Positions 1 through 64,000 of a stretch of 64,000 bases of DNA are shown here, in pieces. A program made the position numbers and the translations under genes. The stretch's first letter is position 1. The number at the start of each line of letters is the position of its first letter. The stretch lies in contig CAWGYD010000001.1 in assembly GCA_963826785.1 (NCBI GenBank), positions 288,001-352,000 of the forward strand, in the 5' to 3' direction. The notes under the pieces are model-generated. The model saw nothing but the letters and a program-made list of their open reading frames with translations. It did not search any database and was not told where the DNA came from. The DNA is from an uncultured delta proteobacterium (GTDB taxonomy: Bacteria; Desulfobacterota; Desulfobacteria; Desulfobacterales; Desulfosalsimonadaceae).

Positions 1-576
1 CAGCGCCGTGCCGGCAAATATCAGGACAAAACTTCCCCATAAAATGGCCAGGTAATGGATCTTCTGCTTGTACATGAATTTTTCCATCCGGGGCCGGAAT
101 GGCGCAAACCCGAGGAAGTATTTTACATCCTGTATCAGATCAAAAAGATCTTTGGGCATCGGCACCTGGGTCCGACGGATATCGAATTCTCTGGCGATCA
201 GTTTTCTGGCGCTTCCCGCAGCGATGGTCAGCACATGGTACACGGATGCGGCGACCATCACGAAGGCGGCGCTCCGGTGGATCAATTGCGCCGTATCGAC
301 GCCGCCGAAAAGAAAAATAACATAGGGCGACCAGAACACGTCGCTGTAGTGAAGCGGGATGCCGGTGGCGGCCAGTGCGATAAAGGTGGTGAAAATCAGG
401 ATGTGCTGAATGACAATGTGCACCGAGTAGCGGGGGAGATCGCCCAGGGGATTGGATTTCACATATTTATAGATATCCCGGGGGATGTATCCCACGCCCG
501 CCACATGGGTAAAGTAATCGGCCGGCCGGGTCTTCGTCAGGGCCGGGGCGGCAATCTCTTTGGCGGCGGCAGTCAT
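1..576 (-). CDS. Cytochrome b/b6-domain (FdnI/HydC-like) membrane subunit, runs off the window edge
   Basis: Not in the ORF track; translated by hand from ATG at 576 (AAGGAG upstream): ...RYSVHIVIQHILIFTTFIALAATGIPLHY...LIHRSAAFVMVAASVYHVL...KFMYKQKIHYLAILWG. TM helices with heme-b His pattern; directly downstream of a multiheme cytochrome. Confidence 0.85.
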   Translation of the reverse strand, partial: MTAAAKEIAAPALTKTRPADYFTHVAGVGYIPRDIYKYVKSNPLGDLPRYSVHIVIQHILIFTTFIALAATGIPLHYSDVFWSPYVIFLFGGVDTAQLIHRSAAFVMVAASVYHVLTIAAGSARKLIAREFDIRRTQVPMPKDLFDLIQDVKYFLGFAPFRPRMEKFMYKQKIHYLAILWGSFVLIFAGTAL

Positions 577-604
577 CGGGGCTCCTTTTGCAGGCATTTT
601 TTCA

Positions 605-1678
605 TCATTTCGGTCTCTTCTGATTTCGCCAGCTGCTCCCGGCTTTTATTTTCATGCCGATGCCGTCTTTTTTCCGGCGGTACGTTTCCAGAAACAAGAG
701 CCCCATGAGGCCGAATACGGTGCCATAGAGGATGATCCTGAGCACCATGTTGCTGATCAGAAACAGGATGGGATTACGCGGCTCATTAATGCTGGGGTGG
801 ACGGCGATTTTGACGAAATGTTCGTTGATCCGGGTGTGGCAATTCTTGCAGGTGGCCTGCAGGTTATTTTCGTTTATCGAGGATTTCGGGTTGTCTTTTT
901 TATAGATGTCATGAATCAGGCTGGAGGTATGGCAGCTGATGCAGTTGGCGGAATCGGAAGAGCCCAGCGTGGTCATCTTGCCGTGGATGGACTCCTTGTA
1001 GGTTTCGACCACTTCCAGGCCCGCGCCGGAAACCCCCAGCTGTTTCATCAGCGGGGCATTGGCGTGGCAGTTTTCGGCGCACAACGTCACGATCTCCTTT
1101 GAAGACCGGGAGGTCTTATGGCGCAGCCGGTGGGTGATGTGCCGGTAGGCCTCCGTCACCCCTTTTTTCTGATGGCAGTTCAGGCAGCGGTCCAGGGTTT
1201 TGCCATAGGAAATGATATTTTCGTCGACTCGTTTATACAGCGGATTCAAATGGCAGTACTTGCAATCCGGCTTGGATTGCTTCATCAGCGGCGAATCATC
1301 CGGTTTAATCGCGTGCACGCTGGTATTGAACACATCGATGATCTTCTGATGCGAAAAGTTTTTTTCCGCAAAGGGCGGCTTGATGTGGCATTCATTGGCG
1401 CAATTGACTTTTTCCGTCACCGGGTCATGGGGAAATTTCCTGATGTAGGTATGGCATCCCCGGCACTCCACTTCTCCGTGCAGGCTGTTTAAAAAAATAT
1501 GCTCATCCACCTGATAATTCCGCACCAATCCGTCTTCGCCGATTCTGCCCATGAACGGATATTTATGGCACATGAGGCAGTTTTCCTTGTCGGCGGCCCG
1601 GGCGTTCGAAAAACCGGATAAACCGGTCCCCAGAACCCCAAGCGACAATACTGCAATCAGGAGATATACCCGTTTCAA
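605..1678 (-). CDS. Membrane-anchored multiheme cytochrome c (6 CxxCH + 2 CxxxCH)
   Basis: CLMCH, CRGCH, CKYCH, CLNCH, CISCH, CKNCH plus CANECH, CAENCH. Signal peptide ending ARA and a C-terminal TM helix. Likely start TTG at 1678 (GAGGG upstream) rather than 1792. Confidence 0.88.
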   Translation of the reverse strand: MKRVYLLIAVLSLGVLGTGLSGFSNARAADKENCLMCHKYPFMGRIGEDGLVRNYQVDEHIFLNSLHGEVECRGCHTYIRKFPHDPVTEKVNCANECHIKPPFAEKNFSHQKIIDVFNTSVHAIKPDDSPLMKQSKPDCKYCHLNPLYKRVDENIISYGKTLDRCLNCHQKKGVTEAYRHITHRLRHKTSRSSKEIVTLCAENCHANAPLMKQLGVSGAGLEVVETYKESIHGKMTTLGSSDSANCISCHTSSLIHDIYKKDNPKSSINENNLQATCKNCHTRINEHFVKIAVHPSINEPRNPILFLISNMVLRIILYGTVFGLMGLLFLETYRRKKDGIGMKIKAGSSWRNQKRPK

Positions 1679-1700
1679 TGGTTCAGTTCCCTCGCTTGAA

Positions 1701-2594
1701 TTACATCTGGTGACATGCGATGCACAATTTGCCCGGCAGCCGGTGCCGGAACTTGCTGTCCGCCCCTTTGGCCGAAGGCTTGTCCGCGGCAATGACCCCT
1801 TTCTGATGGGGATTGTGACAGGTGATGCAGGTCATCTTGCCGTCTTTGGTCAGCGGAAGGATGATGTCATATTGCGCTTTCATGGCGTCCATCCGCTTGA
1901 GCGCTTCGGCCGACGGTTTGACCGCCGTGTGGTCGAAGTTGCCGGAGTGATTCCCGTTAATCTGGTGGCACCGCCTGCACAGGGTCTTGATATCCCCGAT
2001 GAAGGTGACTTCCTTGTAGGTCGCATTTTTTTCATCCGGCTTTTTCGCATGGCAATAAAGGCACATCCGGGTGTTCAGTTCGCCGTTGGCCGCTATCTGG
2101 TGATGCGCGTTTAATTTCTGGTAATCCGTACGGTCATGGCACTGGTAACAGAAATCCGTTTTCCGGGGGTAGGGCGCCCCCCGCAATGACTGCCGTTCAA
2201 ACAGGCGCTTCTGGCATTGACGGTAGACATCATGGCAGGTATTGCAGGTGAACTGACCGTCTTTTCTGGGAAATCCATCCGATATTTTTATTTTTTCGAC
2301 AGACGCCTGCACAATGTCCAGTGGATGGCAATAGCCGGGTGACATGCCGTGATGGCACCGGCACAACAGCTGGTAATCGCCATTGAATTTCAGGAAGGGA
2401 TCGCCGCCTTCAACCGGGGTCTTTTCGTGGCACTCGCTGCAGAATCGTCCGGTATAGTGTATGTTCGTATTCTCATCGACAACGCGGGTATCCGTCCGGG
2501 GGTTGATCTTTTCTGCTTCTTTTTCCCCGGGCAGGGACCGGCAGCCGCAAAAATACAAAAAGGCGATCAGAAGAATTATGGCTATGTTTCTCAT
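1701..2594 (-). CDS. Multiheme cytochrome c, probable lipoprotein (7 CxxCH)
   Basis: CSECH, CNTCH, CYQCH, CLYCH, CRRCH, CITCH, CIACH and an odd CRCH. N-terminus MRNIAIILLIAFLYFCGC is lipoprotein-like. Confidence 0.88.
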   Translation of the reverse strand: MRNIAIILLIAFLYFCGCRSLPGEKEAEKINPRTDTRVVDENTNIHYTGRFCSECHEKTPVEGGDPFLKFNGDYQLLCRCHHGMSPGYCHPLDIVQASVEKIKISDGFPRKDGQFTCNTCHDVYRQCQKRLFERQSLRGAPYPRKTDFCYQCHDRTDYQKLNAHHQIAANGELNTRMCLYCHAKKPDEKNATYKEVTFIGDIKTLCRRCHQINGNHSGNFDHTAVKPSAEALKRMDAMKAQYDIILPLTKDGKMTCITCHNPHQKGVIAADKPSAKGADSKFRHRLPGKLCIACHQM

Positions 2595-2863
2595 ACATTA
2601 TTTTTTGATATTGTTTTGACGTTTCCCGGACCGGCCGCATTTTTCTCTGCTCTCCCGTATCGCTGGTAACGCCCGTAAACACTGTTTTCACAAAAAAACA
2701 TAGCATTTCGTACCACAATGTGATAGCGGTTTCAATTAAAAAGATTTCACTTGCCGATAAAAGCAGTGAAATTAAAATTATGATGTTTTTCCCAGCGCTT
2801 AATCTTAAGAATGCCTGAAACCGGCCGTGTTCGTCGTGATCCAGGAAAAGGAATTGTTTTTTG

Positions 2864-4126
2864 ATGAAAAGATTGGCGACCCCGCTTCTGCTGTCTCTGT
2901 TATGCCTCATTCAACCGGGCTGCAAATCCGCCCCTGTTCAGGAGAAGACAATCCCCCCTGCAGCCATCGTCAACCCTGAAATACCGGTCCGGGTTGAACC
3001 CGTCCCCGCACCGGAACAGTCCGCGCATGCCCAAGAGAAAAATCCGCCGGTTGAAACCCAACCGGCACCCGAAGTTCAGGACGGGCTCTGCAAGCGGACC
3101 TGGCCTGACGGCAGCATGTATACCGGAGACTGCGTGGAGGGCATCCCCCATGGACAGGGCGCGATGACCTTTCCCGATGGCCGCCGGTACAATGGCCAAT
3201 GGGCAAACGGCAAAATTGCGGGTCTCGGGTCATTGTTTTTTCCGGATGGGAAGAATTATGCCGGCGGATTCCGGGACGGGAAATTCCAGGGCCACGGCAT
3301 CCTGGTTTTTCCGGATGGCAGGGTCTATGTCTGTGAATTTGAAAGCGGCAGCGCTTCGGGCGAGGGAAAAGCGATTTATCCCGATGGCCGGGTATTTTAC
3401 GGCCAATTTACGGATGGCATGCCGAAGGGGCAGGGAAGGCTGACCTTTCCGGACGGAACCGAATATGAAGGCCGGGTGGTTGCCGGCCGCCCTGACGGTG
3501 AGGGCACGGCCACATTTGCCGACCATGTGCGCTACAGCGGGCAATGGAAAAGCGGGGCAAAGCACGGCCGGGGGCTTGAGACCTATCCTGACGGCAGCCG
3601 TTACGAAGGCCGGTGGGAGCAAAATATCCGGCAGGGGCAGGGGATCATGACCTGGCCTGACGGAAAGCGCTATTCCGGCCAATGGGAAAACGGGACCCGC
3701 CGGGGACAAGGCATTGAGACCGGTCCCGACGGCAGCCGGTATGAAGGCGGGTGGGAGGATAATGTCCGGCAGGGACAGGGCGTCATGACATGGCCCGAAG
3801 GGAAAAAATACACCGGACAATGGAAAGAAAACGCCAAGCACGGGCACGGCATTGAGACCTATCCCGACGGCAGCAGCTACGAAGGCGATTGGAAAGAGGG
3901 AAAACCGGCCGGCCGCGGCATTGCGATATACCCCGACGGCAGCAGATATGACGGCCAGTGGCAAGACGGCCGGCCCAACGGGCATGGAAAAGCCACCTAT
4001 GCCGACGGCTCCACGTTCGAAGGCGAGTGGAAATCAGGCGAGGCCCATGGCAAGGGGATGGCCACATTCACCGACGGGACCCAAAAAGCAGGAGAATTTA
4101 AAGCCGGGGAATTCATGGGGGAATAG
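2864..4126 (+). CDS. MORN-repeat lipoprotein
   Basis: Lipobox-like QPGC, Pro-rich linker, then ~15 tandem 23-aa repeats (PDGxxYxGxWxxGxxxGxG). Confidence 0.92.
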   Translation: MKRLATPLLLSLLCLIQPGCKSAPVQEKTIPPAAIVNPEIPVRVEPVPAPEQSAHAQEKNPPVETQPAPEVQDGLCKRTWPDGSMYTGDCVEGIPHGQGAMTFPDGRRYNGQWANGKIAGLGSLFFPDGKNYAGGFRDGKFQGHGILVFPDGRVYVCEFESGSASGEGKAIYPDGRVFYGQFTDGMPKGQGRLTFPDGTEYEGRVVAGRPDGEGTATFADHVRYSGQWKSGAKHGRGLETYPDGSRYEGRWEQNIRQGQGIMTWPDGKRYSGQWENGTRRGQGIETGPDGSRYEGGWEDNVRQGQGVMTWPEGKKYTGQWKENAKHGHGIETYPDGSSYEGDWKEGKPAGRGIAIYPDGSRYDGQWQDGRPNGHGKATYADGSTFEGEWKSGEAHGKGMATFTDGTQKAGEFKAGEFMGE

Positions 4127-4389
4127 CGATCTCTCCCCAGCAACCCGCATCGTTTGCTCTGGCGCCGATCCATCATCCCCGGCTGCGCTGCTCGCCGGTT
4201 GAACAGGTAAACGGATTGGCCCTTTTCGCGCCTTGACGGTAGACCCTTTGAAAGGGGGTTGCATTATTTCATAATTTTTCCCATCATATATAAGGGCTGA
4301 ACAGTTGATCGGACACCCGAACGGATAAATCTTTTTTCGAATAAGGGGAGGGGGGCCGGAACAATGACTTATCGGGGATTTTCATTCCG

Positions 4390-6852
4390 GTGCCGGGGGG
4401 ATCAGCGCGCGTGAGAGATGCCGGATCGCTTCTTGGGTTTGTGTGTTTGGCCGCCGCCGCCGTTTTCATTTTCAATCCTTTTTTTTCCAGTCTTAAAATT
4501 GAAGAAGCCCATGCCCTTCCGTCGCGTTTTGTGCCGCAGCCGGTTGCCATCTCCGCGAATTCGCCCTCCCGTTCCCCCCGCTATATTACCGTGCGGATGG
4601 AAAAGCCGCTTGAAACCCTGGTTGCTGGAGAAACCGGCACCTTCAAACTCGAGGCCCGCCTGAAGCATCCTGCGAATGCATCGGAAAAAGGGGTTGAGTG
4701 GAATCGTGAAGCGGCGTTTCCCCTGGTCATCTGGGTCGCATCGCCGGATGAAAGCGGAATCACGTTTATCGACAAAGTCCATCCTCAAAGGCCGCGTCAT
4801 CATATCCTGGTGAAATTCAAGGCCCCCCCCGGAGCCGGCACCGCGCCCCTGACAGCACCGGTTTCATATCAGGTCAATCCGCGGACCCATGCCGGAAAGC
4901 ACCATTTCTGGATGGATGTCTACGGAGAACTGACAACTGCGAACGGCAGCGGGATCCAGGATATGGGCATCATCAGTCTCCCGTTTGAGGTGGACACCCA
5001 TTTCAGGACCAAGCTGCTGATGCTGGCGGTGGTCGCCGCCGCCGTATTTCTGTTCATTGTGGAGTGGGTGCGCGTGGATGTCGTCGCCATCGCGATGATG
5101 GTGCTTCTTCCCGAACTGGGCCTGCTCAACGCGCAGGACACGTTTACCGGCATCAGCAGCAATGCCGTGATGGCCATCATCGGGGTGATGATCATCAGCT
5201 ATGGATTGAACCGGGCGGGGCTGGTCAATCGCATGATTCAGCCCATGCTGAATTACGTCGGCAACAGTTCACGCCGGTTGACGGTGCTGTTTTCCGGGCT
5301 CATTGCCCTGATTTCCAGTGTCATGCAGAATACGGGCGCCGCCGTCCTCTTTCTGCCCGCCATCCGGCTGGCCACGTCCTACCGCTTGAAAATCCCCATT
5401 TCCCGGGTGCTCATGCCCATCGGCATGGCGGCGATTCTCGGCGGCACACTGACCATGATCGGGACAAGTCCGCTGATCCTGCTCAATGACCTTCTGCCGC
5501 CGGGCATGCCCAAATTCAGTTTCCTGGAACTGACACCCATCGGGCTCGTTCTGGTGGTTGGGGGCATCTCATTTCTGTCCACCATGGGGATGCGCATGCT
5601 TGCCGCCCAGTCTAAAAACCTCTCCAATATGGAAAACGGCGGGGCCGGTCACCTGCAAGAAGGAATCCTGGGCGCTTATCCATTGATCAAGGGCCCCTTT
5701 GAGATCGGCATACCCAAGGATTACCGGCCGGGGCCCCTTCCCCAGTCAGTGGTCACGATCCGCCGGCGTTTCATGGTGAACATCGTGGCCTCGGCCGAGT
5801 CAAACGGCTCCTGCAAAATCGCCCCTCTTCCGGATACGACGATCCGGCCCGGCCATGTCCTGTGCGCCTACGGCCCCGCAAGCGCCATAGAAGAATTTGT
5901 CAGGGATTACGGGCTGATCCTGAAGGAAGCGCCGGACTGCTTCAAGGACAGCATGTTCAATCCTTCCCTGGCGGGGGTGGTCGAGGGGGTGGTGTCCCCC
6001 CGGTCCGGTCTGATCGGCAAAACCATCAAGGAAATCGGCTTTCGGGAGACATTCGGCGTAAATCCTCTGGCCATTCTCCAGTCCGGCACGATTTATTATC
6101 GCCAGCTGGCGGACCGCCCCCTGCAATCCGGCGACGCGATTCTCATGCACGGCACCTGGGAGCAATTTCACGCCCTGGAGGACCTTCACCAGAACCTGAT
6201 CATCATCACCCCCTTTGAAAAGGAGTTTCACAAACCTGAAAAATCGGGCTGGGCACTGGCTTGTTTCTCAATGGCGCTTTTTCTGATGATCCTTTCCAGT
6301 TTCTATTTTCAGAGCCGCCCTTACAACCCCATTCCCCTGTCCGTCTGCCTGATGATCGGCGCCATCGGCATGGTCCTGACGCGGGTCATCACCATCAATG
6401 AAGCCTACCACGCGGTGGACTGGCGGACGGTGTTTCTGCTGGGCGGCCTCATCCCGCTGGGAATGGCCATGGATCAGACCGGAACGGCTGAATGGATCGC
6501 CAGGGGGATGGTCACCGGCCTCGGCACCCTCATGTCGCCGCTGCTGCTCCTGCTCGTCCTGGCTGTTCTGAGCTGCGGCTTCACCATGGTGATTTCAAAT
6601 GTCGGCGCCTGCACCCTGCTCGTCCCCCTGGGCATTTCCATGGCCCACCAGATCGGAGTCGATCCCCGCGTTGCGGCAATCGTGGTGGGTCTGGGGGTTT
6701 CAAACTCCTTCCTCCTGCCCACCCATCAGGTGAACGCCCTGTATATGGGGCCCGGAGGGTATCGGACCCGGGACTACGTCAAAATCGGGGGCAGCCTGGC
6801 CATCATCTATATCGGTATCCTGGTGGCAATGACCTATTTTTTCTACCTGTAG
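4390..6852 (+). CDS. SLC13/DASS-family permease with TrkA-C domain(s) and an extra N-terminal domain
   Basis: EWVRVDVVAI, MQNTGAAVLFLP, ILGGTLTMIGTSPLILLN, PTHQVNALYMGPGGY; central soluble RCK-C-like segment (SGLIGKTIKEIGFR). Start codon uncertain. Confidence 0.88.
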   Translation: MPGGSARVRDAGSLLGFVCLAAAAVFIFNPFFSSLKIEEAHALPSRFVPQPVAISANSPSRSPRYITVRMEKPLETLVAGETGTFKLEARLKHPANASEKGVEWNREAAFPLVIWVASPDESGITFIDKVHPQRPRHHILVKFKAPPGAGTAPLTAPVSYQVNPRTHAGKHHFWMDVYGELTTANGSGIQDMGIISLPFEVDTHFRTKLLMLAVVAAAVFLFIVEWVRVDVVAIAMMVLLPELGLLNAQDTFTGISSNAVMAIIGVMIISYGLNRAGLVNRMIQPMLNYVGNSSRRLTVLFSGLIALISSVMQNTGAAVLFLPAIRLATSYRLKIPISRVLMPIGMAAILGGTLTMIGTSPLILLNDLLPPGMPKFSFLELTPIGLVLVVGGISFLSTMGMRMLAAQSKNLSNMENGGAGHLQEGILGAYPLIKGPFEIGIPKDYRPGPLPQSVVTIRRRFMVNIVASAESNGSCKIAPLPDTTIRPGHVLCAYGPASAIEEFVRDYGLILKEAPDCFKDSMFNPSLAGVVEGVVSPRSGLIGKTIKEIGFRETFGVNPLAILQSGTIYYRQLADRPLQSGDAILMHGTWEQFHALEDLHQNLIIITPFEKEFHKPEKSGWALACFSMALFLMILSSFYFQSRPYNPIPLSVCLMIGAIGMVLTRVITINEAYHAVDWRTVFLLGGLIPLGMAMDQTGTAEWIARGMVTGLGTLMSPLLLLLVLAVLSCGFTMVISNVGACTLLVPLGISMAHQIGVDPRVAAIVVGLGVSNSFLLPTHQVNALYMGPGGYRTRDYVKIGGSLAIIYIGILVAMTYFFYL

Positions 6853-7152
6853 CAGGGCAGCGGGGGACTTTTCTATGTGGCCGCCAAATTTTTGGCCCGG
6901 GATTCGTCTATAATAGTAGACCATAATTTCGTTTGTTGTGTATTATTGTATCCGCCTGTATATCTCCAACTCATCCATCGCCCGTCCTGTCGTAACGGTT
7001 TTTGAAAATCCTGTTAATGGGTTAGGTTCTCAGGTATCATCCGATAAGGTTGCGTGGCATAAAAGATGCTGCGCAAGAACCCCTGTTCATCCGGATGATG
7101 GAATACATTGATCGAAAATCATGAAAGGCCGGGGAAATATCCCTTTAAAATA

Positions 7153-9480
7153 ATGAAGAAATCGAAACGCGCCAAGAATCGTTTTTTAAAATTCCTGCTT
7201 TTGTCCGGTTTGGCCGCATTGATCACAGCTGCCGTCTTTATGGCCGTATATGGCTACGCGATTTCCCGGCAAATCGACAAACGTTTCTCGGCCAGGAGAT
7301 GGAGCCTTCCCTCCAGGGTCTATTCCGACACCCTTTTGCTGTACCCGGGGCAGCAATTCAAATTGTCTGCGATTTTGGACAAGCTGGCTCGCCTGGGGTA
7401 CCATAAGGTCTTGCGCGCACCGGAAAAAAAGGGCGAATACGCCTGTGATAAAAAAGCGCTCACCGTTTACCTGCATGACCTGAAAACACCGGAGCAGAAT
7501 GAAAAAGGTTTTCCGGTGCGGCTTGTGTTTCAAAACGATCAGATCGTATCGATCACAAAGAATTCCGACGGCACCCCCATCGGCCTGCTGGAGCTCGAAC
7601 CCGAAGAAATCATGCTTTTTTTCGGACCGGAACGGGAGCGGCGCCAGTTGATTTCCATCGACCAGGTCCCCAAGCATGTGATCCATGCGGTGCTGGCCGC
7701 CGAAGACGCTCATTTCTATTCACACCAGGGGATGGATTATCGCGGCATTTTACGCGCGATTTACGTCAACCTGCGCCATGCGTCCATCAGGCAGGGCGGA
7801 TCGACCATATCCCAGCAGCTGATCAAAAGCTATTTCCTGACGCCGGAAAGGTCCTACAGCCGCAAGCTAAAAGAACTCTGCATGTCCCTCATCATGGAGT
7901 ACATGTATGAAAAAGATGAAATTTTAGAAATTTATCTCAATGAAATATACCTGGGGCAGAAGGGAAGCTCCGCGATAAGCGGCATCGGGGAGGCTTCCTT
8001 TTTCTATTTTGACAAACCGGTATCGGATTTATCGGTTGCAGAAGCAGCCGCCATCGCCGGTCTGATCCGGGGGCCCAACCGGTATTCACCGTATAAGGAT
8101 GCAAACCGGTGCAAAATCCGGCGCAACCAGGTTCTTGCGGCCATGTGCAAGAACGGGTGGATAGATGAAAAGCAGCTTCGTCAATCCACGAAAGCCCCGC
8201 TGGCGCCGGCGGGATATCAGGCATATGGGAAAAAAGCCCGTTATTTCATGGATTACCTGACGGAACAGCTCAAAACCCTGTATTCCGCAAATGATTTATC
8301 CAGTTTGGGACTTTCAATATACACGACATTGGATACCGAGGTTCAGAATGCCGCGGAAAAAGCCCTCGAAAAGGGACTCTCCCGGCTGGAAGGGGCGAAC
8401 CCCGGGCTGAAAAATAATTCAAATCCAGAATCCCGTCTCCAGGGGGTTGTCATCGTGATGCAGCCGCAGACCGGCAACATTCTGGCCATGGCGGGCGGAA
8501 GAGATTACAGCATCAGCCAGTTCAACCGCGCCGTTCATGCGCGCCGTCAGCCCGGAAGCGCCTTTAAGCCGTTTGTGTACACCGCAGGCCTCGATCAGTA
8601 CACGCCGGCTTCCCTGTTGTCGAATATTGAAAAGACCTATGACATTGACGGGACGGTATGGACACCGAAGAACAGTTCCGAATTTCCCCAAACGCATGTC
8701 CGGATGAGAACGGCGCTGGCCAAATCCATCAATGTGCCCACCGTTGACCTGGCCATGCACACCGGTATGGACAAAATCCGAGAGACCTCCAAAGCGTTCG
8801 GGTTTTCGACATTTACAACCATATACCCCTCCATTGCCCTGGGGGCGATGCCGGTGATCCCGCTTGAACTGGCCCGGGCGTATTGTCCGTTTGCGGCAAA
8901 CGGTATTCTGCCGTTTCCGCTCTCCTTGAAGGAAGTCGCAGACGAGAAAAACCAGCTGCTGCAGAGGCGCCACACGCAGACTGCGCGTGCGGTCTCCCCG
9001 GAAAAGGCGTTTCTCATCAATTCCATGCTGCAAAGCGTGGTGAACGAGGGGACCGCAGTTTCCTTGAAGAAAATGGGGATCACGTACCCGGTCTGCGGGA
9101 AAACCGGCACCTCCAACGACAATCGGGATGCCTGGTTTATCGGGTTTACGCCGGATGTCCTTGCGCTGGTATGGGTCGGATTCGACAACGGCGCATCCAT
9201 TTCCGCTTCCGGCGCCAGGGCGGCGCTTCCCATCTGGGCCGACCTGATGTCGCAGCTGCCCCAGTATGTCAGCGGGAATTCTTTTACCATGCCTCCGGGA
9301 GTAACCGAGAACGTTATTTGCCCGAAAAGCGGCATGCTTGCCGTGGAGAACCGGTGCCCGGACCCGGTGAAAGAGTTTTTCCTGACCGGCCATGCCCCCA
9401 ATGCGTTTTGTTCGGAACACCGGACGCACAATCCTTTCAAGCAGGTGATCGATGGGTTTAAAGATGTTTTCAATCCGTAA
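7153..9480 (+). CDS. mrcB: Penicillin-binding protein 1B (bifunctional transglycosylase/transpeptidase)
   Basis: N-terminal TM, UB2H-like segment, TG motifs EDAHFYSHQG, QGGSTISQQLIK, RKLKE; TP motifs SAFK, SIN, KTGT. Confidence 0.9.
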   Translation: MKKSKRAKNRFLKFLLLSGLAALITAAVFMAVYGYAISRQIDKRFSARRWSLPSRVYSDTLLLYPGQQFKLSAILDKLARLGYHKVLRAPEKKGEYACDKKALTVYLHDLKTPEQNEKGFPVRLVFQNDQIVSITKNSDGTPIGLLELEPEEIMLFFGPERERRQLISIDQVPKHVIHAVLAAEDAHFYSHQGMDYRGILRAIYVNLRHASIRQGGSTISQQLIKSYFLTPERSYSRKLKELCMSLIMEYMYEKDEILEIYLNEIYLGQKGSSAISGIGEASFFYFDKPVSDLSVAEAAAIAGLIRGPNRYSPYKDANRCKIRRNQVLAAMCKNGWIDEKQLRQSTKAPLAPAGYQAYGKKARYFMDYLTEQLKTLYSANDLSSLGLSIYTTLDTEVQNAAEKALEKGLSRLEGANPGLKNNSNPESRLQGVVIVMQPQTGNILAMAGGRDYSISQFNRAVHARRQPGSAFKPFVYTAGLDQYTPASLLSNIEKTYDIDGTVWTPKNSSEFPQTHVRMRTALAKSINVPTVDLAMHTGMDKIRETSKAFGFSTFTTIYPSIALGAMPVIPLELARAYCPFAANGILPFPLSLKEVADEKNQLLQRRHTQTARAVSPEKAFLINSMLQSVVNEGTAVSLKKMGITYPVCGKTGTSNDNRDAWFIGFTPDVLALVWVGFDNGASISASGARAALPIWADLMSQLPQYVSGNSFTMPPGVTENVICPKSGMLAVENRCPDPVKEFFLTGHAPNAFCSEHRTHNPFKQVIDGFKDVFNP

Positions 9481-9958
9481 TGCTTCTATGGTTTTCATTG
9501 CCGCCCTGGTGCTGGCCCTGGTTTCCTGTGCACCCAGAGTGATTGCGCCCTCCCGGGATTCCGTTCGGCTGCCCGCACCGGCAGGTGAGGCTGCCCGTAA
9601 GCCTGCAACGCAACAGCCATCCCCGGCGGAGCAACCCCGGGCCGAGCCCGAGGCCGAACCCAAACCCCGAGTACAACAACCCAGAATGACGGCTTCGCTC
9701 CAACTGACCCAGCAGGCCCAGTCGCTTATCGGGACCCGTCAGGCGGACAGCGCCATCCGTTTGCTTGAAAAAGCAGTGGCGATTGATCCGCTAAACGGCC
9801 AGAACTACTATTATCTGTCCGAAGCCTGGCTGATGAAAGGAAACAGGGCGCAGGCTGAAAATTTCAATGAGATGGCATCGATTTATCTGGATTCGGATGA
9901 AAAATGGCGCCCGCGCATAGCGGATCAGAAACGCAGGATAAAGAAGCTGGCAAATTGA
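9464..9958 (+). CDS. TPR lipoprotein, LpoP-like candidate PBP1B activator
   Basis: Lipobox LVSC, Pro/Gln/Glu linker, TPR helices (AIRLLEKAVAIDPLNGQNYYYLSEAW); overlaps the end of mrcB. Confidence 0.7.
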   Translation: MFSIRNASMVFIAALVLALVSCAPRVIAPSRDSVRLPAPAGEAARKPATQQPSPAEQPRAEPEAEPKPRVQQPRMTASLQLTQQAQSLIGTRQADSAIRLLEKAVAIDPLNGQNYYYLSEAWLMKGNRAQAENFNEMASIYLDSDEKWRPRIADQKRRIKKLAN

Positions 9959-10112
9959 ACCCGCACAAGTCAGCCGATCAGCCGAAATCACCCGGCGCAT
10001 CCAGGTCACTTGAAGGGGTTTTTTTACCGCTTGACTTGTATTTCGATTTCTGAGATACGACCTGATCGTCAATCAGATCTTTTACGTAACCTTTATCTTC
10101 AGGAGGAGACCC

Positions 10113-10436
10113 GTGGCGGATTATTGTATTCATATTATGTTGGATGACCAAAAGATTCAAAAGATTACCAGTGCAGGCCTTGCCGGGGACATCACGGAAG
10201 TCGACGGCAAAAAGATGATCCGGGTCAAGGTGTCCGACAAGGAGCAGAAAAAGCTGGCCAAAGGATTCCCGGACATGGTGTTTGACGCCGGCAATGCATG
10301 CGTTCTTCCCGAGGCGGCGGAAAATACCGTTTTTGATTTCATCTGCGACATGAAAACCGTCGATGTCATGAAATTTGCCATTATGAAAATTTACAATCCA
10401 CTGGCCGGCAAGGCACCCCGATCCGCCCAGAGATAA
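10113..10436 (+). CDS. Hypothetical protein (107 aa)
   Basis: Strong RBS AGGAGG before GTG, protein-like composition, followed by a terminator. Confidence 0.75.
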   Translation: MADYCIHIMLDDQKIQKITSAGLAGDITEVDGKKMIRVKVSDKEQKKLAKGFPDMVFDAGNACVLPEAAENTVFDFICDMKTVDVMKFAIMKIYNPLAGKAPRSAQR

Positions 10437-10485
10437 GCCGCATATCACCTGCAAATCCACCCGGGTCGCAGGCCGAAAAAACCCC

Positions 10486-10526
10486 AAAGGGGGATACTCC
10501 ACGTTCGGAAGTATCCCCCTTTTTTT
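10486..10526 (+). terminator. Rho-independent terminator between convergent genes
   Basis: AAAGGGGGATACT...AGTATCCCCCTTT stem followed by a T-run. Confidence 0.85.
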
Positions 10527-10636
10527 ATTGGATGGGTCCGTGCTGGGGTGGCCGGGCGTTCGCTGGGCCTTTGGTATCCCGACGGCAGTTCGCGCGCGGC
10601 AGGCATTTGAAGACTCAAAAGGCGTTCCCGGGTTTC

Positions 10637-13084
10637 TTACTGCTCATTTTTTCCGGGGGTGTAAATTCCATATATTGCCTTGACTAATTCATCGGAAGAT
10701 TCACTTTTACTGACAAATGCCTCGGCCCCTGCCTTGCGCATCTTTCGGGCGGCATCCGCATCATCAAACATCGAAAGGCCGATCACCCGAATCTCGGGCA
10801 TTTCGGCCTTGATCAGCCGGGTTGATTCAATCCCGTCCATTCTGGGCATGGAAATGTCCATTACCACCAAATCCGGTCGGAGCTGGCGGGCCCTTTCCAG
10901 GGCCTCTTCCCCGTTGGCCGCTTCTCCCACCACCTCGATATCGGGAAGGTTTGTTACCAACCCTATCAGGCCCTGTCTAAGAACCTTGTGATCGTCAGCA
11001 AACAGCACTCTTATGATTTTGGAATCCGGAACGGCAGGTTGATTTTCGTGAAAATCAATCTGCCGTTCAACTGTTTGCAGGCGCCCTTCCGGTTTCCTGG
11101 CCTCGGGCAATCTGATGGGGATGGTGAGGGTAAACCGGCTGCCCTGCCCCGGAGCGCTCTCGATGACCATTTTCCCGCCTAAAGCATGGGTGCGCTCCTG
11201 CAGGCTTGTCAGACCCAGCCCGAGTTTGGGTATGGAGGCGTTCAGAATTTCAGGATCAAACCCCTTGCCATGATCCCGGACGCAGAGGGTAAGACTGAGA
11301 TCGGTGCCGTACAGGTAGACGCCGACACGCTTTACTCCGGCATATTTGACGCAGTTAAACAGAAGTTCCTGGGTGGCGTGGAAAAGAAATACCCGGAGAG
11401 CCGCATCTTCAATTGTCTGAGCGATTTCCGCATCCAGCTGAACCTTAAGGCCGAATTGTTCATCCATATGCCGAACCAGCCAGTTCAGTGCAGCGGCCAG
11501 GCCAAACTGATACAGCACCGGTGGGCTCAATTCGTGAGACAGGCGGCGGGATTTCTCAATCGAATCTCCCAGCAGTCGATCCACATTTTTCAATACGGGG
11601 ATCGGGTCTTCCTTTTGAATGGCGGACTGCACCTGCATCCGGGCGCTGGCGATCATCTGCTGAAGATCATCATGCAAGAGATCGGCAATCCGCCGGCGTT
11701 CGCGTTCTTCTGCCTCAATCAGGTCCACCGCCAGTTTTTGAAGCTGTTTCGCGCGTGCTTCGGCAAGGCCGGTGCGCTCCGCCACCTGGTGTTCCAGGGT
11801 TTCGTTGAGCCGAAGCAGTTTTTCCTCGGCCCGCTTGCGGTCGGTAATATCCATTACCGTAAATGTTGAACTGCTGAATTGATCATCCTGATCAAACGGG
11901 GTCGAACTGACCAGTACATCAATGACCCGGCCGTCCTTGCGCTTCAAACGGGTTTCGACGAAGCCGACTCCGCGTTTTGCAATCTGCCGTTTTTTCTCGC
12001 TGCCGACATATTCATATTCATCATCGGATAGATAGACCATTCGTACATCTTTACCGATGAGTTCATCTGTGGCATACCCCGTGATTTCGCAAACCTGGTC
12101 GTTCACCTCCACAAAAATCCGATTGTTCAAAACGCCGATGCCGATGGGCGCCCCCTGGAAAATGCTTCTGTTCTTAGCCTCGCTTTCCCGGAGTGTTTCT
12201 TCTGCTGTCTTGCGTTCGGTGATGTCATGAATGATGGAGAGCAGCAGCGCTTGGCCATCCATGAAAAATGGGGCCGTGTGCACCTCTACATCGCGGATCC
12301 GGCCATCAGAAAGGCGGTGCTTGAAGAAGAACCGCCGGCGTTCCTGAGCCTGGGCCAATTGGATGACCAGATGAATCTGATCGGCCGGGAGCATATTGAT
12401 ATCCGAAACCTTCAGGCCGGTGATTTCTTCCCGCGTATAACCGTAATATTCGCATGCCGCATCATTGGCATTGACGATCTTTTCCGTCACCGGATCAATC
12501 AACAGCATGATTGCATGGTTGTTGTAAAAAAGGCTCCGGTATCGCTTTTCACTTTCCCGCAGGGCGTCTTCCCATTTCTTGCGCTCGGTGATATCCAGAA
12601 CGGTAAAAGTGGCACCCGCCGTAAGATCGTTTAAATCCAGGGGCGCTGACCCCATAAGGACATCGATGATCCTGCCGTCCTTGCATTTTAACCGGGTTTC
12701 CACGGTCCCCGTTCCCTTTTTGGCGATCTGGCGATATTTTTCACTGCCCACATATTGAAACTCTTTTTCAGAGGGGTAGAGCATCCGTGCATTTTTTCCG
12801 GTGAGTTCATCCCTGGAATAACCGGTGATTTCGCAGAATTTGTCATTCACATCCAGAATCGTCCGGTTGCTCACCAGGCCGATTCCGATGGGCGCTGCCC
12901 TGCATATGCTGCTTGTCACCTCATGATTATCCTGCAGCAGATGCTGGTCGAACTCCCGGACGGCGGCATCGGCTGCGCTTTTTGATTTTTCAGCGGCGAG
13001 TTGGGCGCGGATTTGGACCAATTCCGCCATCAGCTGTTCCCGGGATTTTTCGCCATCAATAGGGTATTTTGGACCGTTAACCAC
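10637..13084 (-). CDS. Hybrid sensor histidine kinase (3x PAS, HisKA_3, HATPase, C-terminal REC)
   Basis: Three PAS/PAC repeats ending DITE/DRK; H-box [21 protein letters not shown] and GLGL boxes; receiver VLFADDH...[12 protein letters not shown]. Confidence 0.93.
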
Positions 13085-13268
13085 TTTTCACCTTTATACT
13101 TCGTCATCTGACTGAAAATATAAATTATATGGGTTAAAGCAATCTTTCAAGAATTATAAAACAGGATAGTTCAGGTCTGATCTGTTAATTTTTGTTCGAA
13201 TGGTCAATTGATGATTGAATTGAATGCAGACTTGACGGGAGTTGAGAGATAGGGCGGTCAACATGTAT

Positions 13269-13296
13269 TTGACATATAAATTTATCTTGTTATGAT
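13269..13296 (+). promoter_or_regulatory. Sigma70 promoter for the riboswitch-controlled operon
   Basis: TTGACA (13269-13274), 16-nt spacer, TGn-TATGAT (13291-13296), just upstream of the aptamer. Confidence 0.7.
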
Positions 13297-13301
13297 AAAT
13301 T

Positions 13302-13405
13302 TAGTGAAAAAGCCAAACCAATTGTGAAATTGGGGCGGAAAGTCTCGGGTCTTTTGGGCAGTGATATTCCTTCATTCCTGTTAAAAGATGGCCGGACTGC
13401 CATTT
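13302..13405 (+). ncRNA. c-di-GMP-I (GEMM-I) riboswitch aptamer
   Basis: GAAAAAGCCAAACC-AATT-GTGA-AATT-GGGGCGGAAAG (P2, GYRA loop); P3 GTCTCGGGTCTTTT...AAAAGATGGCCGGAC; TGCC. Matches the GEMM-I layout with G at the G20-equivalent position (13312). Confidence 0.88.
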
Positions 13406-13431
13406 CTTCAAGGGTAGTCCGGCTTTTTTTT
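13391..13431 (+). terminator. Intrinsic terminator forming the riboswitch expression platform
   Basis: GCCGGACTGCC pairs with GGTAGTCCGGC, followed by T8; its 5' arm is the aptamer's 3' strand. Confidence 0.85.
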
Positions 13432-13594
13432 GTTCTTTATACTGACTTGGGAACCACTTTCTCTCCTTCTATCCTTCTCCTGATTCAAACATCGATCCCC
13501 GAAATTCCCAGGTCGTTTAAATCTCAGTTTCAAACCGTTTTATCGGGTCCGCGGGGGACATTTTTCTTCATCTATAATGTAAAGGAGGACCATC

Positions 13595-14926
13595 ATGAAT
13601 GCGAACCGTTTATTGAAAAGCAGGGATTTTGCCGGGTTTATTATTGTGCTTGCCACTCTTATTGTGGCCATGAGCGGACCGGCCTGTGCAGGTCAAGCCG
13701 ATCTTCTCGTGTATTTTGATGGCCACATGCACACGATTCGCTCAGATGGTTCCGGCAATGTCAGTGATATCAAGGCCACTGCCCTCAGCAGGGGACTGAG
13801 TGCGGTCATTGTCACAGATCACTGCCCTCAGTTGACAAAGGAAGAATGGGATTCGCTGATCGCTGAAACCGCGGCTGTCTCGGATGAGACTTTTCTGGCG
13901 CTTCCCGGCTTTGAGATTACCGGCAGCGATGGTCTGCTGAACCGGACCCATGTCCTTGCCTGGGGAGTCAACAGTCCGTTTGTGGACCCGGACGCGGAAC
14001 TCAGCCCCGATGAAATTTGGATTTCCCCACCCAACCCGGCGGGTACCGGCCCGGTATATCCCGAAAATATTACCAAGTGGGTCGACTACATCCATTCTAA
14101 AGGCGGCATTGCTATACATAATCACACCACCGGTTCCACCCGCCTTGATTACGGCGTCAACTGCATCGAACTTTACAACCAAAGCCATGTCGAAGATGTC
14201 ATCAGCTATGCCAACATGCTGGGCATCTTCGGTCAGGAGGCCTGGCAATTCGGGATGACGCTCAACAATTTCGCCATTTACGGCGAGCGTGACGCGAACA
14301 TGATCGTTGCGCTTCCCGGTTTCCCCCCCATGCCCCTGAGAAACGCTTTGTACTATGCAACTCAGGGCTTTACCGGGGTCGGTCAGTGGGTCGGGGCCCC
14401 CGAAGCGCCTTTGAACTCTTGGGACGATCTGCTGATGGCATATGTCAACGGCGAAATCGATCATCCGATTTTCGGCATGGCCGACAGCGACGCCCACAAT
14501 ACAGGGGCTTCGGATTCGAATGTCGGCATCGCTAAAAATGGTTTGTATGTCAAAGCGCTGACCCCGAAAGAATTTTACAAGGCGGTTAAGGCCGGCAGGA
14601 GCTTTGCGACAACAGGGCCTTCCCTGAATTTTGAAGTAAATGGTGAAAAGATGGGAGATACCGCGTTCATAACAAAGGGCGCCGCTGTTCTTGACATGTC
14701 CGTCAATTCCGATGACTCCGCAGCGTTGCTGGTCAAGATCGAGATTTATAAAAACGGCCAGAGTTGGAAGACATTCAGCCCCATGGCGCCAGCCTGTGAA
14801 AACACCATTTTCGATGAAGAGGTGAGCGCCAACGGTTATTACCGCATCGAGGTAACTGCATTTAATACCATCAATGCGGAATATACGTTTGCCTGGTCAA
14901 ACCCGGTTTTTATCGAGACAGACTGA
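13595..14926 (+). CDS. Exported PHP-domain metallohydrolase (CehA/McbA-like)
   Basis: Signal peptide; GHMHTIRSDG, VTDH, GFE, HNH, DSDAH metal motifs; RBS AAGGAGG. Confidence 0.85.
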   Translation: MNANRLLKSRDFAGFIIVLATLIVAMSGPACAGQADLLVYFDGHMHTIRSDGSGNVSDIKATALSRGLSAVIVTDHCPQLTKEEWDSLIAETAAVSDETFLALPGFEITGSDGLLNRTHVLAWGVNSPFVDPDAELSPDEIWISPPNPAGTGPVYPENITKWVDYIHSKGGIAIHNHTTGSTRLDYGVNCIELYNQSHVEDVISYANMLGIFGQEAWQFGMTLNNFAIYGERDANMIVALPGFPPMPLRNALYYATQGFTGVGQWVGAPEAPLNSWDDLLMAYVNGEIDHPIFGMADSDAHNTGASDSNVGIAKNGLYVKALTPKEFYKAVKAGRSFATTGPSLNFEVNGEKMGDTAFITKGAAVLDMSVNSDDSAALLVKIEIYKNGQSWKTFSPMAPACENTIFDEEVSANGYYRIEVTAFNTINAEYTFAWSNPVFIETD

Positions 14927-14952
14927 ATCCATTACTCAAAGGAGGGCGGCAA

Positions 14953-16335
14953 ATGAAAAGAGCATTATATATTATCGGCATTCTGGTGCTTATGGTTACG
15001 GGCTTTGCTTCTTCATCCACGGGGGGCGGGATCGTCGTCCCACAGCCGGATCACGGATTGCGGCCGATGATCTTTGTCCACGGCTATTCGGGTTCCGGGG
15101 CGCAATTCGGGTCTCAGGCGATGCGGTTTTCCAGCAATTTCTATCCGGCCGAATACATATTTGCATACGACTACGATTCCACATTTACCGTAAACACGAT
15201 GGATGACGTATTCGCCGGTATCGATGCGCTGGTCGCTGCCGTAAAGGAAAAGACCGGGTTTGACCGTGTCGACATTCTCGGGCATTCCCTTGGAACCACG
15301 ATACTGCAGGGATACCTGGCCTATCCCGATCGCGCGGCAAATATCGCCCACTATGTGAATATTGACGGCCGCACAGCGCCAGCGCCTCCGGGAGGCGTCC
15401 CCACTTTGGCGATATGGGCGGGATATGGCCTCCCTGGTCGTGAAATCGTCGGGGCAACCAACGTCACAATTCCCGGTCAGACCCATGTTCAAGTGGCCAC
15501 TTCGGCGCAATCGTTTGTCGAGATGTACCGGTTTTTCACCGGGAATGAGCCGATGATCAGCGATATCATCCCCGATCCTCCGGATGAGGTCAGGCTTGCC
15601 GGAAGGGTGGTCTACTATCCGCTAAATATCGGGCTGCCGAATGCGAGATTGGAGATCTGGAAGGTCGATGCCGCTACCGGCGCAAGGTTCAAAAAGAAGC
15701 CGATGGTGAACTGCGCGCTTGGTTTTGATGGATCATTTGGCCCCATCGAGGTAACTGGAGGAGAGTCTTATGAGTTTGCCGTCATACAGGAGGGCGACGC
15801 AGCCTACACCCACCATTTCTATTTCGAGCCGTTTATCCGGAGTGATCATCTGATCCGCCTGCTCTCGTCACCTCGGGGCCAGGGCGTCAGTGCCCTGCTG
15901 GATACCGGTGACAACCACAGCAATGTGATTCTCCAGAGATATAAGGAATTATGGGGTGATCAGGGCGCCCAGAATGATGCGGTATTCATAAACGGCGTTG
16001 ATGTGGTGAATGCCGCCACCTGCCCGGTTAACCAGCTGATCAACGCAATGCTTGTTTTTGACAAAGGGGTGGATGGGGTGAGCGACATCAGTATGATGCT
16101 CTCCCCCTTCGATACGCTTATGTTCCTGAGCGGCGTTGACCTCTATATCCCCGGCGCTAACCCTCCGGATGATACCATACAGATTTTGTCGATTCCACGG
16201 GGTGATTACAATCACCCCCAGGTCGTTAATGCCGCCAACTGGGCGTCTTCCGATGACACGATATCGATCATGCTAAATGATTATGTTCAGGATATAAAAT
16301 CCTTCCCCGAGTGGGCCCGGCAGCAGGGGCAGTAA
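14953..16335 (+). CDS. Secreted alpha/beta-hydrolase (lipase, Archaeoglobus AFL-like)
   Basis: Signal peptide; IFVHGYSGSGAQFGSQAMRF, nucleophile GHSLG, THVQVATS; extended C-terminal domain. Confidence 0.85.
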   Translation: MKRALYIIGILVLMVTGFASSSTGGGIVVPQPDHGLRPMIFVHGYSGSGAQFGSQAMRFSSNFYPAEYIFAYDYDSTFTVNTMDDVFAGIDALVAAVKEKTGFDRVDILGHSLGTTILQGYLAYPDRAANIAHYVNIDGRTAPAPPGGVPTLAIWAGYGLPGREIVGATNVTIPGQTHVQVATSAQSFVEMYRFFTGNEPMISDIIPDPPDEVRLAGRVVYYPLNIGLPNARLEIWKVDAATGARFKKKPMVNCALGFDGSFGPIEVTGGESYEFAVIQEGDAAYTHHFYFEPFIRSDHLIRLLSSPRGQGVSALLDTGDNHSNVILQRYKELWGDQGAQNDAVFINGVDVVNAATCPVNQLINAMLVFDKGVDGVSDISMMLSPFDTLMFLSGVDLYIPGANPPDDTIQILSIPRGDYNHPQVVNAANWASSDDTISIMLNDYVQDIKSFPEWARQQGQ

Positions 16336-16528
16336 GGCCCGGAACAGATCCGGATAAGATGACAATCGCGAATAGGGCATTGATACTGGATTTGTGAGGA
16401 GTCTTCTTCCGGCTTCAATACACCGGGTATGCTTTTGAAGGAGACCATAGGCGTCACACCCTGGTCCGTGATCAAATCTTTTACAGATTTTTTTGATCAT
16501 CATAGATCAGGGCGTGAGCCTCCATTTA

Positions 16529-18686
16529 TTAATTCAACCCGGCAAACGCATGGCAATCCCCGCATTCATGGCTGATGCCGGCCGGGGTGGTATCGGTTAT
16601 GCCCCGGGCCGATGCCATGGCATTGACGGATTCTGTGGCCATGGCATCGAATGTGTGGGCGCTGATATCGCCATGCCGGTATTGGCCCAACTGGGTGGTC
16701 AGGGCATCATGCCAGTCGGCCGATCGGGCGGTTTTGGGCATGTGGCAGAGAATGCATTTTCCCATCCCCGTTCCTTCGGGATCATAGGGCGCCATCTGCT
16801 GGCTGCCGGTTTTATCAAACAGATGCGCCTCGACATCGCTTGCGATAACTGAAGTGTCCTGGGCCGTGGCTTTTTTATTTTTCAGCCGGGTGATGGTCCC
16901 TTCTTCGATATTCGGAAAAACCCGGCCGGGGCCGGAATGGCAGCCAAGGCAGGCGGCATTATTCTCCGCGCTGTATGTCAGCATGTGCGCATTTTCCGAA
17001 CCATGTGCGTCGTGGCAGCTCATGCAGGTTAAAAGCTGACTTGGGTTTTTAAATTTTGCCGTGCGAACCAGATCCGGGTAATGCTGCTGATGGTCTTTTG
17101 AATGGTTGACCACCGCACCAAAGAGCGTATCCATCCAGCTCGCCTCGGGATCTGTCTCGAAATTTGCCGGTTCGAGATACCCCTGGCCGGTGAGGGAGGC
17201 GATCTCCATGGTCCCGAAGGGGGCGATGTTTTTGCCCGTTTCATCCCCTGTTCCGAAAAACCGGGCGGGGCTCATGCCGGGGAGAAAGGTTTCATAGTTT
17301 CCCCGCCCGTCTGCCATCAAGGGGACTCCCCCCCCGATGTCCGTGTAATTTTGTCCCCTGATATGGCAGGTCCCGCAGATCATGTTCAATCTGCCCGGGG
17401 GAAGCTTTGACGGGGAGATGATCATGCGCCCCTTTCCTCCCGCGGCCAGATGGTTGGACCCGGGTCCGTGACATTTTTCGCAGCCGACATTGATTTCAGA
17501 TCGGGTGCCGTCAATGTCGTACCCGTTGTCGTCCTTCGGATACACGGCTGTTTTTCTTTGCGCCGACGGGTTCGAGATGGATGGTTTTGATATGGGTGGC
17601 GCCATGGCAGGCCGCGCAGGCCAGATCAAAGGAGAAAAGCTCCGGGTCTGCCGTAAAGCCGTTGTTCTCCGTTCCGGAAAAATCCCATTGTTCGGCATGG
17701 TAGGTGACGAATTTTTCACCGTTGATCGAATCCGGGTCCTCGTTGTACTGGATGGGGGCCATCACATAGTATGCGTAATCGGTGCCGGCCCTCCCGTGAT
17801 CCGGGGCATATGTCCCGTCACCGGCATATACCGTGGTCATGAAAAGTCCGCGCCAGAGGCCCGTCTCGCCCCCGTAGCTGTATTTGATGTAAAATCGGGG
17901 ACTGGTGTCTGAGGTCAGCTGAAAATACAGACCATCGGCATCTTTTCCCAGCCAGAAGGATTTTTCGGCATCGTCGGCAAACGTGTACGGTGTGGCCGGA
18001 TCGGTAAAGTGGCTCAGCATTTCATCATTGTTGGCGGATAAATCGTAGACGGATGCATCGTCTAAATCCATGGCATCATTGGTAACGGTGCCTGACGGCC
18101 CGATTTTTCGAATGCCCGTAAAATGAAGCGTGTGTTTTATCGATGCTTTCTGCGGGTGACAGATCAGGCAGACCGTGCTGCCGACGTAAGCGGCATCGGT
18201 GCCGCTGGTGTCTGAGAGGATGATGTCCTTTTTAATCGCGGATTTTCCCAGGACAAGGCTCGCCCCCGATGCATCTCCGCCCGGAAGCAGATCATTAGAT
18301 TTTGCCGGCGGATCGACAAAGAGGAAATAGGCGTCGTTTGCGGGATAAGCACCGGAAAAATCATCGGGTGTAAATTGATAATATCCATTTGCATCGGTGA
18401 CAGCGGAAGGATATCCATTGTCTGCTTTGGCCAGATCCTCGACGGGGGAAACGGAATCGGCTGTCTCGATATCAGCGGCGTCGACCAGGACCACCGTGGC
18501 CCCGGCAATCGCCCGGCGGGCTGCATCCTCATCGGGATGGTTGTTTATCACCCTGCCGGAAAGAACGGCATTTTTGGCAACAGGGGGATTTTCGCTGTCT
18601 GACCCACCGCCACCGCCCCCGCTGCATCCGGCGGTCAACAGGACGGCAAAAGCCGCCGCTGCGGCCATCATGATTGATGTTTTCAT
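16529..18686 (-). CDS. Multiheme (8 CxxCH) cytochrome c lipoprotein; one frameshift near 17550-17590
   Basis: Lipobox LTAGC + Gly run; CLICH, CAACH in ORF 17511-18710; CEKCH, CGTCH, CMSCH, CLGCH, CILCH, CGDCH in ORF 16529-17719. Removing one base (e.g. from the A5 run at 17551-17555) joins them. Confidence 0.82.
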
Positions 18687-18788
18687 AAATCTTGCTGAAT
18701 CTGGTTTCAAAATTTCTTTTCTTCCTGGTTATTTGGATAACTCCAGTAAATTGGCAATTATACTCTCTTTGAAATCGGGGCACAAAAG

Positions 18789-18888
18789 TCCCCCTTTGGA
18801 AAAGGGGGATTTAGGGGGATTTCAATGAATTTTGACGCACCGAAATTTTAAATCCCCCCCGGCCCCCCCTTTTGACGAAAGGGGGGAG
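18789..18888. repeat. Inverted pair of REP-like GC palindromes
   Basis: TCCCCCTTTGGAAAAGGGGGATTTAGGGGGATTT (18789-18822) and inverted relative AAATCCCCCCCGGCCCCCCCTTTTGACGAAAGGGGGGAG (18850-18888). Confidence 0.7.
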
Positions 18889-18986
18889 AAAATAAAAAAA
18901 CAAAAATGCTGCTGGAGTTTAATGGATAAGCAGATTTTTCTTTTATATCACATGATGCTTGAAAAATCATTGAATGCTGAAAAGAC

Positions 18987-19016
18987 AAAAAGCCCCCGCC
19001 GGAGCGGGGGCTTTTT
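18987..19016 (-). terminator. Rho-independent terminator downstream of the decaheme cytochrome
   Basis: AAAAAGCCCCCGC-CGGA-GCGGGGGCTTTTT, perfect stem with A/T tails on both sides. Confidence 0.88.
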
Positions 19017-19058
19017 GATCTATCGGACAGGGCTGTTAAGCGGCCTTATCCTTGAGGG

Positions 19059-21332
19059 TTAATCCATCAGGCCATGGGCCTTGGTGACATCGGCGATATT
19101 GCCGGGTCCATGGCAGATGGCGCAGGTGTCGACGGTGTCCACAGAACCCCGGTTCCAGTCGATGGCCCCGCCGAACTGCTCCATGTGGCTCATGTCGGCA
19201 AGGCTGTTATGACAGGCGTAGCAGGCGCCGGCGATCGGCGTGATCACCCAGTCCGTGTCATTGGGCACGGTGTCGCGGGCCGCCGCCACATCGGCGCTGG
19301 TCGCATCCATTCCACTCATGACGCCCGTGATCCGGTCTGTGCTCATCAGCGCATTTTCAGGAACTTCATCCGGGAGGTAGGAGGTATCCAGGTGGCACTT
19401 GGTGCAGTTGGCGAGATTTCCCGGAAAGGTGACTTCAGACCAGTCATAGAAACCGCCGTGGCTTCCGCCTCTCACGAACTCGTAGGCAGATGCGCGGAAA
19501 TCTGCCGCATGAATGCCGTGGATCATGTCCTTGAGGTTATTGGTGGCTTCGGGATAATCTATCGGATTAGGACCGGCACCGGCAATCGGGGTCGCATTTG
19601 CGCGTCCCGAACTGGTCAGGTTCTGGTTATGGCACATGGTGCAGATTTGAACGCCGCCATCGGCCGTAAATACTCGGTTTCCGCCATGTCCTTCGAAAAT
19701 CTCATGGCAGGCGCCGCAGCCGAAACTGTCCGCAATGTCGCGCCGCGGGGTATTTCCGGCAACGGTCTTCACGACGGACTTGGTGTGCAGGGAGATCGTT
19801 TCACCGGCCACGTTCTGCTGATAATAGCCCTGCAGACCGACGGTCCGCATGGAGGCGCCGGCAGGGTAGGGATTGGGCAGGGTGGCGGTGCAGGTGCCGG
19901 AGGCAAACGTCAGATTACCGGCCGATCCATCTGCCAGGTTTGCGATGCTGATGGCTTGCGGCTGTCCGGCGGATCTGCCCAGGTTGTTGAAATCAGCCGG
20001 CTGGCTGATGCCGTCCTGGGGCAGGGCATAGGCAAACAGGAAGCTGGGCGAACCGCTCAGGCCGGCGGGCAGGCTTTTCAAATTCATGGCCGTGCCGTTG
20101 GAGAGAATCCGGAAGGTGATGGTCAGCATGTTGCCCTGGAGAACCGCCTTGTCGATTTCATACTCGATTTTGCGTTCCCCTTTGAGCAGGCCGGGGTTGT
20201 TTTCCGTGGCGTTTGCCGTGGTATGGATCTTGTCGATATCCAGTACCGGAACGATCTGGTTGTTGTGGCAGGCATCGCAGTTGCCGATGATGTTGGTGTG
20301 GAAGGAAGCGTTTTCCAGGACCCGGTCCGGGACGCCGTGGCACTGCATGAAGCACAGGCTTGCAGTTTGAACGGTCTTCCAGTTGTTTCCCTGGGGGGTG
20401 GCCTGATCATCGCCGTTGTGGCACTTCCGGCAGTTGCGCAGGTCCTGCGGATAGGTGACCTCCGAGTAATCCAGCGCGTTGCCGGAACGGTCGGTTATGT
20501 TCTCAAATTTGCCGCCGCTGTGGATGGTATGGGCAAGATATGCCAGATTCCCTTCGCCTTCGGCCAGTCCGGGATTGTGGCAGGTGACGCAGTATCCGAC
20601 CTCGGTGCGGCGGCCATGGATGGCCAGCGGATCATGGCATTCGTTGCAGGATGCGGTCATGGCCACATTCCGGTCATGGGTCACCGGGCTTCCGTCGGGC
20701 ACGAAGTCAAAGACAAAATTGCTCGGCTCAAAACCGGTGTCGCCGCCGCCGATCTGGCCGGCCAGGCGGTGGGTGACCGTGGGATCATAGGCGGGATCAC
20801 TGCCCACATCCGCGGCAAAGGTATAGGTGTATGTATTGTCGCCATTGGCCACCAGGACGCCGCCGTGATTGGGGCTGTCATAGGTGGGCTCGCCCGTATT
20901 GCTGACAATGTAGCTGTGCCAGGAATCGGGATTTCCATCGCTGCCCGCCACCAGCTTGACCAGGGTAAAGCGGATGACGTTGTCATAGATGTTCTCGGCA
21001 ATCGAATCGAGGCCGTCTACCGGGCGGCCCAGATCATCGACAAGTGCAAATGTGACTTCAGGCGGGCTGTCAATCGACACGGAAATGCTGTCGGGCTTCA
21101 TGCTGACGGTGCCCAGTTCGGCCTGCTGTTCGACGGTCATGGTGGAAAGATCAACCACCGCACCGCTGGGGGGGCCGGCGGGCCCGGGAGGGCCTTCCGG
21201 ACCGGAGGGACCGGCGGGGCCGGTATCCCCATCATCCCCGCTGCCGCATCCAGTCATAAGAAATGCGGACAGCAAGAGGATGAGAACACCAAAAAGCATT
21301 CTCCTCAATTTTTTTGAATGACTGCGGGGCAT
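19059..21332 (-). CDS. OmcA/MtrC-family decaheme cytochrome c lipoprotein
   Basis: Lipobox LMTGC, Gly-X-Y linker; two pentaheme blocks (CNECH, CVTCH, CRKCH, CFMQCH, CDACH / CGACH, CTMCH, CTKCH, CYACH, CAICH) each preceded by a heme-free domain; YPQDLRNCRKCH. ATG 21332 with AAGGAG. Confidence 0.9.
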   Translation of the reverse strand: MPRSHSKKLRRMLFGVLILLLSAFLMTGCGSGDDGDTGPAGPSGPEGPPGPAGPPSGAVVDLSTMTVEQQAELGTVSMKPDSISVSIDSPPEVTFALVDDLGRPVDGLDSIAENIYDNVIRFTLVKLVAGSDGNPDSWHSYIVSNTGEPTYDSPNHGGVLVANGDNTYTYTFAADVGSDPAYDPTVTHRLAGQIGGGDTGFEPSNFVFDFVPDGSPVTHDRNVAMTASCNECHDPLAIHGRRTEVGYCVTCHNPGLAEGEGNLAYLAHTIHSGGKFENITDRSGNALDYSEVTYPQDLRNCRKCHNGDDQATPQGNNWKTVQTASLCFMQCHGVPDRVLENASFHTNIIGNCDACHNNQIVPVLDIDKIHTTANATENNPGLLKGERKIEYEIDKAVLQGNMLTITFRILSNGTAMNLKSLPAGLSGSPSFLFAYALPQDGISQPADFNNLGRSAGQPQAISIANLADGSAGNLTFASGTCTATLPNPYPAGASMRTVGLQGYYQQNVAGETISLHTKSVVKTVAGNTPRRDIADSFGCGACHEIFEGHGGNRVFTADGGVQICTMCHNQNLTSSGRANATPIAGAGPNPIDYPEATNNLKDMIHGIHAADFRASAYEFVRGGSHGGFYDWSEVTFPGNLANCTKCHLDTSYLPDEVPENALMSTDRITGVMSGMDATSADVAAARDTVPNDTDWVITPIAGACYACHNSLADMSHMEQFGGAIDWNRGSVDTVDTCAICHGPGNIADVTKAHGLMD

Positions 21333-21863
21333 CAATTTCTCCTTTCTTCTATTTCTGCTTGGGGGTGTTGTTTGGGATTCCGGCATGGGCATCCCGTTTA
21401 CGAACAGCTTATGTATGGGGGCTGGGAAATATCGCTATGCCCAACATCAGAAAACCACATTTGCATTTCGAAACAGTGTTTTTCATCAGGCAAAATAAAC
21501 AAGCTGTATATATCACGTAGTGGCATGCCACAAAGTGACACAGAATAAAACGCAGTGTCAACAGAAAAAATGTGAGTTTCTGATAAGCGAATTTTCGCAC
21601 AATGTCGCCGGTTGAAAGCGCCTGATCCGGCTGGGCGGTGTTTTTACAATTATCCGGTGAATTCGATATAATTTTTTATCAGCGGGAATTTGCGTGGGAT
21701 GCGGGAAATTGACAGGGTACCCGCCAGGTCCTAAATTTTCAGGGGGCATCAATAGAATGGACATGAAAACAGGATCTTCGTCCGTGCAGGCATTTTTCCG
21801 GAACAACGGTTTAAAATCTGAATCCGGGTTCGATTTGGACGCACCGGCCGGCGATGTGCTTAA

Positions 21864-22337
21864 ATGAAGATGCCTGCGCGATCCCTGCTGGTGCAGTTTC
21901 TCAAGTACGGCATTTCCGGCGCGATGGCCACGCTGGTTCAGATCCTGGTGTTCTATACGCTGGCATGGAAGGTGTTTCCGGCCCTTCACCCCGATGATCC
22001 GGTGGTGAAACTGCTGGGCCTTTCGGTTGCGCATCTCAGCAACTCGCAGCGCGCCATCCATTCGATGTTGTGCAATGCCGTCGCGTTTGTGTTTGCCAAC
22101 ACCACCGCTTACCTGATCAATGCCGCCTGGGTTTTTGAACCCGGCCGGCATCGCCGGTGGGTGGAAGTCGGGCTGTTTTATCTGGTGTCCGGGGCCAGCA
22201 CGGCGATCGCTACAGCCATCATGGGGACGATGATCCGATATCTGGGAATGCACACCACCAATGCCTTTCTGGTCAATATCGGCGTTGCCCTGGTGCTCAA
22301 TTACGGATTCAGGAAATTTTTAATTTTCAAGGGATGA
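21864..22337 (+). CDS. GtrA-family membrane protein
   Basis: QFLKYGISGAMAT...YLINAAWVF...LNYGFRKFLIFK; four TM helices. Confidence 0.88.
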   Translation: MKMPARSLLVQFLKYGISGAMATLVQILVFYTLAWKVFPALHPDDPVVKLLGLSVAHLSNSQRAIHSMLCNAVAFVFANTTAYLINAAWVFEPGRHRRWVEVGLFYLVSGASTAIATAIMGTMIRYLGMHTTNAFLVNIGVALVLNYGFRKFLIFKG

Positions 22338-23180
22338 GGCGGGGCGGGTGCCGATTTCCGTAAATGTCGTCCGGATGATCCGGCCATCTTCCAGCCCCTC
22401 CCGGATCCGGGGGCTGAGCAGCGCGCAAAATTCATCCTCGTTTCGGTAAGCCGGCATGGCCTCCCGGAGGGCCGCTGTTTTGCGGATTGCCGGGTGGCAA
22501 TAAACCTCTGTCAGGCCGTCTTCGATGCGGGGGATGATGCGCATCCAGGCCGCTTCGGTCATATGGCCGGTTTCATGCAGCCCGAAAATCGCCCGGTTAA
22601 ATGTAATGCCCGCCTGGATGAGCCGGATGCGCAGCCGCCGCACCCAGGGGGACATGGCTGCGGCAGTCACAAAGGGGGTGATTCTCAACGGGGGGCGCTT
22701 CTGAAAGGGGAGCCGTATGGCCTTGATCCCGTATTTTCGGGCCAGGGGCAGCACGATATCCAGGATGGCGGGATGGATGTGCAGGTGGTTGTGGCTGTTC
22801 AGGTGGTCCATTTCAAGCCCCGTGTCCAGAAAAGACCGGATCTGGGCCTCGCACTCTTTGGCAATCTGGCGCTTGTGTTCTTTTGAAAAAAAACGGCGGA
22901 TGCCGCTTAAGACGATGTGCCGGGAAAACTGTTTTGAGGTGTCCACCAGTGCGGGAATTTCATGTGCCGGGAGCACGGAAAGACCGTCTGCCAGCACCAG
23001 GTGGAGGCCGACTTTGAGGGCCGGGTTTTGTTTGGCCATCCAAACGGCCTCTTTTGCCGCCCTGCCGCTGACCATGAGGCTGGCGCAGGTGAGCACCCCT
23101 TTTTCACAGGCCTGGATTACGGCCTGGTTGGTTTCCGTGCACAATCCGAAATCGTCGGCGGTGATGATGAGCTGTTTCAT
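22320..23180 (-). CDS. hpnK: Hopanoid-associated ChbG/YdjC-family deacetylase HpnK
   Basis: MKQLIITADDFGL, VGLHLVL, DHLNSHNHLHIHP, EVYCHP; ATGA-coupled to hpnI. Confidence 0.85.
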   Translation of the reverse strand: MKQLIITADDFGLCTETNQAVIQACEKGVLTCASLMVSGRAAKEAVWMAKQNPALKVGLHLVLADGLSVLPAHEIPALVDTSKQFSRHIVLSGIRRFFSKEHKRQIAKECEAQIRSFLDTGLEMDHLNSHNHLHIHPAILDIVLPLARKYGIKAIRLPFQKRPPLRITPFVTAAAMSPWVRRLRIRLIQAGITFNRAIFGLHETGHMTEAAWMRIIPRIEDGLTEVYCHPAIRKTAALREAMPAYRNEDEFCALLSPRIREGLEDGRIIRTTFTEIGTRPASSLEN

Positions 23181-24316
23181 GTTTCTTTTTCCAGCATTCT
23201 GCCGTGTTTCAGGACAAAGCTTCTGCCTCTCCAGTACCCTTTTTTCTTTACAAGTCCCGTCAGCCAGACGAATACGCCCAGGATATCCCGCAGGGGCAGC
23301 AGCCAGGCATATTTCAACGCGTCCAGGTCGCCCAGAAAAGCCGCATTGATCATTGCGGTAAAAATCCGCAGGCCCAGCGCAGAAAGGAGCACCCCCATTC
23401 CGTAAGTGCCGCCGGCTGCAGCATAGAGGCAGGCAAACGGAAGGCCGCGCACGAACAGGCTCAGGATGAACCCGGAGGGGTTGGCCGATCTGGTTTTCTG
23501 GTCCCAGCAGACCTGGTGCCGCCACCACTGGCCGGCCGTCTGGATATCCAGGCTCATCTTGACGGAATAGGGGATGAAACGGATCCGATACCCTTTCTGC
23601 ACGGCGCGGCGGCCCAGTTCGTAATCTTCCACGTAAAAGTCGCACAGGGGGGCCAGTCCGTCGATTTTCTGCAATACGCCACGCCGCATGGCCATGTTGG
23701 CCCCGGTGCAGGCCAAAGCGGTCCGGGTGACCACGGCAAAAATGATGGAGACGATAAAATCCGTGTTAAAGGAGAGAAGGGCAAGGGCTTCATAGAGGTT
23801 TTTCGGATTCCATGCCCGGTAAATGGTGCAGCAGACGCCCGTTTGCGCATCGGCCAGGGGCGCGACAATGTTTTTGAGGTAATCGGGTTCCAGAAACATG
23901 TCCGTGTCCGAGAAAACGAGAACCTCCCCCCGGGCCAGACGGCTGGCATTGTGCAGGTTGTTCACCTTTCCGTTGGTCCCGATCACCCGCTCATCGATAA
24001 CGACCCGGGTATTTAACAGTTCAGAATCCCTGACGATTTTCTCTATGACCGCCAGTGCCGGATCACTTTTTCGCTGAACGGCAAAAATCACCTCGTATGC
24101 CGGGTAATCCTGGCGGCAGGCAGACGCCAGATTGGGCAGAAGATCCTTTTCCAGACCGCAGACCGGCCGGATCAGCGACACGAAAGGAACAAAGGGGTCA
24201 GGCTGGGCAAACCCGCCCTTTCGTTTTGAGACAAAAAAGATCACGCAGGCGGTGGTCCCCACCCAGAACAGGCCGGCCATGAAAACGGGAATGAGAAGCA
24301 GGAAGGGCCAGTTCAT
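23177..24316 (-). CDS. hpnI: GT2 / ceramide-glucosyltransferase-like HpnI
   Basis: RPVCGLE, QDYPAYEVIF, GTNGKVNNL, FSDTD, VEDYELG; lies between hpnJ and hpnK. Confidence 0.82.
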   Translation of the reverse strand: MNWPFLLLIPVFMAGLFWVGTTACVIFFVSKRKGGFAQPDPFVPFVSLIRPVCGLEKDLLPNLASACRQDYPAYEVIFAVQRKSDPALAVIEKIVRDSELLNTRVVIDERVIGTNGKVNNLHNASRLARGEVLVFSDTDMFLEPDYLKNIVAPLADAQTGVCCTIYRAWNPKNLYEALALLSFNTDFIVSIIFAVVTRTALACTGANMAMRRGVLQKIDGLAPLCDFYVEDYELGRRAVQKGYRIRFIPYSVKMSLDIQTAGQWWRHQVCWDQKTRSANPSGFILSLFVRGLPFACLYAAAGGTYGMGVLLSALGLRIFTAMINAAFLGDLDALKYAWLLPLRDILGVFVWLTGLVKKKGYWRGRSFVLKHGRMLEKET

Positions 24317-24371
24317 ATCATATTCCCGATTGGACGCCCGCTGCCGGAAGGCTGCCGCATGGGGATCAATT

Positions 24372-25793
24372 TCAGCACTCCTTTTTCCGCTGGTGCATGA
24401 AAGTGAAAAATTCCCGCCCTTCCCGGAGCCGCCTGCGGCAGACCTCCCGGTCGGTGATCATGCTCCTTAACATCCGCAGGATCGGCTTTGTGCGGAAATA
24501 GAACCGGTGGTAAAACATTTCCACGGCATCGAAGATCTCTTCTTTGGACAGGTTTTCAAACTCATGGGACGCATGCTGGACCCCCGATCCGGAAACGACC
24601 GCATCTTCGCAAAGCCAGTTGTTCGCCAGTGCCTGCCGGTAGAATTCCGTCCCCGGATAGGGTGTGGCGATGGACACCTGCAGGGTGTCCGGATCGAGTT
24701 CTTTTGCAAATGAGATGGTCTTTGCGATCGTCTCCCGGGTCTCGCCTGGCAGGCCGACCACGAAAGTGGCATGAACCGCAATGCCGAGTTTTTTGCAGGT
24801 GGAGATGAATTTCCGGGACTGCTCCGTGGTGATCCCTTTTTTGATGTTTTTCAGGATCTCATCGCTGCCGGATTCGACCCCGACCATGACCAGCCGCAGC
24901 CCGGATTCTTTCATGACCCGCAGGGTCCTTTCGGGAATATCGGCCCGGGAACTGCATGACCAGGTGATATTGAGCGGGGCGAGCCCCCGGGCGATTTCTT
25001 CGGCCCGCCGGGGTTTGGCGGTAAAGGCGTCGTCGTCAAAAAAAAATTCCCGGACCCGGGGGAACATCTGCCGCGCGCGGGCGATCTCGTCGACGACCTG
25101 GCCGGGGGAGCGGGTGCGGTACCTGCGGCCGGCGATGGTCTGGGGCCACAGGCAGAAGGTGCATTTCCCGGTGCAGCCGCGCCCGGTATAAAGGGCCAGG
25201 TAAGGATGCTGAAGATAGCCGATGAAGTATTTGTCGATGGACAGATCGCGCTGGTATACATCGAGCACCGAAGGCAGCGCATCCATGTCGGAAAGGGGGT
25301 CCCGGTCCCGGTTACGGACGATTCTCCCGTCCCGGAGATAAGATATCCCCTCCACTCCGGACAGGGGCCGCCCTGCCGCGATTTCTGCGACGGCGTAGTC
25401 GAACTCCCCCCGGACGACAAACTCCGGTCCGGCATCGCCGGCCAGCGCCGCTTCGGGAAGCGCGGTCACGTGGGGGCCCACCATCCCGATGCGCATGCCC
25501 GGATACCGCTGCCTGAAGCTTTCGGCCAGCGCGAGGTCATGGCAAAATCCCGGGGTGCTGGTATAGATGATGAGCACATCGAAGCCGTTTCCCTGACACA
25601 CGGTTTCTTCAAAGGTCATTTCTTCCACGGGGGCATCGATGACCCGGCTGTTCGGGCATAATGCCGCCGCCTGGGCAAGCCAGACCGGATACCAGAAGGA
25701 ACGGATTTCCCTTCTGGCCTGGTACCGGCTTCCGGCCCCCCCGTCGAATCCCGCAAAAGAGGGCGGATTGACAAACAGTACACGTTTTTCCAT
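24372..25793 (-). CDS. hpnJ: Hopanoid-associated radical SAM protein HpnJ
   Basis: N-terminus NPPSFAGFDGGAGSRYQARREIRSFWYPVWLAQ; YTGRGCTGKCTFCLWPQT. Confidence 0.9.
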   Translation of the reverse strand: MEKRVLFVNPPSFAGFDGGAGSRYQARREIRSFWYPVWLAQAAALCPNSRVIDAPVEEMTFEETVCQGNGFDVLIIYTSTPGFCHDLALAESFRQRYPGMRIGMVGPHVTALPEAALAGDAGPEFVVRGEFDYAVAEIAAGRPLSGVEGISYLRDGRIVRNRDRDPLSDMDALPSVLDVYQRDLSIDKYFIGYLQHPYLALYTGRGCTGKCTFCLWPQTIAGRRYRTRSPGQVVDEIARARQMFPRVREFFFDDDAFTAKPRRAEEIARGLAPLNITWSCSSRADIPERTLRVMKESGLRLVMVGVESGSDEILKNIKKGITTEQSRKFISTCKKLGIAVHATFVVGLPGETRETIAKTISFAKELDPDTLQVSIATPYPGTEFYRQALANNWLCEDAVVSGSGVQHASHEFENLSKEEIFDAVEMFYHRFYFRTKPILRMLRSMITDREVCRRRLREGREFFTFMHQRKKEC

Positions 25794-26094
25794 GGTGGGT
25801 AGTCCCCTTCGCTGCTGCCGGAGTTTCTGCAAAATAATGTCCATCATCTTAACCGGTACGATAACAATCGATTATTGGGGGATCCATCTATTTTAGGTGC
25901 GGAACAGACAGTATTTTGATCATACCGCACATGGCAAATGACTACTGTATATGCCGAATTCCCCGGCCGTGCGGGCTCCCCCCGGTTTGTATTTCCATTT
26001 GATGAGATTATAATTCTAAAGTGGTTTTCGCGTAAGACAGGGTCTTTGGGCCCGTTATTCATAAAAGGACATAAATCAGAATGAGGAGCTTCAG

Positions 26095-27339
26095 TTGAAC
26101 CCATGTGCCATCACTGCCATACTGCTGGCGCCGGATGCAGGCGGAGAAAAGCGTATATACCGCGTACCGGCAGTCCGCAGGCTCGCCCTTCTCCTGCGCA
26201 GGGCGGGAATCCAACGGATCCATATCATCGGGCGCACCGCGATCACAGACCCGACGCTCTCCGATCTTCTCCCGCCGGAAGCCTTCCTCTCTGCAGGGGA
26301 AGGGCAACATCCGGCGAACTGCATCCATTCCCTTTCTTTGAATGATGATGATCAGGTTCTGATCATGCGGGCCGATCTGGTCATCGACCGGATTTTACTG
26401 GATCGCATGCTGGCGGAAGCGGGAAAGGGGCCGGGTGTTTTCATGCCTGCAGAAAAATCAGCGCCCGGTGACGGGCTTTATCTCACCGGGGCCGGAGCCG
26501 GGCAGAAAATCATAGAGGCGCTGTGGTCTTGTGGATTGTCTCCGGTCGAATCTTCTGCCGGTCTTCGCGTGGTCAGGGGAGAGTCGGGGCTGCCCTGCCG
26601 TGCCGGGGATGAAACCTCAAGACGGATTGCGGAGGAAGGGTTGATCCGGTCCCTGGGGGGTGCCACCACGGATGACGGGTTCATGGCCCGCCATGTGGAC
26701 CGGCGGGTTTCCCGTTTTTTCAGCAGGCGGCTGGCCCATACCCGGGTCTCGCCCAACCAGATCACGCTCATCGGGATGTCCATCGGGCTGCTGGGGGCGT
26801 TTTTCCTGTATCTGCCGGACTATGCCTTCCGGCTTTCCGGCGCGCTGCTCTTTGTCCTGTGTGTGGTCATCGACGGTGTGGATGGGGAGGTCGCCCGTTT
26901 GAAACTCATGGAGACGGATTTCGGGCATGCCCTCGATATCATCACCGACAATGTCGTGCATGTCGCGGTATTTGTCGGCATCGGGGTCGGCCTCTACCAT
27001 CAGACGGGAAACAGTTTCTATCTTCATGCCCTGGGATTTCTGATTGCCGGTTTCGGCCTGAGCGCCATTTCGGTGTACTGCTGCATCCTGAAGCGCAGCC
27101 CGGAAGAGATCGTTCGGTTTCCCCGGACCATGCGGCTGATGACCCTTCTGGCCAGCCGGGATTTTGCCTATCTCGTCCTGATTTTCGCGGCCTTTGATCG
27201 CCTGGCCTGGTTTCTGACGGCCACGTCGGCTGGGATTTATCTTTTCAATGCGCTGCTCTGGGGCTTTTGCCTGCTCGAAATCCACCGGCAAAAACCGGGT
27301 TTTTCAAAACCTTACAAGATCGTCAAAAATGATTTATGA
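26095..27339 (+). CDS. CDP-alcohol phosphotransferase with N-terminal NTP-transferase-like domain
   Basis: SPNQIT; full motif DGVDGEVARLKLMETDFGHALDIITD; TTG start after GAGGAG. Confidence 0.85.
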   Translation: MNPCAITAILLAPDAGGEKRIYRVPAVRRLALLLRRAGIQRIHIIGRTAITDPTLSDLLPPEAFLSAGEGQHPANCIHSLSLNDDDQVLIMRADLVIDRILLDRMLAEAGKGPGVFMPAEKSAPGDGLYLTGAGAGQKIIEALWSCGLSPVESSAGLRVVRGESGLPCRAGDETSRRIAEEGLIRSLGGATTDDGFMARHVDRRVSRFFSRRLAHTRVSPNQITLIGMSIGLLGAFFLYLPDYAFRLSGALLFVLCVVIDGVDGEVARLKLMETDFGHALDIITDNVVHVAVFVGIGVGLYHQTGNSFYLHALGFLIAGFGLSAISVYCCILKRSPEEIVRFPRTMRLMTLLASRDFAYLVLIFAAFDRLAWFLTATSAGIYLFNALLWGFCLLEIHRQKPGFSKPYKIVKNDL

Positions 27340-28656
27340 AGCTTCTGATCGTACAGCCATCTCATTACAAAAGCCGCTCCAATCGTTCCCTGCATAAAAT
27401 GCGCAAGCGCAAGTTCATCGGTCTGACGCTGCCCTACCTGGCCGCGCTGACCCCGGACGGGTGGGAGTGCTCGCTGGTGGATGAGCAGCTGGCGGATGTC
27501 GACTTTAACGCCTCTGCGGATCTTGTCGCCATCAGCGCCTGGACCATCAACTCTTTCAGGGCGTATGAGATTGCCGACCGGTTCAGACAGCGCGGCGTGC
27601 CGGTGATCATGGGCGGGCCGCACACCTATTTCTATGCGGCGGAAGCGGCAAAACATTGCGACTCCGTGGGGATCGGCGAGGGGGAAAGCATCTGGTCCGA
27701 AATGCTCGAGGACGCGGCCCGGGGGGAGTTGAAGCCGGTCTATCGGGGGATCGAGGCCGGAGAACTCCGGAACCTCCCTTTTCCCCGCTACGATCTGCTG
27801 GATCTCAAGAAGTACGGCCTGGTCCGGACCTTCGCCCTGCAGACCTCCCGGGGATGCCCCTTCAAATGCGAATTCTGCTCTGAACGCTTCTACCTGGGCT
27901 CCGGATATCGCTATCGGCCGGTGGCGGAGGTGATCGAGGAGATCAAAAGGACCGAAGGCGCGCTATATCCTGTTCGCGGAAAGCAATTTTGCGGGGAAGA
28001 TGAGCCATACCATGGAACTCATGGAGGCCCTGATCCCGTTAAAGATCAGATGGTCGACCCTGTGGTCCGCCTACCTGTGCAAGAACCGCGAGTTCATGGA
28101 CCTGGCCCGCCAGAGCGGGCTCTTGCATGTCAACATCGGGATTGAAAGCATCGAGGGCGCCACCCTGGCGGCCATGAACAAAAAGCAGAACAAGGTGGAG
28201 GAATACCGGGAGATTTTTAAAAACCTGAGAGACCGGGGCATCAGCTATTCGGTCAATCTGCAGTTCGGCTGGGACACGGAAACACCGGACGTTTTTGCCG
28301 CCACCCTTGAATTTCTCCACAGGGAAAGGGTGCCGGTGGCCTATTTCGACATCCTGACGCCGCACCGGGGAACCACTCTGTATGAGCGGATGCAGGCCGA
28401 AGGGCGCATCATCGATGATTACAACATCGGCAGATGGCCCGGCATCAACTGCTACCTGAAACCGGCCTATTGCTCCCCCCGGGAACTGGAACAAAACGTG
28501 GCCAGTACATTCAAGACCTTTTACCAGCTCCCCTCCATCATCGCCCGCCTTCCGATCCCACTGACCAAGAGCGCCATCGCTTCATGGGTCGTCAACCTGT
28601 CCCAGTGGAAAATCACCCATGCGGGCATGGCCATGGAGAACTTCGATCATTATTGA
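27336..28656 (+). CDS. B12-binding (class B-like) radical SAM protein; frameshift near 27954
   Basis: LPYLAALTP...GVPVIMGGPH, TSRGCPFKCEFC; continues in ORF 28000-28656 (IGIES, TPHRGT). One extra base splits it. Confidence 0.85.
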
Positions 28657-29276
28657 ATCGCCTTCTGCTGGAGGCGCATCTTTTCGATCAAATTATTGAA
28701 AGACGACCCCTTGATGACCCGGTTGAAGGAGTTGCGGTACTTCCCCGTGATGCTGACCCCGTCGATGACCACGTCCCGGATTCGCCATTTCCCATCCGTT
28801 ATGGCCAGGCGGTAATCCACCGGAATCTGCTCGTTGGGCCGGAAGATGAGGGTCTTTACGATGGTTTCCCCATCGACGTTTTCCGCGGGGGAATAGCGGA
28901 TCTGCTCCTGCTTGAGAAAATCCAGGACCAGCCGGGTGTAGGCGTCCTGGAACAGGTCCTGGAAAATGGAGGTGAACTCCGCCCGCTGTTTTTCGTCGAG
29001 TTCCTGCCAGTGGTCGGAAAGGGCGCTCTTGGCCATATCGGCCATGTCGATATTCCTGGAAATGACCGCCTTGATGGCGCTTCTTCTTTCTTCCCGGTGT
29101 TCCGGCCCGGCCATTTCCGGATTGTTCTGGATGGCCATGACCGCATCGAGCATGTTTGAGACATATTCCACGGGCCCTGCGGCGGCGCACCCTGCCTGCC
29201 GGACATAAATGAGCGGAATGAGACATGCCGCGATCAAGGCAACGATTTTTCGGGCAAAACAGGGTGTGGGGCACAT
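28650..29276 (-). CDS. hpnM: MlaC/Ttg2D-family periplasmic lipid-binding protein (HpnM-like)
   Basis: Signal peptide; WRIRDVVIDGVSITGKYRNSF; directly downstream of the MMPL transporter. Confidence 0.75.
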   Translation of the reverse strand: MCPTPCFARKIVALIAACLIPLIYVRQAGCAAAGPVEYVSNMLDAVMAIQNNPEMAGPEHREERRSAIKAVISRNIDMADMAKSALSDHWQELDEKQRAEFTSIFQDLFQDAYTRLVLDFLKQEQIRYSPAENVDGETIVKTLIFRPNEQIPVDYRLAITDGKWRIRDVVIDGVSITGKYRNSFNRVIKGSSFNNLIEKMRLQQKAIQ

Positions 29277-29324
29277 ATCGACCTCCTGGGATTCAATTTT
29301 TGGTAAATTTTTCCGGTTTAACCG

Positions 29325-32045
29325 CTATTCGGGTTTCAGAAACGAGCGCAGCGCCTCCAGCAATGCGGGCAGGAAAACGACCGCGGCCACCATGATGCTC
29401 AGGCTCCCGATCATGGCCAGCAGCCCCAGGCTGTAAATTCCCTGGTGGTGCGAAATGGTCAGGCTGCCGAAACCCACCGTTGTGGTGAGTCCGGCAAGAA
29501 TCACGCCCTTGGCCGTACTGACGGGGATGGCCGTCCCTTTTTGTCCCAAAGCCCCTTCCTGCTGCCGCCGCTGGAGGATGATGATGCCGTATTCCACGCC
29601 GGCCCCGACGATCAGCGGCAGAAAGAGGCTGTTGGCCAGGTTGAAATTGACATGGAATGCGTCCATCAGCCCCACGGTCCATATGGTGCCGACGATCAGC
29701 GGCGTCATGACCAGAGCGGCCTGGATAATGTTTCGAAACGTCAACAGGAGCAGCAGGGCGATGAAAACAGCCGCATACGCGGCCGCCTTGATGGTGGCAT
29801 CGCGAAAGGCCCGGGTGAAGATGAACAGGGTGATGGGGTCCCCCACCGCATCCGGGTCCACCTTCTGGAGATCATGGACGAACCGGCCGAGAAACGCGGG
29901 CTCCCAGATATCCCCGGCAGGGAAGATCCGCATGAGATAGTCCCCCTTTTTGGAAATATAGCGTTCGAGCAGGGACCGGGGCAGGTTGTCCACCTGCATC
30001 GGTTTCGCATGGATATTCATGCGCAGGATTTCGAGCTTGTCGTTTAGATCCTGCATGAAATTGATCTCAAACCGTTTCATGGAGCCGGCCAGAAGCGCGG
30101 GGTCCATGACGGAAAAGCGCTTGCGCAAGTCATCGATCAGACTGCGCACCTGACGCATCTGGATCTCGAGGGGTTTTGCCGCCCCCCACTCGGATGCCTG
30201 GGTATCGGCCATCTTGAAGCGGATCCGGCCCAGAACCGTGTCGAGCGCCGCAAGATCGACGGGATCGGTGTTGCTTTCGAGCGGTCCGATCCCGGAAATG
30301 ACGGGTGCAAGCGCCTGCAGAAGATGGATTTTTTCCGCCTGGTGTTCCGGAAGCATGCTCAGCACGCTCTGGACCTCGGACACCGTGGGCAGGGATTCAA
30401 GTGCGCGGGTCTTGGTCCGTACTTCTTCCATGGAATTTGCCAGCATGGCGCCATACATGCTGGACCGGTCGGACCCCGATATCAGCTTCTGCTCCCAGAC
30501 GACCGATTCCGCCCCCTGGGATTGAAGGTGCAGCATGTTCAAATCATAGGAGACGTTTTTCGCCCCCCACAGGGACAGGATGAATGCCAGGGCGGAGACG
30601 AAGAGCACGATCGCGGCGCCCCGCCTTTGCATCCGGAACAGGTACCGGGGGCGGCCCGGCCCGGCTTTCACCGCCGCCGGATCGGCCTTGTCGAATACCA
30701 TCACCAGGGCGGGCAGGAGGCAAAGTGTGGTCACCGTGGTCATGATCATGCCCATGGACGTGATCTCCCCCAGTTCCACCAGCCCCTTGAATCCGGTCAG
30801 GACCAGGGGGAAAAAAGAGACCGCCGCGGTCAGGCCGGCCAGCAGGATGCTGGGACCCAGCCGGAGCATGGCGGCCCGCAGGGCCTCTTCCCTGGATTGC
30901 CCGCCCTGCTGCAGTTCTTCCTGGTAGCGGGCGAGCCAGTGAATGCCGTAGTCGATCCCCAGTCCCAGAAGCAGGGGGGCAAAGGTGATGGACAGGATGT
31001 TGAGATGGCCGATGAAAAGCGTGGTCAGGCCGAAGGTCCAGGAAAGGGCCGTTACGAGTTCGACGATCTCCAGGACCGGCCGGCGCCAGCCCCGCCAGAA
31101 GATCATGAGCAGCAGGGCAAGACCTGAAAGCGAAAGGAGCGTGGCGACGCTGATGTCATTTAAGGAGGTGCTCATTTCATCCTGGTTGAGCGCCTCCTGG
31201 CCCGTGACCCCCACCGCTACATCGGGGAAGACCTCCCGGACCTGCGCAATGGTTTCCCGGAGCCCCTTCAGGGCGCTCAACGTATCGGAAAAGCCCGCTC
31301 CGGATGATTCGGGGGTGACAAACAGGAGGAGATACCGTTTCTCCCGGGTCCAGAAATACGCATCCTCCGAGTTTTCGTCCCAGGATGCGCCGGAAAAGAA
31401 TGAATTCCAGGGAGAAATAAATTGCGAATCCCCGTCCAGCCCGCGCTTCATTTCCGTCAATGCGCCGATGACAAAACTCAGGTCCAGCGGCTCCTGTTCT
31501 TTTCCGGAAGCGGGTTCATCGAGAAACCCGGTGAAGAGTTCCCCCACCATGGCGGACGCCATCTCGTGATTGACCCCGGCAAAAAAGCGGGTCAGCGTGG
31601 GGGAAACCGCCAGGTCACGGATGAGTTGCTCGTGTTCGCGCAGGTCTTTTTTAAGGCGCACAAGCTCATCTTCATCCAGGTAGAGCAGCGCCCAGGGCTT
31701 GAACTGCTCCGGGTCGACCCGGTAGAACACCTGGCGGTAGTGCCGGGTGTCGTTTTCCAGAAGGGGTGCAAGGCTGCGCAGAAAGGTGAGGGACCGGGCC
31801 GGGTTCGGCCCCTGGATGGCGACCACGAATGTGTCGAATTCATTGAAGGCGTGAATCGATCTGGACAGCTCCACATAGCGGTTTTCCGGAGAAATCAGAT
31901 CGATCTGGCTGGTCTCGAACCCGATGTTTTCAACGGTGTAATACATGGAAAGGCCCGCCAGAACCAGCGCCGCCGCCAGTATCGGCACGGGATGCCGGAT
32001 CTGGAAATCCACCATTTTTCCGATGATCTTCAGCAGTAATCGCAT
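29325..32045 (-). CDS. hpnN: MMPL/RND hopanoid transporter HpnN-like
   Basis: Two MMPL halves (LLGLGIDYGIH; IVGAGVEYGI; TTTVGFGSL); 906 aa; hpn context. Confidence 0.8.
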   Translation of the reverse strand: MRLLLKIIGKMVDFQIRHPVPILAAALVLAGLSMYYTVENIGFETSQIDLISPENRYVELSRSIHAFNEFDTFVVAIQGPNPARSLTFLRSLAPLLENDTRHYRQVFYRVDPEQFKPWALLYLDEDELVRLKKDLREHEQLIRDLAVSPTLTRFFAGVNHEMASAMVGELFTGFLDEPASGKEQEPLDLSFVIGALTEMKRGLDGDSQFISPWNSFFSGASWDENSEDAYFWTREKRYLLLFVTPESSGAGFSDTLSALKGLRETIAQVREVFPDVAVGVTGQEALNQDEMSTSLNDISVATLLSLSGLALLLMIFWRGWRRPVLEIVELVTALSWTFGLTTLFIGHLNILSITFAPLLLGLGIDYGIHWLARYQEELQQGGQSREEALRAAMLRLGPSILLAGLTAAVSFFPLVLTGFKGLVELGEITSMGMIMTTVTTLCLLPALVMVFDKADPAAVKAGPGRPRYLFRMQRRGAAIVLFVSALAFILSLWGAKNVSYDLNMLHLQSQGAESVVWEQKLISGSDRSSMYGAMLANSMEEVRTKTRALESLPTVSEVQSVLSMLPEHQAEKIHLLQALAPVISGIGPLESNTDPVDLAALDTVLGRIRFKMADTQASEWGAAKPLEIQMRQVRSLIDDLRKRFSVMDPALLAGSMKRFEINFMQDLNDKLEILRMNIHAKPMQVDNLPRSLLERYISKKGDYLMRIFPAGDIWEPAFLGRFVHDLQKVDPDAVGDPITLFIFTRAFRDATIKAAAYAAVFIALLLLLTFRNIIQAALVMTPLIVGTIWTVGLMDAFHVNFNLANSLFLPLIVGAGVEYGIIILQRRQQEGALGQKGTAIPVSTAKGVILAGLTTTVGFGSLTISHHQGIYSLGLLAMIGSLSIMVAAVVFLPALLEALRSFLKPE

Positions 32046-32125
32046 TTTTTAATCCAGCTTTCGCATTCAGCGTATTGTCTTTGCTTCACTAACCTCACGT
32101 TCCGGCCTTAACCGCTGTTCGGCTA

Positions 32126-33027
32126 TTATTTCAAGTCCGGCATCGGCGAGCCACCGTTTTCAGCTTCTATGACAAAAATCTCAAATCCGTTCCTCATCTG
32201 CCCGTTCACGGCTTGGCGGGGACGCAAACGGAAGACTGGTCCGCTCAATGATCTTTTTGCCTGCTTTTACAGCTGATTAGCTGTTTATTTCAAGCCAGGT
32301 ATCGGCGGGCCGCCGTTTTTCGGCTTCTATGGCAAAAATCTCAAATCCGCTCCCCAGCCCCCCGTTCACGTCCCCGCCAGGAGTCGCTTTGCACAAGGTT
32401 GCCGTTTCATTTGTTTTCATAATGTATACTTCTGATTGCTGCTCATTTCGACTTGCTGGATTCCGCTTAAAATTGCCGGAATGACAAATTGTGATTGATA
32501 TCAACCCTGTTATAAAAGCGATGATGCCCTTGAGGGGTTAAAGGGAGGTGTCCCGAGGGCACCCATTGCTTCCAAAGAACTCAATTTGGCAAACAGATTA
32601 AGTGACTTCATTTTTTTGGTTATCCGCAGGTCCAACACCCCCCTTGGTCCCCCCTCGCAGGGGGGGAATAAAAAAAGGAGGCCTTCCTTGTATGGGGAAT
32701 TTGATCGTAATTTCAATTCCTAATCCCCCCTTGAGGGGGGCAGGGGGGTGTACCGACGGCGACCGTTGCGATTCAAAAGTTCCTTCCTGTAAAAACACCG
32801 CGCAGCGGGGTCGGGAGCTTTTTACTAAGAGCTGCTGGATTGCTGCGATTGACCCATGACGGGGTGGTGAACAGGGGCATGGCAAGCGAATTTGATATTT
32901 TTGCCGAAAAGCCGGGGGAGTTGATTCGCGTTAAGAATTTCTCATTGTCTGAGGGCGGATGCCCGAGTTTGAGAAATTTAGCGGATCAACTGCCCCGGCC
33001 GGCAAAAAGATCACTGAGCGGCCAGGC
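32126..33027. repeat. Composite intergenic repeat: tandem copies, a long imperfect inverted copy and REP-like hairpins
   Basis: 32126-32210 resembles 32285-32370 (direct). 32234-32370 is inverted-similar to 32867-33027. REP-like hairpins at ~32527-32552, 32635-32668, 32724-32751. Confidence 0.75.
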
Positions 33028-33118
33028 CCCTGTTCGCCATCCCGTCAGCCACCATCCCATAACCCATAAGTTAAATGACCTTCGCTAAATATATCGAAAA
33101 AAAGCCCGCTCCATTGGC

Positions 33119-34549
33119 TTACCGACTCCCGGAGTCTTTGGCATATTGCCGGATCATGCCGGTGGCGTACTTCAGGTTGGCCATTGCCACATTGTAATTG
33201 TAAAGCGCTTCGATATAGTTTCCCTGATTCTCGCCATATTTTTCAATGGCCCGGAGCATGTTTTCGGCGCTCCCGATGCCCATGTCGAAATCCGCAAACG
33301 CGGACACCACCCATTTCCTGGAAGCCACGGCCGCATCGTGATATGTTTTTGCGCTTTTCTTCCACTCGATGATTTCCTGGTATGCACTGGCCACCTGGAT
33401 GGGGATATTCATCTCGGCGGTTTTCCTGGAATAGAGAAGTTTGCTGTATTCCGCCCGGGCCTGAGCGATGCGTGCTTTTTTAATGCCGAAATCAAAATCC
33501 CATTTGGCGCCGGCCACGACTCCGGCATAGGCGTGGTTGAACTCGTCATCGATGTAGGCATTGTCCAGGTGGTCACGGCCGGGCGCCCCGGCCAGGGAGC
33601 CTTCCAGGGCCACGAAAAACGACGGGTAGAGTTCGCTGACGGCCGCGGCGGTCTGATATTCACTTGCCTTCAGGGCCGCATCGAGCTGCTTGAATTCCGG
33701 CCGGTTGGAAAGGGCATTGTGAACGAACGTATTGACATCTTCCAGTTCTCCTTTCCTGATTTCAAGCGGTTCTGCGGCGACTTCCAGGGGAGCGCCGGGG
33801 GGGAGGCCCAGCATGGCGCGCAGGGCGAACGTGGCGACTTGGACCCCTTTTTCGGCCTCGGCCTGGGAGCGGATGATGCCGGCGCGGAACGCATCGACCA
33901 TGTACAGGTCGCTCTCGCTCACGCTGGCTGCGCCGGCTTCCATGAGGCGTTTGATGCGCTGGCGGGCATCATCGAAGAACGCTTCCGCATCTTTGGCCGT
34001 TCCGATTCCCGATCGGGCGAGAATGAGCGCATAATACAGCTCGGCCACCTTCAGGGCGATTTCGTCTGCGGCTTTGTCCATCCCCAGCGCCTTGGCGGCA
34101 ACCCCGCTTTGCGCCGCCGCGCGCCCATTGGAGAGTTTACCGAAGGTATACAGGGGCTGGGTGACGGTGAAATCGAGCCGGCCGAAGACGCCGATGCTGG
34201 AGAGGCTCAAGCCCGGGGAAGGATCGTATATCCGGTTATTGACGATGACCGGTTCTTCGGCATCGTTGACCGGGCCGACCACGGCCGTGCTCTCCATCCG
34301 GGGATAGTAGGCCGCAACCACCTGATCCAGGGTACTCTGGGCCGCGGCCAGTTCACTTCTGGCCGCGCCGGCTTCCGGGCTTGCGGCAACGGCCTTTTCG
34401 ATCAGCTGCTCAAGATTCAGGCCGGCGGTTTGCTTTGCGGCTTCGGCTGCGTCCCCGCTTCTTGGCCGGAAAAGAAACATGCTGCCTGCGATAAGTCCGC
34501 ACAGAATGAAAATTCGCACAAAATGCAAATGTCCGCACTGTTTCATCAT
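33119..34549 (-). CDS. TolC-family outer-membrane efflux protein
   Basis: Signal peptide; LNLEQLIEKAVAASP, ALSNRPE, YNYNVAMANLKYATG (two OEP repeats). Confidence 0.88.
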   Translation of the reverse strand: MMKQCGHLHFVRIFILCGLIAGSMFLFRPRSGDAAEAAKQTAGLNLEQLIEKAVAASPEAGAARSELAAAQSTLDQVVAAYYPRMESTAVVGPVNDAEEPVIVNNRIYDPSPGLSLSSIGVFGRLDFTVTQPLYTFGKLSNGRAAAQSGVAAKALGMDKAADEIALKVAELYYALILARSGIGTAKDAEAFFDDARQRIKRLMEAGAASVSESDLYMVDAFRAGIIRSQAEAEKGVQVATFALRAMLGLPPGAPLEVAAEPLEIRKGELEDVNTFVHNALSNRPEFKQLDAALKASEYQTAAAVSELYPSFFVALEGSLAGAPGRDHLDNAYIDDEFNHAYAGVVAGAKWDFDFGIKKARIAQARAEYSKLLYSRKTAEMNIPIQVASAYQEIIEWKKSAKTYHDAAVASRKWVVSAFADFDMGIGSAENMLRAIEKYGENQGNYIEALYNYNVAMANLKYATGMIRQYAKDSGSR

Positions 34550-34584
34550 GGCACTGAATCTCCTTCTCCTGCCGGAGCAAGCGG

Positions 34585-35568
34585 TTAGAATTGCGTCTGC
34601 CTGTTCCTTTCAACCAGCAGCGTGGCATATAAAAACAGGCCGGCACCCGCCCAGAAAACCTGCGCCAGCCGCAAGACGACGCCATATGCCAGGCCCAGCG
34701 ATGCGGAATATCCGAGGGCCTTGAAGGCGACGACCCGGATCCCCTCCAGGGCGCCGATATCGGTTGGAATGGCAAAAATGACCAGATCCATCCAGCTGCC
34801 CAGCAGCCAGATGCCCGCGGCCGAATAAAAGGAGGACTCACGGGCGAGGAGCGTCAGAAAGAGCCAGCACTGGAGAATTCCACAGGTCATGGCCGCCATG
34901 TGGAACAGGATGGCCGCGGGCAGTCCGCCCGGATGGTCCCTGTAAAAACTTTTAAGGGCCAGATCCACCCGGTTCATTTGCAGGGATGCCTTTTGAATGA
35001 TGCTTCCGCCGATCCGGCGTCTGACCATCCAGCGGATGACCATCCCCAGCCTGCCGGTTTTCTGGATCACCAGAAAAGCGATGATCCCCAATCCGATGAG
35101 GATGCTGACCGCAAACATCAGGGACCACACCCCGAAGGGAAGGGCGACATTCCACAGGATGGTGAGCGAACCGATAATGACCAGGATCAGCTGCGCCATG
35201 GCATAGGCCAGCCGCCCGACGATGACGGCGGTGGCGGCTTCCGGGCCCTTATGGGCGCCGGCAAGGAGCGTGGCCTTGGTGACCTCCCCACCCAGGGCGG
35301 CAGTGGGTGTCAGATAGCTGATGGCATTGCCGGCAAGGAAAATCCGGTAGATCTGAAAATAGGGCAGATCCCGGTAAGGGTCCGACAGGCAGTATCGCCA
35401 TCCCATGGCGAACAGGGCGCCGGACGCCCCTTCCAGCAGGAAGAAAGGGATGAGCCCCCAGCCCAGCATGGAAAGATCGCTGTAGAGTTTTCCAAACCCG
35501 ATGGACCAGATCAGCAGGACCAGGAGGAGGGCGCCCAGCAGCATGCTGACCTGGTGAAATCTTTTCAT
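34585..35568 (-). CDS. Lysylphosphatidylglycerol-synthase TM / flippase-like (UPF0104, HpnL-like) protein, copy 2
   Basis: GNAISYLTPTAALGGEVTK, IPTDIGALEG; multi-TM. Start MKRFH at 35568. Confidence 0.85.
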   Translation of the reverse strand: MKRFHQVSMLLGALLLVLLIWSIGFGKLYSDLSMLGWGLIPFFLLEGASGALFAMGWRYCLSDPYRDLPYFQIYRIFLAGNAISYLTPTAALGGEVTKATLLAGAHKGPEAATAVIVGRLAYAMAQLILVIIGSLTILWNVALPFGVWSLMFAVSILIGLGIIAFLVIQKTGRLGMVIRWMVRRRIGGSIIQKASLQMNRVDLALKSFYRDHPGGLPAAILFHMAAMTCGILQCWLFLTLLARESSFYSAAGIWLLGSWMDLVIFAIPTDIGALEGIRVVAFKALGYSASLGLAYGVVLRLAQVFWAGAGLFLYATLLVERNRQTQF

Positions 35569-36675
35569 CGGCTTTTTCCGGACTGAAAAAGCGCTCCTGT
35601 GTGCCGGCCCGTTTCGACCGGGGCGCCCCCCAGGCGATGCGACCGGTATGCAAGCTCCGTAAGATGCGTGCACCATCCGGCCTCGGTGAAATTGACGCCC
35701 CTTTTACGGGGATTTCTGACCTCCTGGTAGAAATTTTCCGCCACCGCTTTCATCCAGGCCGGGTGGTGGGACCCGGCCGAAAGGGGCGCGGGGAAATCAT
35801 ACCGGACGATAGGAGTTGCGGCCCGGGTTTCAAGGAGCAGATGGTTGTCATTGATCCGGAGGAGACCCGCATCCCCGAAGATGACGCCTTCGTTTCGCCT
35901 GCAGTCGGCGCGCCGGGTGAGGTGAAGCCGGGCCTCGGCGGTGGCAAATTGCAGGTAAAGATCGACGGTTTCTTCAATGCCGGAATCGTCTTCTACCGCA
36001 AAAGGCCATTTGCGCGCTGACAGCCGACGGAAAGTCGTCCAGGAGGGCCATGATGAGATAAATGCCGTGCCAGCCGTGGTCGAGAAGGATGCCGCCGCCG
36101 GCAGTGGCGGCGCATTGCCGCCAGTCCGAGATGCCGCCGCCCGGACCGGGCGTCCGGAAAACCGATAGCGAAACAGACTCGATATTGCCGATTTTTCCGG
36201 CCTTCACGATTTCAGCGGCTTTGATCCACAGCGGGGCATATTTCCAGTTGTTGACCACGAACAGGACCCGGTCTGCGGCATCGGCTTCCGCCCGAAGCCG
36301 GGTCAATCCCTGCCGGGAGGGGAGCAGGGGCTTTTCACAGAAAACATGGATGCCGGCCCCGCATGCCTTGCGCATCAAATCCTCGTGGAAACAGGGCGGG
36401 GCGCAGATATCCACGAAGTCCGGGCGGTCTAAAGCCATCAGGCTTTCCAGGTCGGAATGGATGACCGCTTCCGGGAGCAGGCGTTTGGCCAGCCCGACGC
36501 GTTCGGCAAGGGGCTCCACCACCGCATCGATTCGAAAACGCGGGTCTTGCAGCCAGACCGGAAGGTGGGCCTTAAGCGCCACGCCCCCGAAACCGACGAT
36601 GGCCCCGCGCAGCGGTTTGATCGAATGGGGTTTTTCAGATGGCATTTTCGAATTTTTTCTCTGTTGAGAATTCAT
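35565..36675 (-). CDS. Gfo/Idh/MocA NAD(P)-dependent oxidoreductase; frameshift at ~36000
   Basis: IVGFGGVA, HVFCEKP, GGGILLDHGWH. Removing one base from the 4-nt run at 36000-36003 continues in frame into ORF 35565-35753. Confidence 0.85.
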
Positions 36676-38019
36676 TTATGCCTTGTATGGCATCGTTCTG
36701 GCCGTAAAATCAAATACGTCATCCAGGATCTGCAGCCCTTCCTCCGCCTCCGCAAGCGTCAGGGTCAGGGGCGGATTGATCCGGAATCCGGCCTTGTAGT
36801 TCATGCAGACCATGCCCCGGGCGAGGGTTTCCAGAAAAATCTGCCGGGTGATGTCCCTGTCCAGCGGTTCCCGGGTTTTCCGGTCTTTTACCATCTCCAC
36901 CCCGATCAGGAGGCCGCGGCCGCGGACGTCTCCGATAAACTCGTATTTTTCCCGCATCCGGATAAGGCCTTGAAGCAGGTGGGCGCCGATGACCCGGGAA
37001 TTTTCCACCAGGGCGTCATTGACGATGGTCTGGATGGTTGAAAGGGCCGCCGCGCTGGCCAGGGGGTTTCCCCCGTAGCTGCTGGAAGATGAACTCGGCT
37101 TTGCAAAGGGAAGGCTCGACGTGATCTCTTGGGTGGAAATCAGGGCGCTGATGGGAAATCCGTTCCCCATTCCTTTTCCGACGGTCATGATATCCGGGCA
37201 GACGCCCGTGTGCTCGCATCCGAACATTTTCCCGGTGCGGCCGAACCCGGTGATCATTTCATCGGCAATCAAAAGCGCGCCGTGCTCGCGGGCGATCTGG
37301 GCCAGTCCGGGAAGAAATTCCGGGGGCGGGATGATGTTTCCGGCGGTTCCCTGGATGGGCTCCACGAGGATGGCCCCCAGGCTTCCGGCGGTGCTGTTCT
37401 TGATGACCTCCCGGACAAAGTCGAGGCAGTAGAGTCCGCACCCGGGGTATTGCATCTTGAATACGCATCGGTAGCAGTCCGCATAGGGGGCCAGGTGAAG
37501 ACCCGGATGCAAAACGCCCCAGTCTTTTTTAAACGGATCGCCGATGAGCCCCAGGACCCCGCCTGTTTTTCCATGGAATCCCCCCCAGAAACTCAGAACT
37601 TCGAATTTTTTCCGGGCGGATTTGGCCAGCCGGAGGGCGGCCTCCACCGCCTCTGCGCCGCCGCTGTAAAGCTGTATCCGGTTGAGGTCCGGCGGGGTCA
37701 GGGATGCGATCAGGCAGAGCAGGTCGGTCCGGCTTTCTGAGGTGAAGCTGCCCACGGTGATTTTGTCCAGCTGGTCTTTTAGCGCGGCGATATAGGCCGG
37801 ATGGGAGTGCCCCAGGCTGCACACCCCCACCCCGGCCATGAAATCAAGATAGGTGCGCCCCTCCATATCCTCCAGGTGACGGCCATCGCCCCTGCGGATC
37901 ACCAGCCGGGAAAGCTGGGCGACTTCCTGCAGCCCGGGGGAGATGAGGGCCTGTTCCTTTTGAAACAGGTATTCGGATGACTGGGGGGGAAACAGTTCCG
38001 GAAAATTATGAAATTTCAT
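36676..38019 (-). CDS. Class III PLP-dependent aminotransferase
   Basis: SGGAEAVEAALRLA, GGFHGKT, EPIQGTAG, DEMITGFGRTG, PDIMTVGKGMGNG. Confidence 0.9.
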   Translation of the reverse strand: MKFHNFPELFPPQSSEYLFQKEQALISPGLQEVAQLSRLVIRRGDGRHLEDMEGRTYLDFMAGVGVCSLGHSHPAYIAALKDQLDKITVGSFTSESRTDLLCLIASLTPPDLNRIQLYSGGAEAVEAALRLAKSARKKFEVLSFWGGFHGKTGGVLGLIGDPFKKDWGVLHPGLHLAPYADCYRCVFKMQYPGCGLYCLDFVREVIKNSTAGSLGAILVEPIQGTAGNIIPPPEFLPGLAQIAREHGALLIADEMITGFGRTGKMFGCEHTGVCPDIMTVGKGMGNGFPISALISTQEITSSLPFAKPSSSSSSYGGNPLASAAALSTIQTIVNDALVENSRVIGAHLLQGLIRMREKYEFIGDVRGRGLLIGVEMVKDRKTREPLDRDITRQIFLETLARGMVCMNYKAGFRINPPLTLTLAEAEEGLQILDDVFDFTARTMPYKA

Positions 38020-38839
38020 TGCAAACGCCTTTGCGTGCATTGTTGCGCTCAAGTTGATGGACAATCGCCCATGCGGCGGATTCCCGGCACAGGGAGAATG
38101 TCGGCCAGGCATTCAAGTCGATGAGCATCCAGGTCCCATCCGCGGCGAGAATGGCATCACCGCCATAGATATCGAGCCCCACGGCCCCGGCGGCGCTTCT
38201 GGCCGTTTCGGCCAGCTGCCCGGCCAGGGAGGTGATATCGGTTCCGGAGCCGGGCAGAAACGCCCTGAAGAAGCCGCCGGGGGCCACGCCCACGCCGTAA
38301 AATTTGGCGCAGGGGCCGTCCACGTGGGCCTGGACGAGCACATGATCGATTCCCTGCCTGCGGAAATGATCGATCGCGCAGGAGAATTCCGAACAGGAAT
38401 CGATTCTCGACACGTCACCGGGGCCTAAAGCGTGCTGATCCCCCCGCTTTATCCAGTAGCCGTATGGCTGCCTGAAAAATCCGGAAGCCTGCATGGTGCG
38501 GATGGATTCGATGCGCCCGGCCGGCATGGGGATTTCGGACCGGGAAAAGATTTCAAACAGGGACTTGCGGCAGCAGTTGCGGACGGCGGCGGGCGAGTTG
38601 AATACCGGTATGCCGGACCCGGCGGCCTGTTCGAGGACCCCGAGGCAATGCTCGGACTGGGCCATGTTCAGAATCAGATCGGCCGTTTTGATTTGGCTGC
38701 TCATCATCTCCGCGGACAGTGCAGCCGTTTTATAACCGCGGATGGAGAGGGTATATAGAACGGCATCGAGAATGGCCGCATCCTCGCGGACTTTTCCAGG
38801 AGAAAAGATCGGTTCCCTGTAGATGCCGATGATTTTCAT
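38006..38839 (-). CDS. ATP-grasp-fold protein (ITPK1/RimK-like C-terminus)
   Basis: YWIKRGD, VLVQAHVDG, KFYGVG, GLDIYGGDAIL...LIDLNAWPTF; overlaps both neighbours. Confidence 0.75.
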   Translation of the reverse strand: MKIIGIYREPIFSPGKVREDAAILDAVLYTLSIRGYKTAALSAEMMSSQIKTADLILNMAQSEHCLGVLEQAAGSGIPVFNSPAAVRNCCRKSLFEIFSRSEIPMPAGRIESIRTMQASGFFRQPYGYWIKRGDQHALGPGDVSRIDSCSEFSCAIDHFRRQGIDHVLVQAHVDGPCAKFYGVGVAPGGFFRAFLPGSGTDITSLAGQLAETARSAAGAVGLDIYGGDAILAADGTWMLIDLNAWPTFSLCRESAAWAIVHQLERNNARKGVCNEIS

Positions 38840-39549
38840 GACCGTTCACCGATTTGACGCAGATAGCGCTCCGCCCTGGCGATATCTTGCGGGTGATCCA
38901 CATCGATGGTCGTGGAAACCGGAAGACCATACAGGGGGTGGCCGCATTCGGGCAAAAGGGCCAGGAAATGGCGAAGCGCACTCAGCTCCCGGGTGCGGGA
39001 TGGGGGCACTGCGGAGAAGATTTTTGGCGAAAAGTAGTAAAATCCGGCGGTGGCATAAGGTGTTTTGCCGGCGGCCGCATCCCCCATGGCAATGATCCGG
39101 CCCCGGGGGTCGATTTCCGCCCATAAGGGTTTGTCGTCATCCGTGCAGGTGGTAAGGGCCAGCATGCCTCCGGCGCCATTCATCCGCCTGCCGGCCGCCA
39201 TCAGATTTTCCAGCGCATGGAAGGGAAATACGGCATCCACGGTCATCATCACGAAGGGGCCGCCCGACAGAAAGGGGGCCAGGGCAAGCAGGCTCTCCAT
39301 GGAGTTTTTAGTGGTCTTGACCAGCAGTTCCAGGGGAAGGGGCCATGAGCGGTTGCGGAGATATTCTGAAACCGCGGGGTGGATGTCATTTACGATGCAG
39401 GCAACGGATTCGGCGCCCAGGCGGCCGGCCGCCCGGATCAGGCGGGCGATCATCGGCTCGCCGCACAGGGGGACCAGGGGTTTGGGGATGCGGACGCCGC
39501 CCCTTGAAAGCCTTTCTCCGATTCCGGCGGCGATGATCCCCACTTTCAT
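38836..39549 (-). CDS. NTP transferase (candidate inositol-phosphate cytidylyltransferase)
   Basis: MKVGIIAAGIGERL...PKPLV, DVDHPQD; ATGA-coupled on both sides. Confidence 0.87.
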   Translation of the reverse strand: MKVGIIAAGIGERLSRGGVRIPKPLVPLCGEPMIARLIRAAGRLGAESVACIVNDIHPAVSEYLRNRSWPLPLELLVKTTKNSMESLLALAPFLSGGPFVMMTVDAVFPFHALENLMAAGRRMNGAGGMLALTTCTDDDKPLWAEIDPRGRIIAMGDAAAGKTPYATAGFYYFSPKIFSAVPPSRTRELSALRHFLALLPECGHPLYGLPVSTTIDVDHPQDIARAERYLRQIGERS

Positions 39550-40244
39550 GCCAGCACCGCCGCCAGGTCCGCCAGGCTTGAAATGCGTGCATCCGTTTGC
39601 GCGGCCAAAAGCGGTGTCCGCGGATTCGGTCCGGGAAGCCATACGGTTTTCATGCCCAGTTCCCGGGCCGGAACCATGTCCCTGTTATAGGAGTCGCCCA
39701 CGAACACTACCTTGGATGCGGGCAGCCGCAAGGCATGCAGTGCGATCTGGAAAATGCGGTGATCCGGCTTCTCCACCCCCGCGGGGACCGAATCAACGAT
39801 GACCTCAAGGGAATCCGACAACCCCGCCTCATGGCACACCACGGCCGCATTGCCGTAAAAATTGGATACCACCCCCAGCCGGCAGCACTTCTTCAACTCG
39901 TTTAGGAAAGTGGCGTTTCGCCGCAGAAACCGCTCCGATTTTGAGCAGAAGGAACGGGCCATGGCGGTTTCAGCCCCGGCTGTATCCAGGCCCAGAATCG
40001 AAAACTGCGCCCGGATGTGATAATCCACCAGGGGGCGCAGGCCCGAGCGGAGAAGGGCGGGATTTTTCTTGCAGCTGCTGCCCGCTTCATAGAAAGCGTC
40101 TTTGATCCGGGCATGCGGCAGCATCAGGCCGGCTTCTTCGTAAAGGGCGTAGAAGCGGTCGAGCCAGTGCTCCCCATCGGAATCCAGGGTGCCTCCGAAA
40201 TCAAAGAGGACGCCCTTCACCTCATGAAACTTCCCGCTGAGCAT
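39546..40244 (-). CDS. HAD-family hydrolase
   Basis: FDFGGTLD (motif I variant), VVSN, KPD, FVGDS; RBS AGAGG. Confidence 0.87.
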   Translation of the reverse strand: MLSGKFHEVKGVLFDFGGTLDSDGEHWLDRFYALYEEAGLMLPHARIKDAFYEAGSSCKKNPALLRSGLRPLVDYHIRAQFSILGLDTAGAETAMARSFCSKSERFLRRNATFLNELKKCCRLGVVSNFYGNAAVVCHEAGLSDSLEVIVDSVPAGVEKPDHRIFQIALHALRLPASKVVFVGDSYNRDMVPARELGMKTVWLPGPNPRTPLLAAQTDARISSLADLAAVLA

Positions 40245-41418
40245 GCTTTTCCTCTTGCGCCGCTGCATGGACGGGCCGTTGCGCCAACTTCCGGGGCGGA
40301 ATCACTTCTTTTACCCCCCTGTCCCTTTTGCCCAGGATGAAGGCCTCGGTCATGCGATAGGCCTCGTCATCGGTGTACTGGCGGGGGGGGTGCTTCATCA
40401 GGTAAGCCGAAGGCGCGTACAGGACGCCGCCTTCCCCCCGGTCCAGGGCCAGCTTGCAGAAACGGACCGCATCGATCACCGTTCCTGCCGAATTGGGAGA
40501 ATCCTCCACCGACAGGCGCAGTTCCAAATTCATGGGCACGTTGCCGAAAAGCGCCCCTTCCATGCGGATGAAGCAGACTTTGTTGTCCTTTTGCCAGGGC
40601 ACATAGTCGCTCGGGCCGATATGGATGTTTTCGGCTTCCAGGCGGTGCGCTGCCACCGATTGAACGGCTTCGGTCTTTGATTCCTTCTTGCTCATGAGCC
40701 GCAGACGGTTGAGCATGTTTAAAAAATCCGTATTGCCGCCCGTGTTGAGCTGGTAGGTCCGCTCCAGTTTCACCCCGCGCTTCCGGAACAGATCGGTCAG
40801 CGTGCGGTGAATGATTGTCGCTCCCATCTGGGATTTGATGTCATCGCCGATCAGCGGGATATTTTGTTCCTCAAAGCGTTTTGCCCAGGCCGGGTCACTG
40901 GCGATAAACACCGGAATATTGTTCACAAAGGCGGTGCCGGCGGCCAGGGCGCATTCCGCGTAGAAACGGGTCGCGTTTTCGGATCCCACAGGCAGATAAT
41001 TGAGCAGGATTTCAGCCCCTGATCGGACGAGGACATCGACAACTTCATCTTGATCCGGTTCGGGCAGGGCGGCCGGCAGAAAGGTGCGGTTTGCGCCATA
41101 ATCATGCATGTGCTCGGAGCAGCCGTCCAGGATACGGCCCATGCGGACCCATGTTCCGTTTGAATCGATATCGCGGCAGAAGACTTTGGTGCAGTTGGGT
41201 TCCGCAAAGACTGCTTCTGCGAGCGGCTTTCCAACCTTTCGCCGGTCGATGTCAAAGGCCGCCACCACCTCCACGGCATAGGGTTTGAATCCGCCGATGT
41301 CCCAGTGCATCAGGCCGACGGCATCCTCCGCCCGGCTGCTGCGGCAGTAATTGATCCCCTGGATCAGGGAACTGGCGCAATTTCCGATACCAACGATAGC
41401 GATTTTAATATTTTTCAT
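40222..41418 (-). CDS. ino1: myo-inositol-1(3)-phosphate synthase (MIPS)
   Basis: IAIVGIGNCASSLIQG, YLPVGS, GDDIKSQMGAT, YQLNTGGNTDFLNM, SKKESKT, EDSPNSAG. Confidence 0.96.
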   Translation of the reverse strand: MKNIKIAIVGIGNCASSLIQGINYCRSSRAEDAVGLMHWDIGGFKPYAVEVVAAFDIDRRKVGKPLAEAVFAEPNCTKVFCRDIDSNGTWVRMGRILDGCSEHMHDYGANRTFLPAALPEPDQDEVVDVLVRSGAEILLNYLPVGSENATRFYAECALAAGTAFVNNIPVFIASDPAWAKRFEEQNIPLIGDDIKSQMGATIIHRTLTDLFRKRGVKLERTYQLNTGGNTDFLNMLNRLRLMSKKESKTEAVQSVAAHRLEAENIHIGPSDYVPWQKDNKVCFIRMEGALFGNVPMNLELRLSVEDSPNSAGTVIDAVRFCKLALDRGEGGVLYAPSAYLMKHPPRQYTDDEAYRMTEAFILGKRDRGVKEVIPPRKLAQRPVHAAAQEEKHAQREVS

Positions 41419-41579
41419 GCCTTTACCTTTTCCTTTGTCTCATTTACCAGTAGCTGACAACTTTAGAAAAAATAACCGCGTCCGGCAGAAACATAAATAA
41501 AGAGAACACTTTATTTTTGCAGTAATCAGACTTGATGTGTGAATGTACCGGTCTGCACCTTCAATGCCGGGGGGCCGGA

Positions 41580-42551
41580 TTACCGGAATGCATCCGCGGC
41601 CATGCCGTAAAACCGTTTAAGGCTCCAGGGCTCCTGGGCGGCCCCCCGGCAGGAATACCAGCAGCTGCCGCAGTCGGCCGCCTTGAAAAATCCGTTGCGC
41701 CACTGGCTGAAATGCCCGGCGATCCGATGATCGGAGCAGCGCTTGATCATTCCGTCGGGGGTGACCTGGAGCCAGTTTTTTCCGGCCGTGCATCCGGGGA
41801 TAAAGCGGTTTTGAAAAAACTCGGGCACCCGGTCCAGGTAATCGTCACCCGTTGTCACATTTCCCGTTTCCCTTTTCATCTGCTTTAAAGTTTCGATCAT
41901 CTTCTCAAGAGAAGAGAGTTCCGCGTCAGGGACCATGTGATGTTCATTGCCGATCCGCCAGCAGTTGTATGCGCTCAGGGATATTTTTACCCCCATGTCC
42001 GCACTTTTTTTCACGAGCTTGGGAATGTCGGCATAGTTCTCCCGCTTGATGACCACATTGAAACACAGATTGACGCCGGCCGCCCGCAGCTGCGGGACCA
42101 CGAAGAAAATCCGGTCCGTCAGGCCAGGGATCCCTCTTTCCCGGTCGTGCCGCTCGTCGGGATAATCCAGGGAGATGGACATTTCATCCAGGCCGGCCTC
42201 CCAGGCATCGAGACCCCCCTGGAAGGTCAGAAGCGATCCGTTGGTGATCAGTGAAATAAATAAAAAACCGAAGGAACTCCGCAGGGAGGCGATTAATTCC
42301 GGCAGGTCGCTCCGCAGAAAGGGCTCACCGCCGGTGATGCTCACCGACAGCGGATCCAGTGCGCGGACCACCGGGACATAATTGTTCAGTTCCGGAGGGG
42401 CCTTTTCTTTCCAGTAATCGCAGAAATCACATCGGGCGTTGCACCGCTTGGTGACCTCCAGGTTGATGTTCAAGAGGCCCCCCTTGAGCAGATACCGGAA
42501 AAATTTATATCCCCCCGCCGACATTTCCGTAAGGCTGAGTTTTCGGGACAT
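41580..42551 (-). CDS. Radical SAM protein with SPASM/twitch-type C-terminus
   Basis: CNARCDFC, TGGEP, ITNG; CTAG...TPDGMIKRC...CGSCWYSC. Confidence 0.87.
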   Translation of the reverse strand: MSRKLSLTEMSAGGYKFFRYLLKGGLLNINLEVTKRCNARCDFCDYWKEKAPPELNNYVPVVRALDPLSVSITGGEPFLRSDLPELIASLRSSFGFLFISLITNGSLLTFQGGLDAWEAGLDEMSISLDYPDERHDRERGIPGLTDRIFFVVPQLRAAGVNLCFNVVIKRENYADIPKLVKKSADMGVKISLSAYNCWRIGNEHHMVPDAELSSLEKMIETLKQMKRETGNVTTGDDYLDRVPEFFQNRFIPGCTAGKNWLQVTPDGMIKRCSDHRIAGHFSQWRNGFFKAADCGSCWYSCRGAAQEPWSLKRFYGMAADAFR

Positions 42552-42566
42552 CTGATACTCCCTTTG

Positions 42567-43570
42567 CTAATTGTCTTTCAATGAGGGCTCCTCCGAGAGA
42601 TTGCGCCCGCTTTCGGCCAGAAGCGCCCAGTAGATGAAAAGCCCGATGCCGGCCCAGAAGATCTGCTCCACCCGAAGGGTCACCCCGTAGCTCAACCCGA
42701 TGGCCGATCCAAATCCCAGCAGCGTAAACACGATCACCCGGCTGGCTTCCAGGACCCCCAGATTCATGGGAATGGGAAAACTCAGCAGGTCCAGCCATGA
42801 GCCGAGAAACCACACCCCCGCCGCCAGGTTCGGGGAAGAACTGCCGGTGAGCAGGTAGAGAAAATACCAGCTCTGCAGGATGCCGCACGTCATCCCGAGA
42901 ATATGCCAGATCATGGACAGGAAAAGATCATAGGGATGCTCCCGGTAGAAAAGTTTCAGCGCGGCGTCCACTCGGGTTAACCCGTCCGCCGATTTTCGCA
43001 GGGTTTTCCCCCCGATCCGGTGGGCGGCCATCCACCGGACCAGCGCCCCCAGGCGGCCGTATTTCTGGACGGCGAGAAACCCGAGAATGCCGGCTCCCAA
43101 AAACACGCTGCCGGTGAGCATGGCCGCCCAGACCCCCGCGGGCAGCTGGACCCGCCACAGGATGATCAGGGATCCCGCCCCCACAAAAAGCAGTTTGGAC
43201 ATGGCGTATGAAAGCTTTCCGATGATCACGCCGGTGACGGCTTCGGGTCCTGAATGATTGAGCGCCAGAAGCGTGCCCTTGACCACCTCACCACCCAGGT
43301 CCGCGGTGGGGGTCAGGTAGCTGATGGACCCTCCCGCCAGCCGGATGCTGAAAATCCGGGAAATGGACAAGTCCCTGTGGGGACCGGAAAGGCAGTGCCG
43401 CCAACCAACGCGTGAAAGAGCTCCGCCAGGCCTTCTATGATGATCAGGGGGACAAGTCCCCATCCCAGAATCGAAAGCTCCCGCAAAAGTTCCCCGGGGC
43501 CGATCGTCCAGATCAGGGCCATCAGGAGAAAAACCCCGATGAGGATGGCCAAAACATGAAATCGCTTCAC
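42567..43570 (-). CDS. Flippase-like (UPF0104/HpnL-like) protein, copy 1; frameshift at ~43406
   Basis: N-terminus in ORF 43313-43570 (MKRFHVL), remainder in 42567-43592. One added G restores HALGWRHCLS, matching the paralog's FAMGWRYCLS. Confidence 0.83.
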
Positions 43571-44838
43571 CCGGCTTCCCCTGCGGCTTCAACGGCCATG
43601 TCGCCCTGCCTGCGGTGCTGGTACAAACGCATTCCGTGCGCTGCGGCCGTCAGGGCGGCCCATGCGGCGGCAATGCCAAGCGTGTGAACGGGAAACCCGA
43701 GCGAAAATCCGATGATGAACATGAAAATGTAGATGTTTCGCCTTCCCGCGATCCGCCTGAATCTGGCATCGAAGGGGCTGAAAAGATCGATGCTTTTCCC
43801 GAACCACTTCTGGGCCAGCGTGTAAAAAACGTTATCCGCCGTATCGGAGAGGATCAGCAGCCCCGCCAGCAGGGGCGGCCCAATCCCCATCGGGGAGAGC
43901 CCGGCGCCCAGGGCCGCGTACAGGCTGTTTTCGCAGAAATAATCGATGAGCGACTCCTGCTCGCCGATCCGGGTGAAATACAGCTTGGTGCGCGCCAGTT
44001 TGCCGTCCACGCCGTCAAGGATCTGCAGCGCGAAAGCGCAGAATGCGCCGGATAGATAGAATCCGTGATAAAAAAGCCACGCCGCGGTGCCCGCAGCAAA
44101 GATGCCGAAAAGGGTCACCATGTTCGGCGTGACAGGCGTGTTTAACAGCAGAAGCGTCAGAAAATTTTCAAACGGCGGATCGATGAATTCGGCGGGCAGG
44201 TCCATTACTTGTTTCTGCTGGCTGGCGATCAGCACCCGGGTGGCGTGCCGGGCCTGTTCCTTTGAGTGCACCTCCATGAAATAGGGGGGCTGGGGCCCGC
44301 GGATGTCGGCGTTGAAGGGATCGATCATCTCCGGATAGAGCGCGTCCACTGATCCGGCTATGCCGCCGGGGCCCTGTTTGCACAGGCGCTGAAAATCCGC
44401 CCTTTTGAAAAACCCCGCCCGGACTGTCGACGATTTGCGATCAGACGGGCTGATGCAGGCGACCACCGAAATCGGGGCGCGCAAGAGATGTTCAAAAATC
44501 CTTGGGTCAAACAGATGCGCCGCGTCGACGTACAGAAAATTTTCGGCCAGATGGGAAAACGGGCCCATGGCGGCCCAGATGTCCTTTTCGACGATGATCG
44601 GCCACAGGCGCAGGCCCCCCACCCATCTTTCAAACCCGCCCAGGTCCTTTTCGCCATCGACCAACAGGTATCCCTCTTTCAATCCCAATGCCCTGAGATG
44701 ATAGAGGGTTCTTATGACAAGGGGAATGCCGCCCACGCTTTCCCAGGCCCCGGGCCGGCCGGCATTAATGAACATCAGGGGCCGCATTGGGCCTTTAAGA
44801 TCCTTTGCATGCGGATCTGGTTTTTCCGTAACTGACAT
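43567..44838 (-). CDS. Second CDP-alcohol phosphotransferase with N-terminal NTP-transferase-like domain
   Basis: VGGIPLVIRTL; TPVTPNMVT; DGVDGKLARTKLYFTRIGEQESLID. Confidence 0.85.
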   Translation of the reverse strand: MSVTEKPDPHAKDLKGPMRPLMFINAGRPGAWESVGGIPLVIRTLYHLRALGLKEGYLLVDGEKDLGGFERWVGGLRLWPIIVEKDIWAAMGPFSHLAENFLYVDAAHLFDPRIFEHLLRAPISVVACISPSDRKSSTVRAGFFKRADFQRLCKQGPGGIAGSVDALYPEMIDPFNADIRGPQPPYFMEVHSKEQARHATRVLIASQQKQVMDLPAEFIDPPFENFLTLLLLNTPVTPNMVTLFGIFAAGTAAWLFYHGFYLSGAFCAFALQILDGVDGKLARTKLYFTRIGEQESLIDYFCENSLYAALGAGLSPMGIGPPLLAGLLILSDTADNVFYTLAQKWFGKSIDLFSPFDARFRRIAGRRNIYIFMFIIGFSLGFPVHTLGIAAAWAALTAAAHGMRLYQHRRQGDMAVEAAGEAG

Positions 44839-45118
44839 ATCCGAGCGCCTTTTTCGGTTTCACTGAAATGCCGGCCCCCGTAATGATCACCCGGAAGTCG
44901 GCAATTGCCGCTGATGTTTAACTGTTCGGCCCGGTCCGGCCTGTTGTCAAACCGATGCCGCTCGATGCAGCCAGTTATGAAGCGCTCGGAAAAAATGCAG
45001 GAAGATTTCATTCGGGAGGCAAAAAACAGACGGCCGGACGCTTGCGCATATCCGGGTGGCATGTATTGAAGATGCTCCCATGCTTGATTGTGCCTCTCGG
45101 TTTTGCATGACCCGGCAT

Positions 45119-47917
45119 TTACCGCTTCGGGCTGGGCCCCTTGCTCACCTGTACCAGGCCCTCCGGCCGGATCCACTTGCGGTAGGCGGATTGGACCTGT
45201 TCGGCCGTGAGGGTGAGGTAATGCCGGGCCGCAAGGATCGGCTCGTCCATGGGCAGATCCATTTCCGAGCGGTGGATCAGCCCCTGGGCAATGGATTGAA
45301 AGCTCGACTCGGCAAGCGGAATTTCTCTGAGGAGCATGGCCCTGGCCTGCCGAAGTTCTTCAGGCCCCACCGGTGAATCCGCCATCCGTTTCAGGTTGTC
45401 GACGACGATCTGACGGGCACTTCCGACGTTTTCGGGGGCGCAGCCGTAGGTGACGTTGTAATCGGACCGGTGCCGGCTCACATCGAAGGCGGAATTCACG
45501 TAATAGACCAGTCCGTTCTTTTCGCGCAGATCCTGATACAGCCGGGTGGCGTAAAATCCGCCGCCCAGGACGCTGTTGCCCAGTATCAAGGCGTAATATT
45601 CCGGGTTGTCCCGGGTGATCTGAATCGTTTCGGCCAGGGTCACCTGGTCCTGGACCCGGCTTTTGTCCGGTACGGCGATGGTATCGGGCGGGTTGTCCGG
45701 AACGGCCGGCAGAAACGTGTCCGGCCGGGGTCCCGTGGCCTTCCATTTGCCGAAGTATTTCTCCACCACTTTCCGGGCTTCCTGCGGCGCGATGTTTCCC
45801 ACCACCACCAGGGTGGTCATGTCCGGCCTGAACACCTTCTGATAGTAATCTCTCACATCCTTGAGCGTCAGTCCGGACACGGACTGGACAGTGGCATGGC
45901 GAATCGCCGGGTCCCCTTTCGGATACAGTGCCTTTTGCAAGGCCAGGTTCGCCAGGAAATCCGGGCTTTCCAGTTCTCCGGCGACGCTTTGCGCCACCTG
46001 CTGCCGGACAATGGAGAAGGCCTGTTCTGGCAGACCGGGCTGGAGCTGGTTTTCGGCAAGGAGTTGTACGCCGCGCTCAACATGGTCGGCCAGCACCTCC
46101 AGTGAAAAATCGGTGCCCGCCGAAACATCTGCGCCGATCTGGTCCAGCGCCTTCTGAAAGGCGATCCGGTCGAGCTTTTCCGTGCCATACCCAAAGAGCT
46201 GTTCAAGGACGGTGTCCACCCCTTCTTTTCCGGCGGGCGCCTGGAGATCGGGGTTGTTTTGGATCTGGCCGTACATGCAGACGGTGTCGCTCACCGAAGA
46301 CGGCTGCACCATCAGTTTCATCCCGTTGGGCAGGGTGGCCGCCGTGGGGTTTACGGTGGAGGGGGGTACGGACAGCCGCTTCAGGGCGCTTTCGGCCCAG
46401 TCCGGCAAAGCGGCATTTGCGGTCTGCTTCAGGGCGATGTGCTCCTGCACGCCTCCTTTTTCAGCCTTGACCGGCTGCCCCGAGGTTTCCGGCACCAGGA
46501 TCGCCTCGATGGCCGCATCCGGCTTCAGGTGGGTTTTCAGCACCCGGTTCACGTCGGCGGTCTTTACCGCCTCCAGGTCTTTGATGACCGCATCGGGGGA
46601 TTTTCGGCCCTGGATGGCCAGGGCGGAGGACCAGGTCATGGCAAGGCCCAGGACCGAATTTTTCTGCAGCTGATTGCTCGCGCTTTCCCGGAGTTTGGCC
46701 GCTGCCACCATACTTTCGGAGACGCCCGTCTGCTGCAGCTGGGCGATGACCTTGCGCATGTCGCTGATCAGCGCCTTCCCGTCCTTATTTTTCGGAAAGG
46801 CGGCAAATGCGTAGCCCAGTCCGGCCTCGGGCAATACATCCAGGTTAAAGCCGGCCGCAAGGCTCTTGCCTTCTGCGGCCAGCGCGTACAGATCCCCCCG
46901 CTGGCTGTTCAGCACATCGGCGAGGATCTGAGACGCCGCATAGTCGGGGCTGTCATAACCGGGCATCCGAAATGAGATGACGGCCAGGCCATAGGGGAGA
47001 TCCGTTTTGTAGTGAAACGTTTCGGGCGTGACGGGGCTCAGGTTGAACCCGGGGCGGGACGGCAGCTTTTTGGAGGGAATTTTGCCGAACAGATCTTTGA
47101 CGTTGGCCAGCGCTTTTTCCGGCGCCACATCCCCGACGATCACCAGGATGGCGTTGTTGGGAACATACCATGTATCATAGAATTGTTTGAGCATCGCGCC
47201 GGTGGTTTTCTGGAAGGATGCAGTCGTGCCCAGGGGGTCGTGGGCATAGGGCGTGCCCTTGAACATGGCGGCCAGAAGCTGTGTGTAGAATTTGTATTCG
47301 GGGATGGACAGGTCCTGGGCGACTTCCTGTTCGATGGCGCCGCGCTCCTGACGCCAGAGTTTTTCAGTGTCGAGCACGCCGCGCATCCGGATGGCCTCGA
47401 TATGCAGGGCCACATCCAGGTCCTGGGACGGGAACAGAAAAAAATACTGGGTTACCATCTGCTGCGTGTCCGCATCGAACATTCCGCCCATACCGGCGGT
47501 GATGGCGGCCAGTTGACCGGCCGATAGTCCCGGGCTGCCGCGGAACATCATGTGCTCCTGGGCGTGCGCCATTCCCGGAAATCCCGGTGGGGCCTCATTC
47601 GATCCCACCCGGTAATTCATCACCGTGGCCACCACCGGCGACAGGGTATTTCGGACGATCACCACCTGAAGGCCATTGTCCAGCGTGGCACGCGTGACTT
47701 GCGTATCGGCGGCCTTATCCGTTTCCGCAGCCTCTGCCGTAAAGAATCCGGCCGACAGCATCAGCAGGGTGAAAATCACGGCGGCGCATGAAAGTCGAAC
47801 CCGAAAAGCAGCGGGTGAAAATTTTCGCAAGAAGAACCTTTTTCGCGTTTGATCCTGATCCATGATGCCCTTCTTTGTGTCTGATGGTTGAAACGGAAAG
47901 AGACGATCCATAGTCAA
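45119..47917 (-). CDS. M16 (pitrilysin/PqqL-like) zinc peptidase
   Basis: GMAHAQEHMMFRG (HxxEH); two-module architecture; signal peptide. Start uncertain. Confidence 0.9.
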   Translation of the reverse strand: MTMDRLFPFQPSDTKKGIMDQDQTRKRFFLRKFSPAAFRVRLSCAAVIFTLLMLSAGFFTAEAAETDKAADTQVTRATLDNGLQVVIVRNTLSPVVATVMNYRVGSNEAPPGFPGMAHAQEHMMFRGSPGLSAGQLAAITAGMGGMFDADTQQMVTQYFFLFPSQDLDVALHIEAIRMRGVLDTEKLWRQERGAIEQEVAQDLSIPEYKFYTQLLAAMFKGTPYAHDPLGTTASFQKTTGAMLKQFYDTWYVPNNAILVIVGDVAPEKALANVKDLFGKIPSKKLPSRPGFNLSPVTPETFHYKTDLPYGLAVISFRMPGYDSPDYAASQILADVLNSQRGDLYALAAEGKSLAAGFNLDVLPEAGLGYAFAAFPKNKDGKALISDMRKVIAQLQQTGVSESMVAAAKLRESASNQLQKNSVLGLAMTWSSALAIQGRKSPDAVIKDLEAVKTADVNRVLKTHLKPDAAIEAILVPETSGQPVKAEKGGVQEHIALKQTANAALPDWAESALKRLSVPPSTVNPTAATLPNGMKLMVQPSSVSDTVCMYGQIQNNPDLQAPAGKEGVDTVLEQLFGYGTEKLDRIAFQKALDQIGADVSAGTDFSLEVLADHVERGVQLLAENQLQPGLPEQAFSIVRQQVAQSVAGELESPDFLANLALQKALYPKGDPAIRHATVQSVSGLTLKDVRDYYQKVFRPDMTTLVVVGNIAPQEARKVVEKYFGKWKATGPRPDTFLPAVPDNPPDTIAVPDKSRVQDQVTLAETIQITRDNPEYYALILGNSVLGGGFYATRLYQDLREKNGLVYYVNSAFDVSRHRSDYNVTYGCAPENVGSARQIVVDNLKRMADSPVGPEELRQARAMLLREIPLAESSFQSIAQGLIHRSEMDLPMDEPILAARHYLTLTAEQVQSAYRKWIRPEGLVQVSKGPSPKR

Positions 47918-48154
47918 CTTAATTCTGGATCATATTTTTCTGATGGGCAAATGGAGGCGTCTGTTTTTCCTTCTGCTTCAGCATTTCGGAATTCGAAGCG
48001 AAAGAAATCTTGATCTTCTTGTGCCGGGAGCGACGGGGAAAAGGGTGCGCGTTCCGGGCTGCATATGCGGATGGATAAGCCGGCAACGAAAATGCCGAGG
48101 ACGGTCAGGCAGGGGGCATCAATTTCAAATTTTTTTTTCTTAGGCGCCGGGCGT

Positions 48155-50041
48155 TTATTTTTCCAGCGACTCCCAGCGGGCATAGGCTTCCGCAATGGCC
48201 TTTTCGAGTTGCTCCAGGCGGGCTCTTTCCCGGGCGATGGCTTCTGTTCCTTTTTTGTAGAATTCGGGATCGGCCATGGCCGTGTACAGGACGGCATGTT
48301 CGGATTCCAGTTTTTCGATCTGCCCGGGAAGGGCTTCCAGTTCCCGCAGCGCCTTGTACCCGAGTTTGGCGGGCTGCCCCGAACGGGGTTTGGCTTTCTT
48401 TGCCGGCGGGGGCGGCGGGCTGGCCGGCTGCCGGTCGACCATCCCCTGTTTGCGCTGGATCTGCCAGTCGTCATAGCCGCCCGCGTATTCGATGATGTTG
48501 CCGTCTTCCTCGAAGACGATGCTGCTGGTGACCACGTTGTTTAAAAATGCCCGGTCATGGCTGACCAGCAGGAGGGTCCCCGTGAAATTGAACAGGAGCT
48601 CTTCCAGCAGTTCAAGGGTTTCGATGTCCAGGTCGTTGGTGGGCTCGTCTAAAACCAGGACATTGGCCGGCCGGGTGAACAGCCGGGCAAGCAGCAGGCG
48701 GTGCTTTTCCCCGCCGGAGAGGATGTGGACGGGGGTGCGGGCCCGTTCCGGGGAAAAGAGGAAATCCTTCAGATACCCGATGACGTGCCGCTTTTCACCG
48801 TTGAAAACAATAAAGTTGTTCCCCTCGCCGATGTTTTCCGACACTGTTTTTGATTCATCGAGTTCGGCCCGCAGCTGATCGAAATAGGCCACTTCCAGGT
48901 TCGTCCCGTGGATCACCCTGCCGGCATCCGGGGTGAGCCGCTTGAGCAGGATGTTGAGCAGGGTGGTTTTTCCCGCGCCGTTTTCGCCGATGATCCCCAC
49001 CCGGTCCCCCCGCAGGATCAGGGTGGAAAAATCACGGATCACCGGCTTTCCGTCATAGGCGTAGTAAACGTTTTCGGCCTCGATCACCTGTTTGCCGCTC
49101 CGCTGTGCATCCTGGATCTGCAGGCGGGCATTGCCGGTCTTTTCCCGGCGCATGCGCCGGGCTTCGCGCATCTTCTGCAGTTCCCGGACCCTTCCCTCGT
49201 TGCGGGTCCTGCGGGCCTTGATCCCCTGCCGGATCCACACTTCCTCCCGGGAGAGTTTCTTGTCGAACTCCGACTGCTGCTTTTCTTCGGCGTCCAGTGC
49301 GGCCTGCCGGCGCTCCAGGTAGCGGTCGTAGCCGCAGGCGTAGGAAAAGATCCGCCCCCGGTCGAGTTCCATGATCCGGGTGGCCGTCCGTTTCAGGAAC
49401 TGCCGGTCATGGGTGATGAACATCAGGGTCAACGGGCTTTTTAAAAGGTATTCTTCCATCCAGGCGATGGCCGCGATGTCTAAATGGTTGGTGGGCTCGT
49501 CCAGCAGCAAAAGATCGGGGTCGCGGGCAATGGCCCGGGCAAACAGCGCTCTTCGTTTCATCCCGGCCGAGAGCCCCGCAAACGGCAGGTCCGGGGCAAG
49601 CCCGGTGCGGGAAAGGACGCTTTCCACCCGGTTGAGCATCTCCCATCCCCGGGTCGGGTCAAGCGATTGTGAAAGTGTTTCGGCGGCATCCGGGGCGGTT
49701 TCCTTTTCACGGGCCATATCACGAAAAGCGGACAGGGCCGCTCCGTTGACATCCAGACCGCCGGCCACCGCATCAAAGAGGGTCCCCTCAAATCCCGGCG
49801 GGACTTCCTGCTCCAGTGCGGCCACGGTGATGCCCTGCTGCCGCCAGATTTCCCCGCTGTCGGGGCGCATCTGTCCGGTCAGCAGTTTAAAGAGCGTCGA
49901 TTTGCCCGCCCCGTTTCGCCCCAAAAGGCCGACCCGCTCCCCTTTTTCAATATTGAAGGTGATGTTTTCCAGCAGGGGCGTGCCGCCGAATCCCCAGCAC
50001 ACCTCCCGCATTCCGATCAGTGCGTCAGATTTGCGGCTCAT
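48155..50041 (-). CDS. uup: ABC-F ATPase Uup
   Basis: Two ABC domains (GRNGAGKS, GENGAGKT), EEVWIRQGIKARRTRNEGRVR linker, C-terminal coiled coil. Confidence 0.9.
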   Translation of the reverse strand: MSRKSDALIGMREVCWGFGGTPLLENITFNIEKGERVGLLGRNGAGKSTLFKLLTGQMRPDSGEIWRQQGITVAALEQEVPPGFEGTLFDAVAGGLDVNGAALSAFRDMAREKETAPDAAETLSQSLDPTRGWEMLNRVESVLSRTGLAPDLPFAGLSAGMKRRALFARAIARDPDLLLLDEPTNHLDIAAIAWMEEYLLKSPLTLMFITHDRQFLKRTATRIMELDRGRIFSYACGYDRYLERRQAALDAEEKQQSEFDKKLSREEVWIRQGIKARRTRNEGRVRELQKMREARRMRREKTGNARLQIQDAQRSGKQVIEAENVYYAYDGKPVIRDFSTLILRGDRVGIIGENGAGKTTLLNILLKRLTPDAGRVIHGTNLEVAYFDQLRAELDESKTVSENIGEGNNFIVFNGEKRHVIGYLKDFLFSPERARTPVHILSGGEKHRLLLARLFTRPANVLVLDEPTNDLDIETLELLEELLFNFTGTLLLVSHDRAFLNNVVTSSIVFEEDGNIIEYAGGYDDWQIQRKQGMVDRQPASPPPPPAKKAKPRSGQPAKLGYKALRELEALPGQIEKLESEHAVLYTAMADPEFYKKGTEAIARERARLEQLEKAIAEAYARWESLEK

Positions 50042-50819
50042 TTGACCCCCGATCCTTTTCGAACAGTTCCCGCATCTGTATGGGGATGCCGGCAGTTTCA
50101 ATCGTTAAGGGCGCTGTTTCGCCGGGCGGGCAAAAGGTCAGGGAGAGGGCGTGCAGCCCGAGCCGGTCAAAGGCATGGTTTGTTTTTAAAAAATTTATTG
50201 CCCGGGTGGAGCCGTACCGGTCGTCCCCCGCCACCGGATGGCCGGCCAGTTTGGCATGCCGCCGGATCTGGTGTTTTCGGCCGGTGAGAATTTCAATCTC
50301 CGCCAGGCTGTAGTGAACGCTTCGGTAAAGGACCCGGTACCGGGTTTCACAGAAAACCTTCGGACCGCTTCCGGCCGGATTTTTTCGTCCCCCGGCCTCC
50401 TTTGCCAGTGGCCACTGCCAGGTTCCCCAAGCCTTCTCGGCCTCAGGTCGCTCATTTGAATCGGGGGGTACAACCGGGCCGTGCAGAATGGCAATGTAGC
50501 GCTTTTGGATCCTTCGGGACTCAAACTGCATGGACAACAATCGAAAGGTCTCGCGTTCTGCGGCCATCAGCAGCACCCCGCTGGTCTCCTTGTCCAGGCG
50601 GTGCACCGGGTGGATCCCAAAATCCGTATACGGCCCCATATCCGTATACAGTGCCGGCTTTTCCCGGATATCGCGGTCCATGATGGTGCACAGGTCCCGG
50701 CCGGTTTCATTGTGGACCGTCAGCCCGGCCGGTTTATCCACCGCCAGCCACCCCTTTCCCAGGGCAAGCACCGGTATTTCTACGGATTTAAAATAAATAG
50801 TGAAAAAATGTCTTGACAT
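50025..50819 (-). CDS. RluA-family pseudouridine synthase
   Basis: DKPAGL, VHRLDKETSG, TGRKHQIRRH, GDDRYG, LHA. Confidence 0.92.
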   Translation of the reverse strand: MSRHFFTIYFKSVEIPVLALGKGWLAVDKPAGLTVHNETGRDLCTIMDRDIREKPALYTDMGPYTDFGIHPVHRLDKETSGVLLMAAERETFRLLSMQFESRRIQKRYIAILHGPVVPPDSNERPEAEKAWGTWQWPLAKEAGGRKNPAGSGPKVFCETRYRVLYRSVHYSLAEIEILTGRKHQIRRHAKLAGHPVAGDDRYGSTRAINFLKTNHAFDRLGLHALSLTFCPPGETAPLTIETAGIPIQMRELFEKDRGSNEPQI

Positions 50820-50841
50820 GGGATAAATTATAGCACATCCT

Positions 50842-50859
50842 TGCGTACAAGTGTACGAA
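50842..50859. promoter_or_regulatory. FabR-type operator palindrome
   Basis: TGCGTACA-AG-TGTACGAA, downstream of TTGACA (50813-50818) and upstream of the acyltransferase genes; a FabR-like gene lies 2 kb downstream. Confidence 0.7.
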
Positions 50860-50953
50860 CATTTGTTTTTACAATTAAAAAAACAATTAAACGATCAATT
50901 GTATCTCATATGACTTTTCAAAATTTTAAAATACTGAATCAAGGAGACCGTCA

Positions 50954-51904
50954 ATGACACCACAAGCCAACGCAAACGTTGAAGCATTTAAAATCCGGGG
51001 CCGCGGTTTTGCCGGCGGCGGCGGAAAAGGCGTTCAGATGAAGAAATTTGCGCCCTACACCGACTTTGTTTTAAAGCATCTGGTGGGGCAGGGGGAGATC
51101 ATCAATCCGGAGGCCCTGCTCCCCACCGACGGCCGGCCGGTGGTGGCGGTGGTTTCCCATGGCCCCGGCGCCGCGTGGATTCCCCTGGTGGCACTGGTGG
51201 GGAAATATTTCATCGACAACGGCTTCGGCGATATCGTCGGCGGCATGTACCCGCACAAGGCCCTGTTTCTGATCCCCGGCTTGAAAGACTACTACCGGCG
51301 GGTGCTGGGGACCCCCACCGACGTCCAGACGGTCGATGATGTGGCCGCCCTGTTGAAAAACAGGGAAATCGGGCTGACCGGCACCGCGCCCGAAGGGGCC
51401 AACTGCCTGCTCTCCTTTAGCGATTACGTGGCCCCGTTTCGTTCCAAAGGGATGATTGCGGCCGCCATCAAGGCGGATGCCGCCGTCTGCCTGATGGCCC
51501 ACCAGGGCGCGGAATCGTGGAACATCCGGATCAATCTGCCCCTGGGCCTGAGTATCCCCCGGACAAACGGGCTGCGGGGGATTAACATTACCCTGCCGCC
51601 ATATCGCAAAATTAATCATTATATGGTGATGTGCAGAAGGTATCAACCCTCCATTTCATCGGCGGACCTCGCCGCGTGTTCAAAGGATGCCGCCCGGCAT
51701 CTCATCGGCATGGAAATCGAAACCATGCGCAGGCAGATGAACGCCATGACCGATGAATTAAAAGTCATGATGACCGGCAAAACGGTTGAGGAAACACGGC
51801 AGAGAAGGCAATCCGCCCGCCTGCGGCGGCAGGAGAAAAAGGCCATGATCGCCGCCGCGCTGTTTCCGGATGATGAAGCATACCTGATGCCAGTTCACCA
51901 CTAA
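50954..51904 (+). CDS. Divergent PlsC/LPLAT-superfamily acyltransferase-like protein
   Basis: VVSHG, TAPEGAN, FRSKGMIAAAIKA resemble LPLAT blocks; RBS AAGGAG. Confidence 0.6.
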   Translation: MTPQANANVEAFKIRGRGFAGGGGKGVQMKKFAPYTDFVLKHLVGQGEIINPEALLPTDGRPVVAVVSHGPGAAWIPLVALVGKYFIDNGFGDIVGGMYPHKALFLIPGLKDYYRRVLGTPTDVQTVDDVAALLKNREIGLTGTAPEGANCLLSFSDYVAPFRSKGMIAAAIKADAAVCLMAHQGAESWNIRINLPLGLSIPRTNGLRGINITLPPYRKINHYMVMCRRYQPSISSADLAACSKDAARHLIGMEIETMRRQMNAMTDELKVMMTGKTVEETRQRRQSARLRRQEKKAMIAAALFPDDEAYLMPVHH

Positions 51905-51932
51905 ATTGTTGAGATGAAAAGGAGTTTTGTCA

Positions 51933-52908
51933 ATGAACGTATCGCCGCCAACCATGGTTGAATCCGGCCAGCATCTTTTCAACGGCGCCCTGATGGGCAT
52001 GGCCGCCCCTCTGCGCAAATTCGTTTACCCGGAAGTCGGGATTTCGAAAACCGCATCCGACCGCCTGGCCGAAGGCATCAGCGATGTGATCGGCCACCGG
52101 ACCGAGGAATGGACGGTGGCGCCCCAAAATAAAGCGGCCATGGAGCGGCAGATGATGGTGTGGGATATCCTTCTGGACTATTATTTCCGCTCCGAGACCA
52201 CCGGGTGGGAGCGCCTGCCGGCGCGACCCGTCCATGCTCGTCGGCATCCATTCCGGCACCTGGCTGACCATGGACGCCTGGACCCTGTGCGCGGAATGGT
52301 ACCGGCATTTCAAGGAAAAGCGCATCCTTCACGGCACCGCCCATGATGTGCTGATGGCCCTGCCGGTGCTCGGGAGCTATTTCCGCAATGTGGGGGTGAT
52401 CCCGGCCAAACGCGAAGCCGTGGGCGCAGCGTTTGCGGCCGGCCACGACGTGGTCATCTGGCCGGGCGGGGAGGTGGATGCCATGCGCTCCTGGAAAAAG
52501 CGCGATACGGTCGTGCTGGGCGGCCGCAAGGGGTTTATCCGCCAGGCGATCCGATCCGGCGTGCCCATCGTGCCGGTGGCCACCATCGGCGGGCATGACA
52601 CGGTCTTTGTACTGTCCGAATGCCGCAAACTGGCTAAAATGCTTCGCCTGAAAAAATTGCTGAGATGCGATATCGCCCCCCTGGTTTTGGGTTTTCCGTT
52701 CGGCCTGACCCTCGAAGCCTTTCCCATGCACATTCCGCTGCCGGCCAAGATCCGCACCGAAATTCTCGATCCCGTGGACATCGACGATGACCCGGACCGG
52801 GCCAATGACGGCAGATACGTGGACGGCAAATACAGGGAAATCGAAGACCGCATCCAGGACGGGGTCAACCGCCTGGCCAAAAAGCGGCGGGGTTGGGTGT
52901 TCAGATAA
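51933..52908 (+). CDS. Lysophospholipid/DAG acyltransferase family protein; frameshift at ~52228
   Basis: YFRSETTGWERLP | LVGIHSG...D, WPGGEVD, GRKGFIRQAIRSGVPIVPVATIGG, PLPAKI. Confidence 0.82.
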
Positions 52909-53028
52909 GGGTCTTCATCCACTGTGGACAAACACCACGATCATAAATCAGATTTGAAATCGTTTAAAATTCTGATAACAACAAGATTTATCATAAAGAG
53001 ATTGTGAAATATTTCGGGGAGAAAACAG

Positions 53029-53700
53029 ATGGCTTCTCGCAATGAAGCAAAACAGCAGAAAGAAAAGACCAGCCAGACCCTGATCGAGTCGGCCCTGGAA
53101 CTCTGTGCGGAAGAAGGCTACGCCAGTTTAAGCCTGCGGTCGGTGGCCCGGAAAGCCGGCATCGCGCCCACCTCTTTTTACCGGCATTTCCGTGAAATCG
53201 ATGAGATGGGCGTGGCCATGGTAGATCAGGCAAAAGCGGTTTTAGCGGATTGGCTCGCCGGGGCGGGGAAAAAAATGACTATTGCGGCAACCAAACCCGG
53301 GGATGCCCCTGAAAAAATGCTTTCCGCTGTCGAGCACCTGACCCGCCCTTTTGTTAAGACGTTCACGGACTGTTTTTGCGCCAACTTTCGTCTGCTCCAC
53401 CTGTTTTTCCAGGAGCGCACCGGATGCGCCGACCCCCTTCGCGCCGCCATAACCGATGCCATAGACGACTTGATCCGCAAACTGGCCGAAATTCTGAAAC
53501 AGCCCGGCAGCCCATTTGCCGGCCAAAGCAAAAAAGCGGCCATGATCGCCCAGACCCTGATCACCATTGTCAGCCGCGATGTCATGGAAAGCGCCTCACC
53601 GTCAGACGCTTCACCCGATTTCGACACGGAGTCGACCATCGTCAAATCAAACCTCCTGTTGCTGGGGGCGCTCATTCACAAACAGATCAAACAGGAGTAG
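53029..53700 (+). CDS. fabR: TetR-family regulator, FabR-like
   Basis: QQKEKT...ASLSLRSVARKAGIAPTSFYRHF closely matches the FabR HTH as I recall it. Confidence 0.75.
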   Translation: MASRNEAKQQKEKTSQTLIESALELCAEEGYASLSLRSVARKAGIAPTSFYRHFREIDEMGVAMVDQAKAVLADWLAGAGKKMTIAATKPGDAPEKMLSAVEHLTRPFVKTFTDCFCANFRLLHLFFQERTGCADPLRAAITDAIDDLIRKLAEILKQPGSPFAGQSKKAAMIAQTLITIVSRDVMESASPSDASPDFDTESTIVKSNLLLLGALIHKQIKQE

Positions 53701-53702
53701 CC

Positions 53703-54845
53703 ATGGAAGCGATGAGATTGGACAAGGCGATCAAGATTTTACTGGAAGCCCATGTGCAGCATGAACTGGGCCGCTTCAAATCCGGAAAGTACCGGCAGAC
53801 GATCCGGGAGGAAACAGCGGCAATGTTTCGCTGGATCAAAAAAATTAAACTTTTGGAAATCATCACCCCCGAACAGGTGATCGGTCTGATCGACAGAAAC
53901 GTGGTTCAAATGCCCGTGGCCGGGGGGATCACCGAACTGGCCGGTGAAATGAGCCAGCGGGTCCTGGCCTCCCCGCAGAATCAAGACACCGCCCTGGAAG
54001 ACATTTTCCCCCGCAAGCCCTATGATGACATTGTGGACAAGATCGGCGGCCTGGACCGCGCCAGAAAAGATCTCATCGGGCGGCTGGTCAACAGTTCCGT
54101 TTACGCCCAGCAGATCTCAGAGGTGCTGTTTACCGGGATCAAGGAATACCTGCTGGCTGAAAACATTTTCGCCCAGAAGGTGCCCGGCGTGGCATCGCTG
54201 ATCAGGCTGGGCAAATTTGCCGTCAGCAAGACCCTGCATCCCCTGGAGGTCGCGGTGGAAAAAACCGTCAAGACCTACATCGAAAACAATCTCGGCAACA
54301 CCATCCGCCGAAGCGAAACCTCTTTAAACGCCTATTTCGACGAACCCCATATCATCGAAATGGGCGATGAAATCTGGGAATCGATTTCAGACACCCGGTT
54401 ATCGGAATACTTCAAGATGTTAAACGCCGATGACATGGAGGATTTTATCATCATCGGGCATGATTTCTGGCTTCATTTCCGCAAAACGCCATATTTTAAG
54501 GGTATTTATACCGACCTGGTGCATTTTTTCTTTGAAAAATACGGTGACCGGGAACTCGATCTCATTGCCGAGGATGTGGGGGTGACTGAAGAAATGGTGG
54601 TCAACGAACTGACCCAGACCCTGTCCCACGGCATTGAAAAGGCGCTTTCCAGCGGGTACCTGGAAGAGCGCATCCGGGCCCGGCTGGAAGATTTTTACCT
54701 GTCGTCCCGGACCGCGGCCCTGCTGGGTTCTCTGACGGGGCCGCCCGAGGCTGCCGAAACGCTCCCCCCGCAAAGCGTTTCCGCGCTGCCGGCGCAAGGC
54801 AAAAAGAAAAAAGGCACCGGCAAACCGGCAGTCAAAAAGAACTGA
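53703..54845 (+). CDS. Hypothetical helical protein (380 aa)
   Basis: ATG at 53703 after AGGAG, 2 nt after the fabR stop. The ORF-track extension to 53376 overlaps fabR and is not credible. Confidence 0.8.
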   Translation: MEAMRLDKAIKILLEAHVQHELGRFKSGKYRQTIREETAAMFRWIKKIKLLEIITPEQVIGLIDRNVVQMPVAGGITELAGEMSQRVLASPQNQDTALEDIFPRKPYDDIVDKIGGLDRARKDLIGRLVNSSVYAQQISEVLFTGIKEYLLAENIFAQKVPGVASLIRLGKFAVSKTLHPLEVAVEKTVKTYIENNLGNTIRRSETSLNAYFDEPHIIEMGDEIWESISDTRLSEYFKMLNADDMEDFIIIGHDFWLHFRKTPYFKGIYTDLVHFFFEKYGDRELDLIAEDVGVTEEMVVNELTQTLSHGIEKALSSGYLEERIRARLEDFYLSSRTAALLGSLTGPPEAAETLPPQSVSALPAQGKKKKGTGKPAVKKN

Positions 54846-54885
54846 AAACGTTTTCAAAGAAGTTTTAGCTGAGTGGTTTAAAGGG

Positions 54886-55798
54886 TCAGGCGGCCATATC
54901 CGTATCCAGCTTTTTTTTGACCGCGGCGATTTTGGCGGTCAGGTTGAGAAGATAGGCGGGTTCGGGCTGCTTGGGCTCGGGTTGGGGGTCGTATTCCTTC
55001 TGTTTTACCCGTTCTACTGTTTTTTCCATATCCCCTTTTTCTTCTTTGAGGCATTGCCGGATCAGGTCAAAAAATATTTCCGCCTGCCCCAGGGACCGGT
55101 CGGGGAGAATCTGCGCGTCGCGGCCGGAAAAGACTTTGTAGTGGCCCAGGCAGATGATGTTGGCATCCAATTGACGAAGCTTTTGTATGGAGTGGATGTA
55201 ATCGTCATAGTCATAGAGCCATTCCGAATAGATATACCCGGTCTGGTCGACAATGCCCAGCGATTCGCCCGGAAACAGGATCCCGGATTCGGCGAATAAA
55301 ATAGCTCAGGCAGTCCCGGGTATGGCCCGGGGTTTCGATGATCCGAACGGTCAGATCGCCGGACAGGGCGATTTGGTCGCCTTCTTCGGCAATGATATCC
55401 ACCTCGAAGGGCTCAAAGGCGATGCTCCCGGCCTCTGGCTGCAACGGGTCCGAGGCTGCCGAGAGAAAACCGTTTAAACGGGTGATCACGTCGATGACCC
55501 GGGGACGTTTGAAATTTTGCCGGGCGATAGGGGAGGCGACGACTTTGAGGCCCGGAAAGGCATCCTTCAGCTGGGCCACGCTTCCGCAGTGGTCGTAGTG
55601 GGAATGGGTGAGAAACAGGTAGCGCGGCGGCCTGCCTTGTAAAATCCGCTGGATGTCCCGTATATAAGCGGGGCCGAAAACCGTTGCCCCGGCGTCAAAC
55701 AGGGCCGGTTCCGGCGCATCCAGCAGGAACGCGGGCGCTTCCGGCTGGCCGAGCAGGTAAAGATTGTCTTTGATTATACCGTTTTGCTGAAAATTCAT
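54886..55798 (-). CDS. MBL-fold metallo-hydrolase; frameshift at ~55294
   Basis: THSHYDHCG, TPGHT; continues after a one-base shift to ...ICLGH in ORF 54886-55170. Confidence 0.82.
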
Positions 55799-55930
55799 TT
55801 ATTAATCACATTCTCTTCGATGGCTGCTTTACATTTTACAGGAATCCGGAAATCTCATGTTGGCTCGAAAAGCCATTTTGCGCGGGCACAAGGGGATCCT
55901 TTACGCGTGGATGTGTGGTTGAAATGCCCG

Positions 55931-56386
55931 TCACCATGCTTCGGGGTATCCGATGTCCACAAAGGCGTTTTCCATTTTGAGTTTGTGCCGGCGCTCCATG
56001 GCGGCCAAATCCAGAAAAATCCGCTTCTGTTCCGGGTCGGTGCACCCGTCGGCCAGGCGGGTGTAGCGATCCATGGCCTCGGCCTCCTTTTTCATGGCCA
56101 GCGCAAACGCATCGGCCGGACTCATGTCCGCGGACACCTCGGGGCGGGCCACCGTTTCGGCCACATGGTAGTCCCGGGTTTCCTCGAAAGGGAGGGTATC
56201 GGAAACGGTGGACAGGAAGCCGCTGAGAATTTTTTCATGGTTTTTTTCCTCCGCGGCAAATTCCGTAAACATCTCTTGTAAAAAGGCATCCTGCATCCGT
56301 CCGGCCGCATCCCGGTAAAACTGCTGGGATTCGATTTCGCCTTGAATGGCATCGGCTATGATTTTTTCATATTCCAAACGATCCAT
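55931..56386 (-). CDS. Ferritin-like/rubrerythrin-family protein
   Basis: Duplicated E...ExxH motifs (EEKNH, MERRH). Confidence 0.87.
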   Translation of the reverse strand: MDRLEYEKIIADAIQGEIESQQFYRDAAGRMQDAFLQEMFTEFAAEEKNHEKILSGFLSTVSDTLPFEETRDYHVAETVARPEVSADMSPADAFALAMKKEAEAMDRYTRLADGCTDPEQKRIFLDLAAMERRHKLKMENAFVDIGYPEAW

Positions 56387-56593
56387 CAGCTGTCTCCTTT
56401 TCTGATCGTGAACTGCAATCGCCTAATGTATAGAGGGCGCGCGTCCGGGTGTCAATTTTTAATCCGCATGCGTCCGGACGCGTTTTAAACCTTCCGGCCG
56501 ACCTTATTCGGAAACGGTTATTGAAATTATGAGCGGATCATGTAAAATACAGGGTATTTTTCGGCACTAAACCCCTTCAAGAGGAAACGGCGC

Positions 56594-57424
56594 ATGGCTG
56601 AGGAAACGAAAATCATCGATGCGTGGCTGCAGCACCCCACCCTGGCGTTTATCAATCATCCCATTTTTGCGTCCCTGCGCCGATGGATGGGCGTGGACCG
56701 TCTCACCGAGGAAATTCCTGTGGAAATGACGCTTGCGGCCATGGATGAGGCGGGAATTGAAACCGCGCTGGCCAGCGCCTGGTATGGTCCGAACGGCCCG
56801 ATGATTCCAAACGAGGCGGTGGCGGACCTCATAGAGAAGCATCCCCATCGATTTGCGGGGATCGCCTCCGTGAACCTGTATACCCCCATGCCCGCCATCC
56901 GCGAACTGCGCCGGTGGGTCAATGACTACGGCTTCAAAGGGCTGCGGATCCTGCAGTGGCTGTGGAATCTGCCCGCCACCGACCGCCGGTATGCCCCGCT
57001 GTTTGCCGAATGCGTCCAACTGGATATTCCGGTCTGCTTCCAGGTGGGGCACACCGGACCCCTGTGCCCCTCGGAGCCGGGCCGGCCCATCCCCTACATC
57101 GACGAGGTGGCCATCGATTTTCCCGAACTGAAAATCGTGTGCGGCCATATCGGGTATCCCTGGACCACGGAGATGATCGCCGTGGCCACCAAGCACGCAA
57201 ACGTCTTTATCGACACATCCGCCTATACGGCCAAACGCTATCCCGCCGAACTGGTGGCATACATGAAATCAAACGGCCGCAAAAAGGTGTTGTTCGGTTC
57301 CAACTATCCCATGATCACTCCGGCCAAATGCCTCAGGGATATTGACGATCTGGGACTCGATCCCGAGGTCAAAACGCTCTTTTTATCTGAAAACGCCCGG
57401 CGGGTATACCAGCTCGACAAATAA
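56594..57424 (+). CDS. Amidohydrolase_2 family protein
   Basis: IIDAW, QVGHTGP, CGHIGYPW, IDTSAY, LFGSNYP, ENARRVY. Confidence 0.88.
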   Translation: MAEETKIIDAWLQHPTLAFINHPIFASLRRWMGVDRLTEEIPVEMTLAAMDEAGIETALASAWYGPNGPMIPNEAVADLIEKHPHRFAGIASVNLYTPMPAIRELRRWVNDYGFKGLRILQWLWNLPATDRRYAPLFAECVQLDIPVCFQVGHTGPLCPSEPGRPIPYIDEVAIDFPELKIVCGHIGYPWTTEMIAVATKHANVFIDTSAYTAKRYPAELVAYMKSNGRKKVLFGSNYPMITPAKCLRDIDDLGLDPEVKTLFLSENARRVYQLDK

Positions 57425-57594
57425 CTGTTTTATCGGTCAAATCCTTATCTTAAATGAATCCCGGTGGCCGTATCAAATGCCACCTGATCCCGGTTGCAAT
57501 CTTTACAGCCGGATGATAAGGCAGATCCATTAACCACTTCAGAAAATCATTTTTCAGCCCTCTGTCGACCCTCTTTTAAGCGCATGGAGTCCAT

Positions 57595-58392
57595 TTGAAA
57601 CCGTTGAACCGCTTTAAAATCCTCGTTTTTCGACGAAGCCGTCCGCTCCTTTGCCGGCCACGGAATATTCTGCCGTGGAGCGCCCTCGCATTGCTCATCG
57701 TCCTGGGGGGCTCCGCCGCCGCCTGCGGCAGCCTGAAAACGACACCTCCAGAACCATCTGATACGCTCATGAATGCCACACTGCCTTCCGATGCGCTCAT
57801 CCGTCGCGATGACCGCGGCATTGTCTATTACGTGAAGGGGGAAAATCTTTCCGGCCCGCTTGAATCAAGCCCCCGATTCCGGAAGCTCCAGTCGGAAAAT
57901 AATCTGGCTGAAATTTCGCTTTTCTTTATTTCAGCCCACCACGATCTGTTTGCCCTCTCCCGGCCGGAAGCGGAACTGACCGTCCTTTCGGCGGTGACCG
58001 ACGACCTCGGCCTCTCCCATGTCAAATTCCAGCAGGTATACAGAAAAATTCCCGTATGGGGATCGGAAATGATCGTTCATCTGGATCGCGAAAACCGGGT
58101 CTACCTGGTCCAGGGCCGGCATATTCCGACGCCGGATGGGATCCGCCTCCAGCCCGATATCACCGCGGCCGATGCTGCGCGGATCGTGGCCAGAGACCTT
58201 GATGCGCACTCCTCAAAATGTCCGATGTGCCGCACCGAGTTGGTCATCTACACCCCGGAAGCGACGGGGCGTCCCTGTCTGGCCTACCGCATTTCCGCGT
58301 CCATGCGTCCGGATGCGGGGTGGATGTATTTCATCGACGCGTCCACCGGTGAAATCCTTGAAAAGCTCTCCACCGTCCGGACGGGCGGATAA
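57595..58392 (+). CDS. Lipoprotein made only of FTP + PepSY (M4 propeptide) domains
   Basis: Lipobox AAAC; DDLGLSHVKFQQVYRKIPVWG (FTP); ELVIY...YFIDASTGEIL (PepSY); stop with no HExxH. Start uncertain. Confidence 0.78.
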   Translation: MKPLNRFKILVFRRSRPLLCRPRNILPWSALALLIVLGGSAAACGSLKTTPPEPSDTLMNATLPSDALIRRDDRGIVYYVKGENLSGPLESSPRFRKLQSENNLAEISLFFISAHHDLFALSRPEAELTVLSAVTDDLGLSHVKFQQVYRKIPVWGSEMIVHLDRENRVYLVQGRHIPTPDGIRLQPDITAADAARIVARDLDAHSSKCPMCRTELVIYTPEATGRPCLAYRISASMRPDAGWMYFIDASTGEILEKLSTVRTGG

Positions 58393-58413
58393 TTATCCAA
58401 TCCAGGTTCTTTA

Positions 58414-61400
58414 ATGAAATATTTAAACATGTTTTTCAGCCGGTTTCTGTTTGCCGCGGCCCTGGGCTGCGCGCTGATGTTTGTATTTTCACCAGATGGC
58501 CTCGCCCGGGAAAAAGATCCTGCTTCGGCCATGAAGCTCATCCCTCTTCCCAAAGCCGCATCCATTCCGTCGCCGTCAGTGAAATCCGGTAAAGTTGATG
58601 ATGTGCGGCTCAAAAAGATCAAAGATCGGCTTCAAAATCTGCACCCGGCCGGGCATACGGCGGTTTCCGGCGCCCGTCCGGCCGCCCGGGAAAAAAAGGC
58701 GGACAGGGTCCGGCGGCTTCGAAGGGCCCTGTCCGCCGAAATGCAAATCAAATTGCGGCCGCATTCCCGCACGCCCCGTCAGATCAAGGTCGGATCAATC
58801 GCCCGCCGGGAAGGAAAGGTGCTCCAGCAGGCGGTCTTCGGCAGCGGTTCCCGACGGGAACGGGATGAAAACACCGCCGGCGCTTTTTTAAAATCCCGAA
58901 AAGGCCTGCTGCGGATAAGTGAACCGGAAAAGGAGATGCGTCTTGCGCGATATTTTGAAGATTTCCTGGGGCGGCGGCATGTGCGCTATACCCAACGCTA
59001 TCGCGGACTGCCGGTCTGGCCTGCGGAATTAAATGTTCACCTGGACGCAAGCGGAGATGTGGACCTGGTCAACGGCGCCTATGTTCCCACCCCCCGGCGG
59101 ATGGTGACGGTGCCGGTCTGGTCGGCAGAAGAAGCGCTGGAGAAGGCACGGATTGAAATTGCCGGCGGGGACCTGGCCGAAGCGCCGGGTCCGGAGCTGA
59201 TCATCTATGCGCCGGGGGACCGTTCCCCGCGCCTGGCCTGGAAGACCGAACTCGCCATCTCCCTTGAGGAAAACTGGCTGGTGGTGGTGGATGCCGCCAA
59301 TGGTAAGATCCTGACGGCCTACAACCAGGTGCCCGGCGAACGCGTATCCGGCTCCGGCATCGACCTGTTCGGGGATACCCGGCTCCTGGATGTTTGGAGC
59401 GAAAAAGGGCGCTATTACATGGTCAATACCGCAAAACCGATGTACAACCCGGCCTCCGACCCGTCCGTCATCGATAAAATCGATGGGGGCATCATTATCC
59501 TGGATCTGGAAAACCAGGCGCTTCCCGACTCGGGGAACCTGTATGCCCCCCGGGCCTCTTCCGCGTCTCCCGACGCCGGCTGGGTCCCGGATGCGGTCAG
59601 CCTGGCGTATAACCTGTCTGAAACCTATGACTATTTCCGGAAGCGGCACGGCCGGGATTCCATCAATGCCGAAGGGGGATCGATACTGGGGTTTGTGCGG
59701 GTGGATGAAAATTACAACAATGCCTTCTGGACCAGTGAATATAACGGCGTCTTTTTCGGGGACGCCAACCCCTATGCGGGCGTGCTGGACGTGGTAGCCC
59801 ATGAATGCACCCACGGCGTGACCGCCTATACCTGCAACCTGGTCTACCGGGACCAGCCGGGGGCATTGAATGAAGCCCTGTCCGATATTTTCGGGGAAAT
59901 GGTTGAAGCCTGGTCCACCGGCGCCACCGACTGGCAGAACAGCACGGGCCTGGCCGACCGGCGAAATCTGAGCGACCCGTCCTCCGTGAGTATCCTGCCC
60001 GGATATCCCTATCCCGGGAAAATGAGTGAATTCTACAGCCGAAGCGACCCCCTCCTGCAGCGATTAAAAGACCAGGACTACGGCGGCGTCCACGTCAACA
60101 TGACCATCGTCTCTCATTGTTTCTACCTGCTGGCCGAAGGCATGCCCGGTGCCATCGGCCTGGAAGATGCCGCCAAAATTTTCTACCGGGCCCAGACCGT
60201 CCACCTGGTATCCGGCTCCCAGTTCGTGGACGCCCGGCTGGCCTGCATTGCCTCCGCCGAGGAGCTGTTCGGCTGCCGGTTCGGTTCAGGCGGAAAAAGT
60301 GGCGCAGGCCTTTGATGCGGTGGAAATTTTTGAGGACAGCGCCACTCCGGAACCTGCGCCGTCCAAGCCCGTCAGCGGGCCTGATGCCGCTGTGTTCATC
60401 AGCACGGACCCGGATCGGGCCGGATCATCCTTTCTGGCCCGTTACGAAAGCGCCCGGGGAGATCAACTGCCGGGGGTATGGCTGTCCTGCGACAAGGTGA
60501 TGGCTTCCCGGCCGTCTGTAAGCGGCGACGGCAGCACGCTGTTTTTCGTCGATGCCGTAAATGATGCCTGCTTTATCGATACCAACGGCACCGGATGTGA
60601 AATCCCGCTGGAACTCGACGATCAAATCTATTCCGTGGCCATGTCCCCGGACCAGCAGATCTATGGTTTTGTTTTGATGGAAGATGGAGAGCCTGCCGAT
60701 TCCATTTCCGTAATCGACCTGCGCCCCGGTGGACGAAGCGCGGACCTTTCCCCTGGTGGCACCGGCCACGGAAGGCGCCGTGATCAATTCCGTGGCATAT
60801 GCCGAAGCCATGGATTTCACGTCGGACAACCGCTATCTGATCTACGATGCCTATAACGTGCTCAAGTTCCAGGACGGCAGCAGTATCGGGGTGTGGAGCA
60901 TCTATGCGCTCGACCTGGAAACAGAGCAGACCCTCCCCCTGGTGGGCCCGTTTACGGATGCGGATGTGGGCTTTCCGTCTTTGAGCCAGACTTCCGATCA
61001 TCTGATCACCTTTGATCTGGTGGATGCGGAAACCGGCCGGACGGAAATCATCGCGGAAAACCTGATCACCGGCGATTTTCAAATCGTAGATACGGTGTCC
61101 GACGCCTGGACGGCCCCCGTTTATACCGGAGATGACCGCGCCATCGTCTTTTCCCGGTCGGATTCAACCACACCCACCGGTTATTCCCTGGTGCGGCAAC
61201 CCCTGAACGAAGACCGGATCACGCCGGATGGGGCGCCCGATATCTGGATTTCCGATGCCAATTACGGGGTGGTCTACCGCAGGGGCGAATTCGCTTCGCC
61301 AAAACCCGACATCACCCTGTCCGCCGATCATCTTTTTTTCGGTCAGGCCGTTTTGGGCAAAACCGTCAGCCGGACGCTGAGCATATCGAATGCGGGTACG

Positions 61401-61712
61401 GGCGACCTCATGATCAATGCGGCTTCCTTGTCCGGTGCGGCGCGTCCGGATTTTTCCATCCGGGGCGGATGCGCCGGCCAGAAGCTGCCCGCCTCGGGCG
61501 TCTGCCAGTTCTATGTCGACTTCGTCCCCAGCGCCGCCGGGGCCCGATCCGCCACCCTGACCGTCTCCTCGGATGACCCGGATCAGCCGGCCGTTGCCAT
61601 CGAGCTAACCGGGACCGGCATGGATGCTGATAATGGCACGGTTGGGGACAGCGGAAACGATAAAGGCGGCGGCGGGGGCGGCTGTTTTATCGAATCGGCC
61701 GCTGGGAGATGA
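58414..61712 (+). CDS. Secreted M4 (thermolysin-like) metalloprotease with TolB-like propeller, Ig-like domain and Gly-rich CFI tail; frameshifts at ~60274 and ~60733
   Basis: FTP/PepSY, NNAFW, VAHECTHGV, GALNEALSD, DYGGVH. ORFs 58414-60315, 60149-60856 and 60729-61712 join by single-base shifts. Ends GGGGGGCFIESAAGR. Confidence 0.82.
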
Positions 61713-61815
61713 TGGGGCCCGGACGCTTGACGATCAGGATGTTCTGAATACATTAAGGTCAGGCTTGCCCTCCCGATCGGGCGACAAACCGGTATTCAGG
61801 CGTTAGGCTTAAAAA

Positions 61816-62667
61816 ATGATGAAATGGATTTATCAACCCCAGTTCAAAATCGTATTTATCTATATTATACTGGGTCTGGCATGGATATTTTTGTCCGATT
61901 ATGTCACCGACGCATTGTTCGGGGCGGGCGGGTATGTCTCTTATGCCCAGACCGTCAAGGGAATCGTCTTTATCGTTTTTACCGGGCTGCTCCTGTTTTT
62001 TTTGATCAAACGCGATATCGGTGCCGTCACAGCGATAAACCAGAAACTGGTCAAAAGTTACCAGGAGACCATTTGCGGCTGGGTGAATGTTATGGATCTG
62101 CGTCACAAGGAGACGCATGACCATAGCGCGCGCGTGACCATGATGACGCTGGAACTGGCCAAACAAGCCGGCATTACGGATAAAAAAGAACTCGATCACA
62201 TCGAACGGGGTGCCATACTTCACGATATCGGGAAAATCGGCATTCCGGATTCTATTTTGATCAAACCCGACCGGCTGGATGAGAAAGAATGGGTTCAGAT
62301 GAGAAAGCACCCGGGCATCGGGTATGATATCCTGTCGGATATCGATTTTTTGCAGTCGAGCATGGATATTCCTTACTACCATCATGAGAAATGGGATGGC
62401 AGTGGCTATCCATTTGGCCTCAAGGGCGAAGAAATACCCATTGCGGCCAGAATTTTTGCGGTGATCGATGTGTGGGATGCGCTGACCCATGCCCGCGTCT
62501 ACAAGTCCGCCTGGCCGGAAGACAAGGTTCTAAATTACCTGAAAGATCAATCCGGAAAGCATTTCGATCCCAAAGTGGTGCAAATATTTACTGACCATTA
62601 CGATGAGATCAAACAAAGCGCAAAAGCCGCCGGGGCAAATGGGATCAAAACAGGCTGCCAGGCCTGA
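61816..62667 (+). CDS. Membrane-anchored HD-GYP cyclic-dinucleotide phosphodiesterase
   Basis: Two TM helices; LHDIGKIGIPDSILIKP, HHEKWDGSGYP. Confidence 0.92.
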   Translation: MMKWIYQPQFKIVFIYIILGLAWIFLSDYVTDALFGAGGYVSYAQTVKGIVFIVFTGLLLFFLIKRDIGAVTAINQKLVKSYQETICGWVNVMDLRHKETHDHSARVTMMTLELAKQAGITDKKELDHIERGAILHDIGKIGIPDSILIKPDRLDEKEWVQMRKHPGIGYDILSDIDFLQSSMDIPYYHHEKWDGSGYPFGLKGEEIPIAARIFAVIDVWDALTHARVYKSAWPEDKVLNYLKDQSGKHFDPKVVQIFTDHYDEIKQSAKAAGANGIKTGCQA

Positions 62668-62693
62668 TGGACAATAGATGGTGGGCATACTTT

Positions 62694-62737
62694 TCCTTTC
62701 CGGGGCATCCGCCCTGAAGGGATTGCCCCGGAAAGGA
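62694..62737. terminator. Strong hairpin downstream of the HD-GYP gene (terminator-like)
   Basis: TCCTTTCCGGGGCA ... TGCCCCGGAAAGGA, 14-bp perfect stem; no clear U-tract on the + strand. Confidence 0.5.
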
Positions 62738-63046
62738 TGTTGTACGCCGCCTGGACCGAATCGTTTTTATTCCCGTCCATCTGCGAACTCCCCATTGAGA
62801 GACCGAAAAGCGAAAAGCCCTGTCTGCGTGCAGTATAACTCGCGGTGGCATGCTCTGTTTTTGCCTTGACCACCGGGACGCTTTGCCGTATGTAACGGCT
62901 TTACCAAACTTTGGATAATGAGGCTGGAGAATTTTCTTTTTAAATCAAGGTGATCTGAAAGTCAGACACCCTTTCCGGATGCCCGGCCCTTCGGGTATCG
63001 CGTTAAAATTCCCAGACCCCGACCCTGAAATGGAAGCGATATCAAC

Positions 63047-63938
63047 ATGACTGAACTGTACCGAAACTGGTTTCTGGCCAGCCGCCCCTGGTCATTTACC
63101 ATGACGGCAATGTCCGTGGCGGTGGGCGGGTCCGTTGCGGCCGCCGACGGGCCGTTTTACTGGGGACTGTTTCTGCTCACTTTGATCGGCGCGGTATTCC
63201 TGCATGCGGCCACCAACCTGATCAACGACTACTATGATGTAAAAAGCGGTGTGGACACCATCGAGGTTTCCACCGCCCAGTACCGGCCGCACCCGTTAGT
63301 GGAGGGAAAAATACAGCCCCGCAGCGTGCTGGCGGCCGCTAGTCCTCCTTTTTGCCGTGGCCACCGTGATCGGCCTCTGGCTGGCCGCGGACCGGGGCTG
63401 GCCCCTGGTGGTCATCGGCGTGGTGGGCATCCTGGCCAGCCTCACCTACACCGCCCCGCCCGTCAGCTACAAATACGTGGCCCTGGGGGAATTGTCGGTG
63501 TTTCTGATGTGGGGGCCGCTGATGGTGGAAGGGGCTTATTTCGTCCAGCGGCAGACGTTCAGTGCCGATGCGCTGTGGATCAGCATCCCCTTCGGGGTGA
63601 TCGTGGCCCTGGTCCTGCTGGCCAACAACCTGCGCGACATCAACCACGACAAGAGCCGGGGCATCCGCACCATCGCCATTCTCCTGGGAGCGCAAAAAGG
63701 GTTCTACCTCTATGCGGTGCTGATTTCACTGGCCTACCTGTCCATCCTGGTGATGGTTATTTTCGGGCCGCTTTCACTCTGGTCGCTGCTGGTCTTTTTT
63801 TCGCTGCCCATCGCCGTGAAACTGCTCAAGCTCATGGCCCAAAAGATCCCGGATGATGCCGATGCCCGCACCGCGCAACTCGATACCGCGTTCGGGGCAC
63901 TGCTGGTCATCTCCCTGGTTCTGGGGGCATTGTTATGA
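63047..63938 (+). CDS. menA: 1,4-dihydroxy-2-naphthoate prenyltransferase (UbiA family); frameshift at ~63341
   Basis: WFLASRPWSF, NLINDYYDVKSGVD, YTAPP, LGELSVF, ANNLRDINHD. Confidence 0.85.
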
Positions 63939-64000
63939 CGCGGGAAAATACCGGCGGATTGGCGGCGGTGACCGGCACGGTGGTACTGGCCGCTGCTTTG
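63935..64000 (+). CDS. 5' fragment of a membrane protein (runs off window)
   Basis: ATGA overlap with the menA stop; MTRENTGGLAAVTGTVVLAAAL. Confidence 0.5.
   Translation, partial: MTRENTGGLAAVTGTVVLAAAL

Follow-up and report, generated by a model that had tools for sequence, protein, structure and literature searches.

A kinase-free bacterial route to CDP-inositol, in which the product of myo-inositol-3-phosphate synthase (MIPS) is taken directly, is described for Rhodothermus in PMC4587543. For gut Bacteroidota an alternative inositol lipid cluster has been put forward and is still unconfirmed. MS shows inositol-phosphodihydroceramide in two Bacteroidota species that have a cluster of this type; the paper names no ATP-grasp gene or kinase and assigns the HAD protein to ceramide transfer (Heaver 2022, PMC9246714). 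Among ATP-grasp enzymes, ITPK1 is described as converting I(3)P1 to IP5, and the ITPK genes of Lokiarchaeum as flanking MIPS genes (PMC6900528). The features given as ATP-grasp superfamily marks are a basic residue in the linker, a lysine in strand 2, an aspartate and an acid-x-N metal motif (Burroughs 2015, PMC4431377).

The gene considered here lies in a 64,000-nucleotide stretch of DNA (the window) from an uncultured member of the Desulfosalsimonadaceae, and encodes a 277-aa protein, P0001. The first-pass annotation had taken it for an ATP-grasp protein, and the ORF is real; an AlphaFold model (mean pLDDT 92.5) and fold searches bear out the ATP-grasp fold, pre-ATP-grasp domain included. 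GLDIYGGDAIL occupies residues 221-231 and LIDLNAWPTF residues 239-248, giving D241-x-N243. The likeness of this motif to that of ITPK1 holds for D-x-N, which is conserved beyond chance, and fails for the F-P-G ending, where the P0001 family has W-P-S/T. In the family alignment (767 rows in all, counts being over the rows filled at each column), D241 is conserved in 741/742 and N243 in 742/742 rows, as are R91 (740/743), K131 (745/746), K179 (747/748) and D228 (741/742). R91, K131, D228, D241 and N243 between them supply all the superfamily marks.

The proposed coupling to MIPS, HAD and NTP transferase genes is borne out by gene overlaps and by the Pfam/NCBIfam matches of the neighbours (Table 1). 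The start of the ATP-grasp ORF shares 38836-38839 with the NTP transferase stop, and at its other end the ORF overlaps with its stop the probable start of the aminotransferase (38019). The Gfo/Idh/MocA gene has a frameshift near 36000, beyond which another frame carries a plausible C-terminal part. Promoter and terminator scans gave no signal above shuffle level.

Table 1. Genes of the window, with profile matches and proposed roles
Feature	Coordinates	Strand	Evidence and proposed role
ATP-grasp protein P0001, unnamed family	38006..38839	(-)	putative head-group kinase for inositol or an inositol phosphate
NTP transferase, probable start 39549	38836..39642	(-)	PF12804/PF00483; proposed CTP:inositol-phosphate cytidylyltransferase
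HAD-IA hydrolase	39546..40268	(-)	PF00702, TIGR01509/TIGR01549 above cut-off; proposed inositol-phosphate 3-phosphatase, putative substrate
MIPS	40222..41418	(-)	PF01658 E 4.5e-36; TIGR03450 E 2e-124 yet below its cut-off
Class III aminotransferase, probable start 38019	36676..38112	(-)	PF00202; lineage-restricted add-on, proposed inosose-to-inosamine step
Gfo/Idh/MocA dehydrogenase, IolG-like	35974..36675	(-)	Pfam/NCBIfam
LPG_synthase_TM / HpnL-like membrane protein, first	34585..35676	(-)	PF03706
LPG_synthase_TM / HpnL-like membrane protein, second	42567..43592	(-)	55% identity to first
CDP-alcohol phosphotransferase	43567..44838	(-)	PF01066; weak IPCT/DIPPS match
CDP-alcohol phosphotransferase	26095..27339	(+)	profile matches; orthologues recur beside ATP-grasp gene
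Radical SAM protein, between MIPS and LPG/CDP genes	41580..42551	(-)	PF04055; seen in 4/80 loci
TolC, HpnN-like MMPL and HpnM/MlaC-like genes, downstream	28650..34549	(-)	probable lipid export; close relatives only

P0001 belongs to a large, unnamed ATP-grasp family whose near-constant companions are HAD, NTP transferase and CDP-alcohol transferase genes. Among 80 related loci from many phyla, an NTP transferase was present at 76, a HAD at 74 and a CDP-alcohol transferase at 65, the last being within 1.5 kb of the ATP-grasp gene in 27/27 Bacteroidales loci. The partners are also fused: 12 long hits scanned included seven NTP-ATPgrasp fusions, one HAD-NTP-ATPgrasp and one ATPgrasp-CDP, and a fusion occurs in a 'Tannerella sp.' MAG. 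For one fusion, both domains were found in 120/120 homologues among the matches listed, these being picked by the fused query, and three add a CDP-transferase match. The JGI label 'choline kinase' on some fusions, a COG name for nucleotidyltransferases, was given no weight. The neighbours of the 80 loci, in their 45 largest clusters, showed no further conserved kinase; a shikimate kinase next to the cluster of genome G105 is the sole copy of that genome and was set aside as housekeeping.

In flanking DNA of up to 8 kb, MIPS was found at only 19 of the 80 loci; 10/10 further genomes with none at the locus have it elsewhere. In Bacteroidales, MIPS is present in 26/27 carriers of the ATP-grasp gene versus 6/174 non-carriers, and the sample of the window's phylum has it in 15/16 carriers; the Fisher p-values (7e-26 and 0.006) are overstated because the genomes are kin and the genes linked. 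Five of the six MIPS-positive non-carriers have a BT_1523-type PIP synthase match instead. Since this match also occurs in 4/27 Bacteroidales carriers, the two routes are not fully exclusive. MIPS was not found in carriers G105 and G374, both incomplete assemblies.

Columns 91, 179 and 241 read R/K/D in 18/18 family rows and 12/12 eukaryotic ITPKs, versus K/R/E in 12/12 RimK/LysX/GshB-type rows; D241 is in the ITPK comparison set by selection, R91 and K179 are unselected. K179 aligns to the ITPK lysine K199, and the family's KFY to the KFY of AtITPK4. A lysine in this strand also occurs in TupA-type enzymes. Human ITPK1 K199 is listed among the three most conserved inositol-phosphate contacts (PMC6900528), and the arginine that marks a large amide-ligase clade in the equivalent strand (Burroughs 2015, PMC4431377) is replaced by K179 in the family. 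CDC123, a predicted ligase, also has D-x-N, and its R2K clade is described as having lost the linker basic residue and kept an ExR arginine (PMC4431377); the P0001 family keeps R91 and has lysine in the strand, although R132 does follow K131.

The ITPK-like R91/K179/D241, the MIPS co-occurrence and the failure of the aminotransferase-ligation alternative in Bacteroidota (see below) make a kinase acting on inositol or an inositol phosphate the best-supported function. The kinase role suggested in the first-pass annotation is favoured, while an ITPK1 equivalent making higher inositol phosphates is not supported. From the fold, residue pattern, gene linkage, fusions and MIPS co-occurrence we infer a chemistry, substrate, ring position, step order and lipid product as follows. 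In our best reading, with a probability of roughly 0.55, the protein is a single-step cyclitol head-group kinase; acting in concert with the HAD, it would shift the phosphate of inositol from D-3 to D-1 ahead of CDP activation. The four-enzyme route would comprise an isomerase, a kinase, a phosphatase and a nucleotidyltransferase, the ATP-grasp protein being the ATP-dependent kinase. MIPS would yield D-inositol 3-phosphate; the ATP-grasp enzyme would add one phosphate, most likely at D-1; the HAD would remove the 3-phosphate before or after the kinase step; the NTP transferase would form CDP-inositol; and the CDP-alcohol transferase would pass inositol phosphate to ceramide or a glycerolipid. 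At loci with dehydrogenase and aminotransferase genes, including the window, an amino-inositol may follow the same route. Tentatively, the order could be Ins3P to Ins(1,3)P2 to Ins1P. The order Ins3P to inositol to Ins1P is only slightly less probable: recombinant ITPK1 does not phosphorylate free inositol, which weighs against it, and the two carriers in which MIPS was not found give it slight weight. Because a kinase-free CDP-inositol route is known, the D-3 to D-1 switch hinges on the presumed stereochemistry of the lipid.

A less likely reading gives the protein another part in phosphoryl transfer within this pathway, whether as a kinase acting on lipid- or CDP-linked inositol, as a mutase or ADP/ATP phosphotransferase, or in a step that leads to a hopanoid head group or to a soluble solute of the di-inositol-phosphate type. 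ITPK1 is described as catalytically flexible and able to remove a 1-phosphate (PMC6900528), the CDP-transferases weakly resemble IPCT/DIPPS, and an hpnJ match above cut-off adjoins the window cluster, as do HpnN and HpnM genes. However, the hpn genes are found at a minority of loci only (HpnJ 7/80, HpnN 6/80, HpnM 9/80; TolC 6/80), and other loci adjoin serine palmitoyltransferase-like (nine loci) and GNAT (eight loci) genes. PIP-DAG was undetected in five cluster carriers according to the peer-review file of PMC9246714, a weak point since wild-type B. thetaiotaomicron was negative too.

We consider it unlikely that the protein is a carboxylate-amine (or ester) ligase decorating the head group, for example with an amino acid or acid placed on an inosamine made by the dehydrogenase and aminotransferase, although the overall fold leans this way. 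The comparison proposed by the first-pass annotation did match ITPK1, but the RimK side was nearer by both Z and E. RimK, ArgX and LysX structures gave Z 21.7-23.4 and rmsd 2.5-2.8 against the P0001 model (ArgX: Z 22.9, rmsd 2.5, 250 aligned) and, with Ddl, are its nearest folds and Foldseek matches; ITPK structures in the fold search list, where RimK, ArgX and LysX stood at Z 21.7-22.9, gave Z 16.2-18.5 (human ITPK1: Z 18.5, rmsd 3.5, 250 aligned) and PPIP5K2 Z 19.0-19.7, so that the closest solved structure in this search was not an ITPK. Profile-profile comparison of the family gave E 4.6e-21 to the RimK set and 4.6e-9 to eukaryotic ITPK; the best PDB profile match was PsnB, itself a ligase (E 2.6e-8), and a single-sequence PDB search with P0001 found no match. 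Many members carry the JGI label 'RimK-type ligase-like'. P0001 scored 13.7 bits to PF08443, under its 21-bit cut-off, and was not listed for TIGR00768 (cut-off 143.4), where a Phocaeicola member scored 31.5 bits at best. A tree grouped the family with ITPK (85/52) with a long-branch warning, and grouping with the RimK set was not rejected (p-AU 0.23); this tree omits 8/20 ITPK frames, 108/126 family rows and 8/20 RimK-search frames (five non-ATP-grasp, three close to kept rows).

An aminotransferase follows the ATP-grasp gene in 51/58 non-Bacteroidota loci, and in genome G282 aminotransferase and dehydrogenase genes accompany one paralogue, HAD and NTP transferase genes another; both points count for ligation. 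However, the aminotransferase is found at 0/22 Bacteroidota loci, and no orthologue was detected in 9/9 Bacteroidales genomes (best 30-39% identity; positive control 53%, E 1e-137), yet the Bacteroidota members keep the same active-site columns. This argues against amide ligation onto the product of the adjacent aminotransferase, the alternative raised at first pass. The arginine of the ligases is missing, the RimK 'FRSN' loop was not found in family alignments, and the reported lipids of cluster carriers are plain PI-dihydroceramides.

A true ITPK1 equivalent is improbable; such an enzyme would phosphorylate Ins3P several times over, giving soluble InsP3-InsP6 that serve for signalling or for storing phosphate. 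The activity of ITPK1 on I(3)P1 and the Lokiarchaeum gene arrangement would favour it, as would the shared R/K/D columns and the alignment of H136 to the H162 position; Asgard PF05770 clusters score 0.95 in Atlas, which we treat as a lead. Against this, with human ITPK1 numbering that we take to carry over to the family by motif, the K59-equivalent column is M in 733/748 family rows, the H167 position is D (D142) in 741/747, the R212-equivalent strand has no arginine and the G301 position is S247 in P0001. The substrate contacts H167, R212, K59 and G301, as described for ITPK in PMC6900528, are thus not kept in this sequence-profile alignment to metagenomic ITPKs. PF05770 (cut-off 23 bits) was unmatched by P0001 and matched only at E 0.077 by 2/117 members; P0231 scored 17.6 bits, and the controls L117, L155 and L184 scored 117-236 bits. 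The conserved columns hold seven basic and six acidic residues, which would not be expected to form a polybasic pocket. The gene context is CDP activation and transfer to lipid, and a gene so constantly linked, and also fused, to that of a nucleotidyltransferase suggests that the product is a monophosphate. With PF05770 unmatched, the fold nearer RimK and equivalents of K59, H167 and R212 absent, sequence and model place the family outside the ITPK family proper. A PF05770 match elsewhere in the window's genome was a different RimK-like ORF below cut-off, and the single match of a viral motif scan had no ATP-grasp ORF. The reading as a pseudo-enzyme was rejected on the near-invariance of the ATP and metal residues.

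If the head-group kinase reading is correct, it completes a pathway and reassigns the HAD in the cluster of gut Bacteroidota, whose published scheme gives no role to the conserved, often fused ATP-grasp gene, and it adds bacteria to the eukaryotes and Asgard archaea as organisms with ATP-grasp inositol kinases. Were free inositol the substrate, the protein would qualify as a candidate for the inositol kinase of bacteria left unidentified in PMC4587543. From the version with an aminotransferase, amino-inositol lipids are predicted for Desulfobacterota-type, Binatia and Verrucomicrobia genomes; one cultured carrier of this version is Desulfoferrobacter suflitae (locus L002). More speculatively, the ATP-grasp inositol kinases may have three branches, ITPK, PPIP5K and the present family, which would be the first in bacteria. 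Its members would be Ins3P 1-kinases with soluble Ins(1,3)P2 as intermediate, and a kinase-phosphatase switch would give D-1-linked, eukaryote-type inositol sphingolipids to gut Phocaeicola and Prevotella as well as to many bacteria of the environment. In that case, making lipid head groups would be a candidate for the ancestral function of chemistry of the ITPK type.

With ITPKs (PF05770; PDB 2qb5, 1z2n, 8oxe, 7pup; Asgard LcIKA-D), the family has in common the ATP-grasp fold, MIPS linkage, matches at R91, K131, K179, D228 and D241-x-N243, and the KFY and DxNxxP motifs. It differs in falling under the Pfam cut-off, in a structural Z lower than that to RimK, in the four altered contacts, in lacking the long insert after the KFY strand and in its association with CDP activation and transfer to a lipid. 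RimK, LysX and ArgX (TIGR00768; PDB 7qys, 4iwx, 3vpb) are nearest in overall fold (Z 22-23), similar in size and a better profile match than eukaryotic ITPK; in the P0001 family, however, the ligase arginine becomes lysine, E-x-N becomes D-x-N, the linker lysine becomes arginine, and the FRSN and G-x-x-G-x-G loops are missing.

The ATP-grasp gene sits inside the 'putative alternative inositol lipid cluster' described for Phocaeicola vulgatus and Prevotella, which, as presented in Heaver 2022 (PMC9246714), contains MIPS, NTP transferase, CDP-alcohol transferase, HAD and an LPG-synthase homologue; the first four are all present in the window and in Bacteroidales carriers. The gene order of Phocaeicola locus L071 equals that of the published cluster, and the family has a member in P. 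barnesiae, a species to which the paper's supplement (PMC9246714) assigns the cluster. P. vulgatus is unnamed among the cluster members listed; by tag spacing, BVU_RS13100 is probably its ATP-grasp family gene. Unlike the published scheme, ours has the ATP-grasp gene between the NTP and CDP genes and reads the HAD as an inositol-phosphate phosphatase, and the window version adds an aminotransferase and a dehydrogenase. The IPCT/DIPPS and IPCT/BEPIS CDP-inositol pathways likewise combine MIPS, a cytidylyltransferase and a CDP-alcohol transferase, but as described use L-myo-inositol 1-phosphate directly, with no kinase or HAD step; the window proteins fall far below the NF041135 cut-off.

The NDP-heptose pathway (GmhA, HldE/HddA, GmhB, HddC) has the same layout of isomerase, kinase, HAD phosphatase and nucleotidyltransferase, and also a kinase-nucleotidyltransferase fusion. 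Its kinase fold and substrate are different, and the shared layout of kinase, HAD and nucleotidyltransferase after an isomerase is counted in favour of the head-group kinase reading as an analogy only.

The 277-aa protein studied here, P0001, carries both motifs picked out in the first-pass annotation, GLDIYGGDAIL and LIDLNAWPTF, and its gene lies, as claimed there, in one overlapping run with genes for myo-inositol-3-phosphate synthase (MIPS), a HAD hydrolase and an NTP transferase. P0001 matched no family above cut-off (PF08443, 13.7 bits; PF05770, no match). Its AlphaFold model (117 sequences, pLDDT 92.5) was recognized as an ATP-grasp fold by structure searches.

Features of the window and of relatives' loci (L, locus; G, genome; C, contig)
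Feature	Location	Position	Strand	Remark
MIPS	window		-	overlapping run, first gene
HAD	window		-	second
NTP transferase	window		-	third
ATP-grasp P0001	window	38006-38839	-	fourth
Class III aminotransferase	window		-	fifth
Gfo/Idh dehydrogenase	window	35974-36675	-	sixth; frameshift-split, assembly error or pseudogene
LPG_synthase_TM protein	window		-	seventh
TolC, HpnN-like, HpnM-like genes	window		-	same run, after LPG_synthase_TM
CDP-alcohol phosphotransferases (two)	window			flank ATP-grasp gene region
B12 radical SAM gene	window	27336-28656		frameshift-split, assembly error or pseudogene
hpnJ (above cut-off), then two ORFs	window	22323-25847		adjoin cluster; ORFs presumably hpnI- and hpnK-like
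Second, divergent MIPS	L291 (G000:C8)	8778-9959		window's genome; sugar-isomerase-like and methyltransferase-like ORFs adjoin
Intact NTP-ATPgrasp fusion, CDP-transferase, HAD	L283 (G105:C207)	10032-13236
Hybrid cluster	L285 (G022:C8)	6514-12700		NTP transferase, ATP-grasp, GtrA-like, BT_1523-type PIP synthase, CDP-transferase, HAD; also BT_1522-type PI-dihydroceramide synthase, above cut-off
GmhB-like HAD-IIIA phosphatase	L026	7987-8481		after aminotransferase; likewise in 21 other Binatia-type loci
Serine palmitoyltransferase-like/GNAT neighbour	L050	11096-12466		under family cut-offs
Serine palmitoyltransferase-like/GNAT neighbour	L054	568-1737		under family cut-offs

When the family was aligned with ITPKs and ligase-type proteins, columns 91, 179 and 241 (P0001 numbering) read R, K and D in 18/18 family rows and in 12/12 eukaryotic ITPKs, the latter gathered from metagenomes by motif (three confirmed by PF05770), so that their D241 is present by selection. 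The same columns read K, R and E in all 12 RimK/LysX/GshB-type proteins taken from genomes. The earlier idea of an inositol-phosphate kinase stands in part: P0001 most likely acts as ATP-grasp inositol kinases do, without belonging to ITPK. The best explanation, to which we give a probability of roughly 0.55, is that P0001 is a single-step inositol head-group kinase which, with the HAD phosphatase, switches phosphate from D-3 to D-1 before CDP activation. The alternative that survives best, itself improbable, is some other phosphotransfer role.

Global fold favours a ligase, an explanation that we also consider unlikely. In the comparison proposed earlier, against ITPK1 and RimK structures, the model came out nearer the ligases: RimK, ArgX and LysX scored Z 21.7-23.4, PPIP5K2 19.0-19.7 and ITPKs 16.2-18.5, and the top Foldseek ranks, among the matches listed, were all ligases; the long inserts of ITPK may lower its score. 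The family profile matched the RimK set at E 4.6e-21 vs 4.6e-9 for eukaryotic ITPK, and a PDB profile search ranked PsnB (2.6e-8), AtITPK4 (3.3e-7), RimK (3.7e-6) and human ITPK1 (1.5e-4). Against a ligase, lysine replaces, in 18/18 family rows, the column 179 arginine that marks the clade holding most amide ligases (Burroughs 2015, PMC4431377). In a 55-row tree the family formed one clade (100/100) outside the ligase set (93/90, unstarred); its grouping with ITPK had support of 85/52 and drew a long-branch warning, and placing it with the ligase set instead was not rejected.

Gene neighbours speak against the specific suggestion of amide ligation onto the aminotransferase product. Among GTDB genomes, at least 579 of at least 599 pattern matches were confirmed, and the best 80 of the at least 579 were taken as loci, with up to 8 kb per side (many cut by contig ends) and neighbour profiles built from first-pass matches. 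In these best 80 an NTP transferase was found in 76, HAD in 74, CDP-alcohol transferase in 65, aminotransferase in 51 and dehydrogenase in 35; 23 had an LPG-synthase homologue and 19 had MIPS. When the 80 loci were separated by record title, the 22 Bacteroidota loci held HAD (22), NTP transferase (20), CDP-transferase (20), MIPS (12) and no aminotransferase, which occurred in 51 of the 58 others. An aminotransferase orthologue was likewise absent from 9/9 Bacteroidales carrier genomes (matches of 30-39% only), while the same search found one at 53% in a Verrucomicrobia control genome. ATP-grasp was also fused to NTP transferase, at times with HAD or CDP-transferase. In one locus (L292, G282:C8) tandem modules each hold a paralogue: one reads LPG-HAD-NTP-ATPgrasp, the other CDP-ATPgrasp-aminotransferase-dehydrogenase-CDP. 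HpnJ stood beside HAD in 7 of the best 80. Serine palmitoyltransferase-like genes were near the cluster in nine of these 80 loci and GNAT in eight (Verrucomicrobia, Bacteroidales), which suggests a ceramide acceptor there; for the window, the sole match to a serine palmitoyltransferase-like query was 33% identical.

Full-length members (E 3.6e-74 or better) occurred in 27/201 Bacteroidales genomes; eight further genomes gave weak matches only, the three examined being RimK-like. MIPS was present in 26/27 carriers vs 6/174 non-carriers, five of these six having a BT_1523-type PIP synthase match, as did 4/27 carriers, under cut-off. In the window's phylum 16/201 genomes were carriers, 15 of them with MIPS (background 126/201). 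Ten further carriers with no MIPS seen at the locus all had it elsewhere. No MIPS was found in genome G105, source of the intact fusion, possibly an inositol scavenger.

The family is unnamed, and its part in an inositol lipid cluster that is published but still unconfirmed had gone unremarked in the literature searched. The alternative cluster of Heaver et al. 2022 comprises MIPS, NTP transferase BVU_RS13095, CDP-alcohol transferase BVU_RS13105 and HAD BVU_RS13115; PI-dihydroceramide was shown in B. vulgatus and P. veroralis, the cluster enzymes being left unconfirmed in the text available (PMC9246714). 'ATP-grasp' does not occur in the main text, nor kinase, RimK or ligase in the accessible part of the preprint, and the literature searched yielded no mention of BVU_RS13100. 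The gene order of Phocaeicola locus L071 (NTP, ATP-grasp, CDP-transferase, LPG, HAD) fits the tag spacing, so BVU_RS13100 would be the family's ATP-grasp gene. A single-sequence search matched 374/2587 candidates and the family profile 541 representatives (50% identity, E up to 1e-30). Members among the best 80 of at least 579 come from Syntrophobacteraceae, Binatia, Verrucomicrobiota, Bacteroidota, Elusimicrobiota and others, and are labelled 'hypothetical' or 'RimK-type ligase-like'. In the Atlas the family falls in clusters sharing no common Pfam family; the named neighbours are RimK (0.96-0.97) and, at 0.95, PF05770 clusters from Asgard archaea and actinobacteria, a lead only. No account of the family was found in the open-access literature searched, mostly listings and abstracts.

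In the proposed head-group route, MIPS would supply D-Ins3P. The Rhodothermus CDP-inositol route takes D-Ins3P directly (PMC4587543), so a kinase plus phosphatase needs a reason. The simplest would be a change of ring position, the kinase acting at D-1 and the HAD phosphatase at D-3 to give D-Ins1P, which would proceed via CDP-inositol to a D-1-linked head group. PIP-synthase routes yield the same D-1 linkage. Two patterns agree with such a switch: among MIPS carriers this cluster and the BT_1523 route are distributed almost complementarily, and fusions follow the order HAD-NTP-ATPgrasp-CDP. Ins3P could pass to Ins1P via Ins(1,3)P2, which fits the family's conserved arginines and ITPK's requirement for a phosphorylated substrate, ITPK1 acting on I(3)P1 and not free inositol (Desfougeres 2019, PMC6900528). 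Passage via free inositol would instead fit the presence of an IolG-like dehydrogenase and the two carriers in which MIPS was not detected. If T. forsythia carries the family, it would also fit that species' reliance on external inositol, for which the text available names no candidate kinase (PMC4587543). In the window, the dehydrogenase and aminotransferase could produce an amino-inositol that would then enter the same route.

An ITPK-like polyphosphate builder is very unlikely, given the balance of seven basic and six acidic residues among family columns at least 75% conserved and the absence of the H167, K59 and R212 equivalents (ITPK1 numbering), which, with the missing PF05770 match, also speaks against ITPK membership. 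A second bacterial ATP-grasp family, on metagenome contigs L116, L119, L122, L125, L128, L129, L138, L158, L164, L168, L172, L187 and L188, is the closest profile to P0001's family (E 3.5e-27). Often in tandem pairs or triplets, it keeps K59 (13/13), K199 and DINxFPG, scored above the PF05770 cut-off in 4/4 tested, and has neighbours including an APH-family kinase, an NAD epimerase and transporters; for a true ITPK cascade in bacteria it is a stronger candidate than P0001's family. In ITPK1 itself the most conserved inositol-phosphate contacts are H167, K199 and R212, and in Lokiarchaeum ITPKs flank MIPS (Desfougeres 2019, PMC6900528). P0001's family retains the K199 equivalent. Its H167 position is occupied by D142 and its K59 position by M59, and the R212 strand carries no arginine; its own conserved residues (R8, S13, D20, R132, D134, D142, D244, R252) would be better matched to a polyol carrying at most one phosphate than to InsP3-InsP5.
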